DNA from: a virus
Length of the DNA stretch: 64,000 nt
Direction: 5' to 3' (one strand)
Virus record (IMG/VR): IMGVR_UViG_3300037245_000888
Span: 47,833 to 111,832 of that record
Part shown: positions 1 to 64,000 of the stretch, in pieces
Numbering within the stretch: position 1 is the first letter of the stretch
Layout: every line of letters begins with the position of its first letter
The notes under the pieces: model-generated
What the model was told of the DNA's origin: nothing
What the model saw: only the letters and a program-made list of their open reading frames with translations
Database searches by the model: none
Position numbers and translations under genes: made by a program

Positions 1-1
1 A

Positions 2-1909
2 CATGCTGCAGGAACAATAGTTAGCCCAATTCCATTAGAGGATAATGTTGGCACGTTTACATCTTCAACAAATAACTATCCGATATCACAATTAAATATG
101 AAGGAGATTGATAGTTTGAATTTCGTGAAACTTGATATACTTGGACTGGATAATTGGGAGGTTATACTCAAGTCATGCAAGCTGGCCGGAATAGATACAT
201 TGGTACCTGATAATATGGATTTCTCAGATCAAGAAGTGTGGGATAATATGTTATTAGATCCGATTGGTATGTTTCAATTTGAGGGAGATTTTGCACATAG
301 TTATTTAAGAAAGGTTTTTAGAAAATCCAACATAGATAAAATGAAAGCTAATATGATTGGCATACCTGAAGAGTTGAAGACTATAATTATACTTGGTATT
401 GTGAATGGTGCAATAAGACCAGCAGGAGCTTCATATAGAGATGCATTGGCAAATGGTGATTACAATGATAACGGACACAAAGTTTTAAATGATTTCCTAT
501 CACCAACATTGGGATATTTAATATTCCAAGAGCAGATAATAGAATTCTTAAATAGGTTCTGTGGATTCACAATGGGAGAGGCTGACACTGTCCGTAGAGG
601 GTTTGCTAAAAAGACAGGTACAGAGAAATATATACCTAGAATAACAAGTGGATTTATTAAGATTATGCATGATGAATATGGTGTATGTAAAAAGGAATCT
701 GAGGCGATAATAATCTCTTTCCTAAAAGTTATAGAAGATGCTAGTTTTTACTTATTCTCAAAGAACCATGCTGATCCATACTCAATGTTAGGATTCGCAA
801 CTGCATATCTTAGAACATATCACCCATTAGAATTCTTTACATCTATGCTTGAGGTCAATTTATCAAACATGGATAAGACTAATCAAATAATGAAATATAT
901 AAATAAATTTACAAATATAAGAGTCAAGCCAGCACAATTTGGAAGATCGACTGCACATTATTCTTGTAGCAAAGAGAATAATACAATCTACAAAGGCATT
1001 GCATCAATTAAAACATTAGGAGTGTCAGTAGGCGATGCATTTGAAAAGCTTAATAGTGGGTCATACAAGACGTTTATGGACGCATTAGACGGCATATATC
1101 AATATGATAATGTTATGTATATCAGAAGGTATGAACGTGCTTTAAAGGATGATCTAAAGGTTTTAAAGAAGCAGTGGAAAGAAGATGGGTTTAATAAAGA
1201 TGAGATAAAAGAAAAGAATGAAGTAGAGAAAACTATAATAGCGAACAAAGTAAAGGATGAAAGAGTCATGTGTCCAACTAATCAATTGGTGGGAGACTCT
1301 GCAATAGAATTATTAATAGGACTTTCATTCTTCAAAGAGTATGGAAAATCTCAATATCTAATAAACATTCTCAAGGCATATTCTAAAATTAGATATGCTA
1401 TGGCATTAAAAAAATCATCACTTGAGTCACTTGATATTGAATGGATAAAAATAATTATAAACAATTCAAAAGAGACAGACTCACAATATTCACAACTTGA
1501 CACAGATAAAATATTACCTGAAATTATAGACATTATTCAAGATGTTGATATTTCAATAGATAATTGTTTATTACTTCAGGCTGAATATCTTGGATATATA
1601 AATGGCGAGTTGATAGAAAACCCACCATCTAAATATTGTATAATCAATATGGTAAATAAAAGATATACACCATATCTAAGACTACAGAGTTTGACAGGTA
1701 AGCAATTTGATGCTAAGATTGATAAAAGAACATTTAACTATAAGTTAGAGCAAGGAGATATACTTGAGCTAAGAAAGATAGTTAAAAAACCACAATATAA
1801 AATGGTTGGTGAGAAAACCAATGGAAAACCTGATTATGTTGAAGATAAAACTAAACCTCTAATTATATGGGTTACTGATTATAGGGTTGTTGAAAAGGGA
1901 GGAGAATAA
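2..1909 (+). CDS. dnaE: DNA polymerase III alpha subunit (DnaE-type), 5' part outside window
   Basis: Frame is open from nt 2 (HAAG motif). Contains KLDILGL, GMFQFE, IRP, T-GYLIFQEQ, YLFSKNHA-Y, Y-P-EF and a C-terminal OB-like region. Confidence 0.93.
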   Translation, partial: HAAGTIVSPIPLEDNVGTFTSSTNNYPISQLNMKEIDSLNFVKLDILGLDNWEVILKSCKLAGIDTLVPDNMDFSDQEVWDNMLLDPIGMFQFEGDFAHSYLRKVFRKSNIDKMKANMIGIPEELKTIIILGIVNGAIRPAGASYRDALANGDYNDNGHKVLNDFLSPTLGYLIFQEQIIEFLNRFCGFTMGEADTVRRGFAKKTGTEKYIPRITSGFIKIMHDEYGVCKKESEAIIISFLKVIEDASFYLFSKNHADPYSMLGFATAYLRTYHPLEFFTSMLEVNLSNMDKTNQIMKYINKFTNIRVKPAQFGRSTAHYSCSKENNTIYKGIASIKTLGVSVGDAFEKLNSGSYKTFMDALDGIYQYDNVMYIRRYERALKDDLKVLKKQWKEDGFNKDEIKEKNEVEKTIIANKVKDERVMCPTNQLVGDSAIELLIGLSFFKEYGKSQYLINILKAYSKIRYAMALKKSSLESLDIEWIKIIINNSKETDSQYSQLDTDKILPEIIDIIQDVDISIDNCLLLQAEYLGYINGELIENPPSKYCIINMVNKRYTPYLRLQSLTGKQFDAKIDKRTFNYKLEQGDILELRKIVKKPQYKMVGEKTNGKPDYVEDKTKPLIIWVTDYRVVEKGGE

Positions 1910-1910
1910 T

Positions 1911-4364
1911 TTGAGTGAAGAAAAAAATATTGTTGAGTTCAAATGTGAGATTGAAAATTGTGTATTCCAGAGTGACAACTGGAGTATATATGCAGCAATA
2001 CCTAAATTTGATTCAGTAGATGTATCTGACAAGGATATATTCTCTGAGTCTGAAGTCAAGGATGATGGATTTAAATACAACAAATACAATAATATAACAC
2101 TAGTTGGTAATTTACCATCATTAGATTTATATCAAGAATATACGATTAAAGCAGATGTTACAAATGATCCTAATTATGGATGGCAATATAAAGTTATAAC
2201 ACTGCATAGAGATGTTCCAGCTAGTGATGCTGCGACTAGAGATTTCCTAGCGTCTATACTGACATACGATCAATGTAGTGTCGTATTAGAAGTTTATCCC
2301 GATGTTGTAAATATGGTAATAGATGGCAATGAAAAAGAAATAGATGTCACTAAACTTCATAATATAGGTGAATTCAGAAAAGGTAAGATGATAGACAAGA
2401 TACAGGAAAACTATGTTTATATGGATTTACTTTCAGAATTTAAGGACTTTGATTTATCTTTATCTACAGTGAAAGCATTATTTACGAAGCATGGGTCATC
2501 CGAAAAGGTTAAGCAAGTATTTTATAAAGATCCATACAAATTCTTAATGGACATGGATAGGATAGGATTCAAAAGAGCGGATGATAAAATATTGAGAAAG
2601 ATGCCTGAATTAAAGAGTAGCTATATAAGATGTAAAGCATATTTTGATAAATATATTATGGATATGGAGGGCAAAGGACATACAATTATATCACTTCCAA
2701 AGTTAGAAGAGTCTGTAAGAGAAAATATAATAGATAGCTATGAGTATTTTGATGAAGTTCAAAGCGATGAAAGATTCAAAAAGATAAAGAATTTTATCAT
2801 GAGAAAAGAAACATTTGATAAAGAATTGTATATAGCTCAGACTTTAATCGATATGCAATATGGTAATGAGCTAAGAGTATGGGATTATGATTTTGTAGAC
2901 ATTAATAAAGACAAAGAATTCCCTGCAACATTAGAACAGATAGCTGCAATGAATGACGCATTAATTAATAACGTGAGTATGTTATTTGCAATAGGTGGGT
3001 CTGGAAAGTCATTTGCTATGAAAACTCTACTAGATGTATTAGATGAATTAAATAAAACGTCTCTATGGTTGGCTCCAACAGGTAGGGCAAGCAAGGTTTT
3101 ATCTGATTATATTGGAAGAGGAGCAAGCACAATACACAGAGGTTTGGCATACAATCCTTCACAGTCTCCTAAATGGGGATACAATGAAAACAGTAAATTG
3201 AATTGTGATATTGTTATTATTGATGAGGGCTCAATGATCGATGTAGATTTAATGTATAGATTATGCTTAGCAATTGATCCAAGCGTAACTAAATTATTTA
3301 TAGTTGGAGACGATTATCAAATACCTTCAGTTGGAAAAGGTAATGTTGCATACGATATGCTCAGATCAACATTTATAAATGTATCTAGATTAACAAAAGT
3401 ATTCAGATACAAAGCTGGAGGCATGGCAAAAGTATTAGATGATATGAGACTTGGAAAAGTATTCTTTGATAGAAAAACATTGAAAGAAGGCGTAAATACA
3501 TTTGGAGAAGATAAAGATTATGTATTAATTAAGACTCCACAAGAGAAGTCAAGTGGGACAATATTATCTATATACAACAAAATGATATTGCAAGGAGTCC
3601 CACATACGGATATAATGATAACAATGACAATGAATGTTCATGAACACGGTGCAATAAAAATTAATAAAATGATACAAAAATATTTACTCGACAAAACTAA
3701 ATTGTTGGATAAAAATAGAAACATAAAGTCTAATGGAATGGATTGGTATGTTGGAGATATAGTAATGCAAACGTCAAACGATTATAAGGCTGAAATATCA
3801 GAAAGCTTATTTGAGAGCTCATCACCGTTTGTAGGTGAAGTATTTAATGGATCAGTAGGAAAGATTATAGATATTCAAAGAGATAAAGCATTGATAGAGT
3901 TTGATGGCGTTAAATTAGTCTACACAAAGAGTAAATTCTATAACCTGCTATTGGGTTATGCCGTCAATATATATAAACTACAGGGTGGTCAGGCTCCATA
4001 TATTATACTATCTACACCAAAAGCTCATACATTTAATATGAATAAAAATCTAATGTATACAGGTGGAAGTAGAGCAAAGAAAAGACTGTTCCATATTACT
4101 GATATAGATATTATATTATCAGCATTGTCTAAGTCTGCAACATTTGAAAGAGATACACTACTTGGACATTTACTAAAGAAAGTATATTTAGATTGGTCTA
4201 AAGAAAAAGTGGTTAAACCGTATGTTGAAAAAGAACACAATAATAGAAATCATCAATTTGGATTAGGCGATAGAAAACCACCAACTATAGGTAAAACATA
4301 TAAAGACTCAAATACGTTTAGAGGCTTCACAGCTATGGATGGAGACGATGACATACCTTTCTAA
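1911..4364 (+). CDS. recD2: RecD2-like SF1B helicase with SSB-like C-terminal tail
   Basis: Motifs GGSGKS, APTGRA, STIHR, DEGSM, GDDYQIPSVG, YAVNIYKLQG, NLMYTG-SRA, plus HhH IGFKRAD. TTG start at 1911 after GGAGGAG. Ends MDGDDDIPF. Confidence 0.9.
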   Translation: MSEEKNIVEFKCEIENCVFQSDNWSIYAAIPKFDSVDVSDKDIFSESEVKDDGFKYNKYNNITLVGNLPSLDLYQEYTIKADVTNDPNYGWQYKVITLHRDVPASDAATRDFLASILTYDQCSVVLEVYPDVVNMVIDGNEKEIDVTKLHNIGEFRKGKMIDKIQENYVYMDLLSEFKDFDLSLSTVKALFTKHGSSEKVKQVFYKDPYKFLMDMDRIGFKRADDKILRKMPELKSSYIRCKAYFDKYIMDMEGKGHTIISLPKLEESVRENIIDSYEYFDEVQSDERFKKIKNFIMRKETFDKELYIAQTLIDMQYGNELRVWDYDFVDINKDKEFPATLEQIAAMNDALINNVSMLFAIGGSGKSFAMKTLLDVLDELNKTSLWLAPTGRASKVLSDYIGRGASTIHRGLAYNPSQSPKWGYNENSKLNCDIVIIDEGSMIDVDLMYRLCLAIDPSVTKLFIVGDDYQIPSVGKGNVAYDMLRSTFINVSRLTKVFRYKAGGMAKVLDDMRLGKVFFDRKTLKEGVNTFGEDKDYVLIKTPQEKSSGTILSIYNKMILQGVPHTDIMITMTMNVHEHGAIKINKMIQKYLLDKTKLLDKNRNIKSNGMDWYVGDIVMQTSNDYKAEISESLFESSSPFVGEVFNGSVGKIIDIQRDKALIEFDGVKLVYTKSKFYNLLLGYAVNIYKLQGGQAPYIILSTPKAHTFNMNKNLMYTGGSRAKKRLFHITDIDIILSALSKSATFERDTLLGHLLKKVYLDWSKEKVVKPYVEKEHNNRNHQFGLGDRKPPTIGKTYKDSNTFRGFTAMDGDDDIPF

Positions 4365-4387
4365 ACAACTAAAAGGAGAAATAAAAT

Positions 4388-7288
4388 ATGAACACGAAAA
4401 TCACAAATAACATTAAAATATCACAAATCAAAAATACAAAAGTATGTGCATTTAAAGGCTTCATGTCAACATTCAACGTGAGAGGTGGGTCTACCCCATT
4501 CCTCCACCTCTTATCTCTACATAAGAAATTTATAAGAGAACATGATAATATGACTGTTATAGAAGAATTCTTTGATGAAAATGTAGATGATTCGTACTTT
4601 CATTCTACTGTGGCCTTAGATATCGAGAAGAACTTATTCACTAAAAATTTAACTAGAATGTACGACTATTTCAAGTCTAATAACGCTACTATAATAGATT
4701 CTAAAGGTGGCTCATTCGATTACAATCACAATGGACAAACTATAGAAACTAAATATGATATGATTATTGAATATCCAGATAGAATTGAAGTTGTTAAAAT
4801 TGCTAACACTATTCCTAAGCTGTCATATAACGCTAAATCAGAGAAAAACTTACCAAGCAACAATCTAGAATTGTTCTTACTATCTGAGGGTGGTAAGAGT
4901 GCCTTTAACAGTGGTGGAACGTTGTTTGATAACATTAGTCTAGGGATTACAGATAAGCCTGTATATGGGTCTTTTTACCACCTACAGGGTAAGGCTGACA
5001 AGGATTCAGATAAGAAAAGTAAAATAGTTAAAAATTGTTATCAGATGTGGTTGAAAGGTGATTTCAAAGGTATTCAACATGAATTAAATGAGTTACAAGA
5101 ACTATATTATTATTATCATGAATTAGGTAAGAATGGAAAAGCAAAACCCTTTATGACTAAAATTAATAAAATTAACTCAATCCTAAAGTTTGATCACAAT
5201 CATGGTAATCACATTATCTCTGAAGTAAAGTTTGATAAATATAATATTCTATCTGAATTAGATGATATATTATCTGTTGAGTTAAATATGGATAGTGATA
5301 AATGTTCAGGAACCCATTGTACTATGTGTCCAAGTAAAGTATTATGTGACGCAAAGAAGTATACTCATATCGACTTAGAAGAGATAGTTGATGAAATTGA
5401 GGATGCTGATGATTGGACTAAGCTGCTTGATGATAATTATGAGTTAATAGAGAAGGTTGAGATTAAACCAACTAATCAGCAACAAGCAGTGATAGATACC
5501 AAAGAAGGATTTATTAGAGTTAACTCAGCATGTGGAACAGGTAAGTCTGAAACTACAGCTCAGAGATTTAAATCATTAATTCAAGATGGAGTTGAGTCAA
5601 ATAAAATACTTGGAATCACATTCACAAACAAAGGTGGACAGGAGTTAAGAGATAGAGTTTCAAAGAGAGCTAACGTTGATAAAAATGATCTTGAGATTTA
5701 TACATTTAACTCACTAGGCTCTCATATATTAAATAATGAGTTTGAATTATTAGGATTCACAAAAGAACCAACTATCGTAGATAATATCACGAAAGTAGAA
5801 ACTATGTTATCTATATTAAGAAATCCAAAGTACTATAGTATTGATTGGTTAAATATGAAATTACCATTACTATCTATGATCAATGCTAAAGGTGCAGTTT
5901 ATGAATTATTTGCTGCATTCAGCAAGAAGAAAACATTTGATACGTTTGGTGATTACGATAAAGAGCAACTGGAAATTATTCAAGAAATGTTCGATGAATA
6001 TAATAAAGCCGTTTGGAGTAAAGATAAAATTGACTATCAAGACCAAATATTATTAGTTAATGAATTATTCGAAAACCATCCACAGCTTATTGAGAAATAT
6101 GGATTTACACACATTATGACTGATGAGTTTCAAGATACTAATAAAATGCAAGTATACTTGCTTAATCAATTATCAACATACACAGAGTTTGTATCAATGA
6201 TGAATGTAGGTGACGCATCTCAAAGTATATACAGTTTTGCTGGATCCTCACAAGAATATATGTTAAACTTCGAAGCATATTTTGGAGAGTTCACAGATTT
6301 ATCAATGACAACTAATTTCAGATCAACAACGCAAATTTGCGATTTTGCCAATAAATTGGATAGATTAAATACTATCAGAATAGATAAAACAATGACATCA
6401 TTCAAAGGAAATGGAGAAGAAGTAGAATTACTCTCATACGATACCCTAGAAGACGAATATAGGGACGTAGCGAACCTTATTAAGTTTTCTGATACTAACT
6501 ATCAAGACACTGCTATACTGGCAAGAACGAAGGCTGAGCTGCTTAAAATGCAACGTGTGTTAAGTGATAATAATATACCTAGTATAATTGATGTCACTGA
6601 AAGAAATATAGACAATCATACTGTTAGGCTTGCTATTAATTTAGCTCAGTATTTAAACAACCCAAAAGAGAATCAATATTTGTTAGATCACATTTCATAT
6701 TTAAATCCAGAAGTGTCCAGTGATGATGAGTTAAATAATCTTATGGATAGTGTTGGTAAAACATTAACAGATGTAATTAACAATATTATCACTGAAGAAG
6801 AAAGACTAGAAGAAGGTTTGGATGCTAATGAGTCTATTGAATTAACTAGATTAGAATTATATTTAGATTTAGTTAGACCATTAAGAGACTCTGATGAAGT
6901 ATGTGACAAGTTTATTGAAGGTGTATTAAATAGTAGAACATTCATATCAATATCTGATTTATCTTCTTATTTAAAGAAACATGTAGATTATAATGATGCT
7001 GGACAAGTTGAGAAAGATGAAAGAAAATGGAAAGCTGTTAAACTTACAACTCTTCATTCTAGTAAGGGACAAGAATTTAATACTACTTTCGTTCTCCTTG
7101 ACAAAATGAAATATGATCACAAAATGTCACTAAAGGATTTGGAGGAAGAGAGGAGATTACTCTTTGTTGGCTGTACTAGGTCAAAGGATAAGTTGTACAT
7201 CATGTATAACAAGAATATGGATAAGAAACGTGGAGCTGGCAAGTATTGCTTGTTTGCTGATGAAGTTGCTATGATATTACAAGATTAA
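4388..7288 (+). CDS. UvrD/PcrA-family helicase with N-terminal PD-(D/E)XK-like, Cys-rich domain
   Basis: Motifs SACGTGKS, ITFTNKG, TDEFQDTN, VGDASQSIYSF, NFRS, TLHSSKGQEF, EERRLLFVGCTR. The N-terminal 330 aa has one early Cys and CSGTHCTMCPSKVLC. Confidence 0.88.
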   Translation: MNTKITNNIKISQIKNTKVCAFKGFMSTFNVRGGSTPFLHLLSLHKKFIREHDNMTVIEEFFDENVDDSYFHSTVALDIEKNLFTKNLTRMYDYFKSNNATIIDSKGGSFDYNHNGQTIETKYDMIIEYPDRIEVVKIANTIPKLSYNAKSEKNLPSNNLELFLLSEGGKSAFNSGGTLFDNISLGITDKPVYGSFYHLQGKADKDSDKKSKIVKNCYQMWLKGDFKGIQHELNELQELYYYYHELGKNGKAKPFMTKINKINSILKFDHNHGNHIISEVKFDKYNILSELDDILSVELNMDSDKCSGTHCTMCPSKVLCDAKKYTHIDLEEIVDEIEDADDWTKLLDDNYELIEKVEIKPTNQQQAVIDTKEGFIRVNSACGTGKSETTAQRFKSLIQDGVESNKILGITFTNKGGQELRDRVSKRANVDKNDLEIYTFNSLGSHILNNEFELLGFTKEPTIVDNITKVETMLSILRNPKYYSIDWLNMKLPLLSMINAKGAVYELFAAFSKKKTFDTFGDYDKEQLEIIQEMFDEYNKAVWSKDKIDYQDQILLVNELFENHPQLIEKYGFTHIMTDEFQDTNKMQVYLLNQLSTYTEFVSMMNVGDASQSIYSFAGSSQEYMLNFEAYFGEFTDLSMTTNFRSTTQICDFANKLDRLNTIRIDKTMTSFKGNGEEVELLSYDTLEDEYRDVANLIKFSDTNYQDTAILARTKAELLKMQRVLSDNNIPSIIDVTERNIDNHTVRLAINLAQYLNNPKENQYLLDHISYLNPEVSSDDELNNLMDSVGKTLTDVINNIITEEERLEEGLDANESIELTRLELYLDLVRPLRDSDEVCDKFIEGVLNSRTFISISDLSSYLKKHVDYNDAGQVEKDERKWKAVKLTTLHSSKGQEFNTTFVLLDKMKYDHKMSLKDLEEERRLLFVGCTRSKDKLYIMYNKNMDKKRGAGKYCLFADEVAMILQD

Positions 7289-7320
7289 CCAAACTAAATA
7301 AAATAAATCTAATAAAAGCA

Positions 7321-7349
7321 TTGACATTAAGTTGTTGATGCTTTATTAT
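7321..7349 (+). promoter_or_regulatory. sigma-A promoter TTGACA-17-TATTAT inside an inverted repeat
   Basis: -35 at 7321-7326 and -10 at 7344-7349. Imperfect inverted repeat AAAGCATTGACA/TGTTGATGCTTT. Confidence 0.75.
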
Positions 7350-7395
7350 ATTACATATAGGGAACAGGAAAACAATATTGAGGAGGAAATTAATA

Positions 7396-7944
7396 ATGGG
7401 AATGTATACAGGAATCAGATTTAAGGGAACAGTAAAAGAAGAGTTTAGAAAAGGGTTTGGTATTATTGCTATTGAAGGAGATTGGGAATTACATTTAGAT
7501 GATAACTTAAAAGCATTTGGAGATAATGTAGGTAGAAGTGGTTTTATCCCATGTGGATGCTTATCATATATGCCTGATAAATGGGAGAAGGATTATATTA
7601 ATCCAGAAGGCAATAAGGAGCCTGAATTTAGCTCAGATAAAGACAAACCAATTGAAGAAGTTAAATATTACAAACAAGTTGACACAGATGGATTTAAAAG
7701 AACATATAATGAAGAAACTGGTTATTGGACTTTCCAATGTTCATTAAAGAATTATGAATCTGAGATTGAAATATTCTTTAAATTATTACCTTATTTTATT
7801 GAGTCGATTGATCACTTAGAATATTTCTATGAAGAAGATACATGGTCACAAAAGTATGAATTAGTGAATGGAAAGGTTGTTGAGACAAGTGATAAATTTG
7901 TACTGTATGGATATGAAGATGAAAATAGTAAGTGGGGTTATTAA
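7396..7944 (+). CDS. hypothetical phage protein
   Basis: ORF with GAGGAGG RBS before ATG at 7396. Confidence 0.7.
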   Translation: MGMYTGIRFKGTVKEEFRKGFGIIAIEGDWELHLDDNLKAFGDNVGRSGFIPCGCLSYMPDKWEKDYINPEGNKEPEFSSDKDKPIEEVKYYKQVDTDGFKRTYNEETGYWTFQCSLKNYESEIEIFFKLLPYFIESIDHLEYFYEEDTWSQKYELVNGKVVETSDKFVLYGYEDENSKWGY

Positions 7945-7945
7945 A

Positions 7946-8383
7946 ATGAATTCAAATACAACATTAGAAGAATTAGATTTATCGGTAAGAGCATATAATT
8001 GCTTAAAGAGACACAGAATTAATACACTTGGACAATTAGAGAAATTAACTCATGAAGATTTATTGAAAGTTAGAAATATGAATATGAAATGTGTTTTTGA
8101 AGTTGAGAAGAAATTAGGTAGAGTTGATGAAATAGTTGAACATTCTCCATTAGAATTTAAACCTAATGAAATAGTATTCGATAGAAAAAGAGGCTGGTAC
8201 GGTATTTACTTAAGTAAAGTAGATTCAGAATGCTCAGAGGTTCAATTTGAAGATGGATTAACTATCGTCCGAACTAAATGGCTAACACATGTTAATCAAG
8301 TTGCAGTGTTAAAAATTATTAGAGAATATAATGAATTACAGCAAAGAGGTGTGATTGACTTAGGAAATGAATTTGAATATTAA
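7946..8383 (+). CDS. RNA polymerase alpha C-terminal-domain-containing protein
   Basis: [38 protein letters not shown] is the alpha-CTD signature, followed by an unrelated C-terminal domain. Confidence 0.85.
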   Translation: [145 protein letters not shown]

Positions 8384-8394
8384 GGAGAAATAAG

Positions 8395-8556
8395 ATGAAA
8401 TACGAAATTACCTATAAATACACAAGCACAAGGATTTCTACAGTGGAGGCTGATAACGAGGAAGAGGCAATTAAAAAGTTTAACGATGGGCATATCTTAG
8501 AGGACTCAGAAGAAGATTGTGAAGATAGTGTTTTTCAAGATATTAAGAAAATATAA
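8395..8556 (+). CDS. small protein, 53 aa (not in ORF track), DpnD/PcfM-like pattern
   Basis: AAGGAG RBS. Sequence MKYEITYKYTSTRISTVEADNEEEAIKKF... Confidence 0.6.
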   Translation: MKYEITYKYTSTRISTVEADNEEEAIKKFNDGHILEDSEEDCEDSVFQDIKKI

Positions 8557-8568
8557 GGAGGATCACAA

Positions 8569-8769
8569 GTGAAAACTAAAAAGCAAATTAGAAAACAGAT
8601 TAGAGAATTAAAATTAGATCAGAAAAACTTAGGATTAAAAACTGATCGTCGGCTTTGGGGAAGTAAAATGAAACAAATTACTGAGTTATCTCCCAGAGAT
8701 ATGGATAAATTTAGCTCTATACAACTTGAGATTGATGTGTTAAGATGGGTAATGAGGGAGGAGAAATAG
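8569..8769 (+). CDS. hypothetical protein
   Basis: AAGGAGG RBS and GTG start. Confidence 0.65.
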   Translation: MKTKKQIRKQIRELKLDQKNLGLKTDRRLWGSKMKQITELSPRDMDKFSSIQLEIDVLRWVMREEK

Positions 8770-8931
8770 ATGAAAAAAGAAGACTTTAAAGAGATGTTAA
8801 AAGAATGCTTAAAGGAGTTAATAGAAGATGGCACCTTGGCATTTTATAAAGGTGACTATACTGGTGAGTCAAAAATATATTTAAATGACGAACCTATTGG
8901 AAGTATTGATGTGTTACTAAGACGAACATAA
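8770..8931 (+). CDS. small hypothetical protein, 53 aa (not in ORF track)
   Basis: GGAGGAG RBS. Sequence MKKEDFKEMLKECLKELIEDG... fills the gap in the operon. Confidence 0.6.
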   Translation: MKKEDFKEMLKECLKELIEDGTLAFYKGDYTGESKIYLNDEPIGSIDVLLRRT

Positions 8932-8949
8932 GACAATAAGGAGGCTCAA

Positions 8950-9138
8950 ATGATTAAAAAGTTTGTCGTAAGATTCTTAGAATCAATGGTGGACAAATGT
9001 AATTCTGAGATGGAAATTTTAGAAATGGAAGGAAGATCTAACAGTATAAAATACTCTAATGAATGGTTGGATGAGATGCATAATCTTGAAACAAAGAAGA
9101 AACAATCGTTGCAACATGTTATTAGACTATTAAAATAA
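8950..9138 (+). CDS. hypothetical protein
   Basis: AAGGAGG RBS. Confidence 0.65.
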   Translation: MIKKFVVRFLESMVDKCNSEMEILEMEGRSNSIKYSNEWLDEMHNLETKKKQSLQHVIRLLK

Positions 9139-9149
9139 AGGAGGCTTAA

Positions 9150-9740
9150 ATGGCACATGGTAACAATAGGGTTGATATAGATGGATATACTTTTCTATCA
9201 CCCTCTGAAGGACGATTTTATTTAAAAGTTAAAAGAGCAAAAGAAAATGGTGTCATATTAGATTTTGAAATCGCACCAAAGTATGAGCTACAACCAAAGT
9301 TTACAGATTGGAGAGGTAAGAAAATTGATTCAATTGATCATTATCCAGATTTCTTTATTACTCGATTAGATGGAAGTCAATATATTATTGATACTAAAGG
9401 TGGATCATTTCATGAAAAAGATGCTGTTCTAAAACGTAAAATGTGGTTATATAAGAATCAAGGTATCCCATATTATTATGCTTCAGAAATACCAAAGTTT
9501 CTTGGAAAAGTGTGGTGTGAAACAAGCACTGGAAATAACTTTGAAAAGAAGCTCAAAGATTTATATTATAAAATATTACATCCAGATATTAAAAGAGCAA
9601 CAGCTACATCTCCACAAATAAGAAAATCAGAAATTGATGAATACTTTGATTGGGAATGTCTAGATGGACTGTTTAACAGGATGATTAAGAAGTACACTAA
9701 AAAAGAACGTGAGAAAATGGCTAAGGAAAAGGAGAAATAA
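9150..9740 (+). CDS. DUF1064-like PD-(D/E)XK endonuclease
   Basis: Motifs IDGYTF-S-SE, YELQP, YPDF and IIDTKG. Confidence 0.7.
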   Translation: MAHGNNRVDIDGYTFLSPSEGRFYLKVKRAKENGVILDFEIAPKYELQPKFTDWRGKKIDSIDHYPDFFITRLDGSQYIIDTKGGSFHEKDAVLKRKMWLYKNQGIPYYYASEIPKFLGKVWCETSTGNNFEKKLKDLYYKILHPDIKRATATSPQIRKSEIDEYFDWECLDGLFNRMIKKYTKKEREKMAKEKEK

Positions 9741-9742
9741 TA

Positions 9743-10018
9743 ATGAAAGATAATTTAAGTAAAGCAATATTTTTAAAGCATGAAACTGATGAAACTGGAT
9801 ATCCTATAATCGGATATGAATATGTAAAACAATTCCACGATAATGCAAAACAAGCATTCCCAGACAATGTAATATTTTCATATTTTGGATTTGATATTCA
9901 TGTCTTGGAAGGAACAGATTTAATTAAAGTTGAAAGTTTAGAAGAGATCAAAGATATATTAAATCAGAAATTAGAAGATATTAAAGTTAATAGTTTAAAG
10001 GTTGAAGTATCTGAATAA
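9743..10018 (+). CDS. hypothetical protein
   Basis: ORF in operon with an RBS. Confidence 0.6.
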   Translation: MKDNLSKAIFLKHETDETGYPIIGYEYVKQFHDNAKQAFPDNVIFSYFGFDIHVLEGTDLIKVESLEEIKDILNQKLEDIKVNSLKVEVSE

Positions 10019-10030
10019 GTGTGGTATTAT
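10002..10030 (+). promoter_or_regulatory. probable sigma-A promoter TTGAAG-17-TGnTATTAT
   Basis: Extended -10 and 17-bp spacing, upstream of the 10086 gene. Confidence 0.5.
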
Positions 10031-10085
10031 TGATTAGTAAGATATGTTGTGAACCAAACTAAGATTATAAAAGGAGATTAAAAAG

Positions 10086-10634
10086 ATGACAGGAAAGAAA
10101 ATTGATTTAGAAAATGTAGAAGCGGTTGATGTTGATTTTGAAGAGGTAGTTGAAACTGAAGGTGATACTCCGGTAGAAGTTAAGCCAGAAGAGAAACCAA
10201 AATTAACATTAGAGGAACAAGTTGTTAGTTTAGAAGGCAAAATTGAAGAAGTTAAAAGATATCAAAGTTTCTTGAGTTTAGTTAAGATGGCTGGAGTTGG
10301 TTTCAGATATGAACTTCCGAGTAAAGATGACAGATCAGTTATGACATTGAATGTTGTAGTTAAGAAAACTAAAACTGGTCATATGGATGTTGAGAAATAT
10401 GAGATTGATGGTAGAAATGAAGATGGTACTGGTATTCAAGGTAAGTGGTTAGGTAAAGAGAGATTGACTGGTACAGCTTTCGACATGGGTGAGCAGCAAG
10501 CTAAAATGTATTTACAAATGTTTGAGAGTCAACTTGAGTTAGTTAAGAGTGAGATCAGTGGTGAGACTGTTGATGGGGTTAAGGTTGAAAGAGGATTGAG
10601 AGCCAAGACAGGAGTATTAGATGAGAAAATTTAA
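10086..10634 (+). CDS. hypothetical acidic protein
   Basis: AAAGGAG RBS. Confidence 0.7.
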   Translation: MTGKKIDLENVEAVDVDFEEVVETEGDTPVEVKPEEKPKLTLEEQVVSLEGKIEEVKRYQSFLSLVKMAGVGFRYELPSKDDRSVMTLNVVVKKTKTGHMDVEKYEIDGRNEDGTGIQGKWLGKERLTGTAFDMGEQQAKMYLQMFESQLELVKSEISGETVDGVKVERGLRAKTGVLDEKI

Positions 10635-11223
10635 AGTTATTAAACAATTTGGAAGATGTGGCGTAGGAGATATTGTTAATGAAGATTATATTTATACTCA
10701 TTTTAATAACCACCGTGGTATATCTTGGACTGGAAACATAGAAGACTTCAATAGTATTCTTTTAGGTAAGATAGAAGAAGTTTTTGAATTTGTACCTGTT
10801 AAACCACAAACATTCACAACTTTAGAAATGATTGCTGACTGGAAAGATAGTGAATTTACTAAAGAGTATCAGATATTAGATAGTAAAGATCATGATAATT
10901 GGGTTGGAGCCAATGATACTTATGGATGGCTATGTTGGAAAAGAGACTTTGATGATAGATTTCCTATGTGCGAGTCAAATTTAAATGATATTTGGATTGA
11001 AAAAGTTGAACCAAAACCTGAATACATCAAATTTTCTGATTGGGAAGATGGTGTTTGGTATTTTACAGAAGGAGCGTCAAGCTGTCATATGACGAAGGAT
11101 AGTATTGTATATTATTCTGGTAAAGAATTAATTATAGAATATGGAGATGATGTTAAATTGGATAAAAGTCAAATTAGCTACAATCAATTAACTGGATTTA
11201 AATGGATTAAGTTTGAAATATAA
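10621..11223 (+). CDS. hypothetical protein
   Basis: AGGAG RBS; overlaps the upstream gene. Confidence 0.65.
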   Translation: MRKFKVIKQFGRCGVGDIVNEDYIYTHFNNHRGISWTGNIEDFNSILLGKIEEVFEFVPVKPQTFTTLEMIADWKDSEFTKEYQILDSKDHDNWVGANDTYGWLCWKRDFDDRFPMCESNLNDIWIEKVEPKPEYIKFSDWEDGVWYFTEGASSCHMTKDSIVYYSGKELIIEYGDDVKLDKSQISYNQLTGFKWIKFEI

Positions 11224-11235
11224 GGAGAATAAAAT

Positions 11236-11835
11236 ATGAGTGTAGTTGTAGCAATTAAAGATGATGATAAAGTATGGATGGCTTGTGATAGTCAAGTTTC
11301 TCAGGGTTACAGTAAAATGACACTGACTAACAGTAATAACTATAAAATAGTAAGACCTAAAAATGAAAAGAATACATTGGTTGGTATCGTTGGTAATTTA
11401 AAATTACAAAACGCTATGAAAATACAAGATTCATTTATAGATGAATTGATTGTGCTTAAAGGTGAATTTAATTTTAAAGAAATGTTTACTAAGGTCATGC
11501 CAAAGATATTTGAAATAGCTAAAAAGTATGGTGTGTCTGAAAAAGCAAAAGATCAAGACAGCGTTTATCTTAACGGAGTGATAATATTTGCCCATAAAGA
11601 TATGTTATTTAAATTGGACTCTGATGGGTGTGTAACAGAGGTTGACGACTATATTGCTACTGGTAGTGGTGGTAGATTATCTACTGGTTATTTAAATCAA
11701 TTAGATAATACTGAGAGCAAAAGAGATAGTATAATCAAAGCTGTTAAGGCTGCTTGTCAAACAGATTTATATGTAAATTATCCAATTATTGTTACAAATA
11801 CTATGGATGATGAGTTTATTGTTATTAATAAATAG
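11236..11835 (+). CDS. HslV/proteasome-beta-like Ntn hydrolase
   Basis: N-terminal (M)SVVVAI...ACDSQVS, K at the expected position, YIATGSGG and C-terminal AACQTDLY. Confidence 0.72.
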   Translation: MSVVVAIKDDDKVWMACDSQVSQGYSKMTLTNSNNYKIVRPKNEKNTLVGIVGNLKLQNAMKIQDSFIDELIVLKGEFNFKEMFTKVMPKIFEIAKKYGVSEKAKDQDSVYLNGVIIFAHKDMLFKLDSDGCVTEVDDYIATGSGGRLSTGYLNQLDNTESKRDSIIKAVKAACQTDLYVNYPIIVTNTMDDEFIVINK

Positions 11836-11877
11836 GACATAATTAGGACATAATAAGACACAATAGGAGGAACGTGA

Positions 11878-13989
11878 ATGGAAAAGGTAATTGAGAATGG
11901 AATTGTGGTTAAGAGAGATGGATCAGAAGTGCAATATGATGGAAGTAAGATTATAGATGCTATAGACAAGGCATTTTCAGCATGTAATAAAAAAGAGAGT
12001 GCTGTATCGAGAACAATAGAACAAGAAGTTAGATCTGAAGTTGGATTAAAATCAACCATTAACGAAATTCAAAATTTAGTAGAGTCTAAAATTATGCAGT
12101 ATGGTCAGCATAAAGATGTGTCTAAAGCATTTATTATTTACAGATACAAACACACACAAGATAGAATTATTGAAGACAAAAGATTATTCATCGAAGACTA
12201 CAAAGAAGCTAAGAATGCATCTAGTGGCAGTAAGTATGACTCAAATGCAAATGTTGAGAATAAAAATATCGCTACTCTAAGTGGTGAATTAAATAAGAAG
12301 GAAAACATTTTATTAAATAGAAAGCTTCTTACAAACAAAATTACTCAACTTTATGGAAAAGATTTAGCTGATGAATATATCAGACAATTAAATGATCATG
12401 AGATTTATAAACATGATGAAACATCTATTAAACCATATTGTGTAAGTATTAGTATGTATCCATTTTTAAGAAACGGTTTAAAGGATTTGGGTGGATTATC
12501 AGAAGCACCAACACATCTACAATCATTCAATGGATCATTTATCAATCTAGTGTTTGCTGTAGCCTCTCAATTTGCTGGAGCTGTAGCAACACCGGAATAC
12601 TTAATGTATATGGACTACTTTATCAGAAACGACTATGGAAATGAGTATTACTTAGATTCAAACAGAGTAGTTGATATGTCATCAAGACAAAGAACAATTG
12701 AAAAAGTAATAGAAGATTCATTCCAGCAAGTAGTATATAGTATGAATCAACCAGCAGCGGCTAGAGACTACCAATCTGTATTTTGGAACATAGGCTACTT
12801 TGATAGTCACTATTTTAAAAGCATGTTTGAGACATTTAGATTTCCTGATGGATCAGAACCACAGTGGGAATCATTAAACTGGCTACAAAAGAAATTTATG
12901 AAGTGGTTTAACAAGGAGAGAACTAAAACTCCATTGACATTCCCTGTGGAGACAATGGCATTACTGACTGAGGATAACGATGTTAGAGACAAAGAGTACG
13001 CAGAATTTACGTCTGAGATGTTCTCTGAAGGACATTCCTTCTTTGTATATATGTCAGATAGTGCAGATAGCTTGAGTTCTTGCTGTAGACTTAGAAATGA
13101 GATTGCATCAAATGATTTCTCATTCTCGTTGGGTGCCGGAGGAGTAGCAACTGGATCTAAATCTGTTATGACTATGAATGTAAATAGATTAGTTCAAAAT
13201 GCTGTGAATAAAGGTGTTGGTATATCAGATGCAATAAGAGAGCAAACATTAAAGATTCATAAGTATCAAACAGCCTATAATGAAATTATGAAAGAAAACT
13301 TTGAAGCAAAATTGTTACCTGTTTATAATGCAGGATATATATTCTTAGAAAAACAATACTTAACAATTGGTGTAAATGGAGTTGTTGAGAGTGCTGAGTT
13401 TATGGGTATTGACATTAGTGTTAATGATGAGTATCAGGAATATATTAATACTATTCTTAAGCCCATTTATGAAGAGAACTTAAATGCAAAGTTAAACAGT
13501 GATGAATTAATGTTTAATACAGAATTTGTTCCAGCTGAAAACTTAGGTGTAAAACATGCCAATTGGGATAGACAAGATGGATATTTTGTACCAAGAGATG
13601 TTTACAATTCATATTTCTATGTAGTTGAAGATGAAAAAATAAATCTAATCGATAAGATTAAATTACATGGTAAAGACTCTGTTCAATTTTTAGATGGAGG
13701 ATCAGCTTTACATGCAAACTTAGATGAACATTTAACGAAAGACCAATACAGAATATTATTGAAAGTTGCTGCTCAACAAGGTTGTAATTATTTTACTTTT
13801 AATATACCAAATACAATCTGTAATGAATGTAATCACATCAGTAAAAATAAACTTACAAAATGTGAAAAATGTGGTTCAGAAAATTTAGATTACTTAACTA
13901 GAGTTATTGGTTATTTAAAAAGAGTATCTAGTTTTAGTGTGCCAAGACAAAAAGAAGAAGGTGAAAGATATTATGGTAACTTACGATAA
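11878..13989 (+). CDS. nrdD: anaerobic (class III) ribonucleoside-triphosphate reductase
   Basis: ATP cone VVKRDG, HDE...PYC, SSCCRL, CNEC/CEKC Zn site and the glycyl-radical loop TRVIGYL. Confidence 0.95.
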   Translation: MEKVIENGIVVKRDGSEVQYDGSKIIDAIDKAFSACNKKESAVSRTIEQEVRSEVGLKSTINEIQNLVESKIMQYGQHKDVSKAFIIYRYKHTQDRIIEDKRLFIEDYKEAKNASSGSKYDSNANVENKNIATLSGELNKKENILLNRKLLTNKITQLYGKDLADEYIRQLNDHEIYKHDETSIKPYCVSISMYPFLRNGLKDLGGLSEAPTHLQSFNGSFINLVFAVASQFAGAVATPEYLMYMDYFIRNDYGNEYYLDSNRVVDMSSRQRTIEKVIEDSFQQVVYSMNQPAAARDYQSVFWNIGYFDSHYFKSMFETFRFPDGSEPQWESLNWLQKKFMKWFNKERTKTPLTFPVETMALLTEDNDVRDKEYAEFTSEMFSEGHSFFVYMSDSADSLSSCCRLRNEIASNDFSFSLGAGGVATGSKSVMTMNVNRLVQNAVNKGVGISDAIREQTLKIHKYQTAYNEIMKENFEAKLLPVYNAGYIFLEKQYLTIGVNGVVESAEFMGIDISVNDEYQEYINTILKPIYEENLNAKLNSDELMFNTEFVPAENLGVKHANWDRQDGYFVPRDVYNSYFYVVEDEKINLIDKIKLHGKDSVQFLDGGSALHANLDEHLTKDQYRILLKVAAQQGCNYFTFNIPNTICNECNHISKNKLTKCEKCGSENLDYLTRVIGYLKRVSSFSVPRQKEEGERYYGNLR

Positions 13990-14425
13990 GTATGATATAG
14001 TATTTCAAGAGATTCCTAATGAGGTTTCTCTTGCCTTTACTTTAAAAGGATGTCCGAATAAGTGTGCTGGTTGTCATAGCACTCATCTCAGAGATAATAA
14101 TGGACATAAATTGACAATTGATTCTCTTAGAATAATATTAGAGAAATATAAAGATTCGATAACTACTGTCTTGTTTCTTGGAGGAGACGCTAATCACAAT
14201 GAGTTAATACCATTATTCAAGGAGATCAGAAAACATGGCTTAAAGTCTGCATTCTATAGTGGGTTTGATTATTTTAATATCAGTCTACTTAATTATTTAG
14301 ACTATTATAAGGCAGGAAGATATATTAGGGATCTTGGAGGACTAAATAGTAAGACAACAAATCAAAGGATATCAGAAATTCGTGATGGTAAAATTATAGA
14401 TATAACTAGAAAGTTTTGGAAATAA
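13973..14425 (+). CDS. nrdG: anaerobic RNR activating radical-SAM protein
   Basis: Motifs CPNKCAGCHS, FLGGD and TTNQR; overlaps the nrdD end. Confidence 0.93.
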   Translation: MVTYDKYDIVFQEIPNEVSLAFTLKGCPNKCAGCHSTHLRDNNGHKLTIDSLRIILEKYKDSITTVLFLGGDANHNELIPLFKEIRKHGLKSAFYSGFDYFNISLLNYLDYYKAGRYIRDLGGLNSKTTNQRISEIRDGKIIDITRKFWK

Positions 14426-14455
14426 ATTAGAAAACTAAAAGGAGAGTAAAACGAT

Positions 14456-15232
14456 ATGAGTAATAAAAATAAAATAACATCAATCACAGATTTAAAGGTG
14501 GGAGATACTGTTAGACTTAGGGATGATTTAGAAATTGATGGAGATTATGAAGCTGGCATGATTCAAGAAATATTCACAAGAAAAGGAAAAGATGTGAAAA
14601 TATGGGGATTCAGCTGTACTAATTTACCTTATTTTATATGTAATAGTGAATATCCCTCTGAAGGTAGTTATATATTCTTATCAGATGACATTATTGATTG
14701 GGATAAAACCAATGGTGTCGAAGAAGAACCAATCACAACAAGAGGATTTGAGTTTATATCACAGCAGCAATGGAATAAATCGCTCCCACAAGACGTTGAC
14801 TTAGAACAATGGGCTTTACTATACATTGACCTAAAACTACCGAAGAGAGGCACTAAACGGTCAGCAGGATATGATGTATTTTCACCATTTACTTTTACAT
14901 TGGAACCAAATGAAGATATTAAAATTCCAACAGGCACAAAAGCATATATGTTAGAAGATGAGCAACTTGTAGGTCATATTAGATCAAGTCTAGGATTTAA
15001 GAAATATATTAGATTGGCAAATCAAACATTCATTGGTGACGCAGATTATTATAATAATCCAGACAATGAAGGTCATTGGTTTATCAAGATTAGAAATGAA
15101 GGTGATAAGCCTATTACAATTGAAAAAGGAATGGCTTTTGCCCAATTAATATTCCAAAAGTTTTTATTAGTTGACGGTGATAATTTTACCGAAGGTGAAG
15201 ATAGAGTTGGTGGAATTGGAAGTACTGATTAA
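14456..15232 (+). CDS. dut: trimeric dUTPase with ~90-aa N-terminal extension
   Basis: Motifs SAGYD, IRSSLG, IGDADY, AQLIF and RVGGIGSTD. Confidence 0.9.
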   Translation: MSNKNKITSITDLKVGDTVRLRDDLEIDGDYEAGMIQEIFTRKGKDVKIWGFSCTNLPYFICNSEYPSEGSYIFLSDDIIDWDKTNGVEEEPITTRGFEFISQQQWNKSLPQDVDLEQWALLYIDLKLPKRGTKRSAGYDVFSPFTFTLEPNEDIKIPTGTKAYMLEDEQLVGHIRSSLGFKKYIRLANQTFIGDADYYNNPDNEGHWFIKIRNEGDKPITIEKGMAFAQLIFQKFLLVDGDNFTEGEDRVGGIGSTD

Positions 15233-15249
15233 AAGGAGAGTGATCACAA

Positions 15250-15399
15250 ATGGATAATAACAACATTACTCAAGGCCAATCCAATGTAACATATCTTCAA
15301 TCTCTCCGTCCTAAATGTACATCATGTAATCAACCAATGGTATTCGAGGTAGAATCAGGAATCTTCGTATGTTTGGAACCGGATTGTGAAGATGATTAA
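15250..15399 (+). CDS. small zinc-ribbon protein, 49 aa (not in ORF track)
   Basis: AAGGAG RBS; CTSC...CLEPDC. Confidence 0.55.
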   Translation: MDNNNITQGQSNVTYLQSLRPKCTSCNQPMVFEVESGIFVCLEPDCEDD

Positions 15400-15440
15400 A
15401 TGGTAAACTAGATAAATATTAATTAAATTGAATAAAGTGC

Positions 15441-15492
15441 TTGACATAAATTGCCTTCCGTGATATTATTATGATATTGGAAGGCAATTTAT
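15441..15492 (+). promoter_or_regulatory. sigma-A promoter TTGACA-17-TGnTATTAT with the -10 enclosed by a perfect 14-bp inverted repeat
   Basis: Arms ATAAATTGCCTTCC (15446-59) and GGAAGGCAATTTAT (15479-92). Confidence 0.75.
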
Positions 15493-15524
15493 ATTTAAAC
15501 TAAACGATTAAAAGGAGAAAACAA

Positions 15525-16577
15525 ATGAAAGAAATTAGAATTATGGATTGGACAGACTTCAGTGGATCAACACAGGATTATATTACCCACTGTATGCCAA
15601 TTATTAAAGAAGGTAGACACCCTATGGTGATTGTTATTGAGGATAAGATAACTAGAATATCTCATGCAGACGAAGCAATGGGAGCAGTAATATTAGACGT
15701 TCAAGTTGTCTCAATTAAGACAGGAGAATTATATCTTACCTGTAGTAGATTCCTAAAACCATATAAGTTTAATGTAGAAAAAGACTTGTTAGATGTGATG
15801 TGTAATTTACACCATAGTGTTAATTTTATATTGAAAGCATTACAATTGAAAGTTGTTAGTGGTATAGAAGAACCTAAACATGATGATAGATTTGCTTCTT
15901 TAGCTTATTATATGAATGTTGGATTCTCAGACAAAGAATCTCAGATTTTAGCTGATAGAGTGGATAAATTAATGGCGCAACATATACATGAACAATTCAT
16001 TAAAAATTTACTTAATCCGGTTTATGTTATTAATACTAATCCAATATTTCAATTTGAAAGTGATTATGTATTACCGAAAATGAGAATGCCTCATATGTAT
16101 ATAGGCTGTATTTTACCACAACTATCAAGAAAATCAATCAATGGTGTTAAATTAGGATATAGATGGATGACTAATTTTGAAGAATCAGAGAGACATATTT
16201 ACGAAGATACTATTAAAGCTACAGGATATAAAGACTCAATGTATATTTCTGCAAAGTGTCTTAAATTATGTGATCCAAATTATGGAGGCTCATTAGTAGT
16301 TAAATCTGATATTGGTGATTTATCATCATTCTGGAAGACGTTTAATATTTTATCAAGTGGATATAATTGGATTATTGATTCTGCATCAGAGGAAGAAATT
16401 AAAGTAATAAACGTATTAATCACTAAAGACAATACAAACTTTATAGTAGATGACTTCGGTAATATATTCTCTAAAGTTAAAATGAGAGATGAAGTTACAA
16501 ATTTACTAAGTGAAGCGATTGATGAGATTGCTAGATATAATAAAATTGCTGTGGATATTATTGGAGGAGATAAATAA
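15525..16577 (+). CDS. hypothetical protein
   Basis: AAAGGAG RBS; 350-aa ORF. Confidence 0.7.
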
Positions 16578-16578
16578 A

Positions 16579-17343
16579 ATGAAAATTAAATTATTAGCAT
16601 GTACACCAGACGCAGAAAGAATTGTAGCATCGGCAGCAAAGGTATGTTATGCAAATGGAACCGTAGATGACGTTATGAATACAACAGATATTCAAGTTGA
16701 AAAATTCCTAGAAAAGTTAATATCTATCGGACATGAATCACCAATTGAACATGTATCATTTACATTTGCAGTAGAAGGTATTTCAAGAGTATTATCACAT
16801 CAACTGGTAAGACATCGTATTGCAAGTTATTCACAACAATCTCAAAGATATGTTAAATTAGATCAATTTAAATATGTTATTCCACCGAGTTTTCATAAAC
16901 AGACATCCTCTTTCCACATATTTGAAAAACACATGAAAGACTCTCAGATTGCATATGATAGAATTGTTGATGACATGGTACATAGACAAATAGAAGATTT
17001 CTTAGGATGTGCTGTATCTTCTGTAGAGGACTCTAAACATTTAATACCCACCAAGGTATTTAGTGGGTTCGAAAAGAGAGCAATTGAAGATGCAAGATTT
17101 GTCTTCCCTAATGCATGTGCTACAACTATGATATTCACTATGAATGCCAGAACACTAATGAATTTCTTCCATCATAGATGCTGTGATCGTGCTCAGTGGG
17201 AGATAAGAGGTATGGCTAATGAAATGCTAAGGTTAGTACAGAAAGCTTGTCCTACACTGTTTAAATGGGCTGGAGCATCATGTGTGAAAGGTGTTTGTCC
17301 AGAAGGAAAGATGAGTTGTGGAAATTTAAAGACTATTGAATAA
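16579..17343 (+). CDS. thyX: FAD-dependent thymidylate synthase
   Basis: Motifs [30 protein letters not shown] and AQWEIR. Confidence 0.95.
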
Positions 17344-17361
17344 AGGAGGCTGAATAACCCA

Positions 17362-17592
17362 ATGAATATATTAGAAACAATGAGTAGACTAATGGATGAC
17401 TCTAAAATACTTGGACTTTATCCTAGTAAATCAAATAAACAGGAATCAATCGACAATGCTAGAACTACTTTAAAAAGTGAATTAACCAAAGACAACAAAC
17501 GTAGAAATAAACAAGGTAGAAATGAAAAGTGTAGTTGTGGTAGTGGGTTGAAATACAAGAAATGTTGTGGGAGAATAATTAATGACAATTAA
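17362..17592 (+). CDS. SEC-C motif protein
   Basis: GRNEKCSCGSGLKYKKCCG. Confidence 0.85.
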   Translation: MNILETMSRLMDDSKILGLYPSKSNKQESIDNARTTLKSELTKDNKRRNKQGRNEKCSCGSGLKYKKCCGRIINDN

Positions 17593-17623
17593 ATAATATA
17601 AAACTATATAAAGGAGAAATAAT

Positions 17624-17812
17624 ATGCCAGAAGAAGTTTTACTAGATGAGCAATTATTATCAGCAATAGAAATATTAGAAGAAAAGGTAAGAGTTAAAGA
17701 AAATGAAATTAAGGAATTAAATGTTAGGATTGATAGGTTGTATGATGGTAATACTGATGAATTAGTCGATTGTAATGTAGAAAACTTTAATTGTAAGTAT
17801 TTGGAAGAGTAG
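17624..17812 (+). CDS. small coiled-coil protein
   Basis: AAGGAG RBS; last + strand gene. Confidence 0.6.
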   Translation: MPEEVLLDEQLLSAIEILEEKVRVKENEIKELNVRIDRLYDGNTDELVDCNVENFNCKYLEE

Positions 17813-17855
<43 letters not shown>

Positions 17856-17872
17856 ATAAGATAATTAAATAC

Positions 17873-17932
17873 AAAAAGAAAAAATAGGCATGAGATTATA
17901 AACCACCATTTACGGTGATATCTCATGCCTAT
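17873..17932. terminator. terminator hairpin at the convergence of the two gene arms
   Basis: 13-bp inverted repeat ATAGGCATGAGAT/ATCTCATGCCTAT with an A-tract on the left, which is a U-tract on the - strand. Confidence 0.8.
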
Positions 17933-17967
17933 GTCTATGTTCGGTTATACTAAAATGTTATTTTAAA

Positions 17968-19839
17968 TTACACCAAAGAAATCTCGTGCTCAATACCATC
18001 ACCACTTTGAAAATATAACTTATTATCCGCTTTAGTGTAAACTCTACCAAAGTTAGGAATTGCTGTAGGTGTTGTAGTCTCCTCTAAAATTATATTATTA
18101 ACAGTAGGTTCATCAGTAAATTCCAAAGCTGTTTCACCAGTATTAACTTGAGCTATTTTAAAAGCTTCACCTACATAATCAGCAGGAGTATCACTTAACC
18201 CTAAAAATGTTGTAATCCCACTTCCACCAACTCCTGAGCCAGCAGTATTATTAGGGACAAAACCTCTGAGATCTTTATAACCCACAACTGTTCCGTTGTA
18301 TTCAAATTGACCACCGTTCAATTTGAATACAAATAATCCTATTAAGAATCCAACACCCTGAAAATCACTAGGTATTGTATATACATTTTTACTATCTTTA
18401 TCATTTAATGCATCTTTCTCTTTACCATAATTACCTCTAGGTAGGTTACACATAATATGAGACATTTCACCTGACTTATTCGCTATTCCCCATACTACTA
18501 ATCCAAACCACTTTCCGTTTAAGGAATCACCTAATGCATCAACTGTTATATCATTTAAATTAGTTGTTGATCTAAAAGGTGTGACAGGATCATTTACAAC
18601 ATGTATATCAGCACCTGTACTCATACTAAGTGCTGGGAAAGTTTGTTTATGCATTTGATATACTTGACCTGATGTTACATCTACATATACATTATTTGGA
18701 GTGCCAAGTATAGTTCCTTCGGTTCCATTAGCCCAACTTGAATCCATCTGTCTTATTCTATCAGTGATATGAGATAAATGTCCTTGGAATGTAGTTGTAT
18801 TCTCTATCGCATCATTCCAATTCTGGTTTCTTAGTGCATCATCTGTTTGAGTGGTAGATGCACTTTGTAAGACTATAGTTGCAACTTTAGCATGTTCGTC
18901 TGTAGGGAACGATGCTGTGCTAACCGTTAATACTTTTGTATCTTTTGGTATATACACATAATTAGTTTGTGGTATAGCGTCAGTACCAGCAGTTAACGTG
19001 ATAGTTACATCTGGAGTTGCTGTAAATATGGTCAATCCATCACTAAACATTAATGTTAAGTCAGGATGTCCATTTGAAGGTGATAATGCTCCTGTAATAA
19101 TAGTTCCATTACTTGTAATTCTAAAGTCAAAAGTTTCTCTAATTGTTCCATTCCAAAAGTTTATTGTAGTATCTTCTGGTATACCATGTCGATCAACAAT
19201 TATTTCGCCTTCTAATGCATCTACTTTTGTAACCAATCCTATTAATATTTCATAGTTTGGAAACTCTGGTCTAGTATTTGTTAATCCACCTAATACATCT
19301 GCTGATAAATATACTGGCCCTTCAGATAATAATGAAGTATCAAAATCTCTTACCTTTCCAAATACATTTACAAATCCTTCTGCACCATTTAAAATTTCTG
19401 ATGTTGCTACGCCATAAGCGGTACTTATTGTTTCATGACTATCTGCCTTAGCTTTTGCTACATTCGGGAATCCAGTTGTGCTTGTTCCTATTGGATATAC
19501 TACCTCTCCAGAGCTTATTCCTATTCCTGAATTATTATGAACTTTGATCAAGTCTTCCTGTCCTATTTGTATGGCAGTAGTTCCTATTCCTGTTCCAATT
19601 TCAGCTGTTGAATCCTCTTCGTTCCAATGAAATCTACCTTTCTGATGTGGTACAGAGGTTCCTAGAGTTGTATCTAAATCTATGAAGTCTGTTTCTATTT
19701 CTTTATTTACGAATGTTTGAATTACATCTAATGTTATATTTTTACTTAAATTACCATTCTCAGTGTCAGTCATAACTACTTTATCCGTGCCTGTAGTTGA
19801 TGTTTTGGTTGGCAAATTATTAATTTTTATATCTGACAT
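17968..19839 (-). CDS. putative tail fibre / virion appendage protein
   Basis: N-terminal MSDIKINNLP type seen in fibre proteins; T/G-rich beta composition; late strand. Confidence 0.55.
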   Translation of the reverse strand: MSDIKINNLPTKTSTTGTDKVVMTDTENGNLSKNITLDVIQTFVNKEIETDFIDLDTTLGTSVPHQKGRFHWNEEDSTAEIGTGIGTTAIQIGQEDLIKVHNNSGIGISSGEVVYPIGTSTTGFPNVAKAKADSHETISTAYGVATSEILNGAEGFVNVFGKVRDFDTSLLSEGPVYLSADVLGGLTNTRPEFPNYEILIGLVTKVDALEGEIIVDRHGIPEDTTINFWNGTIRETFDFRITSNGTIITGALSPSNGHPDLTLMFSDGLTIFTATPDVTITLTAGTDAIPQTNYVYIPKDTKVLTVSTASFPTDEHAKVATIVLQSASTTQTDDALRNQNWNDAIENTTTFQGHLSHITDRIRQMDSSWANGTEGTILGTPNNVYVDVTSGQVYQMHKQTFPALSMSTGADIHVVNDPVTPFRSTTNLNDITVDALGDSLNGKWFGLVVWGIANKSGEMSHIMCNLPRGNYGKEKDALNDKDSKNVYTIPSDFQGVGFLIGLFVFKLNGGQFEYNGTVVGYKDLRGFVPNNTAGSGVGGSGITTFLGLSDTPADYVGEAFKIAQVNTGETALEFTDEPTVNNIILEETTTPTAIPNFGRVYTKADNKLYFQSGDGIEHEISLV

Positions 19840-19850
19840 TGCTTCACCTC

Positions 19851-22127
19851 CTAGTGATTAGCTGCTAGATTATCTCCGTCTTCAGTTAATGTTGCATCTC
19901 CACCCTCAGTCAATAAATGAGTAAGGGTATTAAAAAAATCCTCAGCTTTTACTAAACAATCTCCTGTCAATGAGGTTGAGAAGAATCCTATTTGTTTTGT
20001 TATTTTATTTATGAACATTTGGTCATTTGTAGTTTCTGTTACTGTTGCTATTTCAATTACTTTAGCTACTCCAGCAGCGTCATATAAAATGAACGTTGTA
20101 TCTGCTATAAATACTTCTGCGTAGAATTGATCAATTTTGAAATAGTTTGGTGATGCGAAATCACCTATGATTGGTGTTCCTGATATATCTGTTATTACGT
20201 AATTGTAAGTTGCTCTTTTAGTGTACGTTGGTACAGCCTTTCCACTTGGCGATTCATAGTTATATGCTACAACAAATGGATCTGTAGACACTTCTATTCC
20301 ATCGTTTATCATATTTATTTGTGTATATCGTGTGTCTATTAACGTGTCTACTGTTGTAATACATCCTTCTAAATAAGCAATAGACCCAGCGTCTTTTTCC
20401 CAATCTTCTTGTCCGCCTAACAATGGTTTGTAAGATAAACAAAATACATTCCAAGCCACTGTACCAGCAGTTACATCAGTAACTCCGGGGCCAAAATTAT
20501 TAAATAAATTATCTGCAAATCGAACCACTTGGACACCACCATGGCAAGTTGAACCTTGGTCACTGGCACTATCTCCATTGTTTCTTGCTACACAGTTGAA
20601 CTCAATTATGTTTTGATTGTCATGACTAAAACCATCACCTTGACCACTTGAAGCTATGCAATTTTGGAAAAATGAATCGAATCCAACAACATTGGTGCTA
20701 TAGCAACCAGCAGCACCAGCGTATTTAGCTGTACAATTCTTCATATAAGTGTTTGTAATGCTATTTAAACCACCTAAGTATCCACCTTCTATGTTTACAT
20801 TTTCAATATAGTTTCCAGCACCAGTTGTAAGTCTCAAAACATGTGTTCTTTTATAAGTTACTATATCACTATCTGGCACCCTTGAGTCAGGTGTATGAAC
20901 ATACATTTTACTTACACCATCCCAGAACCAACTACCTTGAGTACTATCCACCAAAGCAATTGAACCCACTTCTAAAAGTGTTGTATAATCTTGGTCTTGG
21001 TAAACTAATATACTCATATCGGTTACATTACTACATCTATCCATAGTAGATTCATAAACATTAGTAAATCCACCTGTCTTAGACCATGTTGCTGGTATTG
21101 CATTTGTTATTTTTACATTATCTCCGGTACCTATCATAGAAGTTCCAACACGCATGGTTGCACCCTGAAAAGCATCATCGTTGTTATAAGTACCGTTAGC
21201 AATATGCATCTCTACTAAGTCTACTTTTGTTCTTGCTTCTTTGATAGTTTTAAAAGCTGTTAAAGCTGTTAGTCCATCATTTGTATCCAGCCCTGTGACG
21301 ATATCAACATAATATTTTTTACCTACAAACTTATAATCAGATACATCGAAATCACTCGCATAACTACCGTCCGGCATTAAATAAATATCAATTGGTGGAA
21401 CCCAATTGTCGGTTAAATCAGTTGGCGGGACTACAATAATTCCTCCAGTTATGTCGCTATAATCTTTTTCTTGTAGGGTATCATCTAATATTCTAAAGTC
21501 TGCTTCAACATAATATGCGACAGAATTTACACCTTCGTTTGGTATAATTGCATCCTTTTCTATAGGATCAGTTGCTAGAGCATCCCAAAAATTATTAACG
21601 CCATTAGCAACGCTATAACCTTGTTGATTTGCAAGAGATTCTATATTATTTACTTCTACCCATGTAGGAGTTGCACTCAACTTAGATATTCTTCCATTTA
21701 CATGGTCAGCAATTGTATCTCCAGCACCCTCTTCAAATTTGAAGTAGTCACCTATTGATGTGATTTTTATATCTGCTACTTTTTTAGTATTTGGAAATGT
21801 AAAGAAACCACTTCCGTCAGTTGTTCCAGCAACATCTAATAATGTATCAGCATCCAAATATGTTAATGGCTCATTTAATAAACCAATATCCGCGGTTAAT
21901 ATGCCATCACCAAGTATATATTTTGCTTTTATTGATACTCTAGTTTCATCTCCAACTTGATCTTCCATGAAGCCATCAACTACCGTGTCGGCATATGAGA
22001 TGAGTCCACAGTCACGTACTAGTAAATCAAAAGCACTAAGACCTTTCTTAACATAATCAATACCAAATCTCATTGCTGCTCTGACTATTCCTATAAAGGT
22101 ATTCTTACCATTCTTTGAATAAATCAT
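19851..22127 (-). CDS. putative tailspike with right-handed beta-helix
   Basis: YYVD...G.D.NDG.....FKTI cap motif followed by N/G/C-rich beta-helix repeats such as DGFS. Confidence 0.6.
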   Translation of the reverse strand: MIYSKNGKNTFIGIVRAAMRFGIDYVKKGLSAFDLLVRDCGLISYADTVVDGFMEDQVGDETRVSIKAKYILGDGILTADIGLLNEPLTYLDADTLLDVAGTTDGSGFFTFPNTKKVADIKITSIGDYFKFEEGAGDTIADHVNGRISKLSATPTWVEVNNIESLANQQGYSVANGVNNFWDALATDPIEKDAIIPNEGVNSVAYYVEADFRILDDTLQEKDYSDITGGIIVVPPTDLTDNWVPPIDIYLMPDGSYASDFDVSDYKFVGKKYYVDIVTGLDTNDGLTALTAFKTIKEARTKVDLVEMHIANGTYNNDDAFQGATMRVGTSMIGTGDNVKITNAIPATWSKTGGFTNVYESTMDRCSNVTDMSILVYQDQDYTTLLEVGSIALVDSTQGSWFWDGVSKMYVHTPDSRVPDSDIVTYKRTHVLRLTTGAGNYIENVNIEGGYLGGLNSITNTYMKNCTAKYAGAAGCYSTNVVGFDSFFQNCIASSGQGDGFSHDNQNIIEFNCVARNNGDSASDQGSTCHGGVQVVRFADNLFNNFGPGVTDVTAGTVAWNVFCLSYKPLLGGQEDWEKDAGSIAYLEGCITTVDTLIDTRYTQINMINDGIEVSTDPFVVAYNYESPSGKAVPTYTKRATYNYVITDISGTPIIGDFASPNYFKIDQFYAEVFIADTTFILYDAAGVAKVIEIATVTETTNDQMFINKITKQIGFFSTSLTGDCLVKAEDFFNTLTHLLTEGGDATLTEDGDNLAANH

Positions 22128-22138
22128 AGTAATCCTCC

Positions 22139-22495
22139 TTAATATTTTGAGCCATTAATATATAGTTTAGCTCCTAAATCGTTACTTAGCTTAATTCCTC
22201 TAACCTGAACACCCGCAATAATTAATGTTTCTCCAGCTTTGCAACAGATTACAGGTTCATCTGTATAGTCCTCTGTTGTTGGGTTATCAACGGAACTTCT
22301 AACAATAACAAAATAAATGTCTGTTGCGTCTGCCTCAATAGTTGTGCTATTAGCATTTAGATTCTTATCATCCTTTGTCAAGAACATGATCAATTCTTGG
22401 TCTACTAACGTTTCATAAAATCTGTCCAATACTGGTGCTCCATCGTATTTTAGTGTTGAAAAAAGTGCTCTCGCGTACAATTCTCCATAACTCAT
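22139..22495 (-). CDS. hypothetical virion-associated protein
   Basis: GGAGG RBS; heads the appendage gene block. Confidence 0.55.
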   Translation of the reverse strand: MSYGELYARALFSTLKYDGAPVLDRFYETLVDQELIMFLTKDDKNLNANSTTIEADATDIYFVIVRSSVDNPTTEDYTDEPVICCKAGETLIIAGVQVRGIKLSNDLGAKLYINGSKY

Positions 22496-22592
22496 GTAAA
22501 TACCTCCATCTCCGCCTACACGGTATTTTATTTATATAAATAACACAATTGTTATTATATCTAATTTAATAATTTAATATTTAACTATATCC

Positions 22593-22649
22593 ACAAACTT
22601 AAAAATACACCCACAGTTGTTAACCACGAATGCATTTCCTCAAGTTTGT
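22593..22649 (-). terminator. long G-U-rich hairpin after the lysis genes
   Basis: On the - strand AAATGCATTCGTGGTT/AACTGTGGGTGTATTT, enclosed by ACAAACTT/AAGTTTGT. Confidence 0.55.
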
Positions 22650-22775
22650 TATTGCTTATTTAATTTTAATATTTATTAGTTTTAATCGCTTCTAATCGCT
22701 TCTAATACCATACTAATGTATTCTAATACTATCGACCATAATCGACCGCAATCGATTGGACGATACTTGATACTA

Positions 22776-23186
22776 CTAAGCAAATAAGTATATTACTTGA
22801 ATAGCACCACGCATAATTTTCTGATCACTTTCAGACAATTCAATATCCATTTCTGTTAAAATCTCAATTGCTCTTGTCATTACATCTTCCTCAGAAACCA
22901 TTTTACTTCCTTCAAGTATGATACATGACTGAATATATTCAAGGCTATCGTGAACTACTCCATTAATCAAACTAATAGTCTTATAATCTAAATCAGTATT
23001 ATTCTTTAATAGACTAGCTGTGAAATTTAATATAACTTGTAAGTCATCAATTTTATCAGCTGTATTTTTTGGATTGTCAATAATACCTTTATTTTTTAAT
23101 ACTAAAATTGTAACTGATATGATAAACAATACGGCCACTGTGATTAAGCCTACGGTGCTTGTATCTAATCCTAAGTTTTCTAACAT
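22776..23186 (-). CDS. putative holin (single N-terminal TM)
   Basis: One N-terminal TM helix plus a helical cytoplasmic domain, downstream of the endolysin. Confidence 0.5.
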   Translation of the reverse strand: MLENLGLDTSTVGLITVAVLFIISVTILVLKNKGIIDNPKNTADKIDDLQVILNFTASLLKNNTDLDYKTISLINGVVHDSLEYIQSCIILEGSKMVSEEDVMTRAIEILTEMDIELSESDQKIMRGAIQVIYLFA

Positions 23187-23252
23187 AATAATCTCCTTTT
23201 ATTGTATAGTTCATTATTTGGCGTTATCGGTTCGTTGTTAATTCCTTATTTG

Positions 23253-23603
23253 TTATCCATTTTTAGTATTCATATCATCAGCTACTTCTTCTAATATGCT
23301 ATTATTTGAATCAGATAAATCTATTTCAATTCCCATTGATTTAGTTATATTTTTTAATCCCTTGTCTACAATAGTATTGACAAGTTTTGTTTTTTCAATT
23401 GTTGCTTTACCTGAATATAAGAATAATTCAAACATCCATCCCTTTGCAACCCAACTAAATATAAACTCAAGTTGTTGTATTTCATATCCTTTTATGAATA
23501 AGTATCCCATTGCAAGAATACACGATACAAAGATAATATTAACTATCCAAAGGAGTTTTTTACTAGTGGCATATTTCAATATTTTTTTAAATAATTTCTT
23601 CAT
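23253..23603 (-). CDS. putative holin (two TM)
   Basis: Two hydrophobic segments and a charged C-tail, adjacent to the endolysin. Confidence 0.5.
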   Translation of the reverse strand: MKKLFKKILKYATSKKLLWIVNIIFVSCILAMGYLFIKGYEIQQLEFIFSWVAKGWMFELFLYSGKATIEKTKLVNTIVDKGLKNITKSMGIEIDLSDSNNSILEEVADDMNTKNG

Positions 23604-23614
23604 TTTATTCTCCT

Positions 23615-25549
23615 TTAAAACTTAACCAATTGATAAAGTCTTCTCGTTGTTGTATAATACCAAACACCATCAACCTTCAATAATGTTGAATTTCCTGCAT
23701 CCCAGCTATTAATAAACCCGAGAACCATAGCCTTACCCATTCTGGTAGCTGTTTTATTACTCATATATGGGTGTACAGCAAAATACAATTCACCGTTAAG
23801 TTTAAAGTTATAAGGTCTTTTAGTTGCTCTAATTACATCTGCATATTTACCAGTGAATCCTGATGTAGCATATGCACTTGTTGATGGATATAATTCAAGT
23901 CCAGCATCAGCGAAAACTACACCATTGCCTAATTCCTTTGCGTTTAATACAGTTTTAACATCAAAGTGTTTACCACCTTTTGAAAATAGCGTAAAAGTAG
24001 GTTTATAATGCACCTGTCCGTCAAGTAATAATTTACCTTTTGTCATTGTAATTCCATACTTATACATTTTTCTTGCTGTAGGAGAATACCATTGATAACT
24101 TGAAGTAATTAAATTTGATTCAATATACCTATTACCAGCCTTATCTCCAATTGTAATATCTAATCTACTTGGATTAACCTTAACAACTATTGATGTATAT
24201 TTACTATTTTTAGGAATCTTCCAAGACTCTGTTCCATATTTACCATTGTGATATTTATGAAAATCTAATATAAGCTTTTTATTAATTTTAAATATATCAT
24301 CTTCATTTAGAGTATTTCCATGTGAAGATAGTCCAATTTCAGCTTTCAAATCTTTAATTCCTAATATAGTACCATTGCCTTTTTTCTTATCACATGAGAA
24401 TGCTCTATAATATCCAAGTGATTGTAATGCTCTCTGTAAGTATAATATTTGACTAGATTTGAATGAACTGGTTTTATTATAGTTGATTACACCCTTATAA
24501 ACTAATTGTGGAATAGCTTTGTTATATAGTAGTACCTCAGACTTCACCACAGCCTCACCACTGTCATCAAATGGTTCACTGGTAATAACTGTTGGCTCAT
24601 CAATAACTACTGTCTGAGAGGCTATTAGAGCTGTATTAATAGCTGTAGCAATATTCTCTGTAATTTTATTATTATACCAAATATTTAATGGTTTACAGAA
24701 ATTATATAATGCTGTTGAAAGACCATTACCATAAGATTTATCTAATCCATTTACATCAAATCCTAATTGAGTTAATGCTTTCTGAACTTCTAATACATCA
24801 TCAGAAACTTCACCTTTTAATATATCTCTTCCAACATACATATATAAAACTTTAATAGTATAAGGCTCATATGGGTCAATAAAATCTTTAATATCATCAA
24901 TTGTTTTCTTTTCTAAGTCAGTAAATTTCTCACCTGACATTTTAATTTTAATGTTGATTCTTTCTCCTGTCATATTTTCTCCTTTTTTAGATCCTTTTTT
25001 AATCTCATATAAACTTTTAACATCTTGTAAAAATACATTCCACCTACTATAATCCACTTTATTATATTCTGGACAATAATATTTAGGACAATCTTTACCT
25101 GATATAATCCCATGATTTGTTACTTTATCTAATCCTAAATTATATTCAATTAATAAGTCAACTGTTCTTTCTACCATTATAAAATACACGATATCAGAAT
25201 AGTTTCCTTTCATGTTTATTGTTGGAACTTCAATTGAATATACAACAGAATTAGGGTAAGTGTCACCCATCATATTATATTTTTCTTTTGTGTATGTTTT
25301 GGAGCCTACACTATATGCCATTTCATTGTCTGGTATAACTTTCCAAACATCACCATTAGTATCAATTATTTCATGAGCTGATCCATAGCTTTTCTTACCA
25401 TATTTTCTTGATTCAAAGAAGTCTCTTACAGCGGATGCTCTTGCATTAATAACAGCCTCCCAATGAACACATATAAATTTAACCTCAGCTTTCTTCTGTG
25501 GCCTACTCCATTTATTAGGAGTTAAATATTTTTCTATTACTTTGTACAT
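23615..25549 (-). CDS. endolysin: Amidase_2 + peptidoglycan-binding repeats + NAGPA-like C-terminal domain
   Basis: Amidase motifs ICVHW, SAHEIID, SIE, NHG...KDCP. Two PG_binding_1-like segments (VQKALTQLGF, LQRALQSLGY). C-terminal INSWDAGNST. Confidence 0.82.
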   Translation of the reverse strand: MYKVIEKYLTPNKWSRPQKKAEVKFICVHWEAVINARASAVRDFFESRKYGKKSYGSAHEIIDTNGDVWKVIPDNEMAYSVGSKTYTKEKYNMMGDTYPNSVVYSIEVPTINMKGNYSDIVYFIMVERTVDLLIEYNLGLDKVTNHGIISGKDCPKYYCPEYNKVDYSRWNVFLQDVKSLYEIKKGSKKGENMTGERINIKIKMSGEKFTDLEKKTIDDIKDFIDPYEPYTIKVLYMYVGRDILKGEVSDDVLEVQKALTQLGFDVNGLDKSYGNGLSTALYNFCKPLNIWYNNKITENIATAINTALIASQTVVIDEPTVITSEPFDDSGEAVVKSEVLLYNKAIPQLVYKGVINYNKTSSFKSSQILYLQRALQSLGYYRAFSCDKKKGNGTILGIKDLKAEIGLSSHGNTLNEDDIFKINKKLILDFHKYHNGKYGTESWKIPKNSKYTSIVVKVNPSRLDITIGDKAGNRYIESNLITSSYQWYSPTARKMYKYGITMTKGKLLLDGQVHYKPTFTLFSKGGKHFDVKTVLNAKELGNGVVFADAGLELYPSTSAYATSGFTGKYADVIRATKRPYNFKLNGELYFAVHPYMSNKTATRMGKAMVLGFINSWDAGNSTLLKVDGVWYYTTTRRLYQLVKF

Positions 25550-25657
25550 ATTACCTCCTTTTACAATCCAATCTATTCAAAGCCATTGTAACATATTCAA
25601 TTAACAATGTAAAGAACATGTTGGCTATATTTTTCAATTTAATAAGAAAAGGGAATT

Positions 25658-26041
25658 TCACCCTAATCTATTTTTCTTTTTTCTTAATACTACTCCAGCA
25701 ATATATCCTAATGGAATAGCTAACCACCATATAATGAATGAGCTTATTAAGGCTAATCCGATTATTAGGATTGTTGATACAATAAAACATTGCCACATTT
25801 CTGGCATGTGTACACCCTTTCTACCTACTCTGGCCAATATAAAAAATAACATTGCTAAAATAGATTCAGGGACTACACCGAGCATAAATGCTATACTCAT
25901 AATGAATGTTGTCTCGTAAACTTGGAACATTGACATATCAATAAACATTGCCAGATATTTAGTATCCTCTGGCATATTATGTTTATCACATATTTTCTTT
26001 GCTAATTTGTAGTAAATTGTGTTCTTTCTGCTTTTACTCAT
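25658..26041 (-). CDS. agrB: AgrB-like peptide-cyclising membrane protease (short, 127 aa)
   Basis: R-x4-G-x-H-x6-C (ARVGRKGVHMPEMWQC) with the AgrB His/Cys spacing, in a 4-TM protein. Confidence 0.8.
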   Translation of the reverse strand: MSKSRKNTIYYKLAKKICDKHNMPEDTKYLAMFIDMSMFQVYETTFIMSIAFMLGVVPESILAMLFFILARVGRKGVHMPEMWQCFIVSTILIIGLALISSFIIWWLAIPLGYIAGVVLRKKKNRLG

Positions 26042-26135
26042 AATCTGATAAATCTGTTTCTCCGACTATCCAAAAACATCCAGTTTTACTTGTTAGTCCT
26101 AATAGTCTCTTAATAAGTTCCATTAATTTTTTCAT
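26034..26135 (-). CDS. agrD: AgrD-like autoinducing-peptide precursor, 33 aa (not in ORF track)
   Basis: GGAGG RBS. Sequence MKKLMELIKRLLGLTSKTG-CFWIV-GETDLSDYE shows an amphipathic leader, a Cys-x4 ring and an acidic tail. Stop overlaps the agrB start. Confidence 0.8.
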   Translation of the reverse strand: MKKLMELIKRLLGLTSKTGCFWIVGETDLSDYE

Positions 26136-26592
26136 ACTTTCCTCCAAGTCTCATATAGGTTATATAACAAATCATATATTGAAATAGTCTAACAGGAGTA
26201 TAAAATATTATAGTGGAATATATACTTTCTTTTACTGGCGATATATCACTGCCAAGAATATATAGAATCGGCACATATATTATAAACTCCATGACTCCAA
26301 CAATCACTATGGCTATAGCTGTATTTAAAAATACTTTTAGTGCTTTTTCTTTGTTTACTTTGCTTAGGAAAGATATTGTTAATCCGGCCAATGCTAGATA
26401 GACTAATCTATTTAATATGCTATCACTACCAAATGGTAATAATATTAGCCCTAACACAGAACATATTAATATTGATATGATTGTGTATTTAGTCTTAATA
26501 TTTATCTTTGAAAACATTAATGTCATCAATACTACAAATGTTGCTTCAAAGATTTGTATACCGATAAAGTCTGTTAACCAGATGTAATTCAT
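26110..26592 (-). CDS. AgrC/VirS-like membrane sensor domain lacking kinase domain
   Basis: About 5 TM helices with intramembrane Glu (IFEA, VMEF). Overlaps agrD. No H-box or HATPase domain. Confidence 0.55.
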   Translation of the reverse strand: MNYIWLTDFIGIQIFEATFVVLMTLMFSKINIKTKYTIISILICSVLGLILLPFGSDSILNRLVYLALAGLTISFLSKVNKEKALKVFLNTAIAIVIVGVMEFIIYVPILYILGSDISPVKESIYSTIIFYTPVRLFQYMICYITYMRLGGKYEKINGTY

Positions 26593-27146
26593 AAAATCAG
26601 CTCCTTTAACATAATTAATATATCAAAGAAAGTTTTGCCACCTGATGTAAAAAACGAGAATATACTAACCAACAGTATAATTGACATTGTTACTATAAAT
26701 CTACTTATCCATTTGTTTAATTTACTTTTGTTGTAGAACAACCTAAATTGATCTCTCAGGTTATTATTCTTAATCTCAGCTTTCATACCTTGTATTTCAT
26801 TTAATATCAAACCTACTGATCTTTTCAAATCATCTTGTTCTCTACTTGATATAAATTGATTAGCTAAGACTTGAGCATTGTTTTCTAAATATTCTTCTAG
26901 CTTACTACTTATTTCATCGATAGAATTTGAAAGCTTACCAATAACATCTCTATCTTCTTGACGATTATTTTTCATCTCTTTGAGTTCAAATCGAATTTCA
27001 GTTATTTCAAGTTGCATTTTATGAAAAGTATCAACAGTTATCATACTTCCTTTTACATGGTCTACTTCCTGTCTTAATAATTTTATTTCATTTTCAAGAT
27101 TATTGATTTTGCTCTTGTTAGCCTCACCAATACATTTTTCAGTCAT
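26589..27146 (-). CDS. coiled-coil protein with C-terminal TM helix (holin-like or accessory)
   Basis: Long heptad region then a TM helix; ATGA overlap with the next gene. Confidence 0.5.
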   Translation of the reverse strand: MTEKCIGEANKSKINNLENEIKLLRQEVDHVKGSMITVDTFHKMQLEITEIRFELKEMKNNRQEDRDVIGKLSNSIDEISSKLEEYLENNAQVLANQFISSREQDDLKRSVGLILNEIQGMKAEIKNNNLRDQFRLFYNKSKLNKWISRFIVTMSIILLVSIFSFFTSGGKTFFDILIMLKELIL

Positions 27147-27165
27147 TTGTCATCACACCACCTCA

Positions 27166-28233
27166 CTATATCTTCTCTATATCATAATTCAACTGAAGAG
27201 AGAAGTTTGGTGTTGTCACGCCTTCCCCATTTACAACTTTGATATATACATCGTCATCTTTGTCTATTAAACCGTCAATTATAACTAAATCTTTTGTTTC
27301 ATTTTTAGTTGGGAATAATTCTAAGTCAGTAAAAGTTGTATCAGATATAATATCAGAGCCTTCGATTAATTGTAAATTTGAAGTATTGACATCATCTATT
27401 CCAATACTATCTCCATTGCTGATTATTTTAATTCCTGTGATTGTACATGTGTAACCATCTGGTGCCGTGAATAATATTCTGTGTATTGCTATATCTGGTG
27501 GATTAGAGAATGATGGAATATCAAATACTATCATTTGATTTGTGCTGTCTTTTAATATTGCAATTAATGACACATATTCCTCTTTCATATCTGAAAATTC
27601 TGATGTGCGTGTTGACTCATTAGATTGTCTAGTTGACTCATTAATTGTTCTAACGCCCTCATTTACAGTTCTCTGAGTTTCTTTTTCCTGTCTAGTATCT
27701 TCACTAGCAATTCTAATATTCTCACTAGATACTCTTTCTGATTCTTGAAATACTCTATCAATTTCTGATGCTTCACGCTCATCTTCTTCAAAAGATATAT
27801 TAGATAATTTAGAAATCAAATCACTAACTACTGAAACTTTGTCTTCATTAGATAAAGTACATCCATTCATCATATCTGCCAATACAACAAATCTAAATAT
27901 ATTACTTGTGACAATTTGACCACTGGCAGTATATAATTTTATTAAACCTGTGACTGAACCACTTTTACTTAATGATTCATTACATAATTCATATGTTATT
28001 GAGTCTGAATTTAATATGCATAAACATGGTTCCATATAAGTTGCATCTTGGAACTTTAGAGTAATATAAACTTCGGATAGTTCAGAGTAATTAATCTCCG
28101 AACCATCTTCTCTGGTAACTGTAAAGACTAGCTTACCAACTCCATTGTCATTTTGACTGAAATATCTTCCAGTATTAATAGATCCAGATGAGTTTATTTT
28201 TAGCTGGATTGGTATAGTTTCTATTGAAATCAT
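27166..28233 (-). CDS. BppU-family baseplate upper / fibre protein
   Basis: N-terminal FSQND...F...V BppU-like domain and E-x-x-R heptad repeats. Confidence 0.65.
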   Translation of the reverse strand: MISIETIPIQLKINSSGSINTGRYFSQNDNGVGKLVFTVTREDGSEINYSELSEVYITLKFQDATYMEPCLCILNSDSITYELCNESLSKSGSVTGLIKLYTASGQIVTSNIFRFVVLADMMNGCTLSNEDKVSVVSDLISKLSNISFEEDEREASEIDRVFQESERVSSENIRIASEDTRQEKETQRTVNEGVRTINESTRQSNESTRTSEFSDMKEEYVSLIAILKDSTNQMIVFDIPSFSNPPDIAIHRILFTAPDGYTCTITGIKIISNGDSIGIDDVNTSNLQLIEGSDIISDTTFTDLELFPTKNETKDLVIIDGLIDKDDDVYIKVVNGEGVTTPNFSLQLNYDIEKI

Positions 28234-28242
28234 AAATACCTC

Positions 28243-28566
28243 CTAATAAGGATTGTTTTCTGAATCGTATTGCAACCAAATTTGCTGTCTATTTAGTTTG
28301 TCTTGCTCAGTTTTCATACCGAGAAGGATAAGATTATCTAGTTCTTTTAAGTCTGTGAGTGCTATTTGTTTTTCTGCTTCATAAAGTTGGATTGCTAGTT
28401 CCTGCTCTGTTCTAATTGTAGAAATTTCACATTCTATTTTATTTCCGAACATCTTTTCACCTTGTATATAACTATATGAAACTTCGAGTTCTAAACCTGT
28501 CAAATTAGGATTCATTTCTAAAATTTCAGCACCTGTTAATATACCTTCAAATATTATCTTTTTCAT
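28243..28566 (-). CDS. hypothetical protein (possible fibre chaperone)
   Basis: Small ORF following the fibre gene. Confidence 0.5.
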   Translation of the reverse strand: MKKIIFEGILTGAEILEMNPNLTGLELEVSYSYIQGEKMFGNKIECEISTIRTEQELAIQLYEAEKQIALTDLKELDNLILLGMKTEQDKLNRQQIWLQYDSENNPY

Positions 28567-28574
28567 ATTGCCCC

Positions 28575-29789
28575 CTAATTATCTTTTTCATATTGAACAA
28601 CTTGTTCTGCAACACCAGTGTTCTCAGCATAAATCTTTAACTCAGAGTTAAATCTCCACTTTGCACGTACCGCATTTGTTCCAATATCACTATCAAATAC
28701 CACAACTCCATCACATTCAATTTTAATCGCAAAAGCAGTGCTACCTATTATAACATTAACAAATCCACTATCTACTATAGTGGTTAGGAGTGAATAACCA
28801 GCCCCAACAGCATCGTTACCATTAAATTTAGGTGTTGATTTCTTAGGATCTCCACTTCCATCATCTTCTGAATAAGATATTCCATATGGAGAAGCTGCGC
28901 ATCGGTATTCAAAACCAGTTTCACACCTTATGTCGCACCCTGTCTGCGTTAAATTCACAGTACCATTAGTTACACCAGAAAATTTTTCTCCATCATCACC
29001 ATCTATTTTTAATTGTACATCACCGTTAGATCCTGTCATTGTACCCAACCAATGAATCCAACAAGCACCAACAAAAGTATGCCTTAGTGTAGGTGAACCA
29101 GTACCGGGTGTTCCAACATTATATGCTTGTGCAAGAACTTTTGATAAATCATTTGCCCCACCTTTAGGACTAAGCAAGAAAAAATTGCCAGTCACCCTCC
29201 TTAAAATGGTTATAGGTGTTCCGTCAACAAAGTCATCAGCTTCCATTGGTATTACTCCACCAGCACCATCTGGTTTGGATATTGCTACTGCTCCATGACC
29301 ATCTAGATTAACAGTGACAGCACCAGTATTATTAGCTGTTGGTATGAATGTGATTGGATTTAAGTCTATCGTAAAATCAAAACTTGAAGCCGTTCCACTT
29401 GTTAAGATAATAGCGTCTGCTGTACCTGTTACTACTGCACCTGTTCTTAGGATATCAATGTTGTCTAGGTTGATAGCTATATCTGAAATATTAATTAAAA
29501 TATCAGATTCATTATCTTCAATTGAATCTTTCATAATCGTATAATCCGTATCAGCGTATATATAATCTTGTAGGTTGGATGGAGCTTCTGTAAATAATAA
29601 AATTGCTAATCCAGCTTCTCCATTATTATCCTGACTTGAGCCAGCAGTATTAGTTACAACTAAAGTGTCTGGATTTTCATATGAAACATTTGTAGAGGTA
29701 CTTCTACCGAATTTATTTAATATTCTCTGATACTCGCCTAATTCTCCCAATAAACTGTCCGGAATGGGAAACCTATTTTCTAAAGGCAT
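28575..29789 (-). CDS. putative tail fibre protein
   Basis: F-P-ANNTGAVTVNLDG-GAVAI module typical of Bacillota tail fibres. Confidence 0.6.
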   Translation of the reverse strand: MPLENRFPIPDSLLGELGEYQRILNKFGRSTSTNVSYENPDTLVVTNTAGSSQDNNGEAGLAILLFTEAPSNLQDYIYADTDYTIMKDSIEDNESDILINISDIAINLDNIDILRTGAVVTGTADAIILTSGTASSFDFTIDLNPITFIPTANNTGAVTVNLDGHGAVAISKPDGAGGVIPMEADDFVDGTPITILRRVTGNFFLLSPKGGANDLSKVLAQAYNVGTPGTGSPTLRHTFVGACWIHWLGTMTGSNGDVQLKIDGDDGEKFSGVTNGTVNLTQTGCDIRCETGFEYRCAASPYGISYSEDDGSGDPKKSTPKFNGNDAVGAGYSLLTTIVDSGFVNVIIGSTAFAIKIECDGVVVFDSDIGTNAVRAKWRFNSELKIYAENTGVAEQVVQYEKDN

Positions 29790-29829
29790 GTTTGCCTCCT
29801 TTCTGTATTTGTTGTTTCTTTAATTTAGT

Positions 29830-30144
29830 TTATTTTGCTTCTTTTATTGTTGCATCTGATAAACTGCCAGTCCACGAAACAATATATACCTCTTGATTCG
29901 CACTGAGAGTTTCCCATGTTTTATTTTTCATACTAATTGGTGTACTAGTTTGGTCACCATTCAGCCAAAGCGATGCAACGGAATTAGGGGCTATCGCAGG
30001 ACTACCAGTAACAACTTCTGCTACCCAAGTCCTTGGTACTCTCTTCATCCTAGCATTAACTACTTTAGTGGCTATATCAGATATTAAATTTATTAATTTG
30101 TTTGCGCCACTATTACTATCATTTTTACTTTTGTTTAATATCAT
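29830..30144 (-). CDS. small baseplate/tail protein
   Basis: Position in the tail operon; GGAGG RBS. Confidence 0.5.
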   Translation of the reverse strand: MILNKSKNDSNSGANKLINLISDIATKVVNARMKRVPRTWVAEVVTGSPAIAPNSVASLWLNGDQTSTPISMKNKTWETLSANQEVYIVSWTGSLSDATIKEAK

Positions 30145-30174
30145 ATTAGCCTCCTAAGTTTTGTAGTAAACTTG

Positions 30175-31308
30175 TTATAAGTCAATATCGAATGTGTCAA
30201 CAACTGTTAGTGACATTGGACTGTTTGTGAGTGGCATCGTAATTCTATCTAATAAAATCCTTTTACCATTCGCATCCTGTCTTGAGTCTGTAGCTGTCAC
30301 AACGTGATCTACATCTAAGTGAGGTAAAATCATAGATGTGATATTACCTTGAGTTAGAACATTAGTTTTTCTTTTTAGTTCGTAAATACCTCTTTGCTCA
30401 CAAAGGGCAACTGAATATATAATGCTATCTTTGACTATTTCTAATATTTCTATACCTAAATTTCCAATACTTGTATCAGAAAGTAGGTCGTTATTTTGAA
30501 CATTTTTTCTAACTGTAACTCCTGAAATATTATCACCAATTACAGTTATAGAATTCACAACTTCATCTAAATTATATTGAGTATTTCCAGATACATAATT
30601 TGTTTCATCTTCAGAATCAGCGTCAAAGTCCCAAATCGATCCCTTCGAGGAGTCCTTAGAATCTTTTTCAAAAACAAGACTGCCTCCAGTATTATAGTAT
30701 ACATTGCATGAAAATGCTTGTGCAAGTTCAATTAAAATCTCTCCAAGATTTGAACCTTCCTCTTTTACAATCTGATAAGGTATATTCTCTGAATCAATAG
30801 TTGTATCTATTATAACATCACGAGGATCTTGTGATATTGACATCACTGTTCTAATTGCTGTTCCAAGTGTCGTTGATGATGGGATTACTAACGTAAAGTC
30901 AATTTTGCCAGCCAAGCTACCATTGAGCAATGAGAACTTATCTTGCATTGAAACTTTAACTGAATTGTCTGGATTCACGACTGGTTTGTCATAGACAAAC
31001 GTGCCCTGTTTTATGAAATATTCCTCTCCATTTATCAGGTAACCGAGTGATAATCTACCCTTTTGTGCCACCCATATTCCAGAATCTAAACTAGGGAAGA
31101 ATTCATTCAATGTATTATCAAACGAAATGTCCAAAGTTCTCCTAACTCCATTACCATTAGATATATTTAAACTTCCTTCTAATCTTAATTTTGAAGTAAT
31201 TTCTCTTAAAGGAGTTTCATCTTCTTTTCTCAACATTTCAAACTTTACAAGGGGTTGTCTTATTCTGTTGTTTTTTACAAAGTCTAAATAATCTTGAAAA
31301 CTAATCAT
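30175..31308 (-). CDS. baseplate hub / Tal-like tail protein
   Basis: VRRTLDI, QDKFSLL-G, YYNTGG-LVF and LPHLDV pattern of hub proteins; position in the tail operon. Confidence 0.6.
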   Translation of the reverse strand: MISFQDYLDFVKNNRIRQPLVKFEMLRKEDETPLREITSKLRLEGSLNISNGNGVRRTLDISFDNTLNEFFPSLDSGIWVAQKGRLSLGYLINGEEYFIKQGTFVYDKPVVNPDNSVKVSMQDKFSLLNGSLAGKIDFTLVIPSSTTLGTAIRTVMSISQDPRDVIIDTTIDSENIPYQIVKEEGSNLGEILIELAQAFSCNVYYNTGGSLVFEKDSKDSSKGSIWDFDADSEDETNYVSGNTQYNLDEVVNSITVIGDNISGVTVRKNVQNNDLLSDTSIGNLGIEILEIVKDSIIYSVALCEQRGIYELKRKTNVLTQGNITSMILPHLDVDHVVTATDSRQDANGKRILLDRITMPLTNSPMSLTVVDTFDIDL

Positions 31309-32461
31309 TTGAGATTACCTCCTTTATTACTTTTTCTAGGTCTGGGATATCATAAAAACATTCAGTATATCCAGCAAATTTTATTTTTGGTGTTGACTTA
31401 AAATCGTTGTACGCTCTTAGCAAGTGACGTTCTAGATCCCACATTAAAGCTCCATTCTGAGATTCAATAATCCTTACTTCTTTATAAAAATATGGCAAAC
31501 TTTTAGTTTTTATTTTATTGCTATGATATCTTGCTTTTATTGTAGTATGAGTTTTACCTATTTTATAAAAGGTTTCTCCAGTCAACTCATCATAACATTT
31601 TATTATATAAACTTTAAATGTTTTGCTTTCATTAGATTTTTCTTTTCCTCTTATCCATTTTGTTTTTGTCCACCCTGTATTTTCCAGTGCACATCTAGGG
31701 CATCCATATCCGCTGTATAAATCTTGGTAAGTAGGATTCCATTCATGTCCGCATATGTCACATTCACAATCTAGTTTAGAGTAGGCGTTGATATATTCTT
31801 TTGATTTTATTATTATTGTAGGAGATGTTTTATAAATAGTGTCTTTAACTTCTTTTAGTGTAAGATTCAATGTTCCAGCACACTTTCTGCACCCGTGCCC
31901 AGCTTTTAATGAACGGGCTACAGTCACCCAAACATGTCCATCAATTAGACATTTTACTTCAAACCCATTTCTACCATCAGTGGTTCTTGCTACCCTTAAA
32001 ATTTCAATACCATTGTTAATTAATAGCATATCTCGCCTAATGTCATCTATGTTTACTGGTAGATTTCCAGCGCAACTCGGACAGCCGGCACCAGATTTTA
32101 ACGTATCCCATATTGGATTCCAATCATAATTACATATTAAGCACGTGCAATCCAATGGCTTATCTGAACCCATGTATTCTTTTGAGTTTATTTTGATAGT
32201 TGAGCTTATATTTTTTAATTCTTCTTTTATTCCTTTTAACGTTCTTCTAGCATTTAATCCACCTTGTTTTTGTCCACACAATTGACATCCAGCCCCTTGT
32301 TGAAACCTATTCCATCTTTGCTTAAATGGCTTATTGCATATTTTACAAAAACAATCTAGATCTTTTATCGCTCCAATATATTCTTTAGACAAAACAGATA
32401 CACTTGGAAAATGTATAGCAAGATATGCCACTATTTCTTCTAAAGTTTTCTTTCTCGCCAT
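31301..32461 (-). CDS. free-standing homing-endonuclease-like protein (Zn-ribbon repeats + GIY-YIG/T5orf172-like domain)
   Basis: Four C-x-IC...W...GCPxC repeats. C-terminal VYIIKC...FYKIGKT...R...LE...GYTECF. Confidence 0.75.
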   Translation of the reverse strand: MARKKTLEEIVAYLAIHFPSVSVLSKEYIGAIKDLDCFCKICNKPFKQRWNRFQQGAGCQLCGQKQGGLNARRTLKGIKEELKNISSTIKINSKEYMGSDKPLDCTCLICNYDWNPIWDTLKSGAGCPSCAGNLPVNIDDIRRDMLLINNGIEILRVARTTDGRNGFEVKCLIDGHVWVTVARSLKAGHGCRKCAGTLNLTLKEVKDTIYKTSPTIIIKSKEYINAYSKLDCECDICGHEWNPTYQDLYSGYGCPRCALENTGWTKTKWIRGKEKSNESKTFKVYIIKCYDELTGETFYKIGKTHTTIKARYHSNKIKTKSLPYFYKEVRIIESQNGALMWDLERHLLRAYNDFKSTPKIKFAGYTECFYDIPDLEKVIKEVISND

Positions 32462-32470
32462 ACACTCCTC

Positions 32471-33337
32471 CTATATTTCATTTATTTCTCTCCACTCAAA
32501 ATTAATAATCCAAACACTTGAATTACCATTAATGTTTCCATTCTTTTTAGTAAGAGATACATTTGATGTTATTACACGGTACATATACCCATTCGTAAAT
32601 TTAAGTATCTTTTCTTCTCCATTTAATAAGAAGGCTTCAAATTGTTTCATATATTGGAAGTCTTGTTCAAACTCCAACTCTGTAACAGAATTAGAATTAG
32701 CAATGAACCCCATTGATCCAACGTGCACTTCTTTTTCACCGATTAAAGCTGTTTGGAATTTTGACCTAACATCATTAAAAGTAATATCTTGTTCAATATT
32801 TGTTTCTGATAATCTTAAATCTAAGCAGAAAGAATATCCATTTTCAGACTTATCATCGAGCAGAATTATTTTGTTAAATTGTGTTAAAACTTCATTACTC
32901 TCCATCGGCTGGCCTAAAAAATCGCCAGTTTTAGGGATGAACTGAAAAACATATTGACTATTGCTGTTTGCAAGTCTGTCTATATATTCTAAATCAATTG
33001 CTTCTAATTCATCTACCTTAGTAAATTTAGCATCATTTATTTCTTTTCTTAAAACAATCCAGCCATCTATTGGGGCTGGTAGGCTAGTAACATTCCCACC
33101 TTGTAAATTATTATTAAATTGAGCTAGCAAAAATGTTAAAACTCCATACTCTCTTATTTCTGTAAAACTCAAATCATCTATTTGTTGTTGCGTCATTATT
33201 TCATGTGTACCTTCTAAATCATCAAAAATAGCATTTCCGAATAGTTTGATGTTAGTATAAATACCAGCGATCGGAGTCTGCGGTATTGCTTGAAAAACAT
33301 TGTTAAAATTGAAATTTGAAAGATTAAAAATTGCCAA
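32471..33337 (-). CDS. tail/baseplate protein
   Basis: Late-operon position after the tape measure gene; TTG start. Confidence 0.55.
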   Translation of the reverse strand: MAIFNLSNFNFNNVFQAIPQTPIAGIYTNIKLFGNAIFDDLEGTHEIMTQQQIDDLSFTEIREYGVLTFLLAQFNNNLQGGNVTSLPAPIDGWIVLRKEINDAKFTKVDELEAIDLEYIDRLANSNSQYVFQFIPKTGDFLGQPMESNEVLTQFNKIILLDDKSENGYSFCLDLRLSETNIEQDITFNDVRSKFQTALIGEKEVHVGSMGFIANSNSVTELEFEQDFQYMKQFEAFLLNGEEKILKFTNGYMYRVITSNVSLTKKNGNINGNSSVWIINFEWREINEI

Positions 33338-33352
33338 AATACATACTCCTTT

Positions 33353-34396
33353 CTAAATCGCTTGATATACTACTTCTACTTTTGTAGGTAGTAACACTAT
33401 ATAAAATACCCTATCTGTTAAACTTATTGGTACACCATAATTTGTAATTCCATTAATCGTCCATCCAAATCTTCCAGACACATAAAAAACTTCGTAGTCT
33501 CCATCATCCAACTGAACAATCTTACCTTCAAATAAATCACTATCAGGTTGCCATTTTACTTTTATAGTATCTGTTGTTAATATATCTACATCGAAACTTA
33601 CATAACTTAAACTATCATCTATACTTAAAGCAGTATTTCCAACATAAATAAAATCATTTACATAACTTATACTCCCACTACTTGTACCAATAATCTGTAC
33701 GACTTCTGGTCTAGTAACAGTAATTAAACTTGTATTATTATCTACAACTGCTTCTGGAACCAAATCAATATCTGGTTCAGCATATGCAACGTTAAATGCA
33801 ACGAGTCCACTATCGAAGGTACTTCCACCTGTGGTTGTTCCAAATACTCTAATTTGTAAACTATCACCATTGGTAAATCCTTCAAATGTATATTTAATAT
33901 TAAAATTAGTAACTAATCCACTATCTTCAATTAATTCACTCAAAGCATCATATAATTCAAAAGTATAATTATTTACTATATCTCCTTCAGCTTGAGCTAC
34001 TGTTGCAGTAAACTCATATGATTGAGTTGTTATTGTTGCTGGAGGATTAAATGTTAATACAGGAGTTGTCTTAGCTGAAAATTGAAATTCTCTAGTTGTG
34101 ACTTCTTCTGCTGTATTCCATACTGTCATTTTCCATTTGTAGCTATCTATTCCAGTGTTTGGTATTGTACCACCAATTAGCTCATGAATAAGTAACTCCC
34201 CATCGGCTAAGTTTGGTGATAAAGGTAATTTAGTTGTATCATGCATTGGTGTATTATCTGATACCTTGAAAAATTCAATCTGGTAATCAGTAAACTTAAC
34301 ACCATCCATAGTAGCTGTTATATCTTGATTTAAATTTAAATCTCTAACCTCATTACGAGGTGAGGGATTTTGTGGCGTAAATATTGTTGAGGGCAT
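33353..34396 (-). CDS. tail protein with Ig/FN3-like domains
   Basis: Beta-rich with YKWKMTVW and YTFELYD; directly after the tape measure gene. Confidence 0.55.
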   Translation of the reverse strand: MPSTIFTPQNPSPRNEVRDLNLNQDITATMDGVKFTDYQIEFFKVSDNTPMHDTTKLPLSPNLADGELLIHELIGGTIPNTGIDSYKWKMTVWNTAEEVTTREFQFSAKTTPVLTFNPPATITTQSYEFTATVAQAEGDIVNNYTFELYDALSELIEDSGLVTNFNIKYTFEGFTNGDSLQIRVFGTTTGGSTFDSGLVAFNVAYAEPDIDLVPEAVVDNNTSLITVTRPEVVQIIGTSSGSISYVNDFIYVGNTALSIDDSLSYVSFDVDILTTDTIKVKWQPDSDLFEGKIVQLDDGDYEVFYVSGRFGWTINGITNYGVPISLTDRVFYIVLLPTKVEVVYQAI

Positions 34397-34409
34397 CTAA
34401 CCTCACCTC

Positions 34410-37400
34410 CTAAAATTGTTGTAATTTAGATTGACCAGTTGCATTATCTATTAGTCTTTCTAATGAGTCTTCGTTAGTTTGTACATTCATTGTATTAACT
34501 GTTGTTGTGCTTGTTGTAGTATCTCCACTACCTCCAACAGTTGCTCTATCTCCAATAGTAGTTGATGATTCAGTTGAACCACTTCTAATCGGAATAATTG
34601 GTTGGAATGTATTTCTTTGAATAGATTCTTCAACAGCTTTTATCTGATCTTCAAGAACTTCTACTTCTGCTTTCTGCACATTTAAAGTAGCTATCTTAGA
34701 ATTGTAATCAGAAATAAATCCATCTAAATTTGTAAGTCTACTTGTGTAAGATGTACTCTCAACTGTTTCCAATGTATCATTCAAAGTAGTTACTGATTCA
34801 ATTGTGATAATATCCCCAGCTTCTATCTTTTCAGATATATCATTTTGGAATGACTCTAATTCGCCAACTCTAGTATTATAAGATTCCTCTTCTATTCTAG
34901 CAGTTTCATTTAAAGCATCAATATCATTTTGTAGTTTGTCTTCTGCTGCTTGCATTGCTTGATCATTTCTAAAATCTAATATAACCTTTTCAGAATCAGC
35001 TATGTCTTTGTTTACGTCTTTTAATGCGTCAGTATCAACTACTTGAACGAATCCAACTTCAGCATCTTTAACTAGTCTTTTGTTCTTGTTTGCTAATATA
35101 TTAGATCTACGATCTTTAAGGTCTTGTAAATCAGATAATAAATCTTCTAATTTTACTTTATCTTTTAATGCATCATTGGCTTCTTTAAGAGCCTCTAGTT
35201 CAGCTTCTTTATCTCTTATAGCTGCGTCAGATGCTTTCTTAGTTGCTTTAAAGTTTTCTTCTTCTAAGTCAATTTTATCCTGTATAACACCATTAAGTAT
35301 TTCACCTAATTTAATTAACTCTTCCTCAGATTGCTCTACACCTAAATTAAGTCCATCTTTAACTATTTGATTAGTAGCATCAACTAAACCGAAAATACTA
35401 TTTGTTGTGTCTTCAATAGCTAAACTTAATCTGAAAGCTTCATCTATATAGGCATCATACTCTTTAGTTCCGGCTACAAGGGACTTAGCTTCTTCATCTA
35501 ATGCTAACTGTTGTTCAAGCAATAAGTCTCTTTGTTGAGCGTATAACGTGGTTAAACGACCATTTATAGCAATCCTATTATCCAAGTCAGTTGTTCTACT
35601 TAATAGTTTGTTTTGCTGATCAATTGCGAATTTGTTCTTATTTAATGAAAGTGTTAACTTGTCAACAGCTTCATATTCTTCCTTAGTTTTCTTCTCACGA
35701 GATTTCTTAATAGATTCTTCACGAGCTTTATCAACAGACTCTATTTGCCTTCTTTCATTTGCTAATAATACTAAATTGTTCTCAGCGTCTTTTATAGCTT
35801 TATTGGCCTGAGTAAGTAGAGTATTTTCACCTTGACCTTCACTTAAGAAGTCAATAGCTTTTCTAGAAGCAATAATTACTTTAGCTGTATTAATTTCAGC
35901 TTGAGCTAAGGTTTCTAATCTCTCTATTTCTTTCAGAGTATTTAATCTATTTTTTTCAACATATTCAGTGAATGCATCTTTAGCTAATCCAGTTTGTATA
36001 ATTGAAGCACCATAAGTTTCTATGAGAGCATCTAACATATCATCTGTTAAGAATCCATCTATTGTTAATTGTTCTAATGCATCAGATAAATTTTCATATT
36101 CCTCAGATGAATCAAGAGCACGCCTAACATCATTTAATGCTTGTTCTTGTTTTGTTAATGCAAATGTTTGAGCTTCTATGTCTTCAGTTGTTTTTAATAA
36201 TGCAAATCCATAACCTTGAGTATATTCTTTTTCAATTGCAATCAAGGCTTCTTCTATGATTAATAGACTTGCTTCATTGTCTTTATATAAAGCTGTTCCT
36301 TCTTGAAGGATATCAAGAGATTTTAATAACTCTAATTGATAACTTTTTAATGCTGTCTCTTGTTCTTTTAATGCTTCTTCATTATCCTTTAAACCTTTTA
36401 TTCTTTTGTTATCTTCTGTTGATCCAGTAAAGAATAAATCTTGATGAAGTGTTATATTTTCTTCAATAGCATCTCTAATTCTTTCATAAGATTCAGCTAT
36501 TTTATCATTACGATCACTAGAAGCATTCTCCTCTTCAATTCTCAAGAGTTCTTTTTCAGCTTCTATTGTCTTTAATAAAATTTGTAATCTATTTTCTTGT
36601 GCTTTAGTTCTTTCTTTGATTCCTCTTAAATCTAATAATTCACTATTCATAGATTTAATATTGTCTCTAAGTTCAGCAATTTTTATAGCTGACTCTTCTG
36701 ATGAATCTCCAAATAACTTAACCCCTTGACTGATAGCAGCAATAGTTAATGCTATACCAGCGAATATTGGATTTAAACCAAATGCAGCAATACTTAATGC
36801 AGTAACTAATCCAATAGCTATTGGTAATTTATTGATTAAGAATGTTAATCCAACAACAAATCCTTTTAATGCATCAACAATACCTTTAACTGCAACACTA
36901 CTACTAAGAGCAGTAAGTAATTGTCCCCATGCTTCTTTAAGTTGATTTGTTTTGCCTTTTAAACTATCTAAAAACTTTTCATTAGCTTCAGCAACTTCAC
37001 CTGTACTATTTAATGCATCTTTCAATGCAGATTCAGCAACATCAAAGTTTTCAAGTAAACCAATTAAAATATTCTTTTGTCGTTTACCCGCTAATTTTTC
37101 AAGTAATGATTCTCTTGTTAATTCATCTAAACCTTTATATATATCTGAGAAGTCTTGGAACACATCAAATATATTTCTGAATGATCCATCTGCTTCTTGT
37201 ATTTCAATTCCAACTCTAGCAAAGTCATCAGCTAATGAAGGTAATAGTTCACCAGCATCAGTAACTCCTCTTAATCGAGAGGCTATTGTTTTAAGAGCCG
37301 TACCAACTTTGGCAGGATCTTGGATTGATTCATTTGCAGAAGCTATTAATGCAGCAGATTGTTCTAATGATGCACCAGCAGTATTTAATGTATTTGCTGA

Positions 37401-38093
37401 TCTTAAGAATGCTTCACCAATACCTTCAAGATTGATTGCAGTAGTATTTGCTACTCTGAATAATACATCTAAAATTCTAGCTGAGTCTTCTGCTTCAAGT
37501 CGAAATGACTTCAGACCTGCGACTAGGAAAGTCGTAATCTTAGATAAGTCAGTCATACCAACGTTTGCAGCGGCTATGGCATTACCAGCTAGTGTCATTG
37601 ATTCCTGTATTGAGAAACCAGCTCTTGTAAACTCTGTAACGGCATCAATAACATCTTTCTTTAATGCTCCGAGTCCTAATGACATTTCATTTATTTGTGA
37701 ATTTACAACTGCTAATTCTGTGGCTGTTGCCTTAGATACAATTGCAAAGTTTGTAAAAGCTATATCTAGTTCGAACATTAATCCTAATGCTGATCTTATG
37801 GTTTTAGCTAAAGTAGCAATTACTAATGAAGCAACTCCAAGAGTCAACATTGATTTTATATTCTTTTTAAAGCTATTTGTTAATTGATTAAATAAACCAA
37901 TTTGTTTTTTAGTTTGTTTGTTCGATGTTGCTTGTCCTTTGTTAAATTTACCCTGTGTTTTAGTTTGCCTATCTATACTTTCTTTAAAGCTTTTCTCATA
38001 GCCCTTCTGCAGAGCGACTGCCTCTTTCTGACTTTTCCGTTGGTCATAAACTACAGCCACTTTTAAAACGAGTTTATTAACTTTTGCTGCCAT
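34410..38093 (-). CDS. tail tape measure protein (TP901 family)
   Basis: 1227 aa, helical; VGTALKTIASRL, FRNIFDVF and LAGKRQKN core; TM segments. Confidence 0.9.
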   Translation of the reverse strand: MAAKVNKLVLKVAVVYDQRKSQKEAVALQKGYEKSFKESIDRQTKTQGKFNKGQATSNKQTKKQIGLFNQLTNSFKKNIKSMLTLGVASLVIATLAKTIRSALGLMFELDIAFTNFAIVSKATATELAVVNSQINEMSLGLGALKKDVIDAVTEFTRAGFSIQESMTLAGNAIAAANVGMTDLSKITTFLVAGLKSFRLEAEDSARILDVLFRVANTTAINLEGIGEAFLRSANTLNTAGASLEQSAALIASANESIQDPAKVGTALKTIASRLRGVTDAGELLPSLADDFARVGIEIQEADGSFRNIFDVFQDFSDIYKGLDELTRESLLEKLAGKRQKNILIGLLENFDVAESALKDALNSTGEVAEANEKFLDSLKGKTNQLKEAWGQLLTALSSSVAVKGIVDALKGFVVGLTFLINKLPIAIGLVTALSIAAFGLNPIFAGIALTIAAISQGVKLFGDSSEESAIKIAELRDNIKSMNSELLDLRGIKERTKAQENRLQILLKTIEAEKELLRIEEENASSDRNDKIAESYERIRDAIEENITLHQDLFFTGSTEDNKRIKGLKDNEEALKEQETALKSYQLELLKSLDILQEGTALYKDNEASLLIIEEALIAIEKEYTQGYGFALLKTTEDIEAQTFALTKQEQALNDVRRALDSSEEYENLSDALEQLTIDGFLTDDMLDALIETYGASIIQTGLAKDAFTEYVEKNRLNTLKEIERLETLAQAEINTAKVIIASRKAIDFLSEGQGENTLLTQANKAIKDAENNLVLLANERRQIESVDKAREESIKKSREKKTKEEYEAVDKLTLSLNKNKFAIDQQNKLLSRTTDLDNRIAINGRLTTLYAQQRDLLLEQQLALDEEAKSLVAGTKEYDAYIDEAFRLSLAIEDTTNSIFGLVDATNQIVKDGLNLGVEQSEEELIKLGEILNGVIQDKIDLEEENFKATKKASDAAIRDKEAELEALKEANDALKDKVKLEDLLSDLQDLKDRRSNILANKNKRLVKDAEVGFVQVVDTDALKDVNKDIADSEKVILDFRNDQAMQAAEDKLQNDIDALNETARIEEESYNTRVGELESFQNDISEKIEAGDIITIESVTTLNDTLETVESTSYTSRLTNLDGFISDYNSKIATLNVQKAEVEVLEDQIKAVEESIQRNTFQPIIPIRSGSTESSTTIGDRATVGGSGDTTTSTTTVNTMNVQTNEDSLERLIDNATGQSKLQQF

Positions 38094-38119
38094 CGATTGT
38101 CACTTCCTTTCTATTTTAA

Positions 38120-38605
38120 TTACGAACGAAGTCTAGAAATGACGTATCCAAGACTTTTTAGTTTATTAGTTATTCTCTTTTTAAGTGTATTATTTTTCGT
38201 AAGATCATTCTGAGCTTTTTCTATAAAATCTCTTGCCTCATAAGTAATAGCATTTCCTTTAAAGAATCCTTCGTGGCCTTGATCTAACAACTCAACAATT
38301 TTATCTGTTACATCTTCACTGCCATAATAAGATTCATATTTACCTTTTGGTTTTATTCCAGTCTCTACTAGGTTTCCATTTATTCCAAGTTTGGTATCAG
38401 TTGCTATTGCAGCGTCTCTAAGACCAAATGTGTTTTCATAAAAGTCATCGTCTCCATTTAATAATGAATTTTCATATACTTCCGACTCAACTCTTTCGTT
38501 TAGTTTTTCTTTTGATACTATTTTAATAATTGGCACTATCTCTTTGTCTATAGTGACACCTCTTATATATGCATCAAGTTGATTTATTGTTCCAAACTCA
38601 GGCAT
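38120..38605 (-). CDS. tail-associated hypothetical protein
   Basis: Position upstream of the tape measure gene. Confidence 0.5.
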   Translation of the reverse strand: MPEFGTINQLDAYIRGVTIDKEIVPIIKIVSKEKLNERVESEVYENSLLNGDDDFYENTFGLRDAAIATDTKLGINGNLVETGIKPKGKYESYYGSEDVTDKIVELLDQGHEGFFKGNAITYEARDFIEKAQNDLTKNNTLKKRITNKLKSLGYVISRLRS

Positions 38606-38629
38606 TTGAGTCTCCTTTCGTATTATATA

Positions 38630-39196
38630 TTACTCACCTAATAAATTATTCATAACGATTTCTTCTAGTTGTTTTACATATTTTATTTCACATAAGTCAT
38701 CAAATACTTCTGTTATAATATCTTCTGTATGTTCAATCATTTTATCCATCTTATCATTACCAATATTCAATAAATTTGTCTTATCATTACCCATTTTAAA
38801 TCTAAATTGTGATAATCTAAAATTAGTAATTGCTTCTAACATTTCTGTAAATTCAATTCTAAATTCATCAGATGAGAAGTCAGGTGTAATTACACTAATT
38901 TCTTCATCATTGGTTTTAAACTTAACATGTTTATTTACTATCTGAGCTATTTTTAAATATGAAAGATTATCTCTATCTAATTCTTTTGTTTCAGAGTCTA
39001 ATTTCAATTCATACAATTTAATAGTTATATTCTTAATTAATTTTATTTCTTCTCTTACTTCTAAATCTTTATTCGAAAACATATCTTCAATTACTTCTTT
39101 TGCTGCTTCTTTAGTAATTTTACCAAAGTAATAAACAATTGCAATTACAATAATTGATGCCATTGTTATTAATATTATCATTAATTCTTTACTCAT
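38630..39196 (-). CDS. hypothetical protein with N-terminal TM helix
   Basis: Hydrophobic residues 5-24; AAGGAG RBS. Confidence 0.55.
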   Translation of the reverse strand: MSKELMIILITMASIIVIAIVYYFGKITKEAAKEVIEDMFSNKDLEVREEIKLIKNITIKLYELKLDSETKELDRDNLSYLKIAQIVNKHVKFKTNDEEISVITPDFSSDEFRIEFTEMLEAITNFRLSQFRFKMGNDKTNLLNIGNDKMDKMIEHTEDIITEVFDDLCEIKYVKQLEEIVMNNLLGE

Positions 39197-39255
39197 AATA
39201 TTCTCCTTTTAATATCTCATTTAATAATCCGTTTAAAATCCATTTGTTAAAAATA

Positions 39256-39296
39256 TAAAAATGGGAAGAAAGATATATAATATCAATCTTCCCATT
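39256..39296 (-). terminator. intrinsic terminator after the major tail gene
   Basis: AATGGGAAGA/TCTTCCCATT inverted repeat with a U-tract on the - strand. Confidence 0.7.
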
Positions 39297-39321
39297 AATT
39301 GTTGGTTATAAATATTATAGA

Positions 39322-40053
39322 TTACGTTTCATCTACAACAATATATCTACCCATTACATTATTTTGTCCTGTTAATACTGTTACTTTAATTTCTGCGACT
39401 GAGTTAGTAGCACCAGCTAAAGCTAATGACAATCCACCATCACCTACAACTTTATCAAATGTAAAGTATAATGTAGATAGAATTATATTAGTGTCAGGAT
39501 CATATGCAATTGTTTCTAATGTAATACCATGTACTTGAGGGATATCAGTATCTTTGAAAGTTAATACATCACCTGTAACAGCTTTTTTATACGAAACTAC
39601 ACCTTTAGTACCAGCTAATACTGCTCCACCTGTAACCGTAACTGTACTACCTGCGAAAGTTGCTGGCCACATAGTACCCTGAGCATCCTGCACTTCAACC
39701 TCATCGTCAACAGGAGTTCCAGTAATTTCTGCTGTTGCATCTGCTGTTGACAATACGAATGTAACATCCTCATGAGTCCATACGTCTACTGATTGATCTA
39801 ATTCAAACGCTGTTCCCGATGCACTTTCAATAAAGAAATCATTCCAAAATGCTGGCGTAAGAGTTAATTCCATACTTGGATTTGTATACATGATTGCGCT
39901 GATGCCCCAACCAATACCACATCTAATTTCTTCTGTGTCAATTGTTTTTTCTAATCCTGCAGTAGCCATACAGCCAAAGAATCTTGTAGTTCCGTCTGCA
40001 AGATGATAATACACATTTGCTGTGTCTTTTACTAATACTCTAATATTAGGCAT
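39322..40053 (-). CDS. major tail tube protein (probable)
   Basis: 243 aa, T/A/V-rich, EEIRCG motif, followed by a terminator; position. Confidence 0.65.
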   Translation of the reverse strand: MPNIRVLVKDTANVYYHLADGTTRFFGCMATAGLEKTIDTEEIRCGIGWGISAIMYTNPSMELTLTPAFWNDFFIESASGTAFELDQSVDVWTHEDVTFVLSTADATAEITGTPVDDEVEVQDAQGTMWPATFAGSTVTVTGGAVLAGTKGVVSYKKAVTGDVLTFKDTDIPQVHGITLETIAYDPDTNIILSTLYFTFDKVVGDGGLSLALAGATNSVAEIKVTVLTGQNNVMGRYIVVDET

Positions 40054-40080
40054 TTATTTATTCCTCCATCTTTTACATTG

Positions 40081-40950
40081 TTATTTTTTAGGATTACTCT
40101 TTATATTTTTCATTCCCGTGGTGTCAAATTCGCCCTTAGAGGTTCTACCTCCATTTAAGAAAGCGTTACCCTTTTTAAGCTCATCGACACTACCATACTC
40201 CTTGTCTCCACCTTCAGTTACTCTAGAAGATTTAAACCAATCAACTATCTTAACACCATCTTTTGAATCAACTGTCTTAAATAAAATAGTTGTATCGTGA
40301 GCCTTGTTAAACTCAACTCTTTTAAAAGCCAAATAATATTGTCTAATTGTTAAATTATTAATATCACTTGGTAGATGTCCTCCACCTTCTTTCGTCATTA
40401 GAGTAGTAAATACAGTATCAAATTCTATAACCCCACCAGTTCTTGATGCTATGAAGGGTTTTATCCTATTGAACTGTTCTATTCTAGGATTTGGATTCTT
40501 TTCATGGTATTGTATATTGTTAAAATCTAGCATCATTCTTCTTAAGTTATCAAATTGTGATTGAGTCATTCTCCAAAACATTTTAGCATCGAATCCAATT
40601 ATAAATTTACTGAATGTTTGGACATATATTGTTCTCAAATTTCCTACATTATTTTTAACACAAGTTAAGAATGAATTATCTTTAAGAGTTTTAGCCATGT
40701 CAGCTCTCTTAACTTTATCATTCATTTCTTTGAGAACCATATTTATAACTTCCCAACCTTGAAGTTTAAGAAATTCAAACTCCATTGTATACTTAGGATA
40801 ATCCTTTATTTTTATTGGATTAATAAACCCAAAGTCTGTTTTCAAAGGAAAGCCTGTTATCCATAATTCAACTTGATAAGGAAGAACAAAGTCTTCAGGC
40901 TCTTTTTTGATTTCACCTTTTTTAATTTTAATAGTCTTTTTCAATTCCAT
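40081..40950 (-). CDS. SPbeta-like tail assembly protein
   Basis: Gene order; I-NLTIRQY motif. Confidence 0.45.
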   Translation of the reverse strand: MELKKTIKIKKGEIKKEPEDFVLPYQVELWITGFPLKTDFGFINPIKIKDYPKYTMEFEFLKLQGWEVINMVLKEMNDKVKRADMAKTLKDNSFLTCVKNNVGNLRTIYVQTFSKFIIGFDAKMFWRMTQSQFDNLRRMMLDFNNIQYHEKNPNPRIEQFNRIKPFIASRTGGVIEFDTVFTTLMTKEGGGHLPSDINNLTIRQYYLAFKRVEFNKAHDTTILFKTVDSKDGVKIVDWFKSSRVTEGGDKEYGSVDELKKGNAFLNGGRTSKGEFDTTGMKNIKSNPKK

Positions 40951-40980
40951 TTATATCAATCCTATCATTTTGCAATCATA

Positions 40981-41544
40981 TTAACCACTAGTAGTCTTTA
41001 AGCTAAGTTGATATCCTTGGTAGTCATTATTAAATAAATGAATAACTCCTCTAGTACCAACATTAGTCATTAATCCTATTGATTTGTATACTCTACTATT
41101 ATTAAAAATTCTATATATTTCATGTCTTAATACATTTATAGTTTGCTTGCCTACTCCATCTAAAATTAATGATTTATTATGGCTTATTATTTCCACTCCT
41201 AAATTTAATTCATAGTTGTTTAAGGAAGGGACTCCCCATGAAGCATTAAATAATCTTATCTCACTGTGGGCATCAGCAGATATATCATAATTAAACTTGG
41301 CAACTGTTACTTTAGTTATAAGTTTACCGTCTCCGTCAACATTGTTTTGTTTTACCATTGCACGTTTATCTGCAGTAGATATCGTGTAAGTTGGATTAAT
41401 CAATGCATCATTAGATCCATATTTTAATATTTTCCAGAAATCATCACTTGCTACTTCTACTAATATAAGTAACATTTCATTGATTAAGTCATCAACAAAA
41501 GCGAGATCATTTCCACAACTAATTTTCTTGTAACCTGTACTCAT
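40981..41544 (-). CDS. tail terminator / completion protein (probable)
   Basis: Position between the head-tail genes and the tube gene. Confidence 0.45.
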   Translation of the reverse strand: MSTGYKKISCGNDLAFVDDLINEMLLILVEVASDDFWKILKYGSNDALINPTYTISTADKRAMVKQNNVDGDGKLITKVTVAKFNYDISADAHSEIRLFNASWGVPSLNNYELNLGVEIISHNKSLILDGVGKQTINVLRHEIYRIFNNSRVYKSIGLMTNVGTRGVIHLFNNDYQGYQLSLKTTSG

Positions 41545-41559
41545 AATCTCACCTTTCTT

Positions 41560-42513
41560 TTAACCTAACGCTGAAACAAGTTCAATAGGTATCGTATATT
41601 CTAATAAAGTAGATTGATCAATTGCAACCAATTCACCAGCAAAGTAATATCCATCTGATTTAATTTCTATACTATTATCTGTTTCTGATACTATTGTATA
41701 TTCTGATGCACTGATATTATCTATTCTAAAATCGAATAATGTAAATGGATCAATTACATCATTTATATAATTATAAACTTCAACACTTTGACTATCTTCA
41801 ATTGCAATTCTTAAGCTATCCTTAGTAAAGAATATACCATTTTTACCTGTGTCTGGAATATTGGTATTGTCCATATCGTTGAATGCTATATTTGTAATGA
41901 AGTCATCACCAGCAACTTCTTGAGTGGCCTCTAATGTTAATTTGAATACTCCAGTAATTGTGAAGTTGTCATAAGCTGTAATCTTATATGGTTCCAAGTG
42001 ATTCAATATAAACCTCTGATTTTTAAATATCTTATTTGAGCTTGGATTTACCTGAACCCACAGTTGTTTCTTAGTATCAGAAAATGGAACTGCATGATTA
42101 CTATCTTGTGATCCCATACCAGTATTTGTGATGTGATAGAATAGCTCATGTACTTCATTATTGCTATCCTTGAATGATATACTTTGTTCAGCTCTCTTCA
42201 TTTTACCAAAAGCTTGAATAGTTGAATGAACATCTTTCTCATGGACTAAATATTTAAATCCATCATCTGTATATTCTATAATGTCACCTTTTTGTAATTC
42301 ATAATCAGGATGACAAACATACTTCTTCTCACTATCCGACTTAGTAGAAAATATATGAATAGGGAAAGAATCTAAAAATTCTATGCCTTCTCTTGTTACT
42401 TTGTATTCACCATAAGCATCTGATCTATCAAAATTTCTAATATCGAGATCTTTATTCGTCTGAACAAATCTAGCTTTATATCCGCCTGTTCCTACTTGGT
42501 CATAAATAGACAT
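41560..42513 (-). CDS. head-tail joining protein (probable)
   Basis: Gene order in the SPbeta-like neck module. Confidence 0.45.
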   Translation of the reverse strand: MSIYDQVGTGGYKARFVQTNKDLDIRNFDRSDAYGEYKVTREGIEFLDSFPIHIFSTKSDSEKKYVCHPDYELQKGDIIEYTDDGFKYLVHEKDVHSTIQAFGKMKRAEQSISFKDSNNEVHELFYHITNTGMGSQDSNHAVPFSDTKKQLWVQVNPSSNKIFKNQRFILNHLEPYKITAYDNFTITGVFKLTLEATQEVAGDDFITNIAFNDMDNTNIPDTGKNGIFFTKDSLRIAIEDSQSVEVYNYINDVIDPFTLFDFRIDNISASEYTIVSETDNSIEIKSDGYYFAGELVAIDQSTLLEYTIPIELVSALG

Positions 42514-42535
42514 TCATATATTCCCTCCTTTATCG

Positions 42536-42580
42536 ATTATTTTTTAGTTGTTTTAGTTATTTTTTAGTTGTTTTTAGCTA
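42536..42580. repeat. degenerate TTTTTAGTT(G/A) tandem repeat, about 4 copies
   Basis: Intergenic attattttttagttgttttagttattttttagttgtttttagcta. Confidence 0.6.
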
Positions 42581-42581
42581 T

Positions 42582-42887
42582 TTAATTGTTCTTAGCTATT
42601 TTGTCTAGGATACCGATACATTCATGTAGTATACTTTTTCTTACAGTAAAATCACTTACCGATTCGATACCTTTTAAGTTAAGTATAACATCTGAAAGTT
42701 GATTGCTATAATTTATATAGATTTCTGACTCATCACATAATACACTTAATCCAACAACCTTTGCATTTATTTTCTGTATAAATCTTCCTACATTATCTTT
42801 CTCTTCATCTGTGTTCGCAATTCTTGATAAGTCCATCAATGTAAATAACTTTCCATTTAATGAGCTTGCTGTTTCACTTATGTTCAT
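42582..42887 (-). CDS. hypothetical neck-region protein
   Basis: ORF coupled to the upstream gene (TAATG). Confidence 0.55.
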   Translation of the reverse strand: MNISETASSLNGKLFTLMDLSRIANTDEEKDNVGRFIQKINAKVVGLSVLCDESEIYINYSNQLSDVILNLKGIESVSDFTVRKSILHECIGILDKIAKNN

Positions 42888-43312
42888 TAGCCAAGCCCTC
42901 CTATTATATTCAATACGGAGTCTTTAGCGGCTATTAGTCCAGCTTGTTTCTCTGAATATTCAGCTACATCCTTGATTGCCTTCATTTTATTTGCAGAAGA
43001 AAACGCATTGTATTCTAATGTTGCAAAGTTTAATTCAAACAAATCTTGATTATTCATATAAGGTTCAGCCCATGACTGAGCCATATAATATGCTAATACT
43101 TGCTGATTGTTTTCTGACAAATCATTATTGAAAATTAAAGCTCCATCATTCCTATCTGATAATACTACTCCACAACCAATATACTTTGTGATAGCATTTT
43201 GTAATAGTTCTAATTCAACTGTAGCTTTCCCAGAAGGAGACAAGTCAGCTAAGTCAAAGTCTGTAATTGTTTTTCTAAATCTTACATAAATTAATTCATA
43301 ACTAGTGCTCAT
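42887..43312 (-). CDS. head-tail adaptor protein (probable)
   Basis: MSTSYELIY-RF...DL....QVLA-YM--SW pattern; position after the capsid gene. Confidence 0.55.
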   Translation of the reverse strand: MSTSYELIYVRFRKTITDFDLADLSPSGKATVELELLQNAITKYIGCGVVLSDRNDGALIFNNDLSENNQQVLAYYMAQSWAEPYMNNQDLFELNFATLEYNAFSSANKMKAIKDVAEYSEKQAGLIAAKDSVLNIIGGLG

Positions 43313-43330
43313 TACTTTCTCCTATTCTGA

Positions 43331-44110
43331 TTATTGATCTTTTGATACTCTTTCCATATCAATATCCAACTCTAATTTTTCAGAGACAGCTTTAACTTTA
43401 AAGTAGTCAATAGACTCTTTTCTCTGAATTTTATCAATTAATATTTGTCCGACAATATTCTTAACTTCTTTACTCGCATTGTCTACAAAGTTAATTACAG
43501 TTTTAAGTGGTGCATCCAAAATCTTAATGATATCTTCAATCTTACCAAATCCATCATAAGTTTTTTGTAGTCCTAGTTCTTTAATTACTTCTTCATCTAA
43601 TATATACAACATAGATTTAAAGCAATCTTTTTTATTGGCTCTTAACCACGACAACGTACCAAATCTAATTGACTGCACATCACCAAGTTTTTCAAAATGA
43701 GTATTATCAAAAGGTTTATTTGGATTTTTAGCATCTGTTCCACCTGTAGCAATACTAATAACAGGAACCATATCTTCATCATCAAAAACTCTTACTTTAT
43801 TTTTAGTAACTCCAAGCTGCTTTGCCGTCTTAACAGCAGAACCCAATTCTTCTTCTAGAGTTTTATTTTCTTCTTTATTTTTTAACAGTTCTTCAGCTTC
43901 TAATTCAAGTCTAAGCTTTTCTTTTAAGTCAGCTTCAGCTTTCATTTCAGCTCTAATTTCTTTTTTAAGTTTTTCTTTTTCATCAGCCTCTAACTTGAGT
44001 TTTGCTGCTTTTTTATCAGCCTTAACTTTAGCTTTAGCTTCTTTGGTTTCTTTGGCTTCTCTAACTTTAATTTCTTCTTCTGTTTCTTCTTTTACTAATT
44101 GATCAGTCAT
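43331..44110 (-). CDS. SPbeta YonA-like head-region protein with K/E-rich N-terminus
   Basis: Position after the capsid gene; coiled-coil N-terminus. Confidence 0.45.
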   Translation of the reverse strand: MTDQLVKEETEEEIKVREAKETKEAKAKVKADKKAAKLKLEADEKEKLKKEIRAEMKAEADLKEKLRLELEAEELLKNKEENKTLEEELGSAVKTAKQLGVTKNKVRVFDDEDMVPVISIATGGTDAKNPNKPFDNTHFEKLGDVQSIRFGTLSWLRANKKDCFKSMLYILDEEVIKELGLQKTYDGFGKIEDIIKILDAPLKTVINFVDNASKEVKNIVGQILIDKIQRKESIDYFKVKAVSEKLELDIDMERVSKDQ

Positions 44111-44175
44111 TATTAATTTCTCCTCTTATAATCATTTTAATATCGATTACCAATATATCGTATTTGTTTGCAGCC

Positions 44176-45051
44176 CTAAACTAGAGAGCTAAAACATTCT
44201 GTGTATCCATGAAAATGTAATTTTGGCTCATATGAGTGTTTATTCTCTTCGTGCATTTTATTTTCTAAATATACTGCATCATATAAATTTGTGTAAATTA
44301 CATCTATTATCCTGTATCTATATGGCATAGCATTTCCTCTGAATCTCCTTTCTATAGACGTAGTTGTTAGACCTATTTTATAGAAATTTTCATCATCATT
44401 CCAACATTGTATTGTATATACCTTTGCAGGTTTTTCTAACCATATTTCTTTATTTCTTTCAGCAGTTTTGATGTTATATGCACCTTCATGAGATTCTCTC
44501 GAACATTTTAAACAGCCTCCGCTCTCTATATGATTGAGTGGTTCTTGCACAAATTCACCGTGAATTGGACAGATGATAATTACTTTATCTATATTGTTTT
44601 TATATTTTACTTTTGTATAGTCATATTTTTCACCATGAACTTCTTTAGCCATACTAACCCAATATTCAGTTTTATTTATTGCTGATAAAATATGGAATTT
44701 ACTGCCATTAAGTAAATTACTTGGAATTACCTTACAGTATCCATGCTTTGTTCCAACAATAACTTTTGTATAGTTGTTAACATATTTAACCTTGCTATAA
44801 TCTAAATTCAGATCTCCGTGCACTTCTTTAACCATGTTAATCCAGTACTCCGTTTTATTGATTGAGTTTCTTATTGTAGGACTCACGCCTGACAGTAAGC
44901 TATCTGGTCTAATTTTGCAATACCCATATTTATTCCCTATAATTATTTTAGTATCACAGTTAATGTATTTTACTTGGTTATAGTTTAAGTCTGAGTTTTT
45001 ATGGATGATTTTAGCTTCTTCGATAAATTGTTCTTGTGTTTTACGTCTCAT
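44176..45051 (-). CDS. free-standing homing-endonuclease-like protein (DUF723-like repeats + T5orf172-like domain)
   Basis: Three K-VHG..YDY-KVKY-N repeats, CPIHG/GCLKC, and C-terminal VYTIQC...FYKIGLT...GYTECF. Confidence 0.75.
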   Translation of the reverse strand: MRRKTQEQFIEEAKIIHKNSDLNYNQVKYINCDTKIIIGNKYGYCKIRPDSLLSGVSPTIRNSINKTEYWINMVKEVHGDLNLDYSKVKYVNNYTKVIVGTKHGYCKVIPSNLLNGSKFHILSAINKTEYWVSMAKEVHGEKYDYTKVKYKNNIDKVIIICPIHGEFVQEPLNHIESGGCLKCSRESHEGAYNIKTAERNKEIWLEKPAKVYTIQCWNDDENFYKIGLTTTSIERRFRGNAMPYRYRIIDVIYTNLYDAVYLENKMHEENKHSYEPKLHFHGYTECFSSLV

Positions 45052-45106
45052 TTCCTCTACCTTCCATTTTAAAATACACATACTTTAATATATTTTAGTA
45101 AGTTTA

Positions 45107-45145
45107 TTAATCAACGACATGAGATATACCCATGCCATCGATTAA
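45107..45145 (-). terminator. hairpin downstream of the major capsid gene
   Basis: On the - strand TTAATCGATGGCATG pairs with CATGTCGTTGATTAA, using G-U pairs. Confidence 0.6.
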
Positions 45146-45172
45146 TTGTCTTACTATACTATTTAGGTGTGA

Positions 45173-46195
45173 TTAGACCCACGTGTACTTGCCAAACTTA
45201 CGTCCCGTTACGATACCAACACCAACTTCTCTATAATACATAAACTCAACAGAGAAATCTGCGTTATCGCCAATACCCTTATTTGTGATGATTGGAACGC
45301 CTTCTTCTACAATCTTAACTAAAGAACCTAAGTCAGCAGGAATAACCATTAATTGCTTATTAGAAAGTAAGAAAGTGAAAGTATTCTTAACATGCATTTG
45401 ATCTACAGGAACTAAGTTGTAACCCTCAGCAGTCTTATAGAAACCATTGTTATACATATCTAAGTTAGCTTGCTCAGTTGCGATAACTGGAGTTAAGTTT
45501 TTCAATGCAGATCTTGTTCCGACAATAATAACATCAGAATTCATATTTTCTGCTTGAACGTGCTCAACTAATGTGTAAACATTGTCAAGGTCAAAACCAC
45601 CAGCATCATTAACGTTGAATGTAGCATTTCCGTTAACTGGAGCAACAGCATAGAAAGCTGTCCATGTTAATTCTTTTACATGCTGAACATAAGAAGCAAC
45701 AACCTTAGTCATCATTTTAGTCCAGTTTGCTTGTCCTGATAAGAATCTCTTGAAGCTATCAAAGATTTTAATTCCTTTGGCTTCAGTAGGAATAGTTAAA
45801 TAACCATTCTCAATTCTTTGTCTTCTGATATTACCATTACCTTTAGCAATAGTACATACATCAAATAAATCAGAGTTTTCAATTTCAAATCTAGTTGTTT
45901 CATTCCATCCTTGTGTGATAATCTCAGCGAAAGGAAGGTCTGCTGCTAATTGATCAGTTGCTCTAGCACCAACAAATGCTTCGATGATTTCAAAGAACAT
46001 ACCTGAATTTGGATTTCTATCAACTTCAAGAATAGATGGATTCTCTTTACCGAAGAACTTTACCATTTCTACTCTTACTTTTTTTTCTAAGTCCACTTGT
46101 GAATACTTTGTAGACTCGCCTTTTGACGCAGCCTCAAGATCAATCATCATATCTTTAATTATTTGCAAATTTTCGTTCATGTTTAAATCCTCCAT
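45173..46195 (-). CDS. major capsid protein (SPbeta YonB-like)
   Basis: About 340 aa, after the protease and decoration genes; IRRQR motif; strong codon bias; followed by a hairpin. Confidence 0.75.
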   Translation of the reverse strand: MEDLNMNENLQIIKDMMIDLEAASKGESTKYSQVDLEKKVRVEMVKFFGKENPSILEVDRNPNSGMFFEIIEAFVGARATDQLAADLPFAEIITQGWNETTRFEIENSDLFDVCTIAKGNGNIRRQRIENGYLTIPTEAKGIKIFDSFKRFLSGQANWTKMMTKVVASYVQHVKELTWTAFYAVAPVNGNATFNVNDAGGFDLDNVYTLVEHVQAENMNSDVIIVGTRSALKNLTPVIATEQANLDMYNNGFYKTAEGYNLVPVDQMHVKNTFTFLLSNKQLMVIPADLGSLVKIVEEGVPIITNKGIGDNADFSVEFMYYREVGVGIVTGRKFGKYTWV

Positions 46196-46242
46196 AAGAT
46201 AATATTTACTGTTTCCGATTTACTATAATAACTAATTGGCTA

Positions 46243-46725
46243 TTATAAGTATGATCTAACTGCAACTCTAATTGCTGGGTTTCTTCCAAAGCCAATAACT
46301 TGATCTACTTCAATAATTTCAATTACATTTTTAGTTCCAACTTTAGCTACAGTTACAGTAGGTACAGTTGTTCCGTTTACTGGTGACAAGAATTTACCAA
46401 CGCCTACAGCTTCAGTATCATCAATATCTTCAATATCAATTAACCATCCATCACCTTGTGTTAAGTGATATGCTGGTGTTGGAATATCAGCTAAATTTGT
46501 GAATGAAGAAATATTTGTTCCTTCTGCATATTGAGACTCATCAGAGAATACCAATAATACTTCAGCAGTATCTAATGTTGCTGTTGCTGGCACTGAAACA
46601 GTGTAAACATCATCTTTAGCTTTAACACCTAAGTTGACGAAAGCACCGTTCTTCATAGCTGCTGAATGTTGTACATTGTCAATATTTCCTATTGAAATTG
46701 CTTGACTTTTTTCTAAGTTCATCAT
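46243..46725 (-). CDS. capsid decoration/cement protein (YonC-like)
   Basis: 160 aa between scaffold and capsid genes; NG-FV-LG...AYHL--GD. Confidence 0.6.
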   Translation of the reverse strand: MMNLEKSQAISIGNIDNVQHSAAMKNGAFVNLGVKAKDDVYTVSVPATATLDTAEVLLVFSDESQYAEGTNISSFTNLADIPTPAYHLTQGDGWLIDIEDIDDTEAVGVGKFLSPVNGTTVPTVTVAKVGTKNVIEIIEVDQVIGFGRNPAIRVAVRSYL

Positions 46726-46791
46726 GTTTTGTTCCTCCTGTATAAATAATTATTTGATTACCGATTGGTGCTATTTAATTTTAAATTTAAC

Positions 46792-48387
46792 CTATTCCAT
46801 TAAGCTATCATAAGATTTAGCTTCTAAGTTTTTATCATCATCTGTATTAGGAAGATTGTTATCTTTAATATCTTCAATCTCAGTGACAGTAAATTTAAGA
46901 GCTTTTAATCCTACATCTGTAGCTATTTTTAATTTTAATTCATCAAGAGTATATTTATCTAAAGATTCGGTGAAAACAGTCTTCTCTTCATCTGTTAAAT
47001 TTTCTACACTTGTTACAAAATCTGACTTAGCTTTGGTATCTTCAGTCTCCTTAAATGTACGAAGTTGAGAAAGTTCTTCTTCTAAAGTAGATACTTGTAA
47101 TTCAAAAGTAACTTTTTGAGTTTCTAATTCAGCTTCATATTTAACTTTAGATTCTTCTTTAGCTTCATTAACTTTAGCAGATCCAAATTCAAAAGCAGTT
47201 TTAGCTTCTTCTGAAATTGTAAATGTTGCAGATGCTCCACCTTCAAGTTTCTGTGGTTGCCATGCGATTTTGAATTTCGAACCTTCATCAATTACAAAAT
47301 TATCTCCATCTTTAGTGAAAGTAAATCCATAATCCATCCAGTCAGTATAATCCATAACATAAACTTCATTCAATTCGAAATTAGCATCTCTGGCATAATA
47401 TCTCCCATCGTGATACCAACAGTCCATTGCTTCAAGATCTGTAACAGCATTACTTAATAAATCCATTTGTGCGCCTTGAGTTAACGCAAATTGCACAGCC
47501 TGTTCTACATCTAAAACTTTTTCTAAATCTTCTTTAGTTTCATAACTTTCAAGTTTGCTTTTTAATCCTTCAACAAACTCATCGGAAATTAGTGTGAATT
47601 TAGATTGCTTCATCATAGCTTCTAATACTTTAATATCCAACACATTTCCTCCCTTCTCATTTTCATAGTTTAATTTTTGAGCTTCTTTGTCTGAAGTGTA
47701 TCTCAAATCCATCTCTTGTAACAATGATTGCAGTTCAAATTTTATACTTGTAAATTGGGTTTTCTCAATCTGCCCTCCAGACATAGCTGGGATCTTCGAA
47801 TCACCAAGAATACATAAAGCTTCAAAATCAGCAGATGTAACCATATACTGATCATTTATCGCATCATAATAACCATCAAAAGTTTCTGGCAATAACTCCA
47901 TTGAGTGACCTTTGGTTACATCTCTATCAATAATTTCTTTCATTTTAGAAAACTTATTAATCAATACTCCATCTGCGATAAGATATTCTCTACTAACGCC
48001 ATCTACTTCTATTGTTTCAAATCTTGCATTATTATCTTTTGGAATGAATCCATACATTCTACCTAGATATTCGGTTTTTACACCGTCTTTATCTATGATA
48101 TATCTTTCTTCATGACCAGCAAAGTCTTCTTCATTATTTTCACCAACTTCAATATATCCAACAATAGGTATTCTATATAAAGATGGTATCATTGCTTCTA
48201 ACATATCTTTTGAGAAATTAGACTTATTTTTATTTTTACCGGTATGAGCTATCCTAACAGTCACATCAGTAAATCTAATCTCATCAGCGGTCAGGATATC
48301 CTCATCCATGGTTATCTCTTCAAAAGTGATAAATGAATTCATTGTCCTAGCCTGATTTTTTAGTATTTTTAACTTGTCTTTTTCCAT
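46792..48387 (-). CDS. prohead protease-scaffold protein (YonD-like)
   Basis: Motifs H-G-N-N-S-F, IPIVG, HSMEL, FEALCILG..PAM, plus an acidic coiled-coil C-terminus. Confidence 0.75.
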   Translation of the reverse strand: MEKDKLKILKNQARTMNSFITFEEITMDEDILTADEIRFTDVTVRIAHTGKNKNKSNFSKDMLEAMIPSLYRIPIVGYIEVGENNEEDFAGHEERYIIDKDGVKTEYLGRMYGFIPKDNNARFETIEVDGVSREYLIADGVLINKFSKMKEIIDRDVTKGHSMELLPETFDGYYDAINDQYMVTSADFEALCILGDSKIPAMSGGQIEKTQFTSIKFELQSLLQEMDLRYTSDKEAQKLNYENEKGGNVLDIKVLEAMMKQSKFTLISDEFVEGLKSKLESYETKEDLEKVLDVEQAVQFALTQGAQMDLLSNAVTDLEAMDCWYHDGRYYARDANFELNEVYVMDYTDWMDYGFTFTKDGDNFVIDEGSKFKIAWQPQKLEGGASATFTISEEAKTAFEFGSAKVNEAKEESKVKYEAELETQKVTFELQVSTLEEELSQLRTFKETEDTKAKSDFVTSVENLTDEEKTVFTESLDKYTLDELKLKIATDVGLKALKFTVTEIEDIKDNNLPNTDDDKNLEAKSYDSLME

Positions 48388-48408
48388 ACTTCCTCCAAGC
48401 CATTTTAC

Positions 48409-50082
48409 CTATAACTCTCTTTCTCTTGAATTTATTCCATCTTCTGTCAACTCACCTTCAGTTTTAGTCCCACCATTTTCTTCTGAGCCATCACCAACAT
48501 GAGATGATTTAAATGGCTGCATGATGTCATTTAATCCAAGTTTCTGAATTACGCTTGAATTATTAATAAATGCAATCTGACTTCTACCTAATATAGCATT
48601 AACTTCAAATTGAGTATTAAACCCAGCCGAACCTGTAGTCATCATAGTTTTCATTAAAGCTTCTTCATTTAAATGAGTGTGATCTAAGAATCTCAAACTA
48701 TACTTGTAAGTATTATTATTTCTTAAATACAATCTCTTCTTCATATATAATTCATATTGTCTAAGAACTCTAAACATTAATGACTCATCAACTATAATAT
48801 TTTTACTCAACCCTAATGAACTAGTTGAGGCGCCATTAAATAGTAATGAAGATGTTCCTGATCCTGTAAATATATTTGCTACATGTTTACTTGTTAGATT
48901 CTCTTCTGCAGAGTTAACATTACCTTTTAAACTAATTGGTGTTATATCCATAGGCGATGTAACCGTACCAACATCCTTTGGGGCATTGCTAGCTAAGTTG
49001 TCATGGAATCCTGTTAAGAAATCACCTGTGATTAAAAACTCATTTATTGCATTAGCGTCTTTACCCATAGGAACTTTTTGATGCAGTAATTTATAGTTAT
49101 CTGATATTGTTCCAGAAATTTCTATATCTTTTAAATCTGATAATCTAACCAAATCCAAGAATAATCCTGAATAGTATGGTAGAACAAAATCTACACTTTG
49201 ATCAAACTTAAAAGCAATTGCTTTGTCTGGATTCAATTCAACAAAATCAGGTTTTCCAATCAATGCACCTAAATCTCTAAGTGATGTTACTTTCTTCTTT
49301 CCATTTTTAACTTTCAATGCATCATGCTTTTCTTTAAATTCATCTGGAAAATTCTTAAGCTGTTCTGGATACGTATCAAAGAATGACATGTCAAATCCAA
49401 CTCTATAAGTTTCAAATCTATCTTTACCTATAATTCTACAATATTTATTTGGTAATCTTTTCCAAGTATAATTTACTTTACTATTTGTAGATAATTCATA
49501 TGCAAAATAAACATCATCTCTAACTAAAAGTTTTGTAACCTGTCCTAATTTACTTCTAAGGTTATAATTATCAATAAACTTTAAATTATCAAGATAATCT
49601 TGTTCATCAAAATTGTTCATATTATCTACATCCATTACACTTGTATGAGTAAGCATAGAAGATTTATAATCTATAATACCTTTATACTCTTGTGTCTTAA
49701 TATAAAAATACATACTCATTCTAAGAAGTTCATCTCTGTGACTATATGGAACTTCCATTATTCTATTAATTTGTTCAGCACTAAATTTACGAGGAGTATT
49801 TGCATATCTACCAAAATTACCCATCATATTTGAAAGGAAGTTGTTTACATCAAATTTTGCCTTGTTGCTATTTTGATCTTTATAAAAGCTTTGATCAAAA
49901 CTTGAGTTTACTTTAGTATATATATTAGTTACTTGATTTCTAATTTCTTCTTCAGTCATTCCTTTTGATATTTCAGAATTAGAATAATCCATATATAAAT
50001 CAGAAAGTAATATATCACCTTTTGAGCTTGCGTTATATTTTTTCAATAGCTCATTTCTTGCTTTTATTCTATCTTTTTCCAA
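48409..50082 (-). CDS. portal protein (YonE-like)
   Basis: 557 aa directly downstream of the terminase; LP--YC-I-G, SSLLFNG, PFKSSH. Confidence 0.7.
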   Translation of the reverse strand: MEKDRIKARNELLKKYNASSKGDILLSDLYMDYSNSEISKGMTEEEIRNQVTNIYTKVNSSFDQSFYKDQNSNKAKFDVNNFLSNMMGNFGRYANTPRKFSAEQINRIMEVPYSHRDELLRMSMYFYIKTQEYKGIIDYKSSMLTHTSVMDVDNMNNFDEQDYLDNLKFIDNYNLRSKLGQVTKLLVRDDVYFAYELSTNSKVNYTWKRLPNKYCRIIGKDRFETYRVGFDMSFFDTYPEQLKNFPDEFKEKHDALKVKNGKKKVTSLRDLGALIGKPDFVELNPDKAIAFKFDQSVDFVLPYYSGLFLDLVRLSDLKDIEISGTISDNYKLLHQKVPMGKDANAINEFLITGDFLTGFHDNLASNAPKDVGTVTSPMDITPISLKGNVNSAEENLTSKHVANIFTGSGTSSLLFNGASTSSLGLSKNIIVDESLMFRVLRQYELYMKKRLYLRNNNTYKYSLRFLDHTHLNEEALMKTMMTTGSAGFNTQFEVNAILGRSQIAFINNSSVIQKLGLNDIMQPFKSSHVGDGSEENGGTKTEGELTEDGINSREREL

Positions 50083-50103
50083 ATCTACCTCCTTTCATTT
50101 ATA

Positions 50104-51918
50104 TTATCTTTTACTGAACAATCCTAATATAGTTTTATCTTGTGTCTTTTTCTTTTTACCTCTTGTTAATGTATCTTTCTCTCTAAGCTCATAAATTTCA
50201 TTTGCAAACATAGCGAGAGTATAAAATCTATCATCGTGCATTTTATTTCTCATATCAGTTCTAAGCTGATAATTTGGCTTACCATTATCTCTTTTATATT
50301 CATGAATCATTTTAGCTTCTTCTTTACATATATCAATATTCATCAAAGCTAATTCTTGATCTCTAGAAAGTTTCTTTCTAAATAATTCTCCATTTTCATC
50401 TTCCATATCAATATGTCCTGAGTTATCATATTCAAAAGGAAACTCTATTAATCCTAAATCCATTAAGTCAATCAATCTACTTATCATAGTTGTTCTCATA
50501 TTAATAGGTTCAACTAATCTCATAATAGGATAAGCATTTGGGAAATCTCTTATTTGATTTTCATAATATACCTTATCCATGATTCCTCTGTGTGGAGCAC
50601 CAGTTTGTTCATCTTTAAAATCTAGCATAAACATATGACTGTAAAGTATTCCACCACCACCAGCTCCAGCATCAATAGCAACCTTGTGAATATTTTCATA
50701 CTCAGCTCCGGTGCCATTATATCTAACCATTAAACTTCTAACAGCTTTAACTTGATCTGGATACATCATTTGAATATTACCTTTTTCTTTTAAGTCTTTA
50801 AATTTAACCATATTAACAACTCTACCATAATATCCACGTATGTCATCATATGCTACTTCACCAATTAAAACAACCGAGTTATCAGCTCTAGATGCAGGGT
50901 CATATAATAGTGCATATTTTTTACCAACTTCTGGTGATAATATAGGTAATTGGAATGTAGAGTTTCTTTCAACTGTAAATGATTTGATTATTTGGCTATC
51001 TCCACCATCTTCATCAAATTGATTATAAAATTCTCTCATAGCCTTAGCAGGATTAGTTGCCATCATTGTATTAACTACAGAGATATCAAGTAATGGAGGC
51101 TTCTTTTTCGTGTTAATTGTAGGATTAAGTGGAATATCAACTGTTAAATCAGCAACATAATATTGTGGATCTCCACCAATCATTCTTAGAGCAGTGTCTT
51201 TGTACTTTTTATAAAAATATGTTGTCTTATCACTTGCAGAAGATATATATAATCTCTGATTTGGTCTAGCTGTAGGTGAACACCTGTCATCAAAATCCTC
51301 TTTTATAGAAGTCTTTGTTTGAGAGTTTGTTGTAGTAAATGGTTCGATTGCAGCAATAGACTCTTCGGCCATAAATCCAGATTCATCAAATACTAATAAA
51401 TTACCACGGCCACCCCTGTTGTTATCTGGATTACCATTTAATGTCTGTACATAACTTTCATTTAATAATGTGGCCTTAAATCCACCTGCATCATGACCAA
51501 AACCATGATTCCCATCGTAAGGCCTTTTCATTTCTTGATAATAAATATCAGGTAGATCACCAAAATCACTAATTGAGTTCATTGCAAGCCTCTCAATATA
51601 ATTAAACAATTTTTTGGCTTGTTTACCAGTTTTAGATATAATCCAGACTTCTTGCTCAGGATAGAGTAGTTGAACCAACATAATATAAATACTAGCAAGA
51701 ACAGTTTTACCACCATTTCTAGTAATTGTCCAAACCGCATCTTTCGCTACCCATGTTCTAGTTAATATTAAAGACTGAAAGTCAAATAATTGTATTCCTA
51801 ATAAGTCTCTAGCAGCAATGGCTGGATTACCTCTCCAAAATTCTATAGTAGCCATATCTGCCATTGCCATTTCGTGTTGAGCTGTTGTTAGCATTGACTT
51901 GTCTACAAATTTAGCCAT
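50104..51918 (-). CDS. terL: terminase large subunit
   Basis: Walker A TRNGGKT, Walker B LVFDE, YISSAS, nuclease YDPA..DNS and HDDR. Confidence 0.9.
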   Translation of the reverse strand: MAKFVDKSMLTTAQHEMAMADMATIEFWRGNPAIAARDLLGIQLFDFQSLILTRTWVAKDAVWTITRNGGKTVLASIYIMLVQLLYPEQEVWIISKTGKQAKKLFNYIERLAMNSISDFGDLPDIYYQEMKRPYDGNHGFGHDAGGFKATLLNESYVQTLNGNPDNNRGGRGNLLVFDESGFMAEESIAAIEPFTTTNSQTKTSIKEDFDDRCSPTARPNQRLYISSASDKTTYFYKKYKDTALRMIGGDPQYYVADLTVDIPLNPTINTKKKPPLLDISVVNTMMATNPAKAMREFYNQFDEDGGDSQIIKSFTVERNSTFQLPILSPEVGKKYALLYDPASRADNSVVLIGEVAYDDIRGYYGRVVNMVKFKDLKEKGNIQMMYPDQVKAVRSLMVRYNGTGAEYENIHKVAIDAGAGGGGILYSHMFMLDFKDEQTGAPHRGIMDKVYYENQIRDFPNAYPIMRLVEPINMRTTMISRLIDLMDLGLIEFPFEYDNSGHIDMEDENGELFRKKLSRDQELALMNIDICKEEAKMIHEYKRDNGKPNYQLRTDMRNKMHDDRFYTLAMFANEIYELREKDTLTRGKKKKTQDKTILGLFSKR

Positions 51919-51923
51919 TGTCT

Positions 51924-53093
51924 CTATCCTTTCTTATTTTCCTTTTTCTCATCTCTTAATTCTATTGCAATTTCTCTAACTTGCTCTTTTAATTTCATAT
52001 TTTCATTTCTGAGATTATTATTAGTTTCTGTTTGAAGTCTAATAACCTCTTTAGCTGAATCATCTCCAAAATTAAGAGTTTTTATTATAGACTCATTAGA
52101 AGCATCTAATACAGCTTTAACTGGTTTAGATGTTAATATTTTAGAATAGTCTACAGCTATTTCATCGTAACCATAGTCTTTATATCTTTTCATTTTACCA
52201 GAGAGTTTAGATTTTCCAGTTGTGTCACTAGTAATCCATTTATTCTCTTTTATAATTTTTACAACTGTGTCAGACAATTTAGTTTTCTGACTTATATAAG
52301 TTGCTGACTCACCAACGTTATCTCTTGACGCACTATGATTATTATTAACTAAAGACAAACAGATATCATAATGTCTGATTTGCTGGTTGATATTTATAAT
52401 TTGTAATATAATATTCATTTTATATGAATCGTTTACCAAGTCATCATCTTCAAGGTATAAAACTAATTCTTGATACATTTTAGCCAATTGATAATCTTCA
52501 TAACCATAACCCTCAAATGGGTCATGACCGACTTTCTTTTTAATATCACTCATATTTCTTTTGTCAATGGTGCTTAATTTACCTTTTACAGCCATATCTT
52601 TTAACATAGCTTCAACCGTAGCATCGTCTCTTAATTCATCTGAACCATCAAAGTTATAATTGCCTAATCCAGTTTTGAATCCATTCATCTGTCCCATGTA
52701 ATTCCCTATGTGGGCGTCTATGGATTGATTTTCAGATTCATTTATCTTTTTTAAAGATGATGCTGCATTTTTTAAATCAAATTTAACATCAATTCTTCTA
52801 CATGTGAAAAACAATGCCTTGAGAGGATCTTTATGATTATCATTATAATATTTCATATAAATAGAAATTAAACATTTTTTGCAAATAGGTACAAGTCCTA
52901 GCCCAGCAAATATAGATCCTTGATTAGCTTTATAATAATTTCTGTTATTAAGTGAAAGTGCATTCCCTCCATGATGGACACATATCATTGATTCAGTATC
53001 AGCATTCATATTTGAACTTCTCTTCTGAGCGGCCACACTAATTTTTAATTCTTCCTTTTTTGGATCTTGTTTAATTTTAGTTGTCTTTGGCAT
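51924..53093 (-). CDS. YonG-like Zn-finger protein (candidate terminase small subunit)
   Basis: CVHH...YYK...PICKKC; immediately upstream of terL. Confidence 0.5.
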   Translation of the reverse strand: MPKTTKIKQDPKKEELKISVAAQKRSSNMNADTESMICVHHGGNALSLNNRNYYKANQGSIFAGLGLVPICKKCLISIYMKYYNDNHKDPLKALFFTCRRIDVKFDLKNAASSLKKINESENQSIDAHIGNYMGQMNGFKTGLGNYNFDGSDELRDDATVEAMLKDMAVKGKLSTIDKRNMSDIKKKVGHDPFEGYGYEDYQLAKMYQELVLYLEDDDLVNDSYKMNIILQIININQQIRHYDICLSLVNNNHSASRDNVGESATYISQKTKLSDTVVKIIKENKWITSDTTGKSKLSGKMKRYKDYGYDEIAVDYSKILTSKPVKAVLDASNESIIKTLNFGDDSAKEVIRLQTETNNNLRNENMKLKEQVREIAIELRDEKKENKKG

Positions 53094-53165
53094 ATAGCCA
53101 CCTAACCTTTCCTTTTATAGTGCTCATCGTTTTTAATTCATCTCGTTTTGTAATTAATTGCATAT

Positions 53166-53197
53166 TAAAACACGCTTAAATTAATAAACGTGCTTTT
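53166..53197 (-). terminator. intrinsic terminator
   Basis: On the - strand AAAGCACGTTTA/TAAGCGTGTTTT. Confidence 0.6.
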
Positions 53198-53209
53198 GTT
53201 TATAATTAA

Positions 53210-54529
53210 TTAAATATCTTGTAAATTTACATTATCAATCAATACTTCACCATCTTCTAGGAAAGTTAATAACGTGGCTCCGGCAGATGATGTAGACTTA
53301 ATTTTGTGTAATCCGTATTCATTTCCACCCATTCCACTTGAGCAATAAATTTCAAATTCATTTCTATTTCCTTGGAATACTGAGAATCTATGCAAGTGTC
53401 CAAGAATAATATAATCATACATAATATCATCTGTTCCTGAATATTTAGCAAGCTTACCTTTATCATTTGCAGAAGTATTATCACCATGAACATATTTAAT
53501 ATTTTTACCATTAATTTCTTCATTATATTCAAGATAGTATTTATTAGTTTGTGTAAATGTAACTCCAGATGGATGCCCTAATTTCTTGTCTAACTTATCA
53601 TATAATCTTTTCATGTTCTCCATTATAATGAAAGTAGCTGAATCAGTATCCAATGCATCGTTCTTAGAGCCATTGAGTCGATCATGATTACCCTTAATCA
53701 TTGTTACTGACACAAAGTATCCAGCATCAGTAAAGTAGTCTATAAACTCTTCATATGCACTCTGAGCGTATGCTATTTGTTCTGATTCTGTAAATTCACA
53801 GTCCCATGCTTGATTGCCACGCAAGAATATAGATTCTACAATGTCACCCATATCAATAATACTTATGTTATTAATGTCATATAATTTAGCCTTAGCCATT
53901 GCTTTATCAGCAAAGTGTTTTAATCTTCTTCTTGTAATATCATAATTGTAAGTATTGTATTCTTCATCAATAACCATTCCAATATGGAAGTCTGCTGTTA
54001 TCACTTTTAAATGTCTATCATTTTCATTGTATTCTTTATTCATTGTTTCTGAATTATAAAAAGGTAATGTAATTAATCCATTTTCTAATAATTCAGCATA
54101 TTTCTCAACCATTAAAATTCCGGGTGTTGCCTCTCTCATTAAATGAGCTAAAGAATTTCTTTCAAGCTGCATATCTCTTTTTCTAATAGTATAATCGCCT
54201 AACATCTCTTGCATTTTACTGAGATGCGATTTAGGTTTTAAAGAATCTAATCCACAACCAGATAACTCAAATTCTTCTGAAGTTAAATTCTCAGCGTCTT
54301 CTAATCCCTTTTCATAACCTTCATTGTAAGACTTAATTCTAATTCTAGCTGGCTTTCTATGTCCTGATTCACCCTTTTTGTCTTTTTCATCAACGTGTTC
54401 ATTTATAATATATCCCATTACCGCATTGTCATGTCCTAATGCTTTCTGCATGGAATACATTCTATCACAATATTCCTCGTATGATTCACTAGGTTGTTTT
54501 CTAACATCTAAGTTATCCATAAACTCCAT
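53210..54529 (-). CDS. calcineurin-like metallophosphoesterase (YonJ-like)
   Basis: Motifs DFH, GD, GNHD, HGD and GHLH. Confidence 0.85.
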   Translation of the reverse strand: MEFMDNLDVRKQPSESYEEYCDRMYSMQKALGHDNAVMGYIINEHVDEKDKKGESGHRKPARIRIKSYNEGYEKGLEDAENLTSEEFELSGCGLDSLKPKSHLSKMQEMLGDYTIRKRDMQLERNSLAHLMREATPGILMVEKYAELLENGLITLPFYNSETMNKEYNENDRHLKVITADFHIGMVIDEEYNTYNYDITRRRLKHFADKAMAKAKLYDINNISIIDMGDIVESIFLRGNQAWDCEFTESEQIAYAQSAYEEFIDYFTDAGYFVSVTMIKGNHDRLNGSKNDALDTDSATFIIMENMKRLYDKLDKKLGHPSGVTFTQTNKYYLEYNEEINGKNIKYVHGDNTSANDKGKLAKYSGTDDIMYDYIILGHLHRFSVFQGNRNEFEIYCSSGMGGNEYGLHKIKSTSSAGATLLTFLEDGEVLIDNVNLQDI

Positions 54530-54637
54530 TCTCCTTTTAATAATCCATTTTCTAATTCATCCATTTAATTTCATTAAATCTGATCCATTTTTATAATCCA
54601 TTCATAATCTATATTCTAATTCATTGTTTCCACACAT

Positions 54638-54680
54638 TTAAAAACACACAACCGTCTCTTACGCAGTCATGTGCTTTTAA
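54638..54680 (-). terminator. terminator ending the ncRNA island
   Basis: On the - strand GCACATGACTG/CGGTTGTGTGT followed by a U-run. Confidence 0.6.
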
Positions 54681-54726
54681 TTATAGGGAGAACATATTAT
54701 AGGTTTGTTTAGTTGATATAAAATAC

Positions 54727-54858
54727 TACATATATAACAAGCTGTGTCGGAATTAAACCAACTTAATCAATATGGATTTGATATTATCTCTTTCCCTTAT
54801 ATATGATAGATATTATCTTACTGTCTTAACATTGGACTTACAGCTTATTATATATGTA
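54727..54858 (-). ncRNA. tRNA-like RNA with 19-bp closing helix, D- and T-like arms and no canonical anticodon arm
   Basis: 54727-45 pairs with 54840-58 (one G-U on the - strand). Arms GTC-CAATGTTAA-GAC and GTTGG-TTTAATT-CCGAC. Confidence 0.5.
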
Positions 54859-54933
54859 ATACTCTAATTTTTAACCAATAACATTTAAATATAAATACTA
54901 TTGATTAAATTTTAAAACAAAACAACACTGCCT

Positions 54934-55006
54934 ACACATCGACAAGACTTGAACTTGCAACCCTTCTGACTGAAGTCAGATACTCTACCAATTGAGCTAC
55001 GATGCT
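54934..55006 (-). tRNA. atypical tRNA / pseudo-tRNA with Lys-like body and 6-nt loop CUUCAG
   Basis: GCATCG/CGATGT acceptor, GCTC-AATTGGTA-GAGT D arm, TCTGA/TCAGA stem, GCAAG-TTCAAGT-CTTGT T arm. 1:72 mismatch and no CCA. Confidence 0.65.
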
Positions 55007-55039
55007 TCGGGTAACTTATGTGTTATTCTGTTAAAACTG

Positions 55040-55174
55040 TCAACTACGCATGACCTCTCGCCTTCATGGAGAACTTGTTCCAATAGGATTTTCAATATCG
55101 ACTGAATAGGTCAAGTCCTATCCTACTGATCACGGTGTATATTTATTGTCCCCACAGTGGGATACATGCGTCGA
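55040..55174 (-). ncRNA. candidate structured ncRNA (~135 nt)
   Basis: Closing helix CGCATG/CATGCG with internal stems TCCCAC/GTGGGG and TAGGAT/ATCCTA; no ORF. Confidence 0.4.
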
Positions 55175-55182
55175 TTTTAATT

Positions 55183-55330
55183 TTGTACACGTTTACTTTC
55201 GTATGCAATTGCTGAAAATTGAACAGTGACAGGTAGTTTCACCTATTGTTTATCATTCCCTACTATGGCTAGGATTCTCCAATAAATTTTTTAAGTCCCT
55301 ACTAACGCAAGGGGTTTCGCCCATATACAA
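55183..55330 (-). ncRNA. candidate structured ncRNA (~150 nt)
   Basis: Closing helix TTGTATATG/CGTGTACAA with GAAA-containing loops (GGG-CGAAA-CCC, AGGT-GAAACT-ACCT, TAC-GAAA-GTA). Confidence 0.4.
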
Positions 55331-55479
55331 ATTAATCTTTAGGGAAAATTAAAACACAGGTAGGTTGACACTCCTACATCTCTAACATTAAATGCTTCAA
55401 TGCTTCTTTACACTTAATAAGTGATAGCTGCCTTTTCTATCCTCTGTGCTCAAGTCCATATAGACGCATTCCATTGTCT

Positions 55480-56110
55480 ACTGCAATCTCAGTTATACTC
55501 ATGGCGAGACGAGGGACTAATTTCGTTCTATATTAATACACTGATTAAAATAGATAGTTTGCTCAACTGAGCTTCCAAAAATGGTTTCGACAAGAATTCA
55601 AGCCTATTGTCCATCGGCATCATGTATACGCTACAAACCTCTTCTGATATATACACTCTCCAACTTTTCTCACTCTCATATTATCTCCGTTCATTATAAT
55701 ACTTTTGAGCTAATCTCATTTGATATGATAGGTATGGTTCACCTTTAATACATTTGACTACTCCCTAAAACGAGAGTAGGTAAGGTAATTTTGCAAGACT
55801 TGTTTTTCAAAGTCTCGTCTTAGGCTCGCAAGGAGCAAAATTTCAATTAACCCACCACTAATCGACACTAACACTTTCCTAAAGTTGGATTTTTAAATCC
55901 TTGTTAGCTCCTTCTCAACATAAATGAGACAGTCTATGGTTCTCTATCAACCCACTCGTGATTGATTCTTTTACAATACCATTTAAAACAGATTAGCTTT
56001 CAAATCTCTAAGTCTGTAAACTCAGGCAAGATTTCGTTCAGTTTGATGTGCATCTGGTCAGTTACTATTCACACCATTACAGTCCAATTTCACCGACAAC
56101 TAGTATTCAG
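55480..56110 (-). ncRNA. large ornate ncRNA candidate (ROOL/GOLLD class)
   Basis: Three stacked end-to-end helices about 600 nt apart, many internal hairpins, no ORF, phage/tRNA context. Confidence 0.55.
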
Positions 56111-56370
56111 ATGTTTAATACATTAGAAGTTTTGATTTAATATACGCATTGCAATACATATATTTCATCAGAGCGACTATCTGATGTGTTTCAATGGAAA
56201 GTGATTTTTATGAGAATCACATTTAAACTCTGACAGCAATCAGATAAAGCTCTGAACCAATGGCTAAGTTCCTATATTCTTAAACTCCGTAGGACTCGGA
56301 AAGATATGCTGTTATACCTTTTATAAATAAGCCTCAAGTCACACGTGATCAAGAGGTCGAACAACTATGT

Positions 56371-56646
56371 TTAATAATTATAATCAACTTTCCATTTAGC
56401 ACCACAAGAACAACTTCCTAGTCTTGTACTATACAATACTTTACCGCAAAGTCCCATAACGGACTCACATGTATCAATTGCAAATGGATTAGCTTCGTTT
56501 TTCTTTCCACATTCAGGACAGATTGACGTTCTTTTATCTATCTCACTTTGCATTTTATTTTTATATATATTATCAGATGAGCTTCTAGAAATATTAATTC
56601 TTATCTCGCCTGATTTCGGATCATTATTTTTCTTTTTAAAGAACAT
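56371..56646 (-). CDS. zinc-ribbon protein
   Basis: CPEC...CSCG; AAGGAG RBS. Confidence 0.65.
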   Translation of the reverse strand: MFFKKKNNDPKSGEIRINISRSSSDNIYKNKMQSEIDKRTSICPECGKKNEANPFAIDTCESVMGLCGKVLYSTRLGSCSCGAKWKVDYNY

Positions 56647-56657
56647 ATTATCTCCTT

Positions 56658-57062
56658 TTAATTTTCTTTAGAATCATCCAAATTGATAATATCTCGTATC
56701 TCTTCTTCTGAATAATATTTTGCATCTCCATTTTTTCTACTCTCAATCATATCATAAATTTCTTTTGCTTCTTCTTCACTTAATACTTCAGATAAAACAG
56801 TAGCTTCAATTTTACATGTCCAAGTTTCAATTTCAACCTCTGACCCGTCATCATTAAATTTTAATGAGTAATGTTTAGCTTCAATTTTAGATGTATCTTC
56901 AAAAAGTATTCTCATACAATCAGTAGGTTCATCTCTAAATATATACAATGTTGCTTTTGTTCCTTTTTGAACGGTCATCTTAAACTCTTCATCACATTCT
57001 GATACTTCACCATTTTCCATTTCTAAAAACTTATTAACAATAATCTTCAATTCCATTTTCAT
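56658..57062 (-). CDS. hypothetical protein
   Basis: AAGGAG RBS, downstream of a promoter. Confidence 0.65.
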   Translation of the reverse strand: MKMELKIIVNKFLEMENGEVSECDEEFKMTVQKGTKATLYIFRDEPTDCMRILFEDTSKIEAKHYSLKFNDDGSEVEIETWTCKIEATVLSEVLSEEEAKEIYDMIESRKNGDAKYYSEEEIRDIINLDDSKEN

Positions 57063-57108
57063 ATCTCCTTATAGTGTATGATGCTAAATTGCATCTTTGG
57101 TTAATTTA

Positions 57109-57137
57109 ATACTACACCAAGTCAATATTATTGTCAA
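57109..57137 (-). promoter_or_regulatory. sigma-A promoter TTGACA-17-TAGTAT
   Basis: TGTCAA at 57132-37 and ATACTA at 57109-14 on the + strand. Confidence 0.7.
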
Positions 57138-57141
57138 GCAT

Positions 57142-57432
57142 TTATTTTAATAGATTTTGTACTTCCTTTAATTGATCTTCACTTAAATTATCTTTACAAT
57201 ACGAAAGCATTGCACTTGTTAAATTTATCATGTCTTCATTTTTAACTTGTAATTTAAGTGTAATATCTCCATTGCCGTAATTCTCATATAATAACATGGT
57301 TTTAAAATCCTGACTATTATTTCTGTGATTATTTATTGTATATGATTTTCCTTCAATATTTTTTTTAGTATTATAGTAAATATCATCTTCAACTTTTATT
57401 TTTGTAAATAACGTTTTATCTTTGTTATCCAT
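57142..57432 (-). CDS. hypothetical protein
   Basis: ORF with GAGG RBS. Confidence 0.6.
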   Translation of the reverse strand: MDNKDKTLFTKIKVEDDIYYNTKKNIEGKSYTINNHRNNSQDFKTMLLYENYGNGDITLKLQVKNEDMINLTSAMLSYCKDNLSEDQLKEVQNLLK

Positions 57433-57749
57433 TTTAATTTCCTCTCATCTTTTTTATTTCCATAAATTTTATCATACACTCCAGCATATTTTAATCTGCC
57501 ATCGTTAATCGCATTAATTATATCCATAATAAAGTAATATTTTGGATCTTCATCAAGCAAAATCTTTATGGCTAGTGAACGAATCTCTTCTAACTCTTCT
57601 GACACAGGGAATCTCTCATTTTGATTAATATCTTTTATATCAATATCTTCGTCATCAATAAATAGTTCATCAATCCACTTTAGAATCATATTACATCTCC
57701 TTTTATAAACCTTACCGGCAAATTCTGAATAGTAGCTAATATTTTTCAC
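57396..57749 (-). CDS. hypothetical protein (start may be the internal ATG after AAGGAG)
   Basis: ORF in operon. Confidence 0.55.
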   Translation of the reverse strand: MKNISYYSEFAGKVYKRRCNMILKWIDELFIDDEDIDIKDINQNERFPVSEELEEIRSLAIKILLDEDPKYYFIMDIINAINDGRLKYAGVYDKIYGNKKDERKLKWITKIKRYLQK

Positions 57750-57927
57750 GTTTATCTATTATACTATGTTCAATTATTAATGCCAATAATAGTGATCCAA
57801 TTAATAACATTAATGTATCACACTCTATTTCAAACATAACCTGAATTACCTTCATGATAAATACAATTATGGATGTTTTTATAGCAATGCTTATTAATGG
57901 ATATTTAAAATATTCTTTCTTGTTCAT
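57736..57927 (-). CDS. small two-TM membrane protein
   Basis: Two hydrophobic segments. Confidence 0.55.
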   Translation of the reverse strand: MNKKEYFKYPLISIAIKTSIIVFIMKVIQVMFEIECDTLMLLIGSLLLALIIEHSIIDKREKY

Positions 57928-57964
57928 TTATTAACCTTTCGTTTTCATTTTTAATCAATCATTT

Positions 57965-58303
57965 TCACTTTGTCTCTATATTTATTATACGCACACCAAT
58001 TCCATATTTATCAATGCACATTTGTTTAATTTCTTTATATTCTTCTGGACGGCCAACATATTTATTTGCTGGTATCTCATATGAATGTTCTTTGTCTTCA
58101 TATATAAGATTAATAATAAAGTATGTTTTCCTACTATTTATTGAAGTAGTATTACATTTACTATTTTTCTTATCTAAAGCTGCAAGAGATCTATGTCTTT
58201 TCTTGGCACGCCTTTTACATTTGTAATTTCCTTCTTCATATAATTTTTCATATGATTCAAACTCATCGTACGATTCTTCGTAAAGTTCTGACAGTTCTGA
58301 CAA
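57965..58303 (-). CDS. hypothetical protein (start corrected to TTG 58303)
   Basis: The upstream extension in the ORF track overlaps tRNA-Ser; AAGAAGG RBS precedes the TTG. Confidence 0.55.
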   Translation of the reverse strand: MSELSELYEESYDEFESYEKLYEEGNYKCKRRAKKRHRSLAALDKKNSKCNTTSINSRKTYFIINLIYEDKEHSYEIPANKYVGRPEEYKEIKQMCIDKYGIGVRIINIETK

Positions 58304-58340
58304 AGGATCAACCTTCTTTCTTTTATGTCGTAGAATAAAA

Positions 58341-58429
58341 TGGCGGACAGTGTAGGATTTGAACCCACGCATGTTTTTAGCATCTAACTGGTTAGCAACC
58401 AATCCTCTTAACCACTTGAGTAACTGTCC
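58341..58429 (-). tRNA. trnS: tRNA-Ser(GCT)
   Basis: GGACAGT/ACTGTCC acceptor, TT-GCT-AA loop, long variable arm, TTCAAAT T loop, G73 and encoded CCA. Confidence 0.93.
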
Positions 58430-58577
58430 GTACCTCGACCTTTTTTAACGATAAAAACCTCCGCACTCACTAATTGTAAATCGCCTACTTTTTAAAGATG
58501 AAAATAGGTAAAACTAGTTTCTATGTTTTTATGTATCTGAAATGTTTCAAGAAACTTATAAAGAACATTAACACTTT

Positions 58578-58653
58578 TGGGTCAAATAATGAGATTTGAA
58601 CTCACGATACGAGGATTCACAGTCCTCTGCCTTACCACTTGGCTATACTTGAC
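58578..58653 (-). tRNA. trnH: tRNA-His(GTG)
   Basis: G-1:C73 pair, GAGGA-CT-GTG-AA-TCCTC anticodon arm, TTCAAAT T loop and encoded CCA. Confidence 0.93.
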
Positions 58654-58997
58654 ATATTTTATGACTACCACCGAGAGTAAAGTTATCGTCTTACTCCCAT
58701 GGTAGTGATTTATTAATATGGCATAAGCTCTCTAAGAATACTTATGCACTGATCAATCTTTTTTAATATAAGGGAAGCGGCTACTCCGTTGTAAATTGTT
58801 GCTTTGATGTATTCAAAACACCATCACTAAATTTCAACAACTTTCACCGTAGGCATGTGTAACATGTTGCAATCCCAGCTCTCAGCCCCTATCGTCTCTA
58901 TATAGCCACCTTTCGACAGCATTCAAACCCTTGCAATCACTATGGCTCATTTTATTTTCCGAACTAAAATGGATAAAAAGTACGTTTTAAAACCTTT

Positions 58998-61619
58998 TTA
59001 TTCACGAATTATATCTAAAAACATTTCTGAATTATTATCATAAAGAGTCTTAAGCATCATTGCAATATTATTGACACCAACATCACTATCTTTAGTAGTA
59101 GTTGTTTTTATAAGAGAATACATTGTCTCTTTTTTAATTGCTATTTTATTTAATTCATATCCATAATATCTTATAGTATCAATACTTTTTTCATAAGACT
59201 CTTTTTTAGTAAGTGCTCTATTTGAACTTATAGAGAATAATCTATTTGATAGAGTGTTTACATATTCTATAAGCTTTTGTATCTGTTTATGATTAGAGTT
59301 TCTAAGATCAACTACATTCATTATGCTTTCAAATTCAATACTGTCTTTTCTATATGCATAATCTAGTTTACTCATTTCTAATGTCAGATAATCCATAGGG
59401 GTATCAAATCCCCTCAACGTACCTTTTTTAAATTTAGTTTCTGAAACACATCTCCAAAACATAGGCTTCTTTTTATCTATCTGATCAATTTCTCTAACCT
59501 CTTTTACTTCTTTTTCAATATCTATTGCATAAAATTTCTTTGCAAGATCAATACATATTCCAGACAACACTGTCATAACATCTACTTTATTTAATAATAC
59601 ACTTATATCATAACTTGATCCATTATTTGCTATTTTATCCCAATAATTACTCATTGCCTGTTGTCCTAAATTCACAACCTCACCAATCAATCTCTGAGAC
59701 TTTGCTAACTTATTATCTATAATAGCCATATCTAAACTTGTTAATCTATATTGAACTTTGTCACTTTCTACAGCATTTATACATACTTTGTATTCTGAGA
59801 AACATTTTTTAGCAACTCTTAAAAGTATCTCATGGTCAAATAATGCTAATGTATCTGAATCAAAATCACTTCCTGAAAGTATATCTTGTATCTCAAAATT
59901 AATACTATTTACTGCAGCTATATTCTTTGAGAAGTTAAAAAACCTTTTATATTCTTCTAAATGTTTATTAACTGAAACTAAAACATTTGAGCTACTTGTG
60001 TGAGGATTTCTAAAGCCTGTCAATTCTTTATTTTCTTCAAACAATATTGTATTAATCTCATTGTGTTTTAATATGCCCTCATAGTCAGGATTAATAACTC
60101 CATTAACTACAGGCAACATTCCAACAGCATGAAGTAATTCTTCATAAGGATTCCCAACCATAACTACATAGTCACCTTTTAATCTAAACTTTCCTTTTTT
60201 TACATGTTGCACAAATGATTTTATTTTACTTGTTCTATAATTTTTAAAGACTTTTGTTCCTACAATATTATTATTTGCTTTATACATTTCAGCAAACACT
60301 TCATTAGAATTCATAATATCTTTGTTTTTTAGTAAATACTCAGAAAAGAAATCATCATCATTTTTAAGTTTACTTATATAATCTTTCTCATATATCGTTA
60401 ATTCCTTTATATCTTCTTTTGTAAATGGCATACTGTTAACCATCTGATATGATGTTTGTTGTATATTGTCTCCTCTTTTAGATGCCTTCTCATTTTTAAC
60501 AACACCAAATCTACATCCTTCAGACTTAACTAACTCTCTCCAGTAATCATACATTCCAGATTGACTTCCATCCCCAACAAACTTACTAAACTTTAATGCT
60601 TTTAATGAAGTAGGTGACATAATTAATTCTACATCTTTAGCCAATATCTTATTTCCAAACATATCTTCTAATTCCCATGTATCATAATCTTGACCATCGG
60701 GACATAAGAATCTAAGAGCTTCTTGAATATTCGTATTGAATGCTGCACTCTTAAAAAAGTGATTTCTAAGAAGCATCATTGACTTACCTTTTTTAAAGTA
60801 TTTCATTGCTAATAATAATTGTCCATCAAATAAACTATTCTTAACAAAGGCCATTTCTCTATAACTTCTAAGCAATCCAGTTTCAGGATCAGTTCTTATA
60901 ACATTACACTCTTTTTCAAATATTGAATCAACATCAGATATCATTAACATTTTAGATGTTGGTATATTCACAATTGATTCTATGGCACTACCTACAAGTT
61001 TTTCATATGCAAGTAATCCAGCGAGGTCAACTTTAATGCCTTTCTTCATTAATTTTTTAATACCCATTCTACACCATAAGATAATTTTCTTAGCCAATGA
61101 TTTTTTTATATATAATGCTTGGCCTGTTCTTGATTTACTTCCACTTCTACCAAAGAAGACATATTGAACACCATCTAGTATAAATCCCTCATTATAGAAT
61201 AATGTTCTTAGATCATTTGCTTTAACTTCATACCAATCAATATGAGTCAATATTTCTTCTTTTTTAAGTTTTAAATTTTCAATGTATTCTAGTTTTGATT
61301 CAATTTCCTCTTCAGGTGTTTCTTCATTATCTAAAGACAAAGTAATCTTTACTATCTTTTTTTCTATCAGCTTGGCAATATCTTTATATGATTTAACCTT
61401 CCATGAAAATTTAACATTAATAATATCATTGCTGGTTTGTCTTTCTGATTTTTTATTTGTTTTTACTTTTAACCCTAACTCTTTTAATTTTATTGTTTCT
61501 AAAGAATAAGCAACACTTCCGTCATAAGCACAATCAAATTCAGATTCTCTATTCATTGCCTCATATATTTTACTTGCTTGAGTATTTCTTATATAGATTG
61601 ATTTACTTGATTCCGCCAA
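58998..61619 (-). CDS. yonO: YonO-like single-subunit DNA-dependent RNA polymerase (two-barrel, RdRP-related)
   Basis: 873 aa with RS.SKSRTG, FDGQ, LLRNHFFK, RNPH and catalytic GSDFDSD; SPbeta-like position upstream of the late genes. Confidence 0.85.
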   Translation of the reverse strand: MAESSKSIYIRNTQASKIYEAMNRESEFDCAYDGSVAYSLETIKLKELGLKVKTNKKSERQTSNDIINVKFSWKVKSYKDIAKLIEKKIVKITLSLDNEETPEEEIESKLEYIENLKLKKEEILTHIDWYEVKANDLRTLFYNEGFILDGVQYVFFGRSGSKSRTGQALYIKKSLAKKIILWCRMGIKKLMKKGIKVDLAGLLAYEKLVGSAIESIVNIPTSKMLMISDVDSIFEKECNVIRTDPETGLLRSYREMAFVKNSLFDGQLLLAMKYFKKGKSMMLLRNHFFKSAAFNTNIQEALRFLCPDGQDYDTWELEDMFGNKILAKDVELIMSPTSLKALKFSKFVGDGSQSGMYDYWRELVKSEGCRFGVVKNEKASKRGDNIQQTSYQMVNSMPFTKEDIKELTIYEKDYISKLKNDDDFFSEYLLKNKDIMNSNEVFAEMYKANNNIVGTKVFKNYRTSKIKSFVQHVKKGKFRLKGDYVVMVGNPYEELLHAVGMLPVVNGVINPDYEGILKHNEINTILFEENKELTGFRNPHTSSSNVLVSVNKHLEEYKRFFNFSKNIAAVNSINFEIQDILSGSDFDSDTLALFDHEILLRVAKKCFSEYKVCINAVESDKVQYRLTSLDMAIIDNKLAKSQRLIGEVVNLGQQAMSNYWDKIANNGSSYDISVLLNKVDVMTVLSGICIDLAKKFYAIDIEKEVKEVREIDQIDKKKPMFWRCVSETKFKKGTLRGFDTPMDYLTLEMSKLDYAYRKDSIEFESIMNVVDLRNSNHKQIQKLIEYVNTLSNRLFSISSNRALTKKESYEKSIDTIRYYGYELNKIAIKKETMYSLIKTTTTKDSDVGVNNIAMMLKTLYDNNSEMFLDIIRE

Positions 61620-61647
61620 ACATGACCTCCTTTTAAATTTTAACTAT

Positions 61648-61938
61648 CTACTCTTCACCATACATCTCTTCTAATTCCTCTTGTAAATATTCATAATCTC
61701 TGCTCCATTTTTGATCTTCTTCATCCCAGAAATCAACTCTTCCACATTCTGGACATCTCCATGCACTAATAAGCTTAAATCCTCCTCTAAAGAAAAACTT
61801 TCTTTCAAACACTAGAATATGCTCATTTAAATTATTAATGTGACAAGGTGCACATATTCTTTCTGTACCATCACCATTAAATTTAATCGATCTTCTATCT
61901 TTTATTTCATTCATGTCATTTCCTTCAAACTCTGTCAT
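61648..61938 (-). CDS. zinc-ribbon protein
   Basis: CAPC...WRCPECG. Confidence 0.6.
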   Translation of the reverse strand: MTEFEGNDMNEIKDRRSIKFNGDGTERICAPCHINNLNEHILVFERKFFFRGGFKLISAWRCPECGRVDFWDEEDQKWSRDYEYLQEELEEMYGEE

Positions 61939-61951
61939 CTTACCAATCCTC

Positions 61952-62290
61952 CTATTTTACTTTCCCATTTTCCGTTAAGTAATTCTTCCAATTTGTATCT
62001 GTAATTTTACATTTAGTTAATGCCAGTCCATGAAAATCAGCAAAGTCTCTCAGAGCATAAGCATCACCATACATGTCATACATCAATTTTCTAAACCATC
62101 TTTTCTCATCAAGTAAACTAAATCCATATACATCATAACATACTCTGATCACCAGAGCTTTATTTAATTTAATATACCACTTTCTTCTTTTCTCAGATTT
62201 AGTTAACTGAGTTGCTTCTATAATTCTCAACATACTATCTAATTTTTGTTTAGATGTGTGTCGATTAATTGCGTTGTTATTCTTTTTCAT
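61952..62290 (-). CDS. hypothetical basic protein
   Basis: ORF coupled to the upstream gene. Confidence 0.6.
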   Translation of the reverse strand: MKKNNNAINRHTSKQKLDSMLRIIEATQLTKSEKRRKWYIKLNKALVIRVCYDVYGFSLLDEKRWFRKLMYDMYGDAYALRDFADFHGLALTKCKITDTNWKNYLTENGKVK

Positions 62291-62742
62291 TACTCTTCTC
62301 CTTCATGTCCATGATCTATTTTAAATTGCTTAAACTCATTTCTCAGCTTAATCAACTCTTTACATTTATTATCATACTTCTTTTCTACATCTGAATTTAA
62401 TACAATTGAATCAAACCAAGTATCAATTGCAGCTTTTCTTTCACTATAAGTCTTATTAAACAATTCATCAAATTTATAAGATAATTCTTCCATTACATCA
62501 AAATTACTAAATGCTTCAAACAATTCATCTTTAGTTACCAGCTTCAATGCATATCTTAATGTCGATGGATAACATGGTGAATATTTAATTTTATTTGGAT
62601 CTTTTGGATTCTTTGGTGCAGTCCACAATACCCATTCATTTCCATTATGTCCTAACCGATGAATCGGACTAATCTGAACATAAACTGATCTACTGTTATT
62701 TTCTTCTTCTAATTCTTCATTTACTTTGTTCATTTCCGGCAT
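62290..62742 (-). CDS. hypothetical protein
   Basis: GGGAGG RBS. Confidence 0.6.
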   Translation of the reverse strand: MPEMNKVNEELEEENNSRSVYVQISPIHRLGHNGNEWVLWTAPKNPKDPNKIKYSPCYPSTLRYALKLVTKDELFEAFSNFDVMEELSYKFDELFNKTYSERKAAIDTWFDSIVLNSDVEKKYDNKCKELIKLRNEFKQFKIDHGHEGEE

Positions 62743-63064
62743 TCCACTTTCCTCCCTTATTACTTAATCTTTCAACTAACTCTTTATTTTCTAATTCATG
62801 TTCAATTTTTAAATGTTCATATAATGTATCCAAATTTATAAACTTTCTTTCATTTTCACTTAGGTTAGAAAACAGATCAATCAATCCCTTAATTTTAACA
62901 CTGTTACTAAATTTCATAAGCTTCTTGGCAATATTCTTTTCCATTATATTTAACTGATTACTAGAAACAACTTGCCTGTTATTTGGATTTTGTATATCAG
63001 CATATGTTTTAATTCCTTTTAAAGTATCAATGTTTTTATTGATCTCTTCAAACTTGTCTTTCAT
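62717..63064 (-). CDS. hypothetical protein, first gene of the yonO operon
   Basis: AAGGAG RBS downstream of a promoter. Confidence 0.6.
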   Translation of the reverse strand: MKDKFEEINKNIDTLKGIKTYADIQNPNNRQVVSSNQLNIMEKNIAKKLMKFSNSVKIKGLIDLFSNLSENERKFINLDTLYEHLKIEHELENKELVERLSNKGGKWNAGNEQSK

Positions 63065-63104
63065 ATCTCATCTCCTTATTCATTGTGTTATTTGCGATTA
63101 ACTT

Positions 63105-63133
63105 ATACTAACATGATACAATTTGCTTGTCAA
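63105..63133 (-). promoter_or_regulatory. sigma-A promoter TTGACA-17-TGnTAGTAT, probably driving the yonO operon
   Basis: TGTCAA at 63128-33 and ATACTA at 63105-10 on the + strand. Confidence 0.75.
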
Positions 63134-63217
63134 TGGTTATGTGAAAATAGATTTTATATCATGTAAATTACCCTTATTTTACCCAACCTCTGAAACCGTT
63201 GCAAATACACACTTATT

Positions 63218-63281
63218 TTGAGTCGGTACAAAATCACAGTTGAGTCGGTACAAAATCACAGTTGAGTCGGTACAAAATCAC
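63218..63281. repeat. three tandem 22-bp direct repeats (iteron-like) TTGAGTCGGTACAAAATCACAG
   Basis: Units at 63218, 63240 and 63262 (last unit 20 of 22 bp), no spacers, next to an AT-rich tract. Confidence 0.9.
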
Positions 63282-63412
63282 GTTTAAAATGGGAAAAAGT
63301 AACTAGGTATCTATCTTTGTATTTAATGTTATTATTTAATCATTATTATTTATTAATTAGAAAACGCAAAAGGACATTGCATTTTACTGTTTAGTTCTTT
63401 TTTATTCTATTA

Positions 63413-64000
63413 TTAATCTCCAATGAAATATGATCTTTGTTTGTGATTAACATATCTACGTTTACCATCTCCAATGTTTTCCTCTCCAACTTTATATTTT
63501 ATAGTGTTAGGTATAAATCTATTTCTAACTCTTCTGTATCCATCAATAAACTCACCTTGAAAGAATTCACATATTTTCTCCTTATGCATTAACTTAAAAT
63601 ACTTAGTTAATATAGCTCCATTTATTCTTAATGATTCAAATATCATTTCTCTACTAGGAGATGACATTCCATATCCATGTGTAGGATTATAGTAGTTCTC
63701 TAATAGGTAATACAATATAACAATTTGATATGGTTTCTTTTCTCCAGTATCTAATTTAACTAAACTTTCAAATCTTTCTTCATCCACCATTGTGAATATT
63801 TTACCTTCATCAATATATATAGATGATTTGCCATGGCTATTAAATCTCTTAAAGTCAAACTTAATATATCCATTTTCCTTTAATCTATCTAAAGACCTCA
63901 TTAATGTTCTATGATCATTTATAAAAGTTAGCTGCTTTAATTTGTTAGCTCTAATCTCAATAGTGTACCATGAGCCATTTTTGGTTCCTATAAGTTTTCT
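63413..64000 (-). CDS. tandem winged-helix protein, putative replication initiator (5' part outside window)
   Basis: Frame open to the window edge. Two wHTH-like segments (RTLMRSLDRLKENGYI; PSREMIFESLRI...YFKLMHKEKI). Iteron-like repeats downstream. Confidence 0.55.
   Translation of the reverse strand, partial: RKLIGTKNGSWYTIEIRANKLKQLTFINDHRTLMRSLDRLKENGYIKFDFKRFNSHGKSSIYIDEGKIFTMVDEERFESLVKLDTGEKKPYQIVILYYLLENYYNPTHGYGMSSPSREMIFESLRINGAILTKYFKLMHKEKICEFFQGEFIDGYRRVRNRFIPNTIKYKVGEENIGDGKRRYVNHKQRSYFIGD

Follow-up and report, generated by a model that had tools for sequence, protein, structure and literature searches.

Communication between phages by means of peptides is established for linear peptides of the arbitrium type, which act on cytoplasmic receptors. 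For cyclic peptides of the agr type, the only case in phages known to us is that of phiCDHM1, and it is putative.

Canonical agr systems, such as agrBDCA of Staphylococcus aureus and the agr loci of clostridia, combine an AgrB-family membrane peptidase that has an Arg/Gly/His/Cys site with an adjacent small precursor, consisting of an amphipathic leader, a cysteine with four hydrophobic residues and an acidic tail. The locus described here encodes counterparts of both, together with a polytopic membrane protein for which structure prediction suggests a likeness to the sensor part of AgrC. Unlike the canonical systems, this phage lacks, genome-wide, both the kinase (DHp or ATPase) and AgrA/LytTR; its AgrB has 127 residues as against about 190-220, with two helices and a conserved loop missing; and its agrD-like gene lies upstream of agrB, in reversed order, and encodes a 9-aa tail without proline in a precursor that fails the AgrD profile. 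The locus can be read as a stripped-down, kinase-free "mini-agr" version of the agr cyclic-peptide kit.

In Clostridioides difficile phage phiCDHM1, the agr3 locus (agrC-agrB-agrD; PMC3901668) is likewise phage-borne, adjacent to an endolysin gene and devoid of a response regulator. As an earlier, sequence-only reading of our locus had stated, phiCDHM1 encodes a full kinase, a 453-aa AgrC with HATPase_c_5, unlike the phage analyzed here; furthermore, its AgrB is full-length (122.8 bits, profile positions 1-180), its AgrD is profile-positive, and its agr and lysis genes converge, whereas our cassette has the same orientation as the lysis genes. A likeness in layout also extends to the CPE1563-CPE1562-agrB-agrD operon of Clostridium perfringens, in which agrB and agrD are accompanied by two uncharacterized genes and neither a kinase nor a regulator is encoded; that operon is chromosomal, however, and the kinase that reads its signal lies outside it (PMC2706048).

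The uniqueness implied by the sequence-only reading was overstated, given that kinase-less phage agrBD already has precedent. The Brevibacillus phages Davies and Emery carry agrB, peptide and membrane-protein genes and no AgrC-type ATPase (no HATPase_c_5 in their whole records), and in these phages, as in ours, one or more polytopic membrane-protein genes lie directly upstream of agrB and a small peptide gene lies beside it. Their gene order is membrane protein(s), 172-aa AgrB, peptide and a 121-aa protein that weakly matches LytTR, next to the integrase. In our phage, by contrast, there is no DNA-binding protein or stand-alone LytTR-like gene, the peptide precedes AgrB, and the cassette is located between tail and lysis genes, about 38 kb in the record from the integrase, a tyrosine recombinase. 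The membrane proteins of Davies have no detectable sequence relation to those of the present cassette, and no analysis of the kinase-less agrBD of Davies and Emery was found in the literature searched. By annotation, agrB cassettes are also present in Abouo and in the Paenibacillus phages Harrison and Paisley.

Layout of the cassette and its neighborhood

The source phage is uncultivated and is represented by a 111.8-kb record (IMGVR_UViG_3300037245_000888); the window, that is, the whole stretch of DNA to which our coordinates refer, comprises 64,000 nucleotides of this record. The only sequencing run found to contain the window is a marine sediment metagenome, which may be its source, and no RNA data set containing it was listed. 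Four minus-strand open reading frames (ORFs) at 25658-27146 encode, in this order, a 185-aa protein, a 160-aa protein, a 33-aa peptide and a 127-aa AgrB core (Table 1). All four were found where the sequence-only reading had placed them, with overlaps of 4 nt (ATGA) between the first two, 26 nt between the 160-aa protein and the peptide, and 8 nt between the peptide and the AgrB-like protein. On the 5' side, the stop codon of a BppU-type tail gene is 19 nt upstream of the cassette; on the 3' side are the endolysin and putative holin genes, across a gap of 108 nt that closely agrees with the approximately 110 nt first estimated. The GC content is 0.275-0.318 over the cassette and neighboring genes, without an insertion signature.

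Table 1. Features of the cassette and adjacent genes (window coordinates)
Feature	Coordinates	Strand	Evidence
BppU-type baseplate or tail-fibre protein	27166..28233	-	Pfam BppU_N, E 9e-9
185-aa coiled-coil membrane anchor	26589..27146	-	ORF, hydropathy
160-aa five-helix membrane protein, AgrC-sensor-like predicted fold	26110..26592	-	AF2, structure matches
33-aa AgrD-like precursor (candidate)	26034..26135	-	GGAGG site, layout, adjoins AgrB gene
127-aa AgrB catalytic core	25658..26041	-	Pfam AgrB PF04647; AF2 model
Intergenic gap, 108 nt	25550..25657	-	promoter-like site, endolysin ribosome-binding site, weak hairpin and T run
644-aa endolysin	23615..25549	-	Amidase_2, PG_binding_1; C-terminal half without domain assignment
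116-aa holin-like membrane protein, charged C-terminal tail	23253..23603	-	hydropathy
136-aa protein, one N-terminal membrane helix	22776..23186	-	hydropathy

The cassette had been described as late-expressed and built into the lysis module. Both statements were derived from position, and a promoter-like site, TTTACA-17-TGnTACAAT at 25613-25585, rated good, separates the cassette from the endolysin gene. The weak hairpin with a T run that follows the AgrB stop folds no better than shuffled sequences (z -0.29). Of the two genes called holin-like, the hydrophobic helices hold up, but neither the 116-aa nor the 136-aa protein matched any family in profile searches.

Scans of IMG/VR, JGI metagenomes and GTDB genomes with the AgrB core, five-helix and 185-aa families recovered no DNA of relatives, and blastn and tblastn searches against the phage collection were likewise negative for both the cassette region and the five-helix protein. 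When the conserved membrane segment was turned into a degenerate pattern, 15 loci came up, all of which proved to be chance matches by tblastn. Relatives of the N-terminal part of the endolysin were found on contigs that differ in size from those carrying relatives of the 185-aa and five-helix proteins and so have no bearing on synteny.

A short AgrB and its candidate substrate

The assignment of the 127-aa protein to AgrB is well borne out. It matches Pfam AgrB PF04647 with an E-value of 4.6e-14 and 52.6 bits against a cut-off of 23 bits (50.3 bits at the DNA level), over profile positions 3-101 of 185 only, the N-terminal half; against the NCBIfam equivalog NF002210, it scores 31.3 bits, below the cut-off of 282. 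The R-x4-G-x-H-x6-C motif noticed in the letters is genuine: in alignments with three phage and 12 chromosomal AgrBs (the latter 196-221 aa each), R71, G76, H78 and C85 are the sole invariant columns, and this set matches R70, G75, H77 and C84, which are reported to be required for proteolysis by S. aureus AgrB (PMC10196373). The predicted topology comprises four helices with both ends cytoplasmic and basic; H78 lies in the loop, helix 3 begins with C85, and the AF2 model has a pLDDT of 84.8.

Two C-terminal helices of full-length AgrB and its near-invariant cytoplasmic YAPxDT..P loop are missing from the core, which ends upstream of a near-invariant proline column in the alignment with the chromosomal proteins. 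In S. aureus AgrB, mutations in the corresponding K129-131 loop leave cleavage intact and abolish AIP formation (PMC10196373); because this loop is missing, cyclization or release by the phage protein may fail. The clean predicted topology, the basic cytoplasmic ends and the 108 nt that follow the stop codon indicate that the short form is stable and did not arise by a recent frameshift. No relative of the AgrB core emerged from a word-based search, so that relatives of the phage may carry the pair of 185-aa and five-helix genes without agrDB. The 95-aa AgrB frames in one genome (G348) turned out to be truncations at contig ends, and sequence searches of the PDB gave no solved AgrB.

The agrD-type peptide of the sequence-only reading stands as an ORF with a ribosome-binding site and the expected layout, but not as a profile match. 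Translation would begin at the ATG at 26135, 5 nt downstream of GGAGG, and the product combines an amphipathic basic leader, the candidate ring CFWIV and an acidic tail, GETDLSDYE, thus reproducing beside agrB the tripartite organization of AgrD (leader, Cys/Ser plus four residues, charged tail). In a six-frame survey of the whole 111.8-kb genome for ATG-initiated ORFs of 25-60 aa, this peptide alone among 353 had a basic leader, a cysteine followed by four hydrophobic residues, and a tail that is short and acidic. The TIGR04223 and PF05931 profiles did not match the 33/37-aa ORF at E<=10; as controls, TIGR04223 matched phiCDHM1 AgrD (1e-11) and the peptide of Ruminococcus phage NatCom_29429 (6e-6). 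The AgrB start overlaps the peptide stop and has no ribosome-binding site of its own, which implies that translation of AgrB depends on that of the peptide.

The membrane-protein pair and the kinase

The 160-aa protein, described from the sequence as having about five transmembrane segments, models as five long membrane helices (AF2 pLDDT 76.6), with a predicted outside N-terminus and a short conserved cytoplasmic tail, GGK-H/Y-E. It ends about 10 residues after helix 5 and contains neither a dimerization/His-phosphotransfer helix nor a GHKL ATPase domain. Its best structural match in the Atlas (TM 0.75 over 146 residues) is to a 450-aa cluster with 99% HATPase_c_5, and two further HATPase_c_5 clusters match at 0.65 and 0.59; feature-based neighbors are bacterial (Bacillota) clusters. 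As a comparison between predicted structures of helical bundles, this suggests a likeness of the five-helix protein to AgrC-type sensor domains. When the model was searched by fold against the PDB, nothing beyond generic helical bundles came up (Foldseek E>1; VIA Z at best 7.1), and PDB sequence searches found no solved relative of the family and no solved AgrC membrane domain for comparison. The family profile showed no similarity to phiCDHM1 AgrC, AgrB or the membrane proteins of Davies.

An independent sign that the five-helix protein and AgrB travel together comes from the model comparisons in BFVD. The best two matches to the AgrB model are the annotated AgrBs of ctOSJ35 and ctGns7, and the best matches to the five-helix model are 158- and 165-aa proteins of the same two phages, "Phage sp. 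ctGns7" and "Siphoviridae sp. ctOSJ35". The possibility that the five-helix protein is part of a split AgrB was rejected, as an hhalign comparison with AgrB came back empty. A recently truncated agrC pseudogene, which the sequence-only reading had named as grounds for abandoning its interpretation, was rejected as well, given that the only four relatives found in an exhaustive phmmer search are all full-length, at 161-164 aa.

In the 185-aa protein, a long coiled coil at the N-terminus, predicted to be cytoplasmic, is followed by one membrane helix near the C-terminus (approximately residues 150-170). Four relatives show 43-60% identity and a near-invariant membrane segment. Pfam and PADLOC searches returned nothing beyond coiled-coil noise, and the XhlA profile PF10779 did not match at E<=10; Atlas language-model comparison gave, as leads only, viral clusters, DUF7201 and XhlA at 0.88. 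The closest relatives of the 185-aa protein (P0018) and of the five-helix protein (P0003) are each encoded on a 2343-bp JGI contig, probably one and the same; the contigs of the relatives of both families (P0003-P0006 and P0018-P0021) range from 2.3 to 121 kb.

The earlier remark that kinase and response regulator are absent applies beyond the window: the HATPase_c_5, HATPase_c, LytTR and Response_reg profiles had no match at E<=1 in the entire 111.8-kb record, which contains no detectable AgrC-type kinase part or AgrA-type output (receiver, LytTR).

Possible functions

We tentatively favor, as possible rather than probable, a phage-borne, kinase-free mini-agr in which the AgrB core makes a ring peptide and the five-helix sensor signals through contacts in the membrane. 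Going by the chemistry of the family, the membrane-embedded AgrB core would expose its Arg/Gly/His/Cys site to the cytoplasm, cut the 33-aa precursor after Val24 and close a CFWIV thiolactone on Cys20, with the short acidic tail (GE..D) replacing the longer recognition tail of AgrD. The peptide would exit the cell via export or at lysis. Fold and co-occurrence suggest that the five-helix protein could be an AgrC-type sensor module whose kinase was lost or never present, with the peptide bound by its outer loops. Because the phage has neither a kinase nor a DNA-binding partner, such a sensor could signal solely by protein contact in the membrane, and any signal that is read would have to pass in a way undescribed for agr; speculatively, the likeliest partner would be the co-conserved, translationally coupled 185-aa anchor. 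Candidate outputs are lysis timing, superinfection and a host pathway.

A somewhat unlikely alternative is that the cassette is a signal-only "moron", with the agrD/agrB peptide switching on or jamming AgrC-type receptors of the host population and the five-helix and 185-aa proteins serving in export, leader removal or self-protection, not as receptors. Such a hypothesis has been published for phiCDHM1, which likewise lacks a regulator (PMC3901668; PMC7790227), and the C. perfringens operons with agrBD only and two hypothetical genes work through a kinase elsewhere (PMC2706048). Consistent with this reading, none of the four profiles searched revealed an output domain in the phage itself, and its tyrosine recombinase makes possible a lysogenic state that would profit from such a signal. 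Against it, no cognate host receptor can be named for a phage from a marine sediment metagenome, and identity between the AgrB core and the AgrBs in 399 Clostridia genomes is only 21-39%, so that it is not a recent copy of a host system. Nor does it explain the AgrC-like predicted fold or the co-occurrence of five-helix protein and AgrB in two other phages.

It is decidedly unlikely that the cassette joins two unrelated units, an XhlA-like accessory and a holin or antiholin (the 185-aa and five-helix proteins, as lysis or late membrane proteins) and a separate agrD-agrB insertion at a usual accessory-gene site by the lysis genes. Relatives were found for the 185-aa and five-helix families and none for the AgrB core, which fits this arrangement, as does the resemblance of the 185-aa protein to viral coiled-coil membrane proteins and XhlA (language-model scores of 0.88-0.90, leads only); the agr locus of phiCDHM1 also neighbors the endolysin gene but is encoded on the other strand, as would befit a shared site of insertion more than a functional link. 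Yet there was no XhlA or holin profile match, and the neighbors of the five-helix protein are Bacillota clusters by features and kinases by structure, not holins. Furthermore, the overlaps among the four genes leave no room for a separate promoter, the GC content bears no trace of insertion, and the five-helix fold recurs alongside AgrB in two more phages.

We attach little probability to a decaying remnant, with AgrB truncated and inactive and peptide processing lost. The half-length AgrB match with its missing loop and two helices, the peptide's failure against the AgrD profile and an equivalog score of 31 versus 282 bits would all be expected of decay. What speaks against decay is the retention of all four catalytic-site residues, the confident AgrB model, a basic, tidy C-terminus with no residual AgrB coding after the stop (within the 108 nt available), and the intact translational coupling behind a strong ribosome-binding site.

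Control of lysis timing by the cassette is speculation. In its most specific form, which we consider still less probable than decay, a late diffusible cyclic peptide would allow the sensor and its coiled-coil partner to gauge infected neighbors and act directly on holin triggering. If true, this would amount to a density-dependent delay of lysis achieved purely via contacts between membrane proteins; it would parallel T4 lysis inhibition, but with a diffusible signal, and would constitute a branch of agr signaling that does without phosphorylation. Hardly credible is a bacteriocin-like set, with the processed peptide as a weapon against competitors and the five-helix protein as immunity: bacteriocin loci typically combine a small peptide with a processing enzyme in the membrane and a polytopic membrane protein, but no bacteriocin or immunity family was matched and, to our knowledge, AgrB-made rings are signals and none is a toxin.

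The cassette may show the smallest AgrB that still bears the catalytic site, and because it is devoid of the loop on which AIP formation depends in S. aureus, this AgrB offers a naturally occurring test of what ring closure requires of the enzyme. All parts of the cassette are small, and a synthetic operon and peptide would suffice for testing, with no need for phage culture. The kinase-free combination with a short AgrB was seen in none of the five human-faecal "Bacteriophage sp." contigs with AgrB matches that we checked; four of these have AgrB and an AgrD-like ORF, in three cases preceded by genes for a regulator and a kinase, and the fifth contig ends at its AgrB match.

Organization of the cassette and of the phage record

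The IMG/VR virus record spans 111,832 bp with direct terminal repeats, and the window, with a GC content of about 30%, corresponds to its bases 47833-111832. The sole public run containing this stretch comes from a marine sediment metagenome, possibly the source of the sequence. A long minus-strand run of late genes occupies the window between about 17.9 and 54.5 kb. A tyrosine recombinase of 308 aa (Phage_integrase, E 4.7e-24) is encoded about 12 kb before the window start; such an enzyme in a 112-kb phage that has direct terminal repeats may point to a temperate or plasmid-like way of life.

Features of the window and of the whole phage record (G000:C1)
Feature	Position	Strand	Remark
185-aa protein	26589-27146	-	cassette
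Five-helix protein, 160 aa	26110-26592	-	cassette
33-aa peptide	26034-26135	-	cassette
AgrB-like protein, 127 aa	25658-26041	-	cassette
Tape measure	34410-38093	-	late-gene run
386-aa protein	31301-32461	-	tail gene block; CapR-homology / treble-clef zinc-finger match
BppU-type baseplate or fibre protein	27166-28233	-	Pfam match
Endolysin, 644 aa	23615-25549	-	Amidase_2/PG_binding_1 domain matches
Endolysin C-terminal half	23615-24500	-	roughly last 350 aa; no Pfam or PHROG family match
Two small membrane proteins, 116 and 136 aa	beside endolysin in late run	-	no family
623-aa and 758-aa proteins	17968-22127	-	directly 3' of lysis genes; no Pfam family at E<=0.01
Three tRNA genes (ARAGORN)	54933-55007, 58341-58429, 58578-58652	-	tRNA-Ser(GCT), tRNA-His(GTG), one with anticodon left unassigned by ARAGORN
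Tyrosine recombinase	G000:C1:35594-36049

ORF calling recovered all four cassette genes where the sequence-only reading had placed them, overlapping without gaps: the 185-aa and 160-aa genes share ATGA, the 160-aa and peptide genes overlap by 26 nt, and the peptide and AgrB-like genes by 8 nt. A GGAGG lies 5 nt 5' of the peptide ATG; the AgrB-like gene lacks a ribosome-binding site of its own, and its translation therefore probably depends on the peptide ORF.

The cassette had been described as kinase-less within the window, and this description extends to the whole phage, because HATPase_c_5, HATPase_c, LytTR and Response_reg gave zero matches across the 111.8-kb record. Three traits set the cassette apart from other kinase-less agr sets of phages: it has no DNA-binding part, its AgrB is a bare core, and it is located in the late gene block. 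Our preferred, though tentative, reading is a self-contained mini-agr module, in which the AgrB core and the precursor would produce a CFWIV peptide, the five-helix protein would act as an AgrC-like sensor without a kinase, and the 185-aa anchor would be its likely partner. That the signal is instead directed at host receptors appears somewhat unlikely.

The two upstream membrane proteins

An exhaustive phmmer search of 1.84 billion representatives yielded four relatives of the five-helix protein, all of 161-164 aa, so that a recently truncated agrC pseudogene, which would have undermined the initial interpretation, is ruled out. Positions E16, E102, P133 and R135 are among those conserved in this family, as is the GGK-H/Y-E tail on the cytoplasmic side. 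The protein has zero family matches, and profile comparison of its family with phiCDHM1 AgrC, AgrB and the membrane proteins of Brevibacillus phage Davies detected no similarity. In structure, its Atlas model comes closest to a Bacillota cluster of 450 aa, 99% HATPase_c_5 (TM 0.75 over 146 of 160 residues); two further HATPase_c_5 clusters are among the neighbours (0.65 and 0.59). We take such clusters to be AgrC-type kinases.

In the viral structure library BFVD, the best two matches of the five-helix model are proteins of 158 and 165 aa from 'Phage sp. ctGns7' and 'Siphoviridae sp. ctOSJ35', and those of the AgrB-core model are annotated AgrBs (201 and 226 aa) from the same two phages. Judging from these models, such sharing is very unlikely to be due to chance, and indicates that this fold and AgrB co-occur in phages. 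That the cassette consists of two unrelated units is, in our view, unlikely.

Hydropathy predicts that the 185-aa protein has its coiled coil in the cytoplasm and a membrane helix at the C terminus. The membrane segment is nearly invariant among its four relatives (43-60% identity), a pattern that usually reflects contacts inside the membrane. The closest relatives of the 185-aa and five-helix proteins (P0018 and P0003, respectively) are each on a 2343-bp JGI contig, and their genes are therefore probably adjacent there too. Atlas pointers to viral clusters, DUF7201 and XhlA are leads only, and the XhlA profile did not match the protein.

The AgrB-like core and its candidate precursor

Assignment of the 127-aa protein to AgrB was borne out by Pfam (52.6 bits against a 23-bit cut-off), with the match limited to profile positions 3-101 of 185. 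When the core was aligned with three phage AgrBs and, separately, with 12 chromosomal AgrBs from Clostridia and Bacilli genomes, the sole invariant columns in both alignments were R71, G76, H78 and C85, which match S. aureus R70, G75, H77 and C84, respectively, residues reported to be necessary for proteolysis (PMC10196373). The confident AF2 model (pLDDT 84.8) comprises four helices, with the His in a cytoplasmic loop and the Cys where helix 3 begins.

The protein ends past helix 4, without the near-invariant YAPxDT..P loop or the two final helices. The counterpart of this loop in S. aureus AgrB is K129-131, where mutants keep peptidase activity and lose AIP formation (PMC10196373). AgrB-core matches were detected in 42 of 399 Clostridia genomes (21-39% identity), in open frames of 164-244 aa, barring one of 488 aa and three of 95 aa; the latter were rejected as short forms, being cut off by contig ends. 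No close relative of the core turned up in a word-based search across 5.8 billion proteins. With both termini basic and no more than 108 nt beyond its stop, the 127-aa AgrB is a stable short form, not a fresh frameshift, and a decayed remnant is quite improbable.

The peptide resembles AgrD in layout, with an amphipathic basic leader, the candidate ring CFWIV and then G-E-T-D; in S. aureus, cleavage of AgrD requires the two acidic residues that directly follow the cut site (PMC10196373). Its layout is unique in the genome: among 353 small ATG ORFs from the six frames, no other combines a basic leader, Cys plus four hydrophobics and a short acidic tail. The cyclic-lactone profile TIGR04223, which detected phiCDHM1 AgrD (1e-11) and the Ruminococcus phage NatCom_29429 peptide (6e-6), gave no match to it. 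In addition, its 9-aa tail is short and lacks proline, and its gene is upstream, not downstream, of agrB. The peptide is thus AgrD-like on paper, yet outside the AgrD profile family. A bacteriocin-like set is barely credible.

Relation to lysis genes and precedents in other phages

The cassette starts 19 nt past the tail-fibre gene. The proposal that it is built into the lysis module agrees with its position beside the lysis genes, in the same orientation, but a good promoter-like site inside the 108-nt gap between the AgrB stop and the endolysin separates the two, and transcription of the lysis genes may thus start independently. In phiCDHM1, the agr genes likewise adjoin the endolysin, there in convergent orientation, which speaks for a shared insertion site of accessory genes and less for a link in function. 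That the cassette directly controls lysis timing, for which position is the one argument, is highly improbable. The C-terminal half of the endolysin is possibly a new cell-wall-binding region.

Kinase-less agr sets already exist in published genomes of Brevibacillus phages. Davies has two genes for polytopic membrane proteins and Emery one, followed by those for AgrB, a peptide of 39 aa and a 121-aa protein that matches LytTR weakly; HATPase_c_5 gave zero matches in either whole record. Judged by annotation, Abouo and the Paenibacillus phages Harrison and Paisley appear to have similar sets. Within the literature searched, AgrB of such phages receives no more than a table entry (PMC5056774), and the sole phage agr discussed as a system is that of phiCDHM1 (PMC3901668, PMC7790227). 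In Davies, the LytTR match lies in gp48 (121 aa; 5630-5995 of the Davies record, L002), encoded 3' of the agrB/peptide pair. The match is weak and stand-alone (E 0.007, profile positions 5-95 of 98), which suggests that gp48 is a receiver-less output of the kinase-less Davies cassette.

Follow-up and report, generated by a model that had tools for sequence, protein, structure and literature searches.

Gene order at the locus

The window analysed here, a 64,000-nucleotide stretch of DNA, corresponds to bases 47833-111832 of a 111,832-bp IMG/VR virus record. The record has direct terminal repeats and represents the ~112-kb genome of an uncultivated phage of marine-sediment origin. A single sequencing run, a marine sediment metagenome, contains the stretch and is probably its source. 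The G+C content of the window is 31%. A minus-strand late operon runs from tail-fibre-like genes through a cassette of four overlapping genes to an endolysin gene. The cassette encodes, in order, a 185-aa coiled-coil/TM protein, a 160-aa membrane protein, a 33-aa peptide and a 127-aa AgrB relative (mini-AgrB). The features are as follows.

27146..26589, minus strand: 185-aa protein, coiled coil at the N-terminus and TM helix at the C-terminus, first of the four overlapping genes
26592..26110, minus strand: 160-aa five-helix membrane protein, no family matched
26145..26141, minus strand: Shine-Dalgarno (SD) motif GGAGG, within the 3' end of the 160-aa gene
26135..26034, minus strand: candidate gene for a 33-aa AgrD-like propeptide (leader, residues 1-19; predicted ring, C20-V24; tail, G25-E33)
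26078..26064, minus strand: codons of the predicted ring CFWIV, within the 33-aa peptide gene
26063..26037, minus strand: codons of the tail G25-E33, followed by the stop TAA at 26036..26034
26041..25658, minus strand: mini-AgrB, 127 aa (Pfam PF04647; R71, G76, H78, C85, S89)
25549..23615, minus strand: endolysin (Amidase_2 and PG_binding_1), directly downstream of the cassette

The peptide ORF shares 26 nt with the end of the 160-aa gene before it, and its stop overlaps the start of mini-AgrB by 8 nt (ATGAGTAA). The peptide gene lies upstream of agrB, in reverse of the usual B-D order, a point on which the note quoted below had placed no emphasis. Mini-AgrB and the endolysin gene are separated by 108 nt, and two small membrane proteins follow the endolysin. 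The gap is occupied by a 36-aa GTG-started ORF (25551-25661, minus strand) and contains a promoter-like TTTACA-17-TACAAT with a TG (25613..25585); a promoter and terminator scan of the region gave a result at chance level. The same gap in the related locus described below holds an unrelated 33-aa ORF, and on comparison of the two sequences the 36-aa ORF is probably not conserved.

The 33-aa ORF

An earlier note on this DNA, made from the sequence alone, had described the 33-aa ORF as an unannotated AgrD-like propeptide, and the sequence features that it listed are all present. The GGAGG motif named as the ribosome-binding site (RBS) lies 5 nt before the ATG. The proposed amphipathic leader is borne out by residues 1-13, which make a strongly amphipathic helix with a hydrophobic moment of 0.72, matched by 0.8% of shuffles. 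The Cys-x4 layout is present in the sequence as described: the sole Cys of the peptide is residue 20, followed by FWIV and a 9-residue tail, GETDLSDYE. This tail is Pro-free, as the note had pointed out, and so is that of the related peptide. The word unannotated held in part, as automatic gene callers had predicted both peptides without naming either.

A degenerate DNA pattern for the peptide matched once in the window and in none of 100 shuffles; viral and metagenome contigs gave no match to it. Searching GenBank phages with the peptide by tblastn returned a single chance-level match (E 5), and blastn of the region against the same phages returned none. An ESM Atlas search with the peptide gave no usable match.

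Conservation of the cassette in a related locus

A genome contig scan identified one related locus, here called L002, which lies on a 25-kb MAG contig from sediment (CALNXW010000024.1) and is the sole comparison locus. Scans of viral and metagenome contigs with mini-AgrB, its alignment, single relatives and the tail-fibre neighbour gave no match. The cassette of L002 is syntenic with that of the window, with a coiled-coil/TM protein, a five-helix membrane protein, a 34-aa ORF, a 121-aa mini-AgrB and an endolysin. Identities to the window counterparts are as follows.

Tail-fibre-like protein: 74% identical
Coiled-coil/TM protein, 186 aa: 35% identical
Membrane protein, 161 aa: 22% identical
Peptide ORF, 3901-4005, 34 aa: 52% identical (17/33)
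Mini-AgrB, 121 aa: 43% identical
Endolysin, 4481-6031: C-terminal ~330 aa 38% identical, N-terminal catalytic domain different

The 34-aa ORF begins within the end of the membrane-protein gene, is preceded by AAGGGG ~8 nt before its ATG, and retains the 8-nt overlap with agrB (ATGAATAG). The 185-aa and 160-aa genes are likewise joined by a 4-nt overlap (ATGA at 26592-26589; GTGA at 3432-3435 in L002), so that the four cassette genes are chained by overlaps in both phages. The Amidase_2 endolysin of the window is matched in L002 by an enzyme that, judging by its motifs, resembles an M23-type peptidase, a domain swap within one lysis module.

The identity between the two peptides (52%) exceeds that of three other cassette genes (22%, 35% and 43%). 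Eight conserved codons carry synonymous differences, and pN is 0.32 compared with a pS of 0.61; the pN is the same as that of mini-AgrB. The C-termini of the membrane proteins overlapped by the peptide ORF are not conserved between the window and L002, and the membrane-protein frame therefore does not explain the conservation of the peptide. The earlier note had named a lack of conservation beside agrB homologues among the findings that would refute it; this was not the outcome, as the homologous ORF in L002 overlaps the mini-AgrB gene there.

Mini-AgrB as the putative partner enzyme

Mini-AgrB matched the Pfam AgrB profile with 52.6 bits (cut-off 23; E 4.6e-14) over profile positions 3-101 of 185. 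Analysis by hhalign placed it with 99.5% probability on the N-terminal ~130 residues of full-length AgrBs. The match stops just before the YAPADT/Pro motif, and the last third of AgrB is absent from mini-AgrB. At 127 aa, it does not have the full-length AgrB architecture of ~190 aa with C-terminal helices and a conserved Pro region.

A phmmer search of 1.84 billion representatives revealed that the nearest relatives are all 121-148 aa long, with 30-51% identity, while ordinary ~200-aa AgrBs appeared at E 1e-7 or worse only. Since the nearest relatives are all short, mini-AgrB is, on sequence grounds, a conserved minimal form and not a broken gene. Residues R71, G76, H78, C85 and S89 are invariant across this family. 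The first four align with residues of the AgrBs of S. aureus, phiCDHM1 and the Brevibacillus phages, and correspond to S. aureus R70, G75, H77 and C84, which are required for the peptidase activity of S. aureus AgrB (PMC10196373). What the earlier note had called an unusually short AgrB thus belongs to a real conserved family with invariant R71, G76, H78 and C85. Cyclisation by mini-AgrB is putative, as the absent last third of AgrB includes the invariant Pro region.

Length alone does not define a mini-AgrB, because several short AgrB entries are fragments. Among entries of 117-133 aa (P0013, P0027-P0032), several are full-length genes cut at contig ends or by frameshifts. P0013 and its cluster look like cut full-length genes, several of which break at or before YAPADT, and P0012, 40% identical to P0013, groups there; both were left out of the family.

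Searching GenBank phages with mini-AgrB by tblastn gave no match. In a homologous-protein search, mini-AgrB and the 160-aa protein each matched only themselves. Prediction of a complex between mini-AgrB and the peptide gave a score of 0.02, which is evidence neither way.

The start of mini-AgrB has no SD within 5-10 nt, and the same is true of mini-AgrB in L002. The lack of an SD of its own in either phage suggests that translation of mini-AgrB is coupled to the small ORF, and probably depends on ribosomes that finish it.

The 160-aa membrane protein

Family searches with the 160-aa protein gave no match. Its AF2 model is a five-helix bundle (pLDDT 75), for which Foldseek found no match in the PDB. 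In an ESM Atlas structure search, the Atlas's own model of the protein came closest (TM score 0.75 over residues 1-151) to HATPase_c_5 kinases of the AgrC type from Bacillota, which are 450 aa long and matched in their N-terminal part. The modelled resemblance to an AgrC sensor domain is a lead only. Sequence kinship with the sensor domains of AgrC or the membrane proteins of phage Davies was not supported (hhalign probability 0.1%), and the possibility that the protein is the missing C-terminal half of AgrB was rejected (3.7%). No HATPase_c_5 kinase or LytTR domain was found in the phage genome.

Comparison of the peptide with AgrD

In both the window and L002, a small ORF adjoins agrB in the same orientation; the peptide of the window has an N-terminal amphipathic leader. 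Of the AgrD tail, a charged stretch of about 14-15 residues with acidic positions at +1 and +2 after the ring and a conserved Pro, only the Glu at +2 is kept. Neither Pfam AgrD (PF05931) nor NCBIfam TIGR04223 matched the 33-aa or 37-aa forms of the peptide at E <= 10. The lack of a profile match, the 9-residue tail without Pro, the D-B gene order and the unconserved acidity disfavour strict AgrD membership. From its sequence, the peptide is best called AgrD-like, outside the curated AgrD family.

The aligned ends of the two peptides are KTG-CFWIV-GETDLSDYE in the window and KSA-SFLWL-NEFKLKNYE in L002. Shared by both are the Phe that follows the nucleophile, a Glu at ring+2 and a Leu at ring+5, and Tyr-Glu at the C-terminus. 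The column of Cys20, the most informative of the alignment, is Ser in L002, by a single TGT to TCT change. An AgrD-type ring can be closed by either of these two residues. Such a swap is as expected for a ring nucleophile, which would form a thiolactone in one peptide and a lactone in the other.

The Cys or Ser (Cys20 and its counterpart in L002) stands five residues before the putative cleavage site, followed by Gly or Asn and then Glu. The corresponding sequences are NA-CSSLF-DEP in S. aureus AgrD (public record) and TT-SVWYI-NQP in phiCDHM1 AgrD (GenBank record). All four peptides have the nucleophile, four mostly hydrophobic residues, a small or polar residue and then Glu or Gln. In S. aureus AgrD, D33 and E34 (ring+1 and +2) are essential for cleavage by AgrB, and a contact between E34 and R70 has been modelled (PMC10196373). 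Both partners of this contact are kept here, as Glu at ring+2 and R71. The phiCDHM1 AgrD (gp35, L023 6177-6290) contains no Cys, and the Ser at its nucleophile position implies a lactone rather than a thiolactone.

The AgrD-like interpretation of the earlier note is supported by the conserved ORF beside mini-AgrB and by the Cys/Ser variation at the nucleophile. Its description of the tail as acidic holds for GETDLSDYE, but acidity is not a kept feature, as the net charge is -4 in the window and 0 in L002. The note had also suggested that the Pro-less tail may be matched to the short AgrB. In line with this, a short tail without Pro occurs together with a mini-AgrB at L002 too, giving two loci only (n=2).

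Proposed mechanism

The observed ORF with its RBS, the conservation with coding-type substitutions, the AgrB homology with its catalytic residues and the operon layout are consistent with a translated 33-codon gene whose product is an AgrD-type propeptide and serves as substrate of the downstream mini-AgrB, and we give this reading a probability of about 0.68. By analogy with Agr systems, the product is most likely a precursor that the overlapping mini-AgrB converts into a small ring-shaped signalling peptide. The scheme that follows takes its translation, cleavage site, ring closure, export, signalling role and receptor from the Agr paradigm.

In this scheme, the amphipathic helix (residues 1-13) would carry the propeptide to the cytoplasmic face of the membrane. 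Mini-AgrB would recognise the tail, in particular the Glu at ring+2 (Glu26), probably via the invariant R71. Cleavage after V24, using C85 and H78, would release the 9-residue tail, and the C20 side chain would resolve the acyl-enzyme to give the 5-residue thiolactone c(CFWIV). In L002, the Ser would give the lactone c(SFLWL). The leader would be removed by some protease, and the peptide would leave the cell either through export or upon lysis.

Ribosomes ending the peptide ORF would re-initiate at the overlapping agrB start, so that substrate and enzyme would be made together, late in infection and alongside the tail-fibre and lysis genes. Candidate receivers are an AgrC-type receptor of the host, on which the peptide could act as agonist or antagonist, and, in other infected cells, the membrane protein that lacks a kinase domain; there may also be no receiver beyond the producer.

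An extension of this scheme, which we consider rather unlikely, is that the four genes form a phage-autonomous circuit. A cyclic peptide released from infected cells late in infection or at lysis would be read directly by the five-helix protein of other infected cells, without a kinase, and would shift lysis timing or, in view of the tyrosine recombinase of the phage, the lysis-lysogeny choice. Such a circuit, if real, would do with a cyclic peptide what lysis inhibition or arbitrium does by other means.

Alternative explanations

It is highly improbable that the small ORF is a chance, untranslated frame in an AT-rich spacer. The frame has only 33 codons, ORFs of 25-40 aa are many in a window of such low G+C, and no RNA dataset is listed among the runs containing the stretch. 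Against this, L002 retains the frame along with its length, its start, an SD and the overlap of stop and start although pS is near saturation, and it keeps more than half of the amino acids, with the eight synonymous differences noted above. The chance of an open 33-codon frame with an ATG at the same place, estimated from base composition, is ~0.001, and the C-terminus of the 160-aa protein that the ORF overlaps is itself unconserved. The small ORF is thus almost certainly a real gene. Such a gene might instead encode a membrane-active amphipathic peptide of the lysis machinery that works within the infected cell and yields no cyclic signal, for example by tuning the holin or the coiled-coil/TM protein, with mini-AgrB trimming it or being unrelated. 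Four points would fit a lysis peptide: the position of the cassette just ahead of the endolysin gene in both phages, the strong amphipathicity of the leader, the lack of a match to any AgrD profile, and the absence of a receptor kinase or regulator gene from the phage genome. We nevertheless regard this explanation as unlikely, since it accounts neither for the Cys/Ser column, the four hydrophobic residues and the Glu at +2, nor for the tight coupling to a protease-cyclase with all its catalytic residues.

The peptide could also be an AgrB substrate with a non-canonical product, either linear and trimmed of its tail, or with a ring of another size closed through another Ser or Thr. Several conserved Ser/Thr residues are available just upstream (LTSK), and mini-AgrB has no C-terminal third. 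Mutants of S. aureus AgrB at K129-131 retain peptidase activity and do not make AIP (PMC10196373). However, the C-terminus of the mini-AgrBs is a conserved basic stretch (R120; LRKKK in the window) that aligns with about the start of the K129-131 loop, and the Cys or Ser lies exactly five residues before the conserved pair of a small residue and Glu, like those of the S. aureus and phiCDHM1 AgrDs. A product of this kind is similarly unlikely, and an AgrD-type propeptide giving a five-residue ring is the reading that we prefer.

Comparison with known systems

With the agrBDCA system of S. aureus, the cassette shares a leader of amphipathic character, a Cys-x4 unit, Glu at +2, and an adjoining membrane Cys-protease with R-x4-G-x-H-x6-C. 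It differs in the length of the precursor, which is 46-47 aa with a Pro-containing tail of 14-15 aa in S. aureus and 33 aa with a 9-residue Pro-less tail here. AgrB is ~190 aa in S. aureus and 127 aa here, where the order is D-B, stop and start overlap, and the AgrC kinase and AgrA are absent.

Members of the Staphylococcus intermedius group produce serine-lactone autoinducing peptides, in which Ser replaces Cys; these are cellular systems with full agrBDCA loci. The Ser nucleophile is shared by the L002 peptide. In arbitrium, the signal AimP is a hexapeptide of linear form that host proteases process and the cytoplasmic receptor AimR senses, with no AgrB-type cyclase. It is a small secreted phage peptide that could inform between infections, as the present peptide may be, but its gene lies outside any late or lysis operon. 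Carriage of agr genes by phages has been known since 2014, and we know of no case with a demonstrated function.

The C. difficile phage phiCDHM1 carries agrC, agrB and agrD beside its endolysin (PMC3901668; HG531805). As in the window, agrD and agrB are phage-borne and near the endolysin, and the phiCDHM1 ring SVWYI is aromatic and followed by Asn, with a Ser like that of L002. In contrast, phiCDHM1 encodes a 197-aa AgrB and a complete AgrC kinase, with B-D order and a P-x-x-P tail. Its agr genes are oriented opposite to the lysis genes and are clearly host-acquired.

The Brevibacillus phages Davies, Emery and Abouo encode an AgrB together with a putative AgrD and membrane proteins that lack a kinase domain (PMC3901668). 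We confirmed the layout in Davies, with AgrB, a small ORF and membrane proteins without a HATPase domain. The Brevibacillus-phage cassettes thus share with the present one an AgrB, a small ORF and HATPase-less membrane proteins. Davies differs in its 172-aa AgrB, B-D order, 39-aa peptide with a PKEL tail, two ~220-aa membrane proteins and location in the lysogeny region.

The new element is the combination of a minimal AgrB family, a D-B order in which stop and start are coupled, a precursor of 33-34 aa whose 9-residue tail lacks Pro, Cys/Ser alternation, and a late-operon site just before the endolysin. Among those found in this analysis, its AgrD-like precursor and its AgrB-like enzyme are the shortest, and the cassette may define a minimal (thio)lactone-peptide machinery. 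Since a sequence search found no AgrB relative among solved structures, such a machinery would be of use to enzymology. The arrangement would place signal production in a late, lysis-linked, kinase-less phage operon, and raises the question of whether the listener is the host, its neighbours or other phages.

Host and lifestyle

The terminase is nearest to those of Bacillus siphophages (24-28% identity), and the endolysin amidase to gut phage fragments and a Terrisporobacter phage. These matches point to a host among the Bacillota. The MAG that contains L002 is 4.4 Mb in size and encodes LpxC (G001:C16:724411-725298) on a contig of >3 Mb; Spo0A is absent, and the MAG is thus that of a diderm. 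Its G+C content is similar to that of the phage contig (33-35%), and its only AgrB is the phage-type one. Among 401 genomes of the class of this MAG, TIGR04223 gave spurious sub-threshold matches only. The binning of L002 may be compositional, or the host may be an unexpected one. The phage proteins argue for another host than the MAG bin does, and of the two we favour Bacillota.

A 308-aa tyrosine recombinase (PF00589, E 4.7e-24; G000:C1:35594-36049) is encoded ~12 kb before the start of the window. The phage may be temperate, or the recombinase may serve in resolving dimers, a point of relevance to any role of a peptide signal in the choice between lysis and lysogeny.
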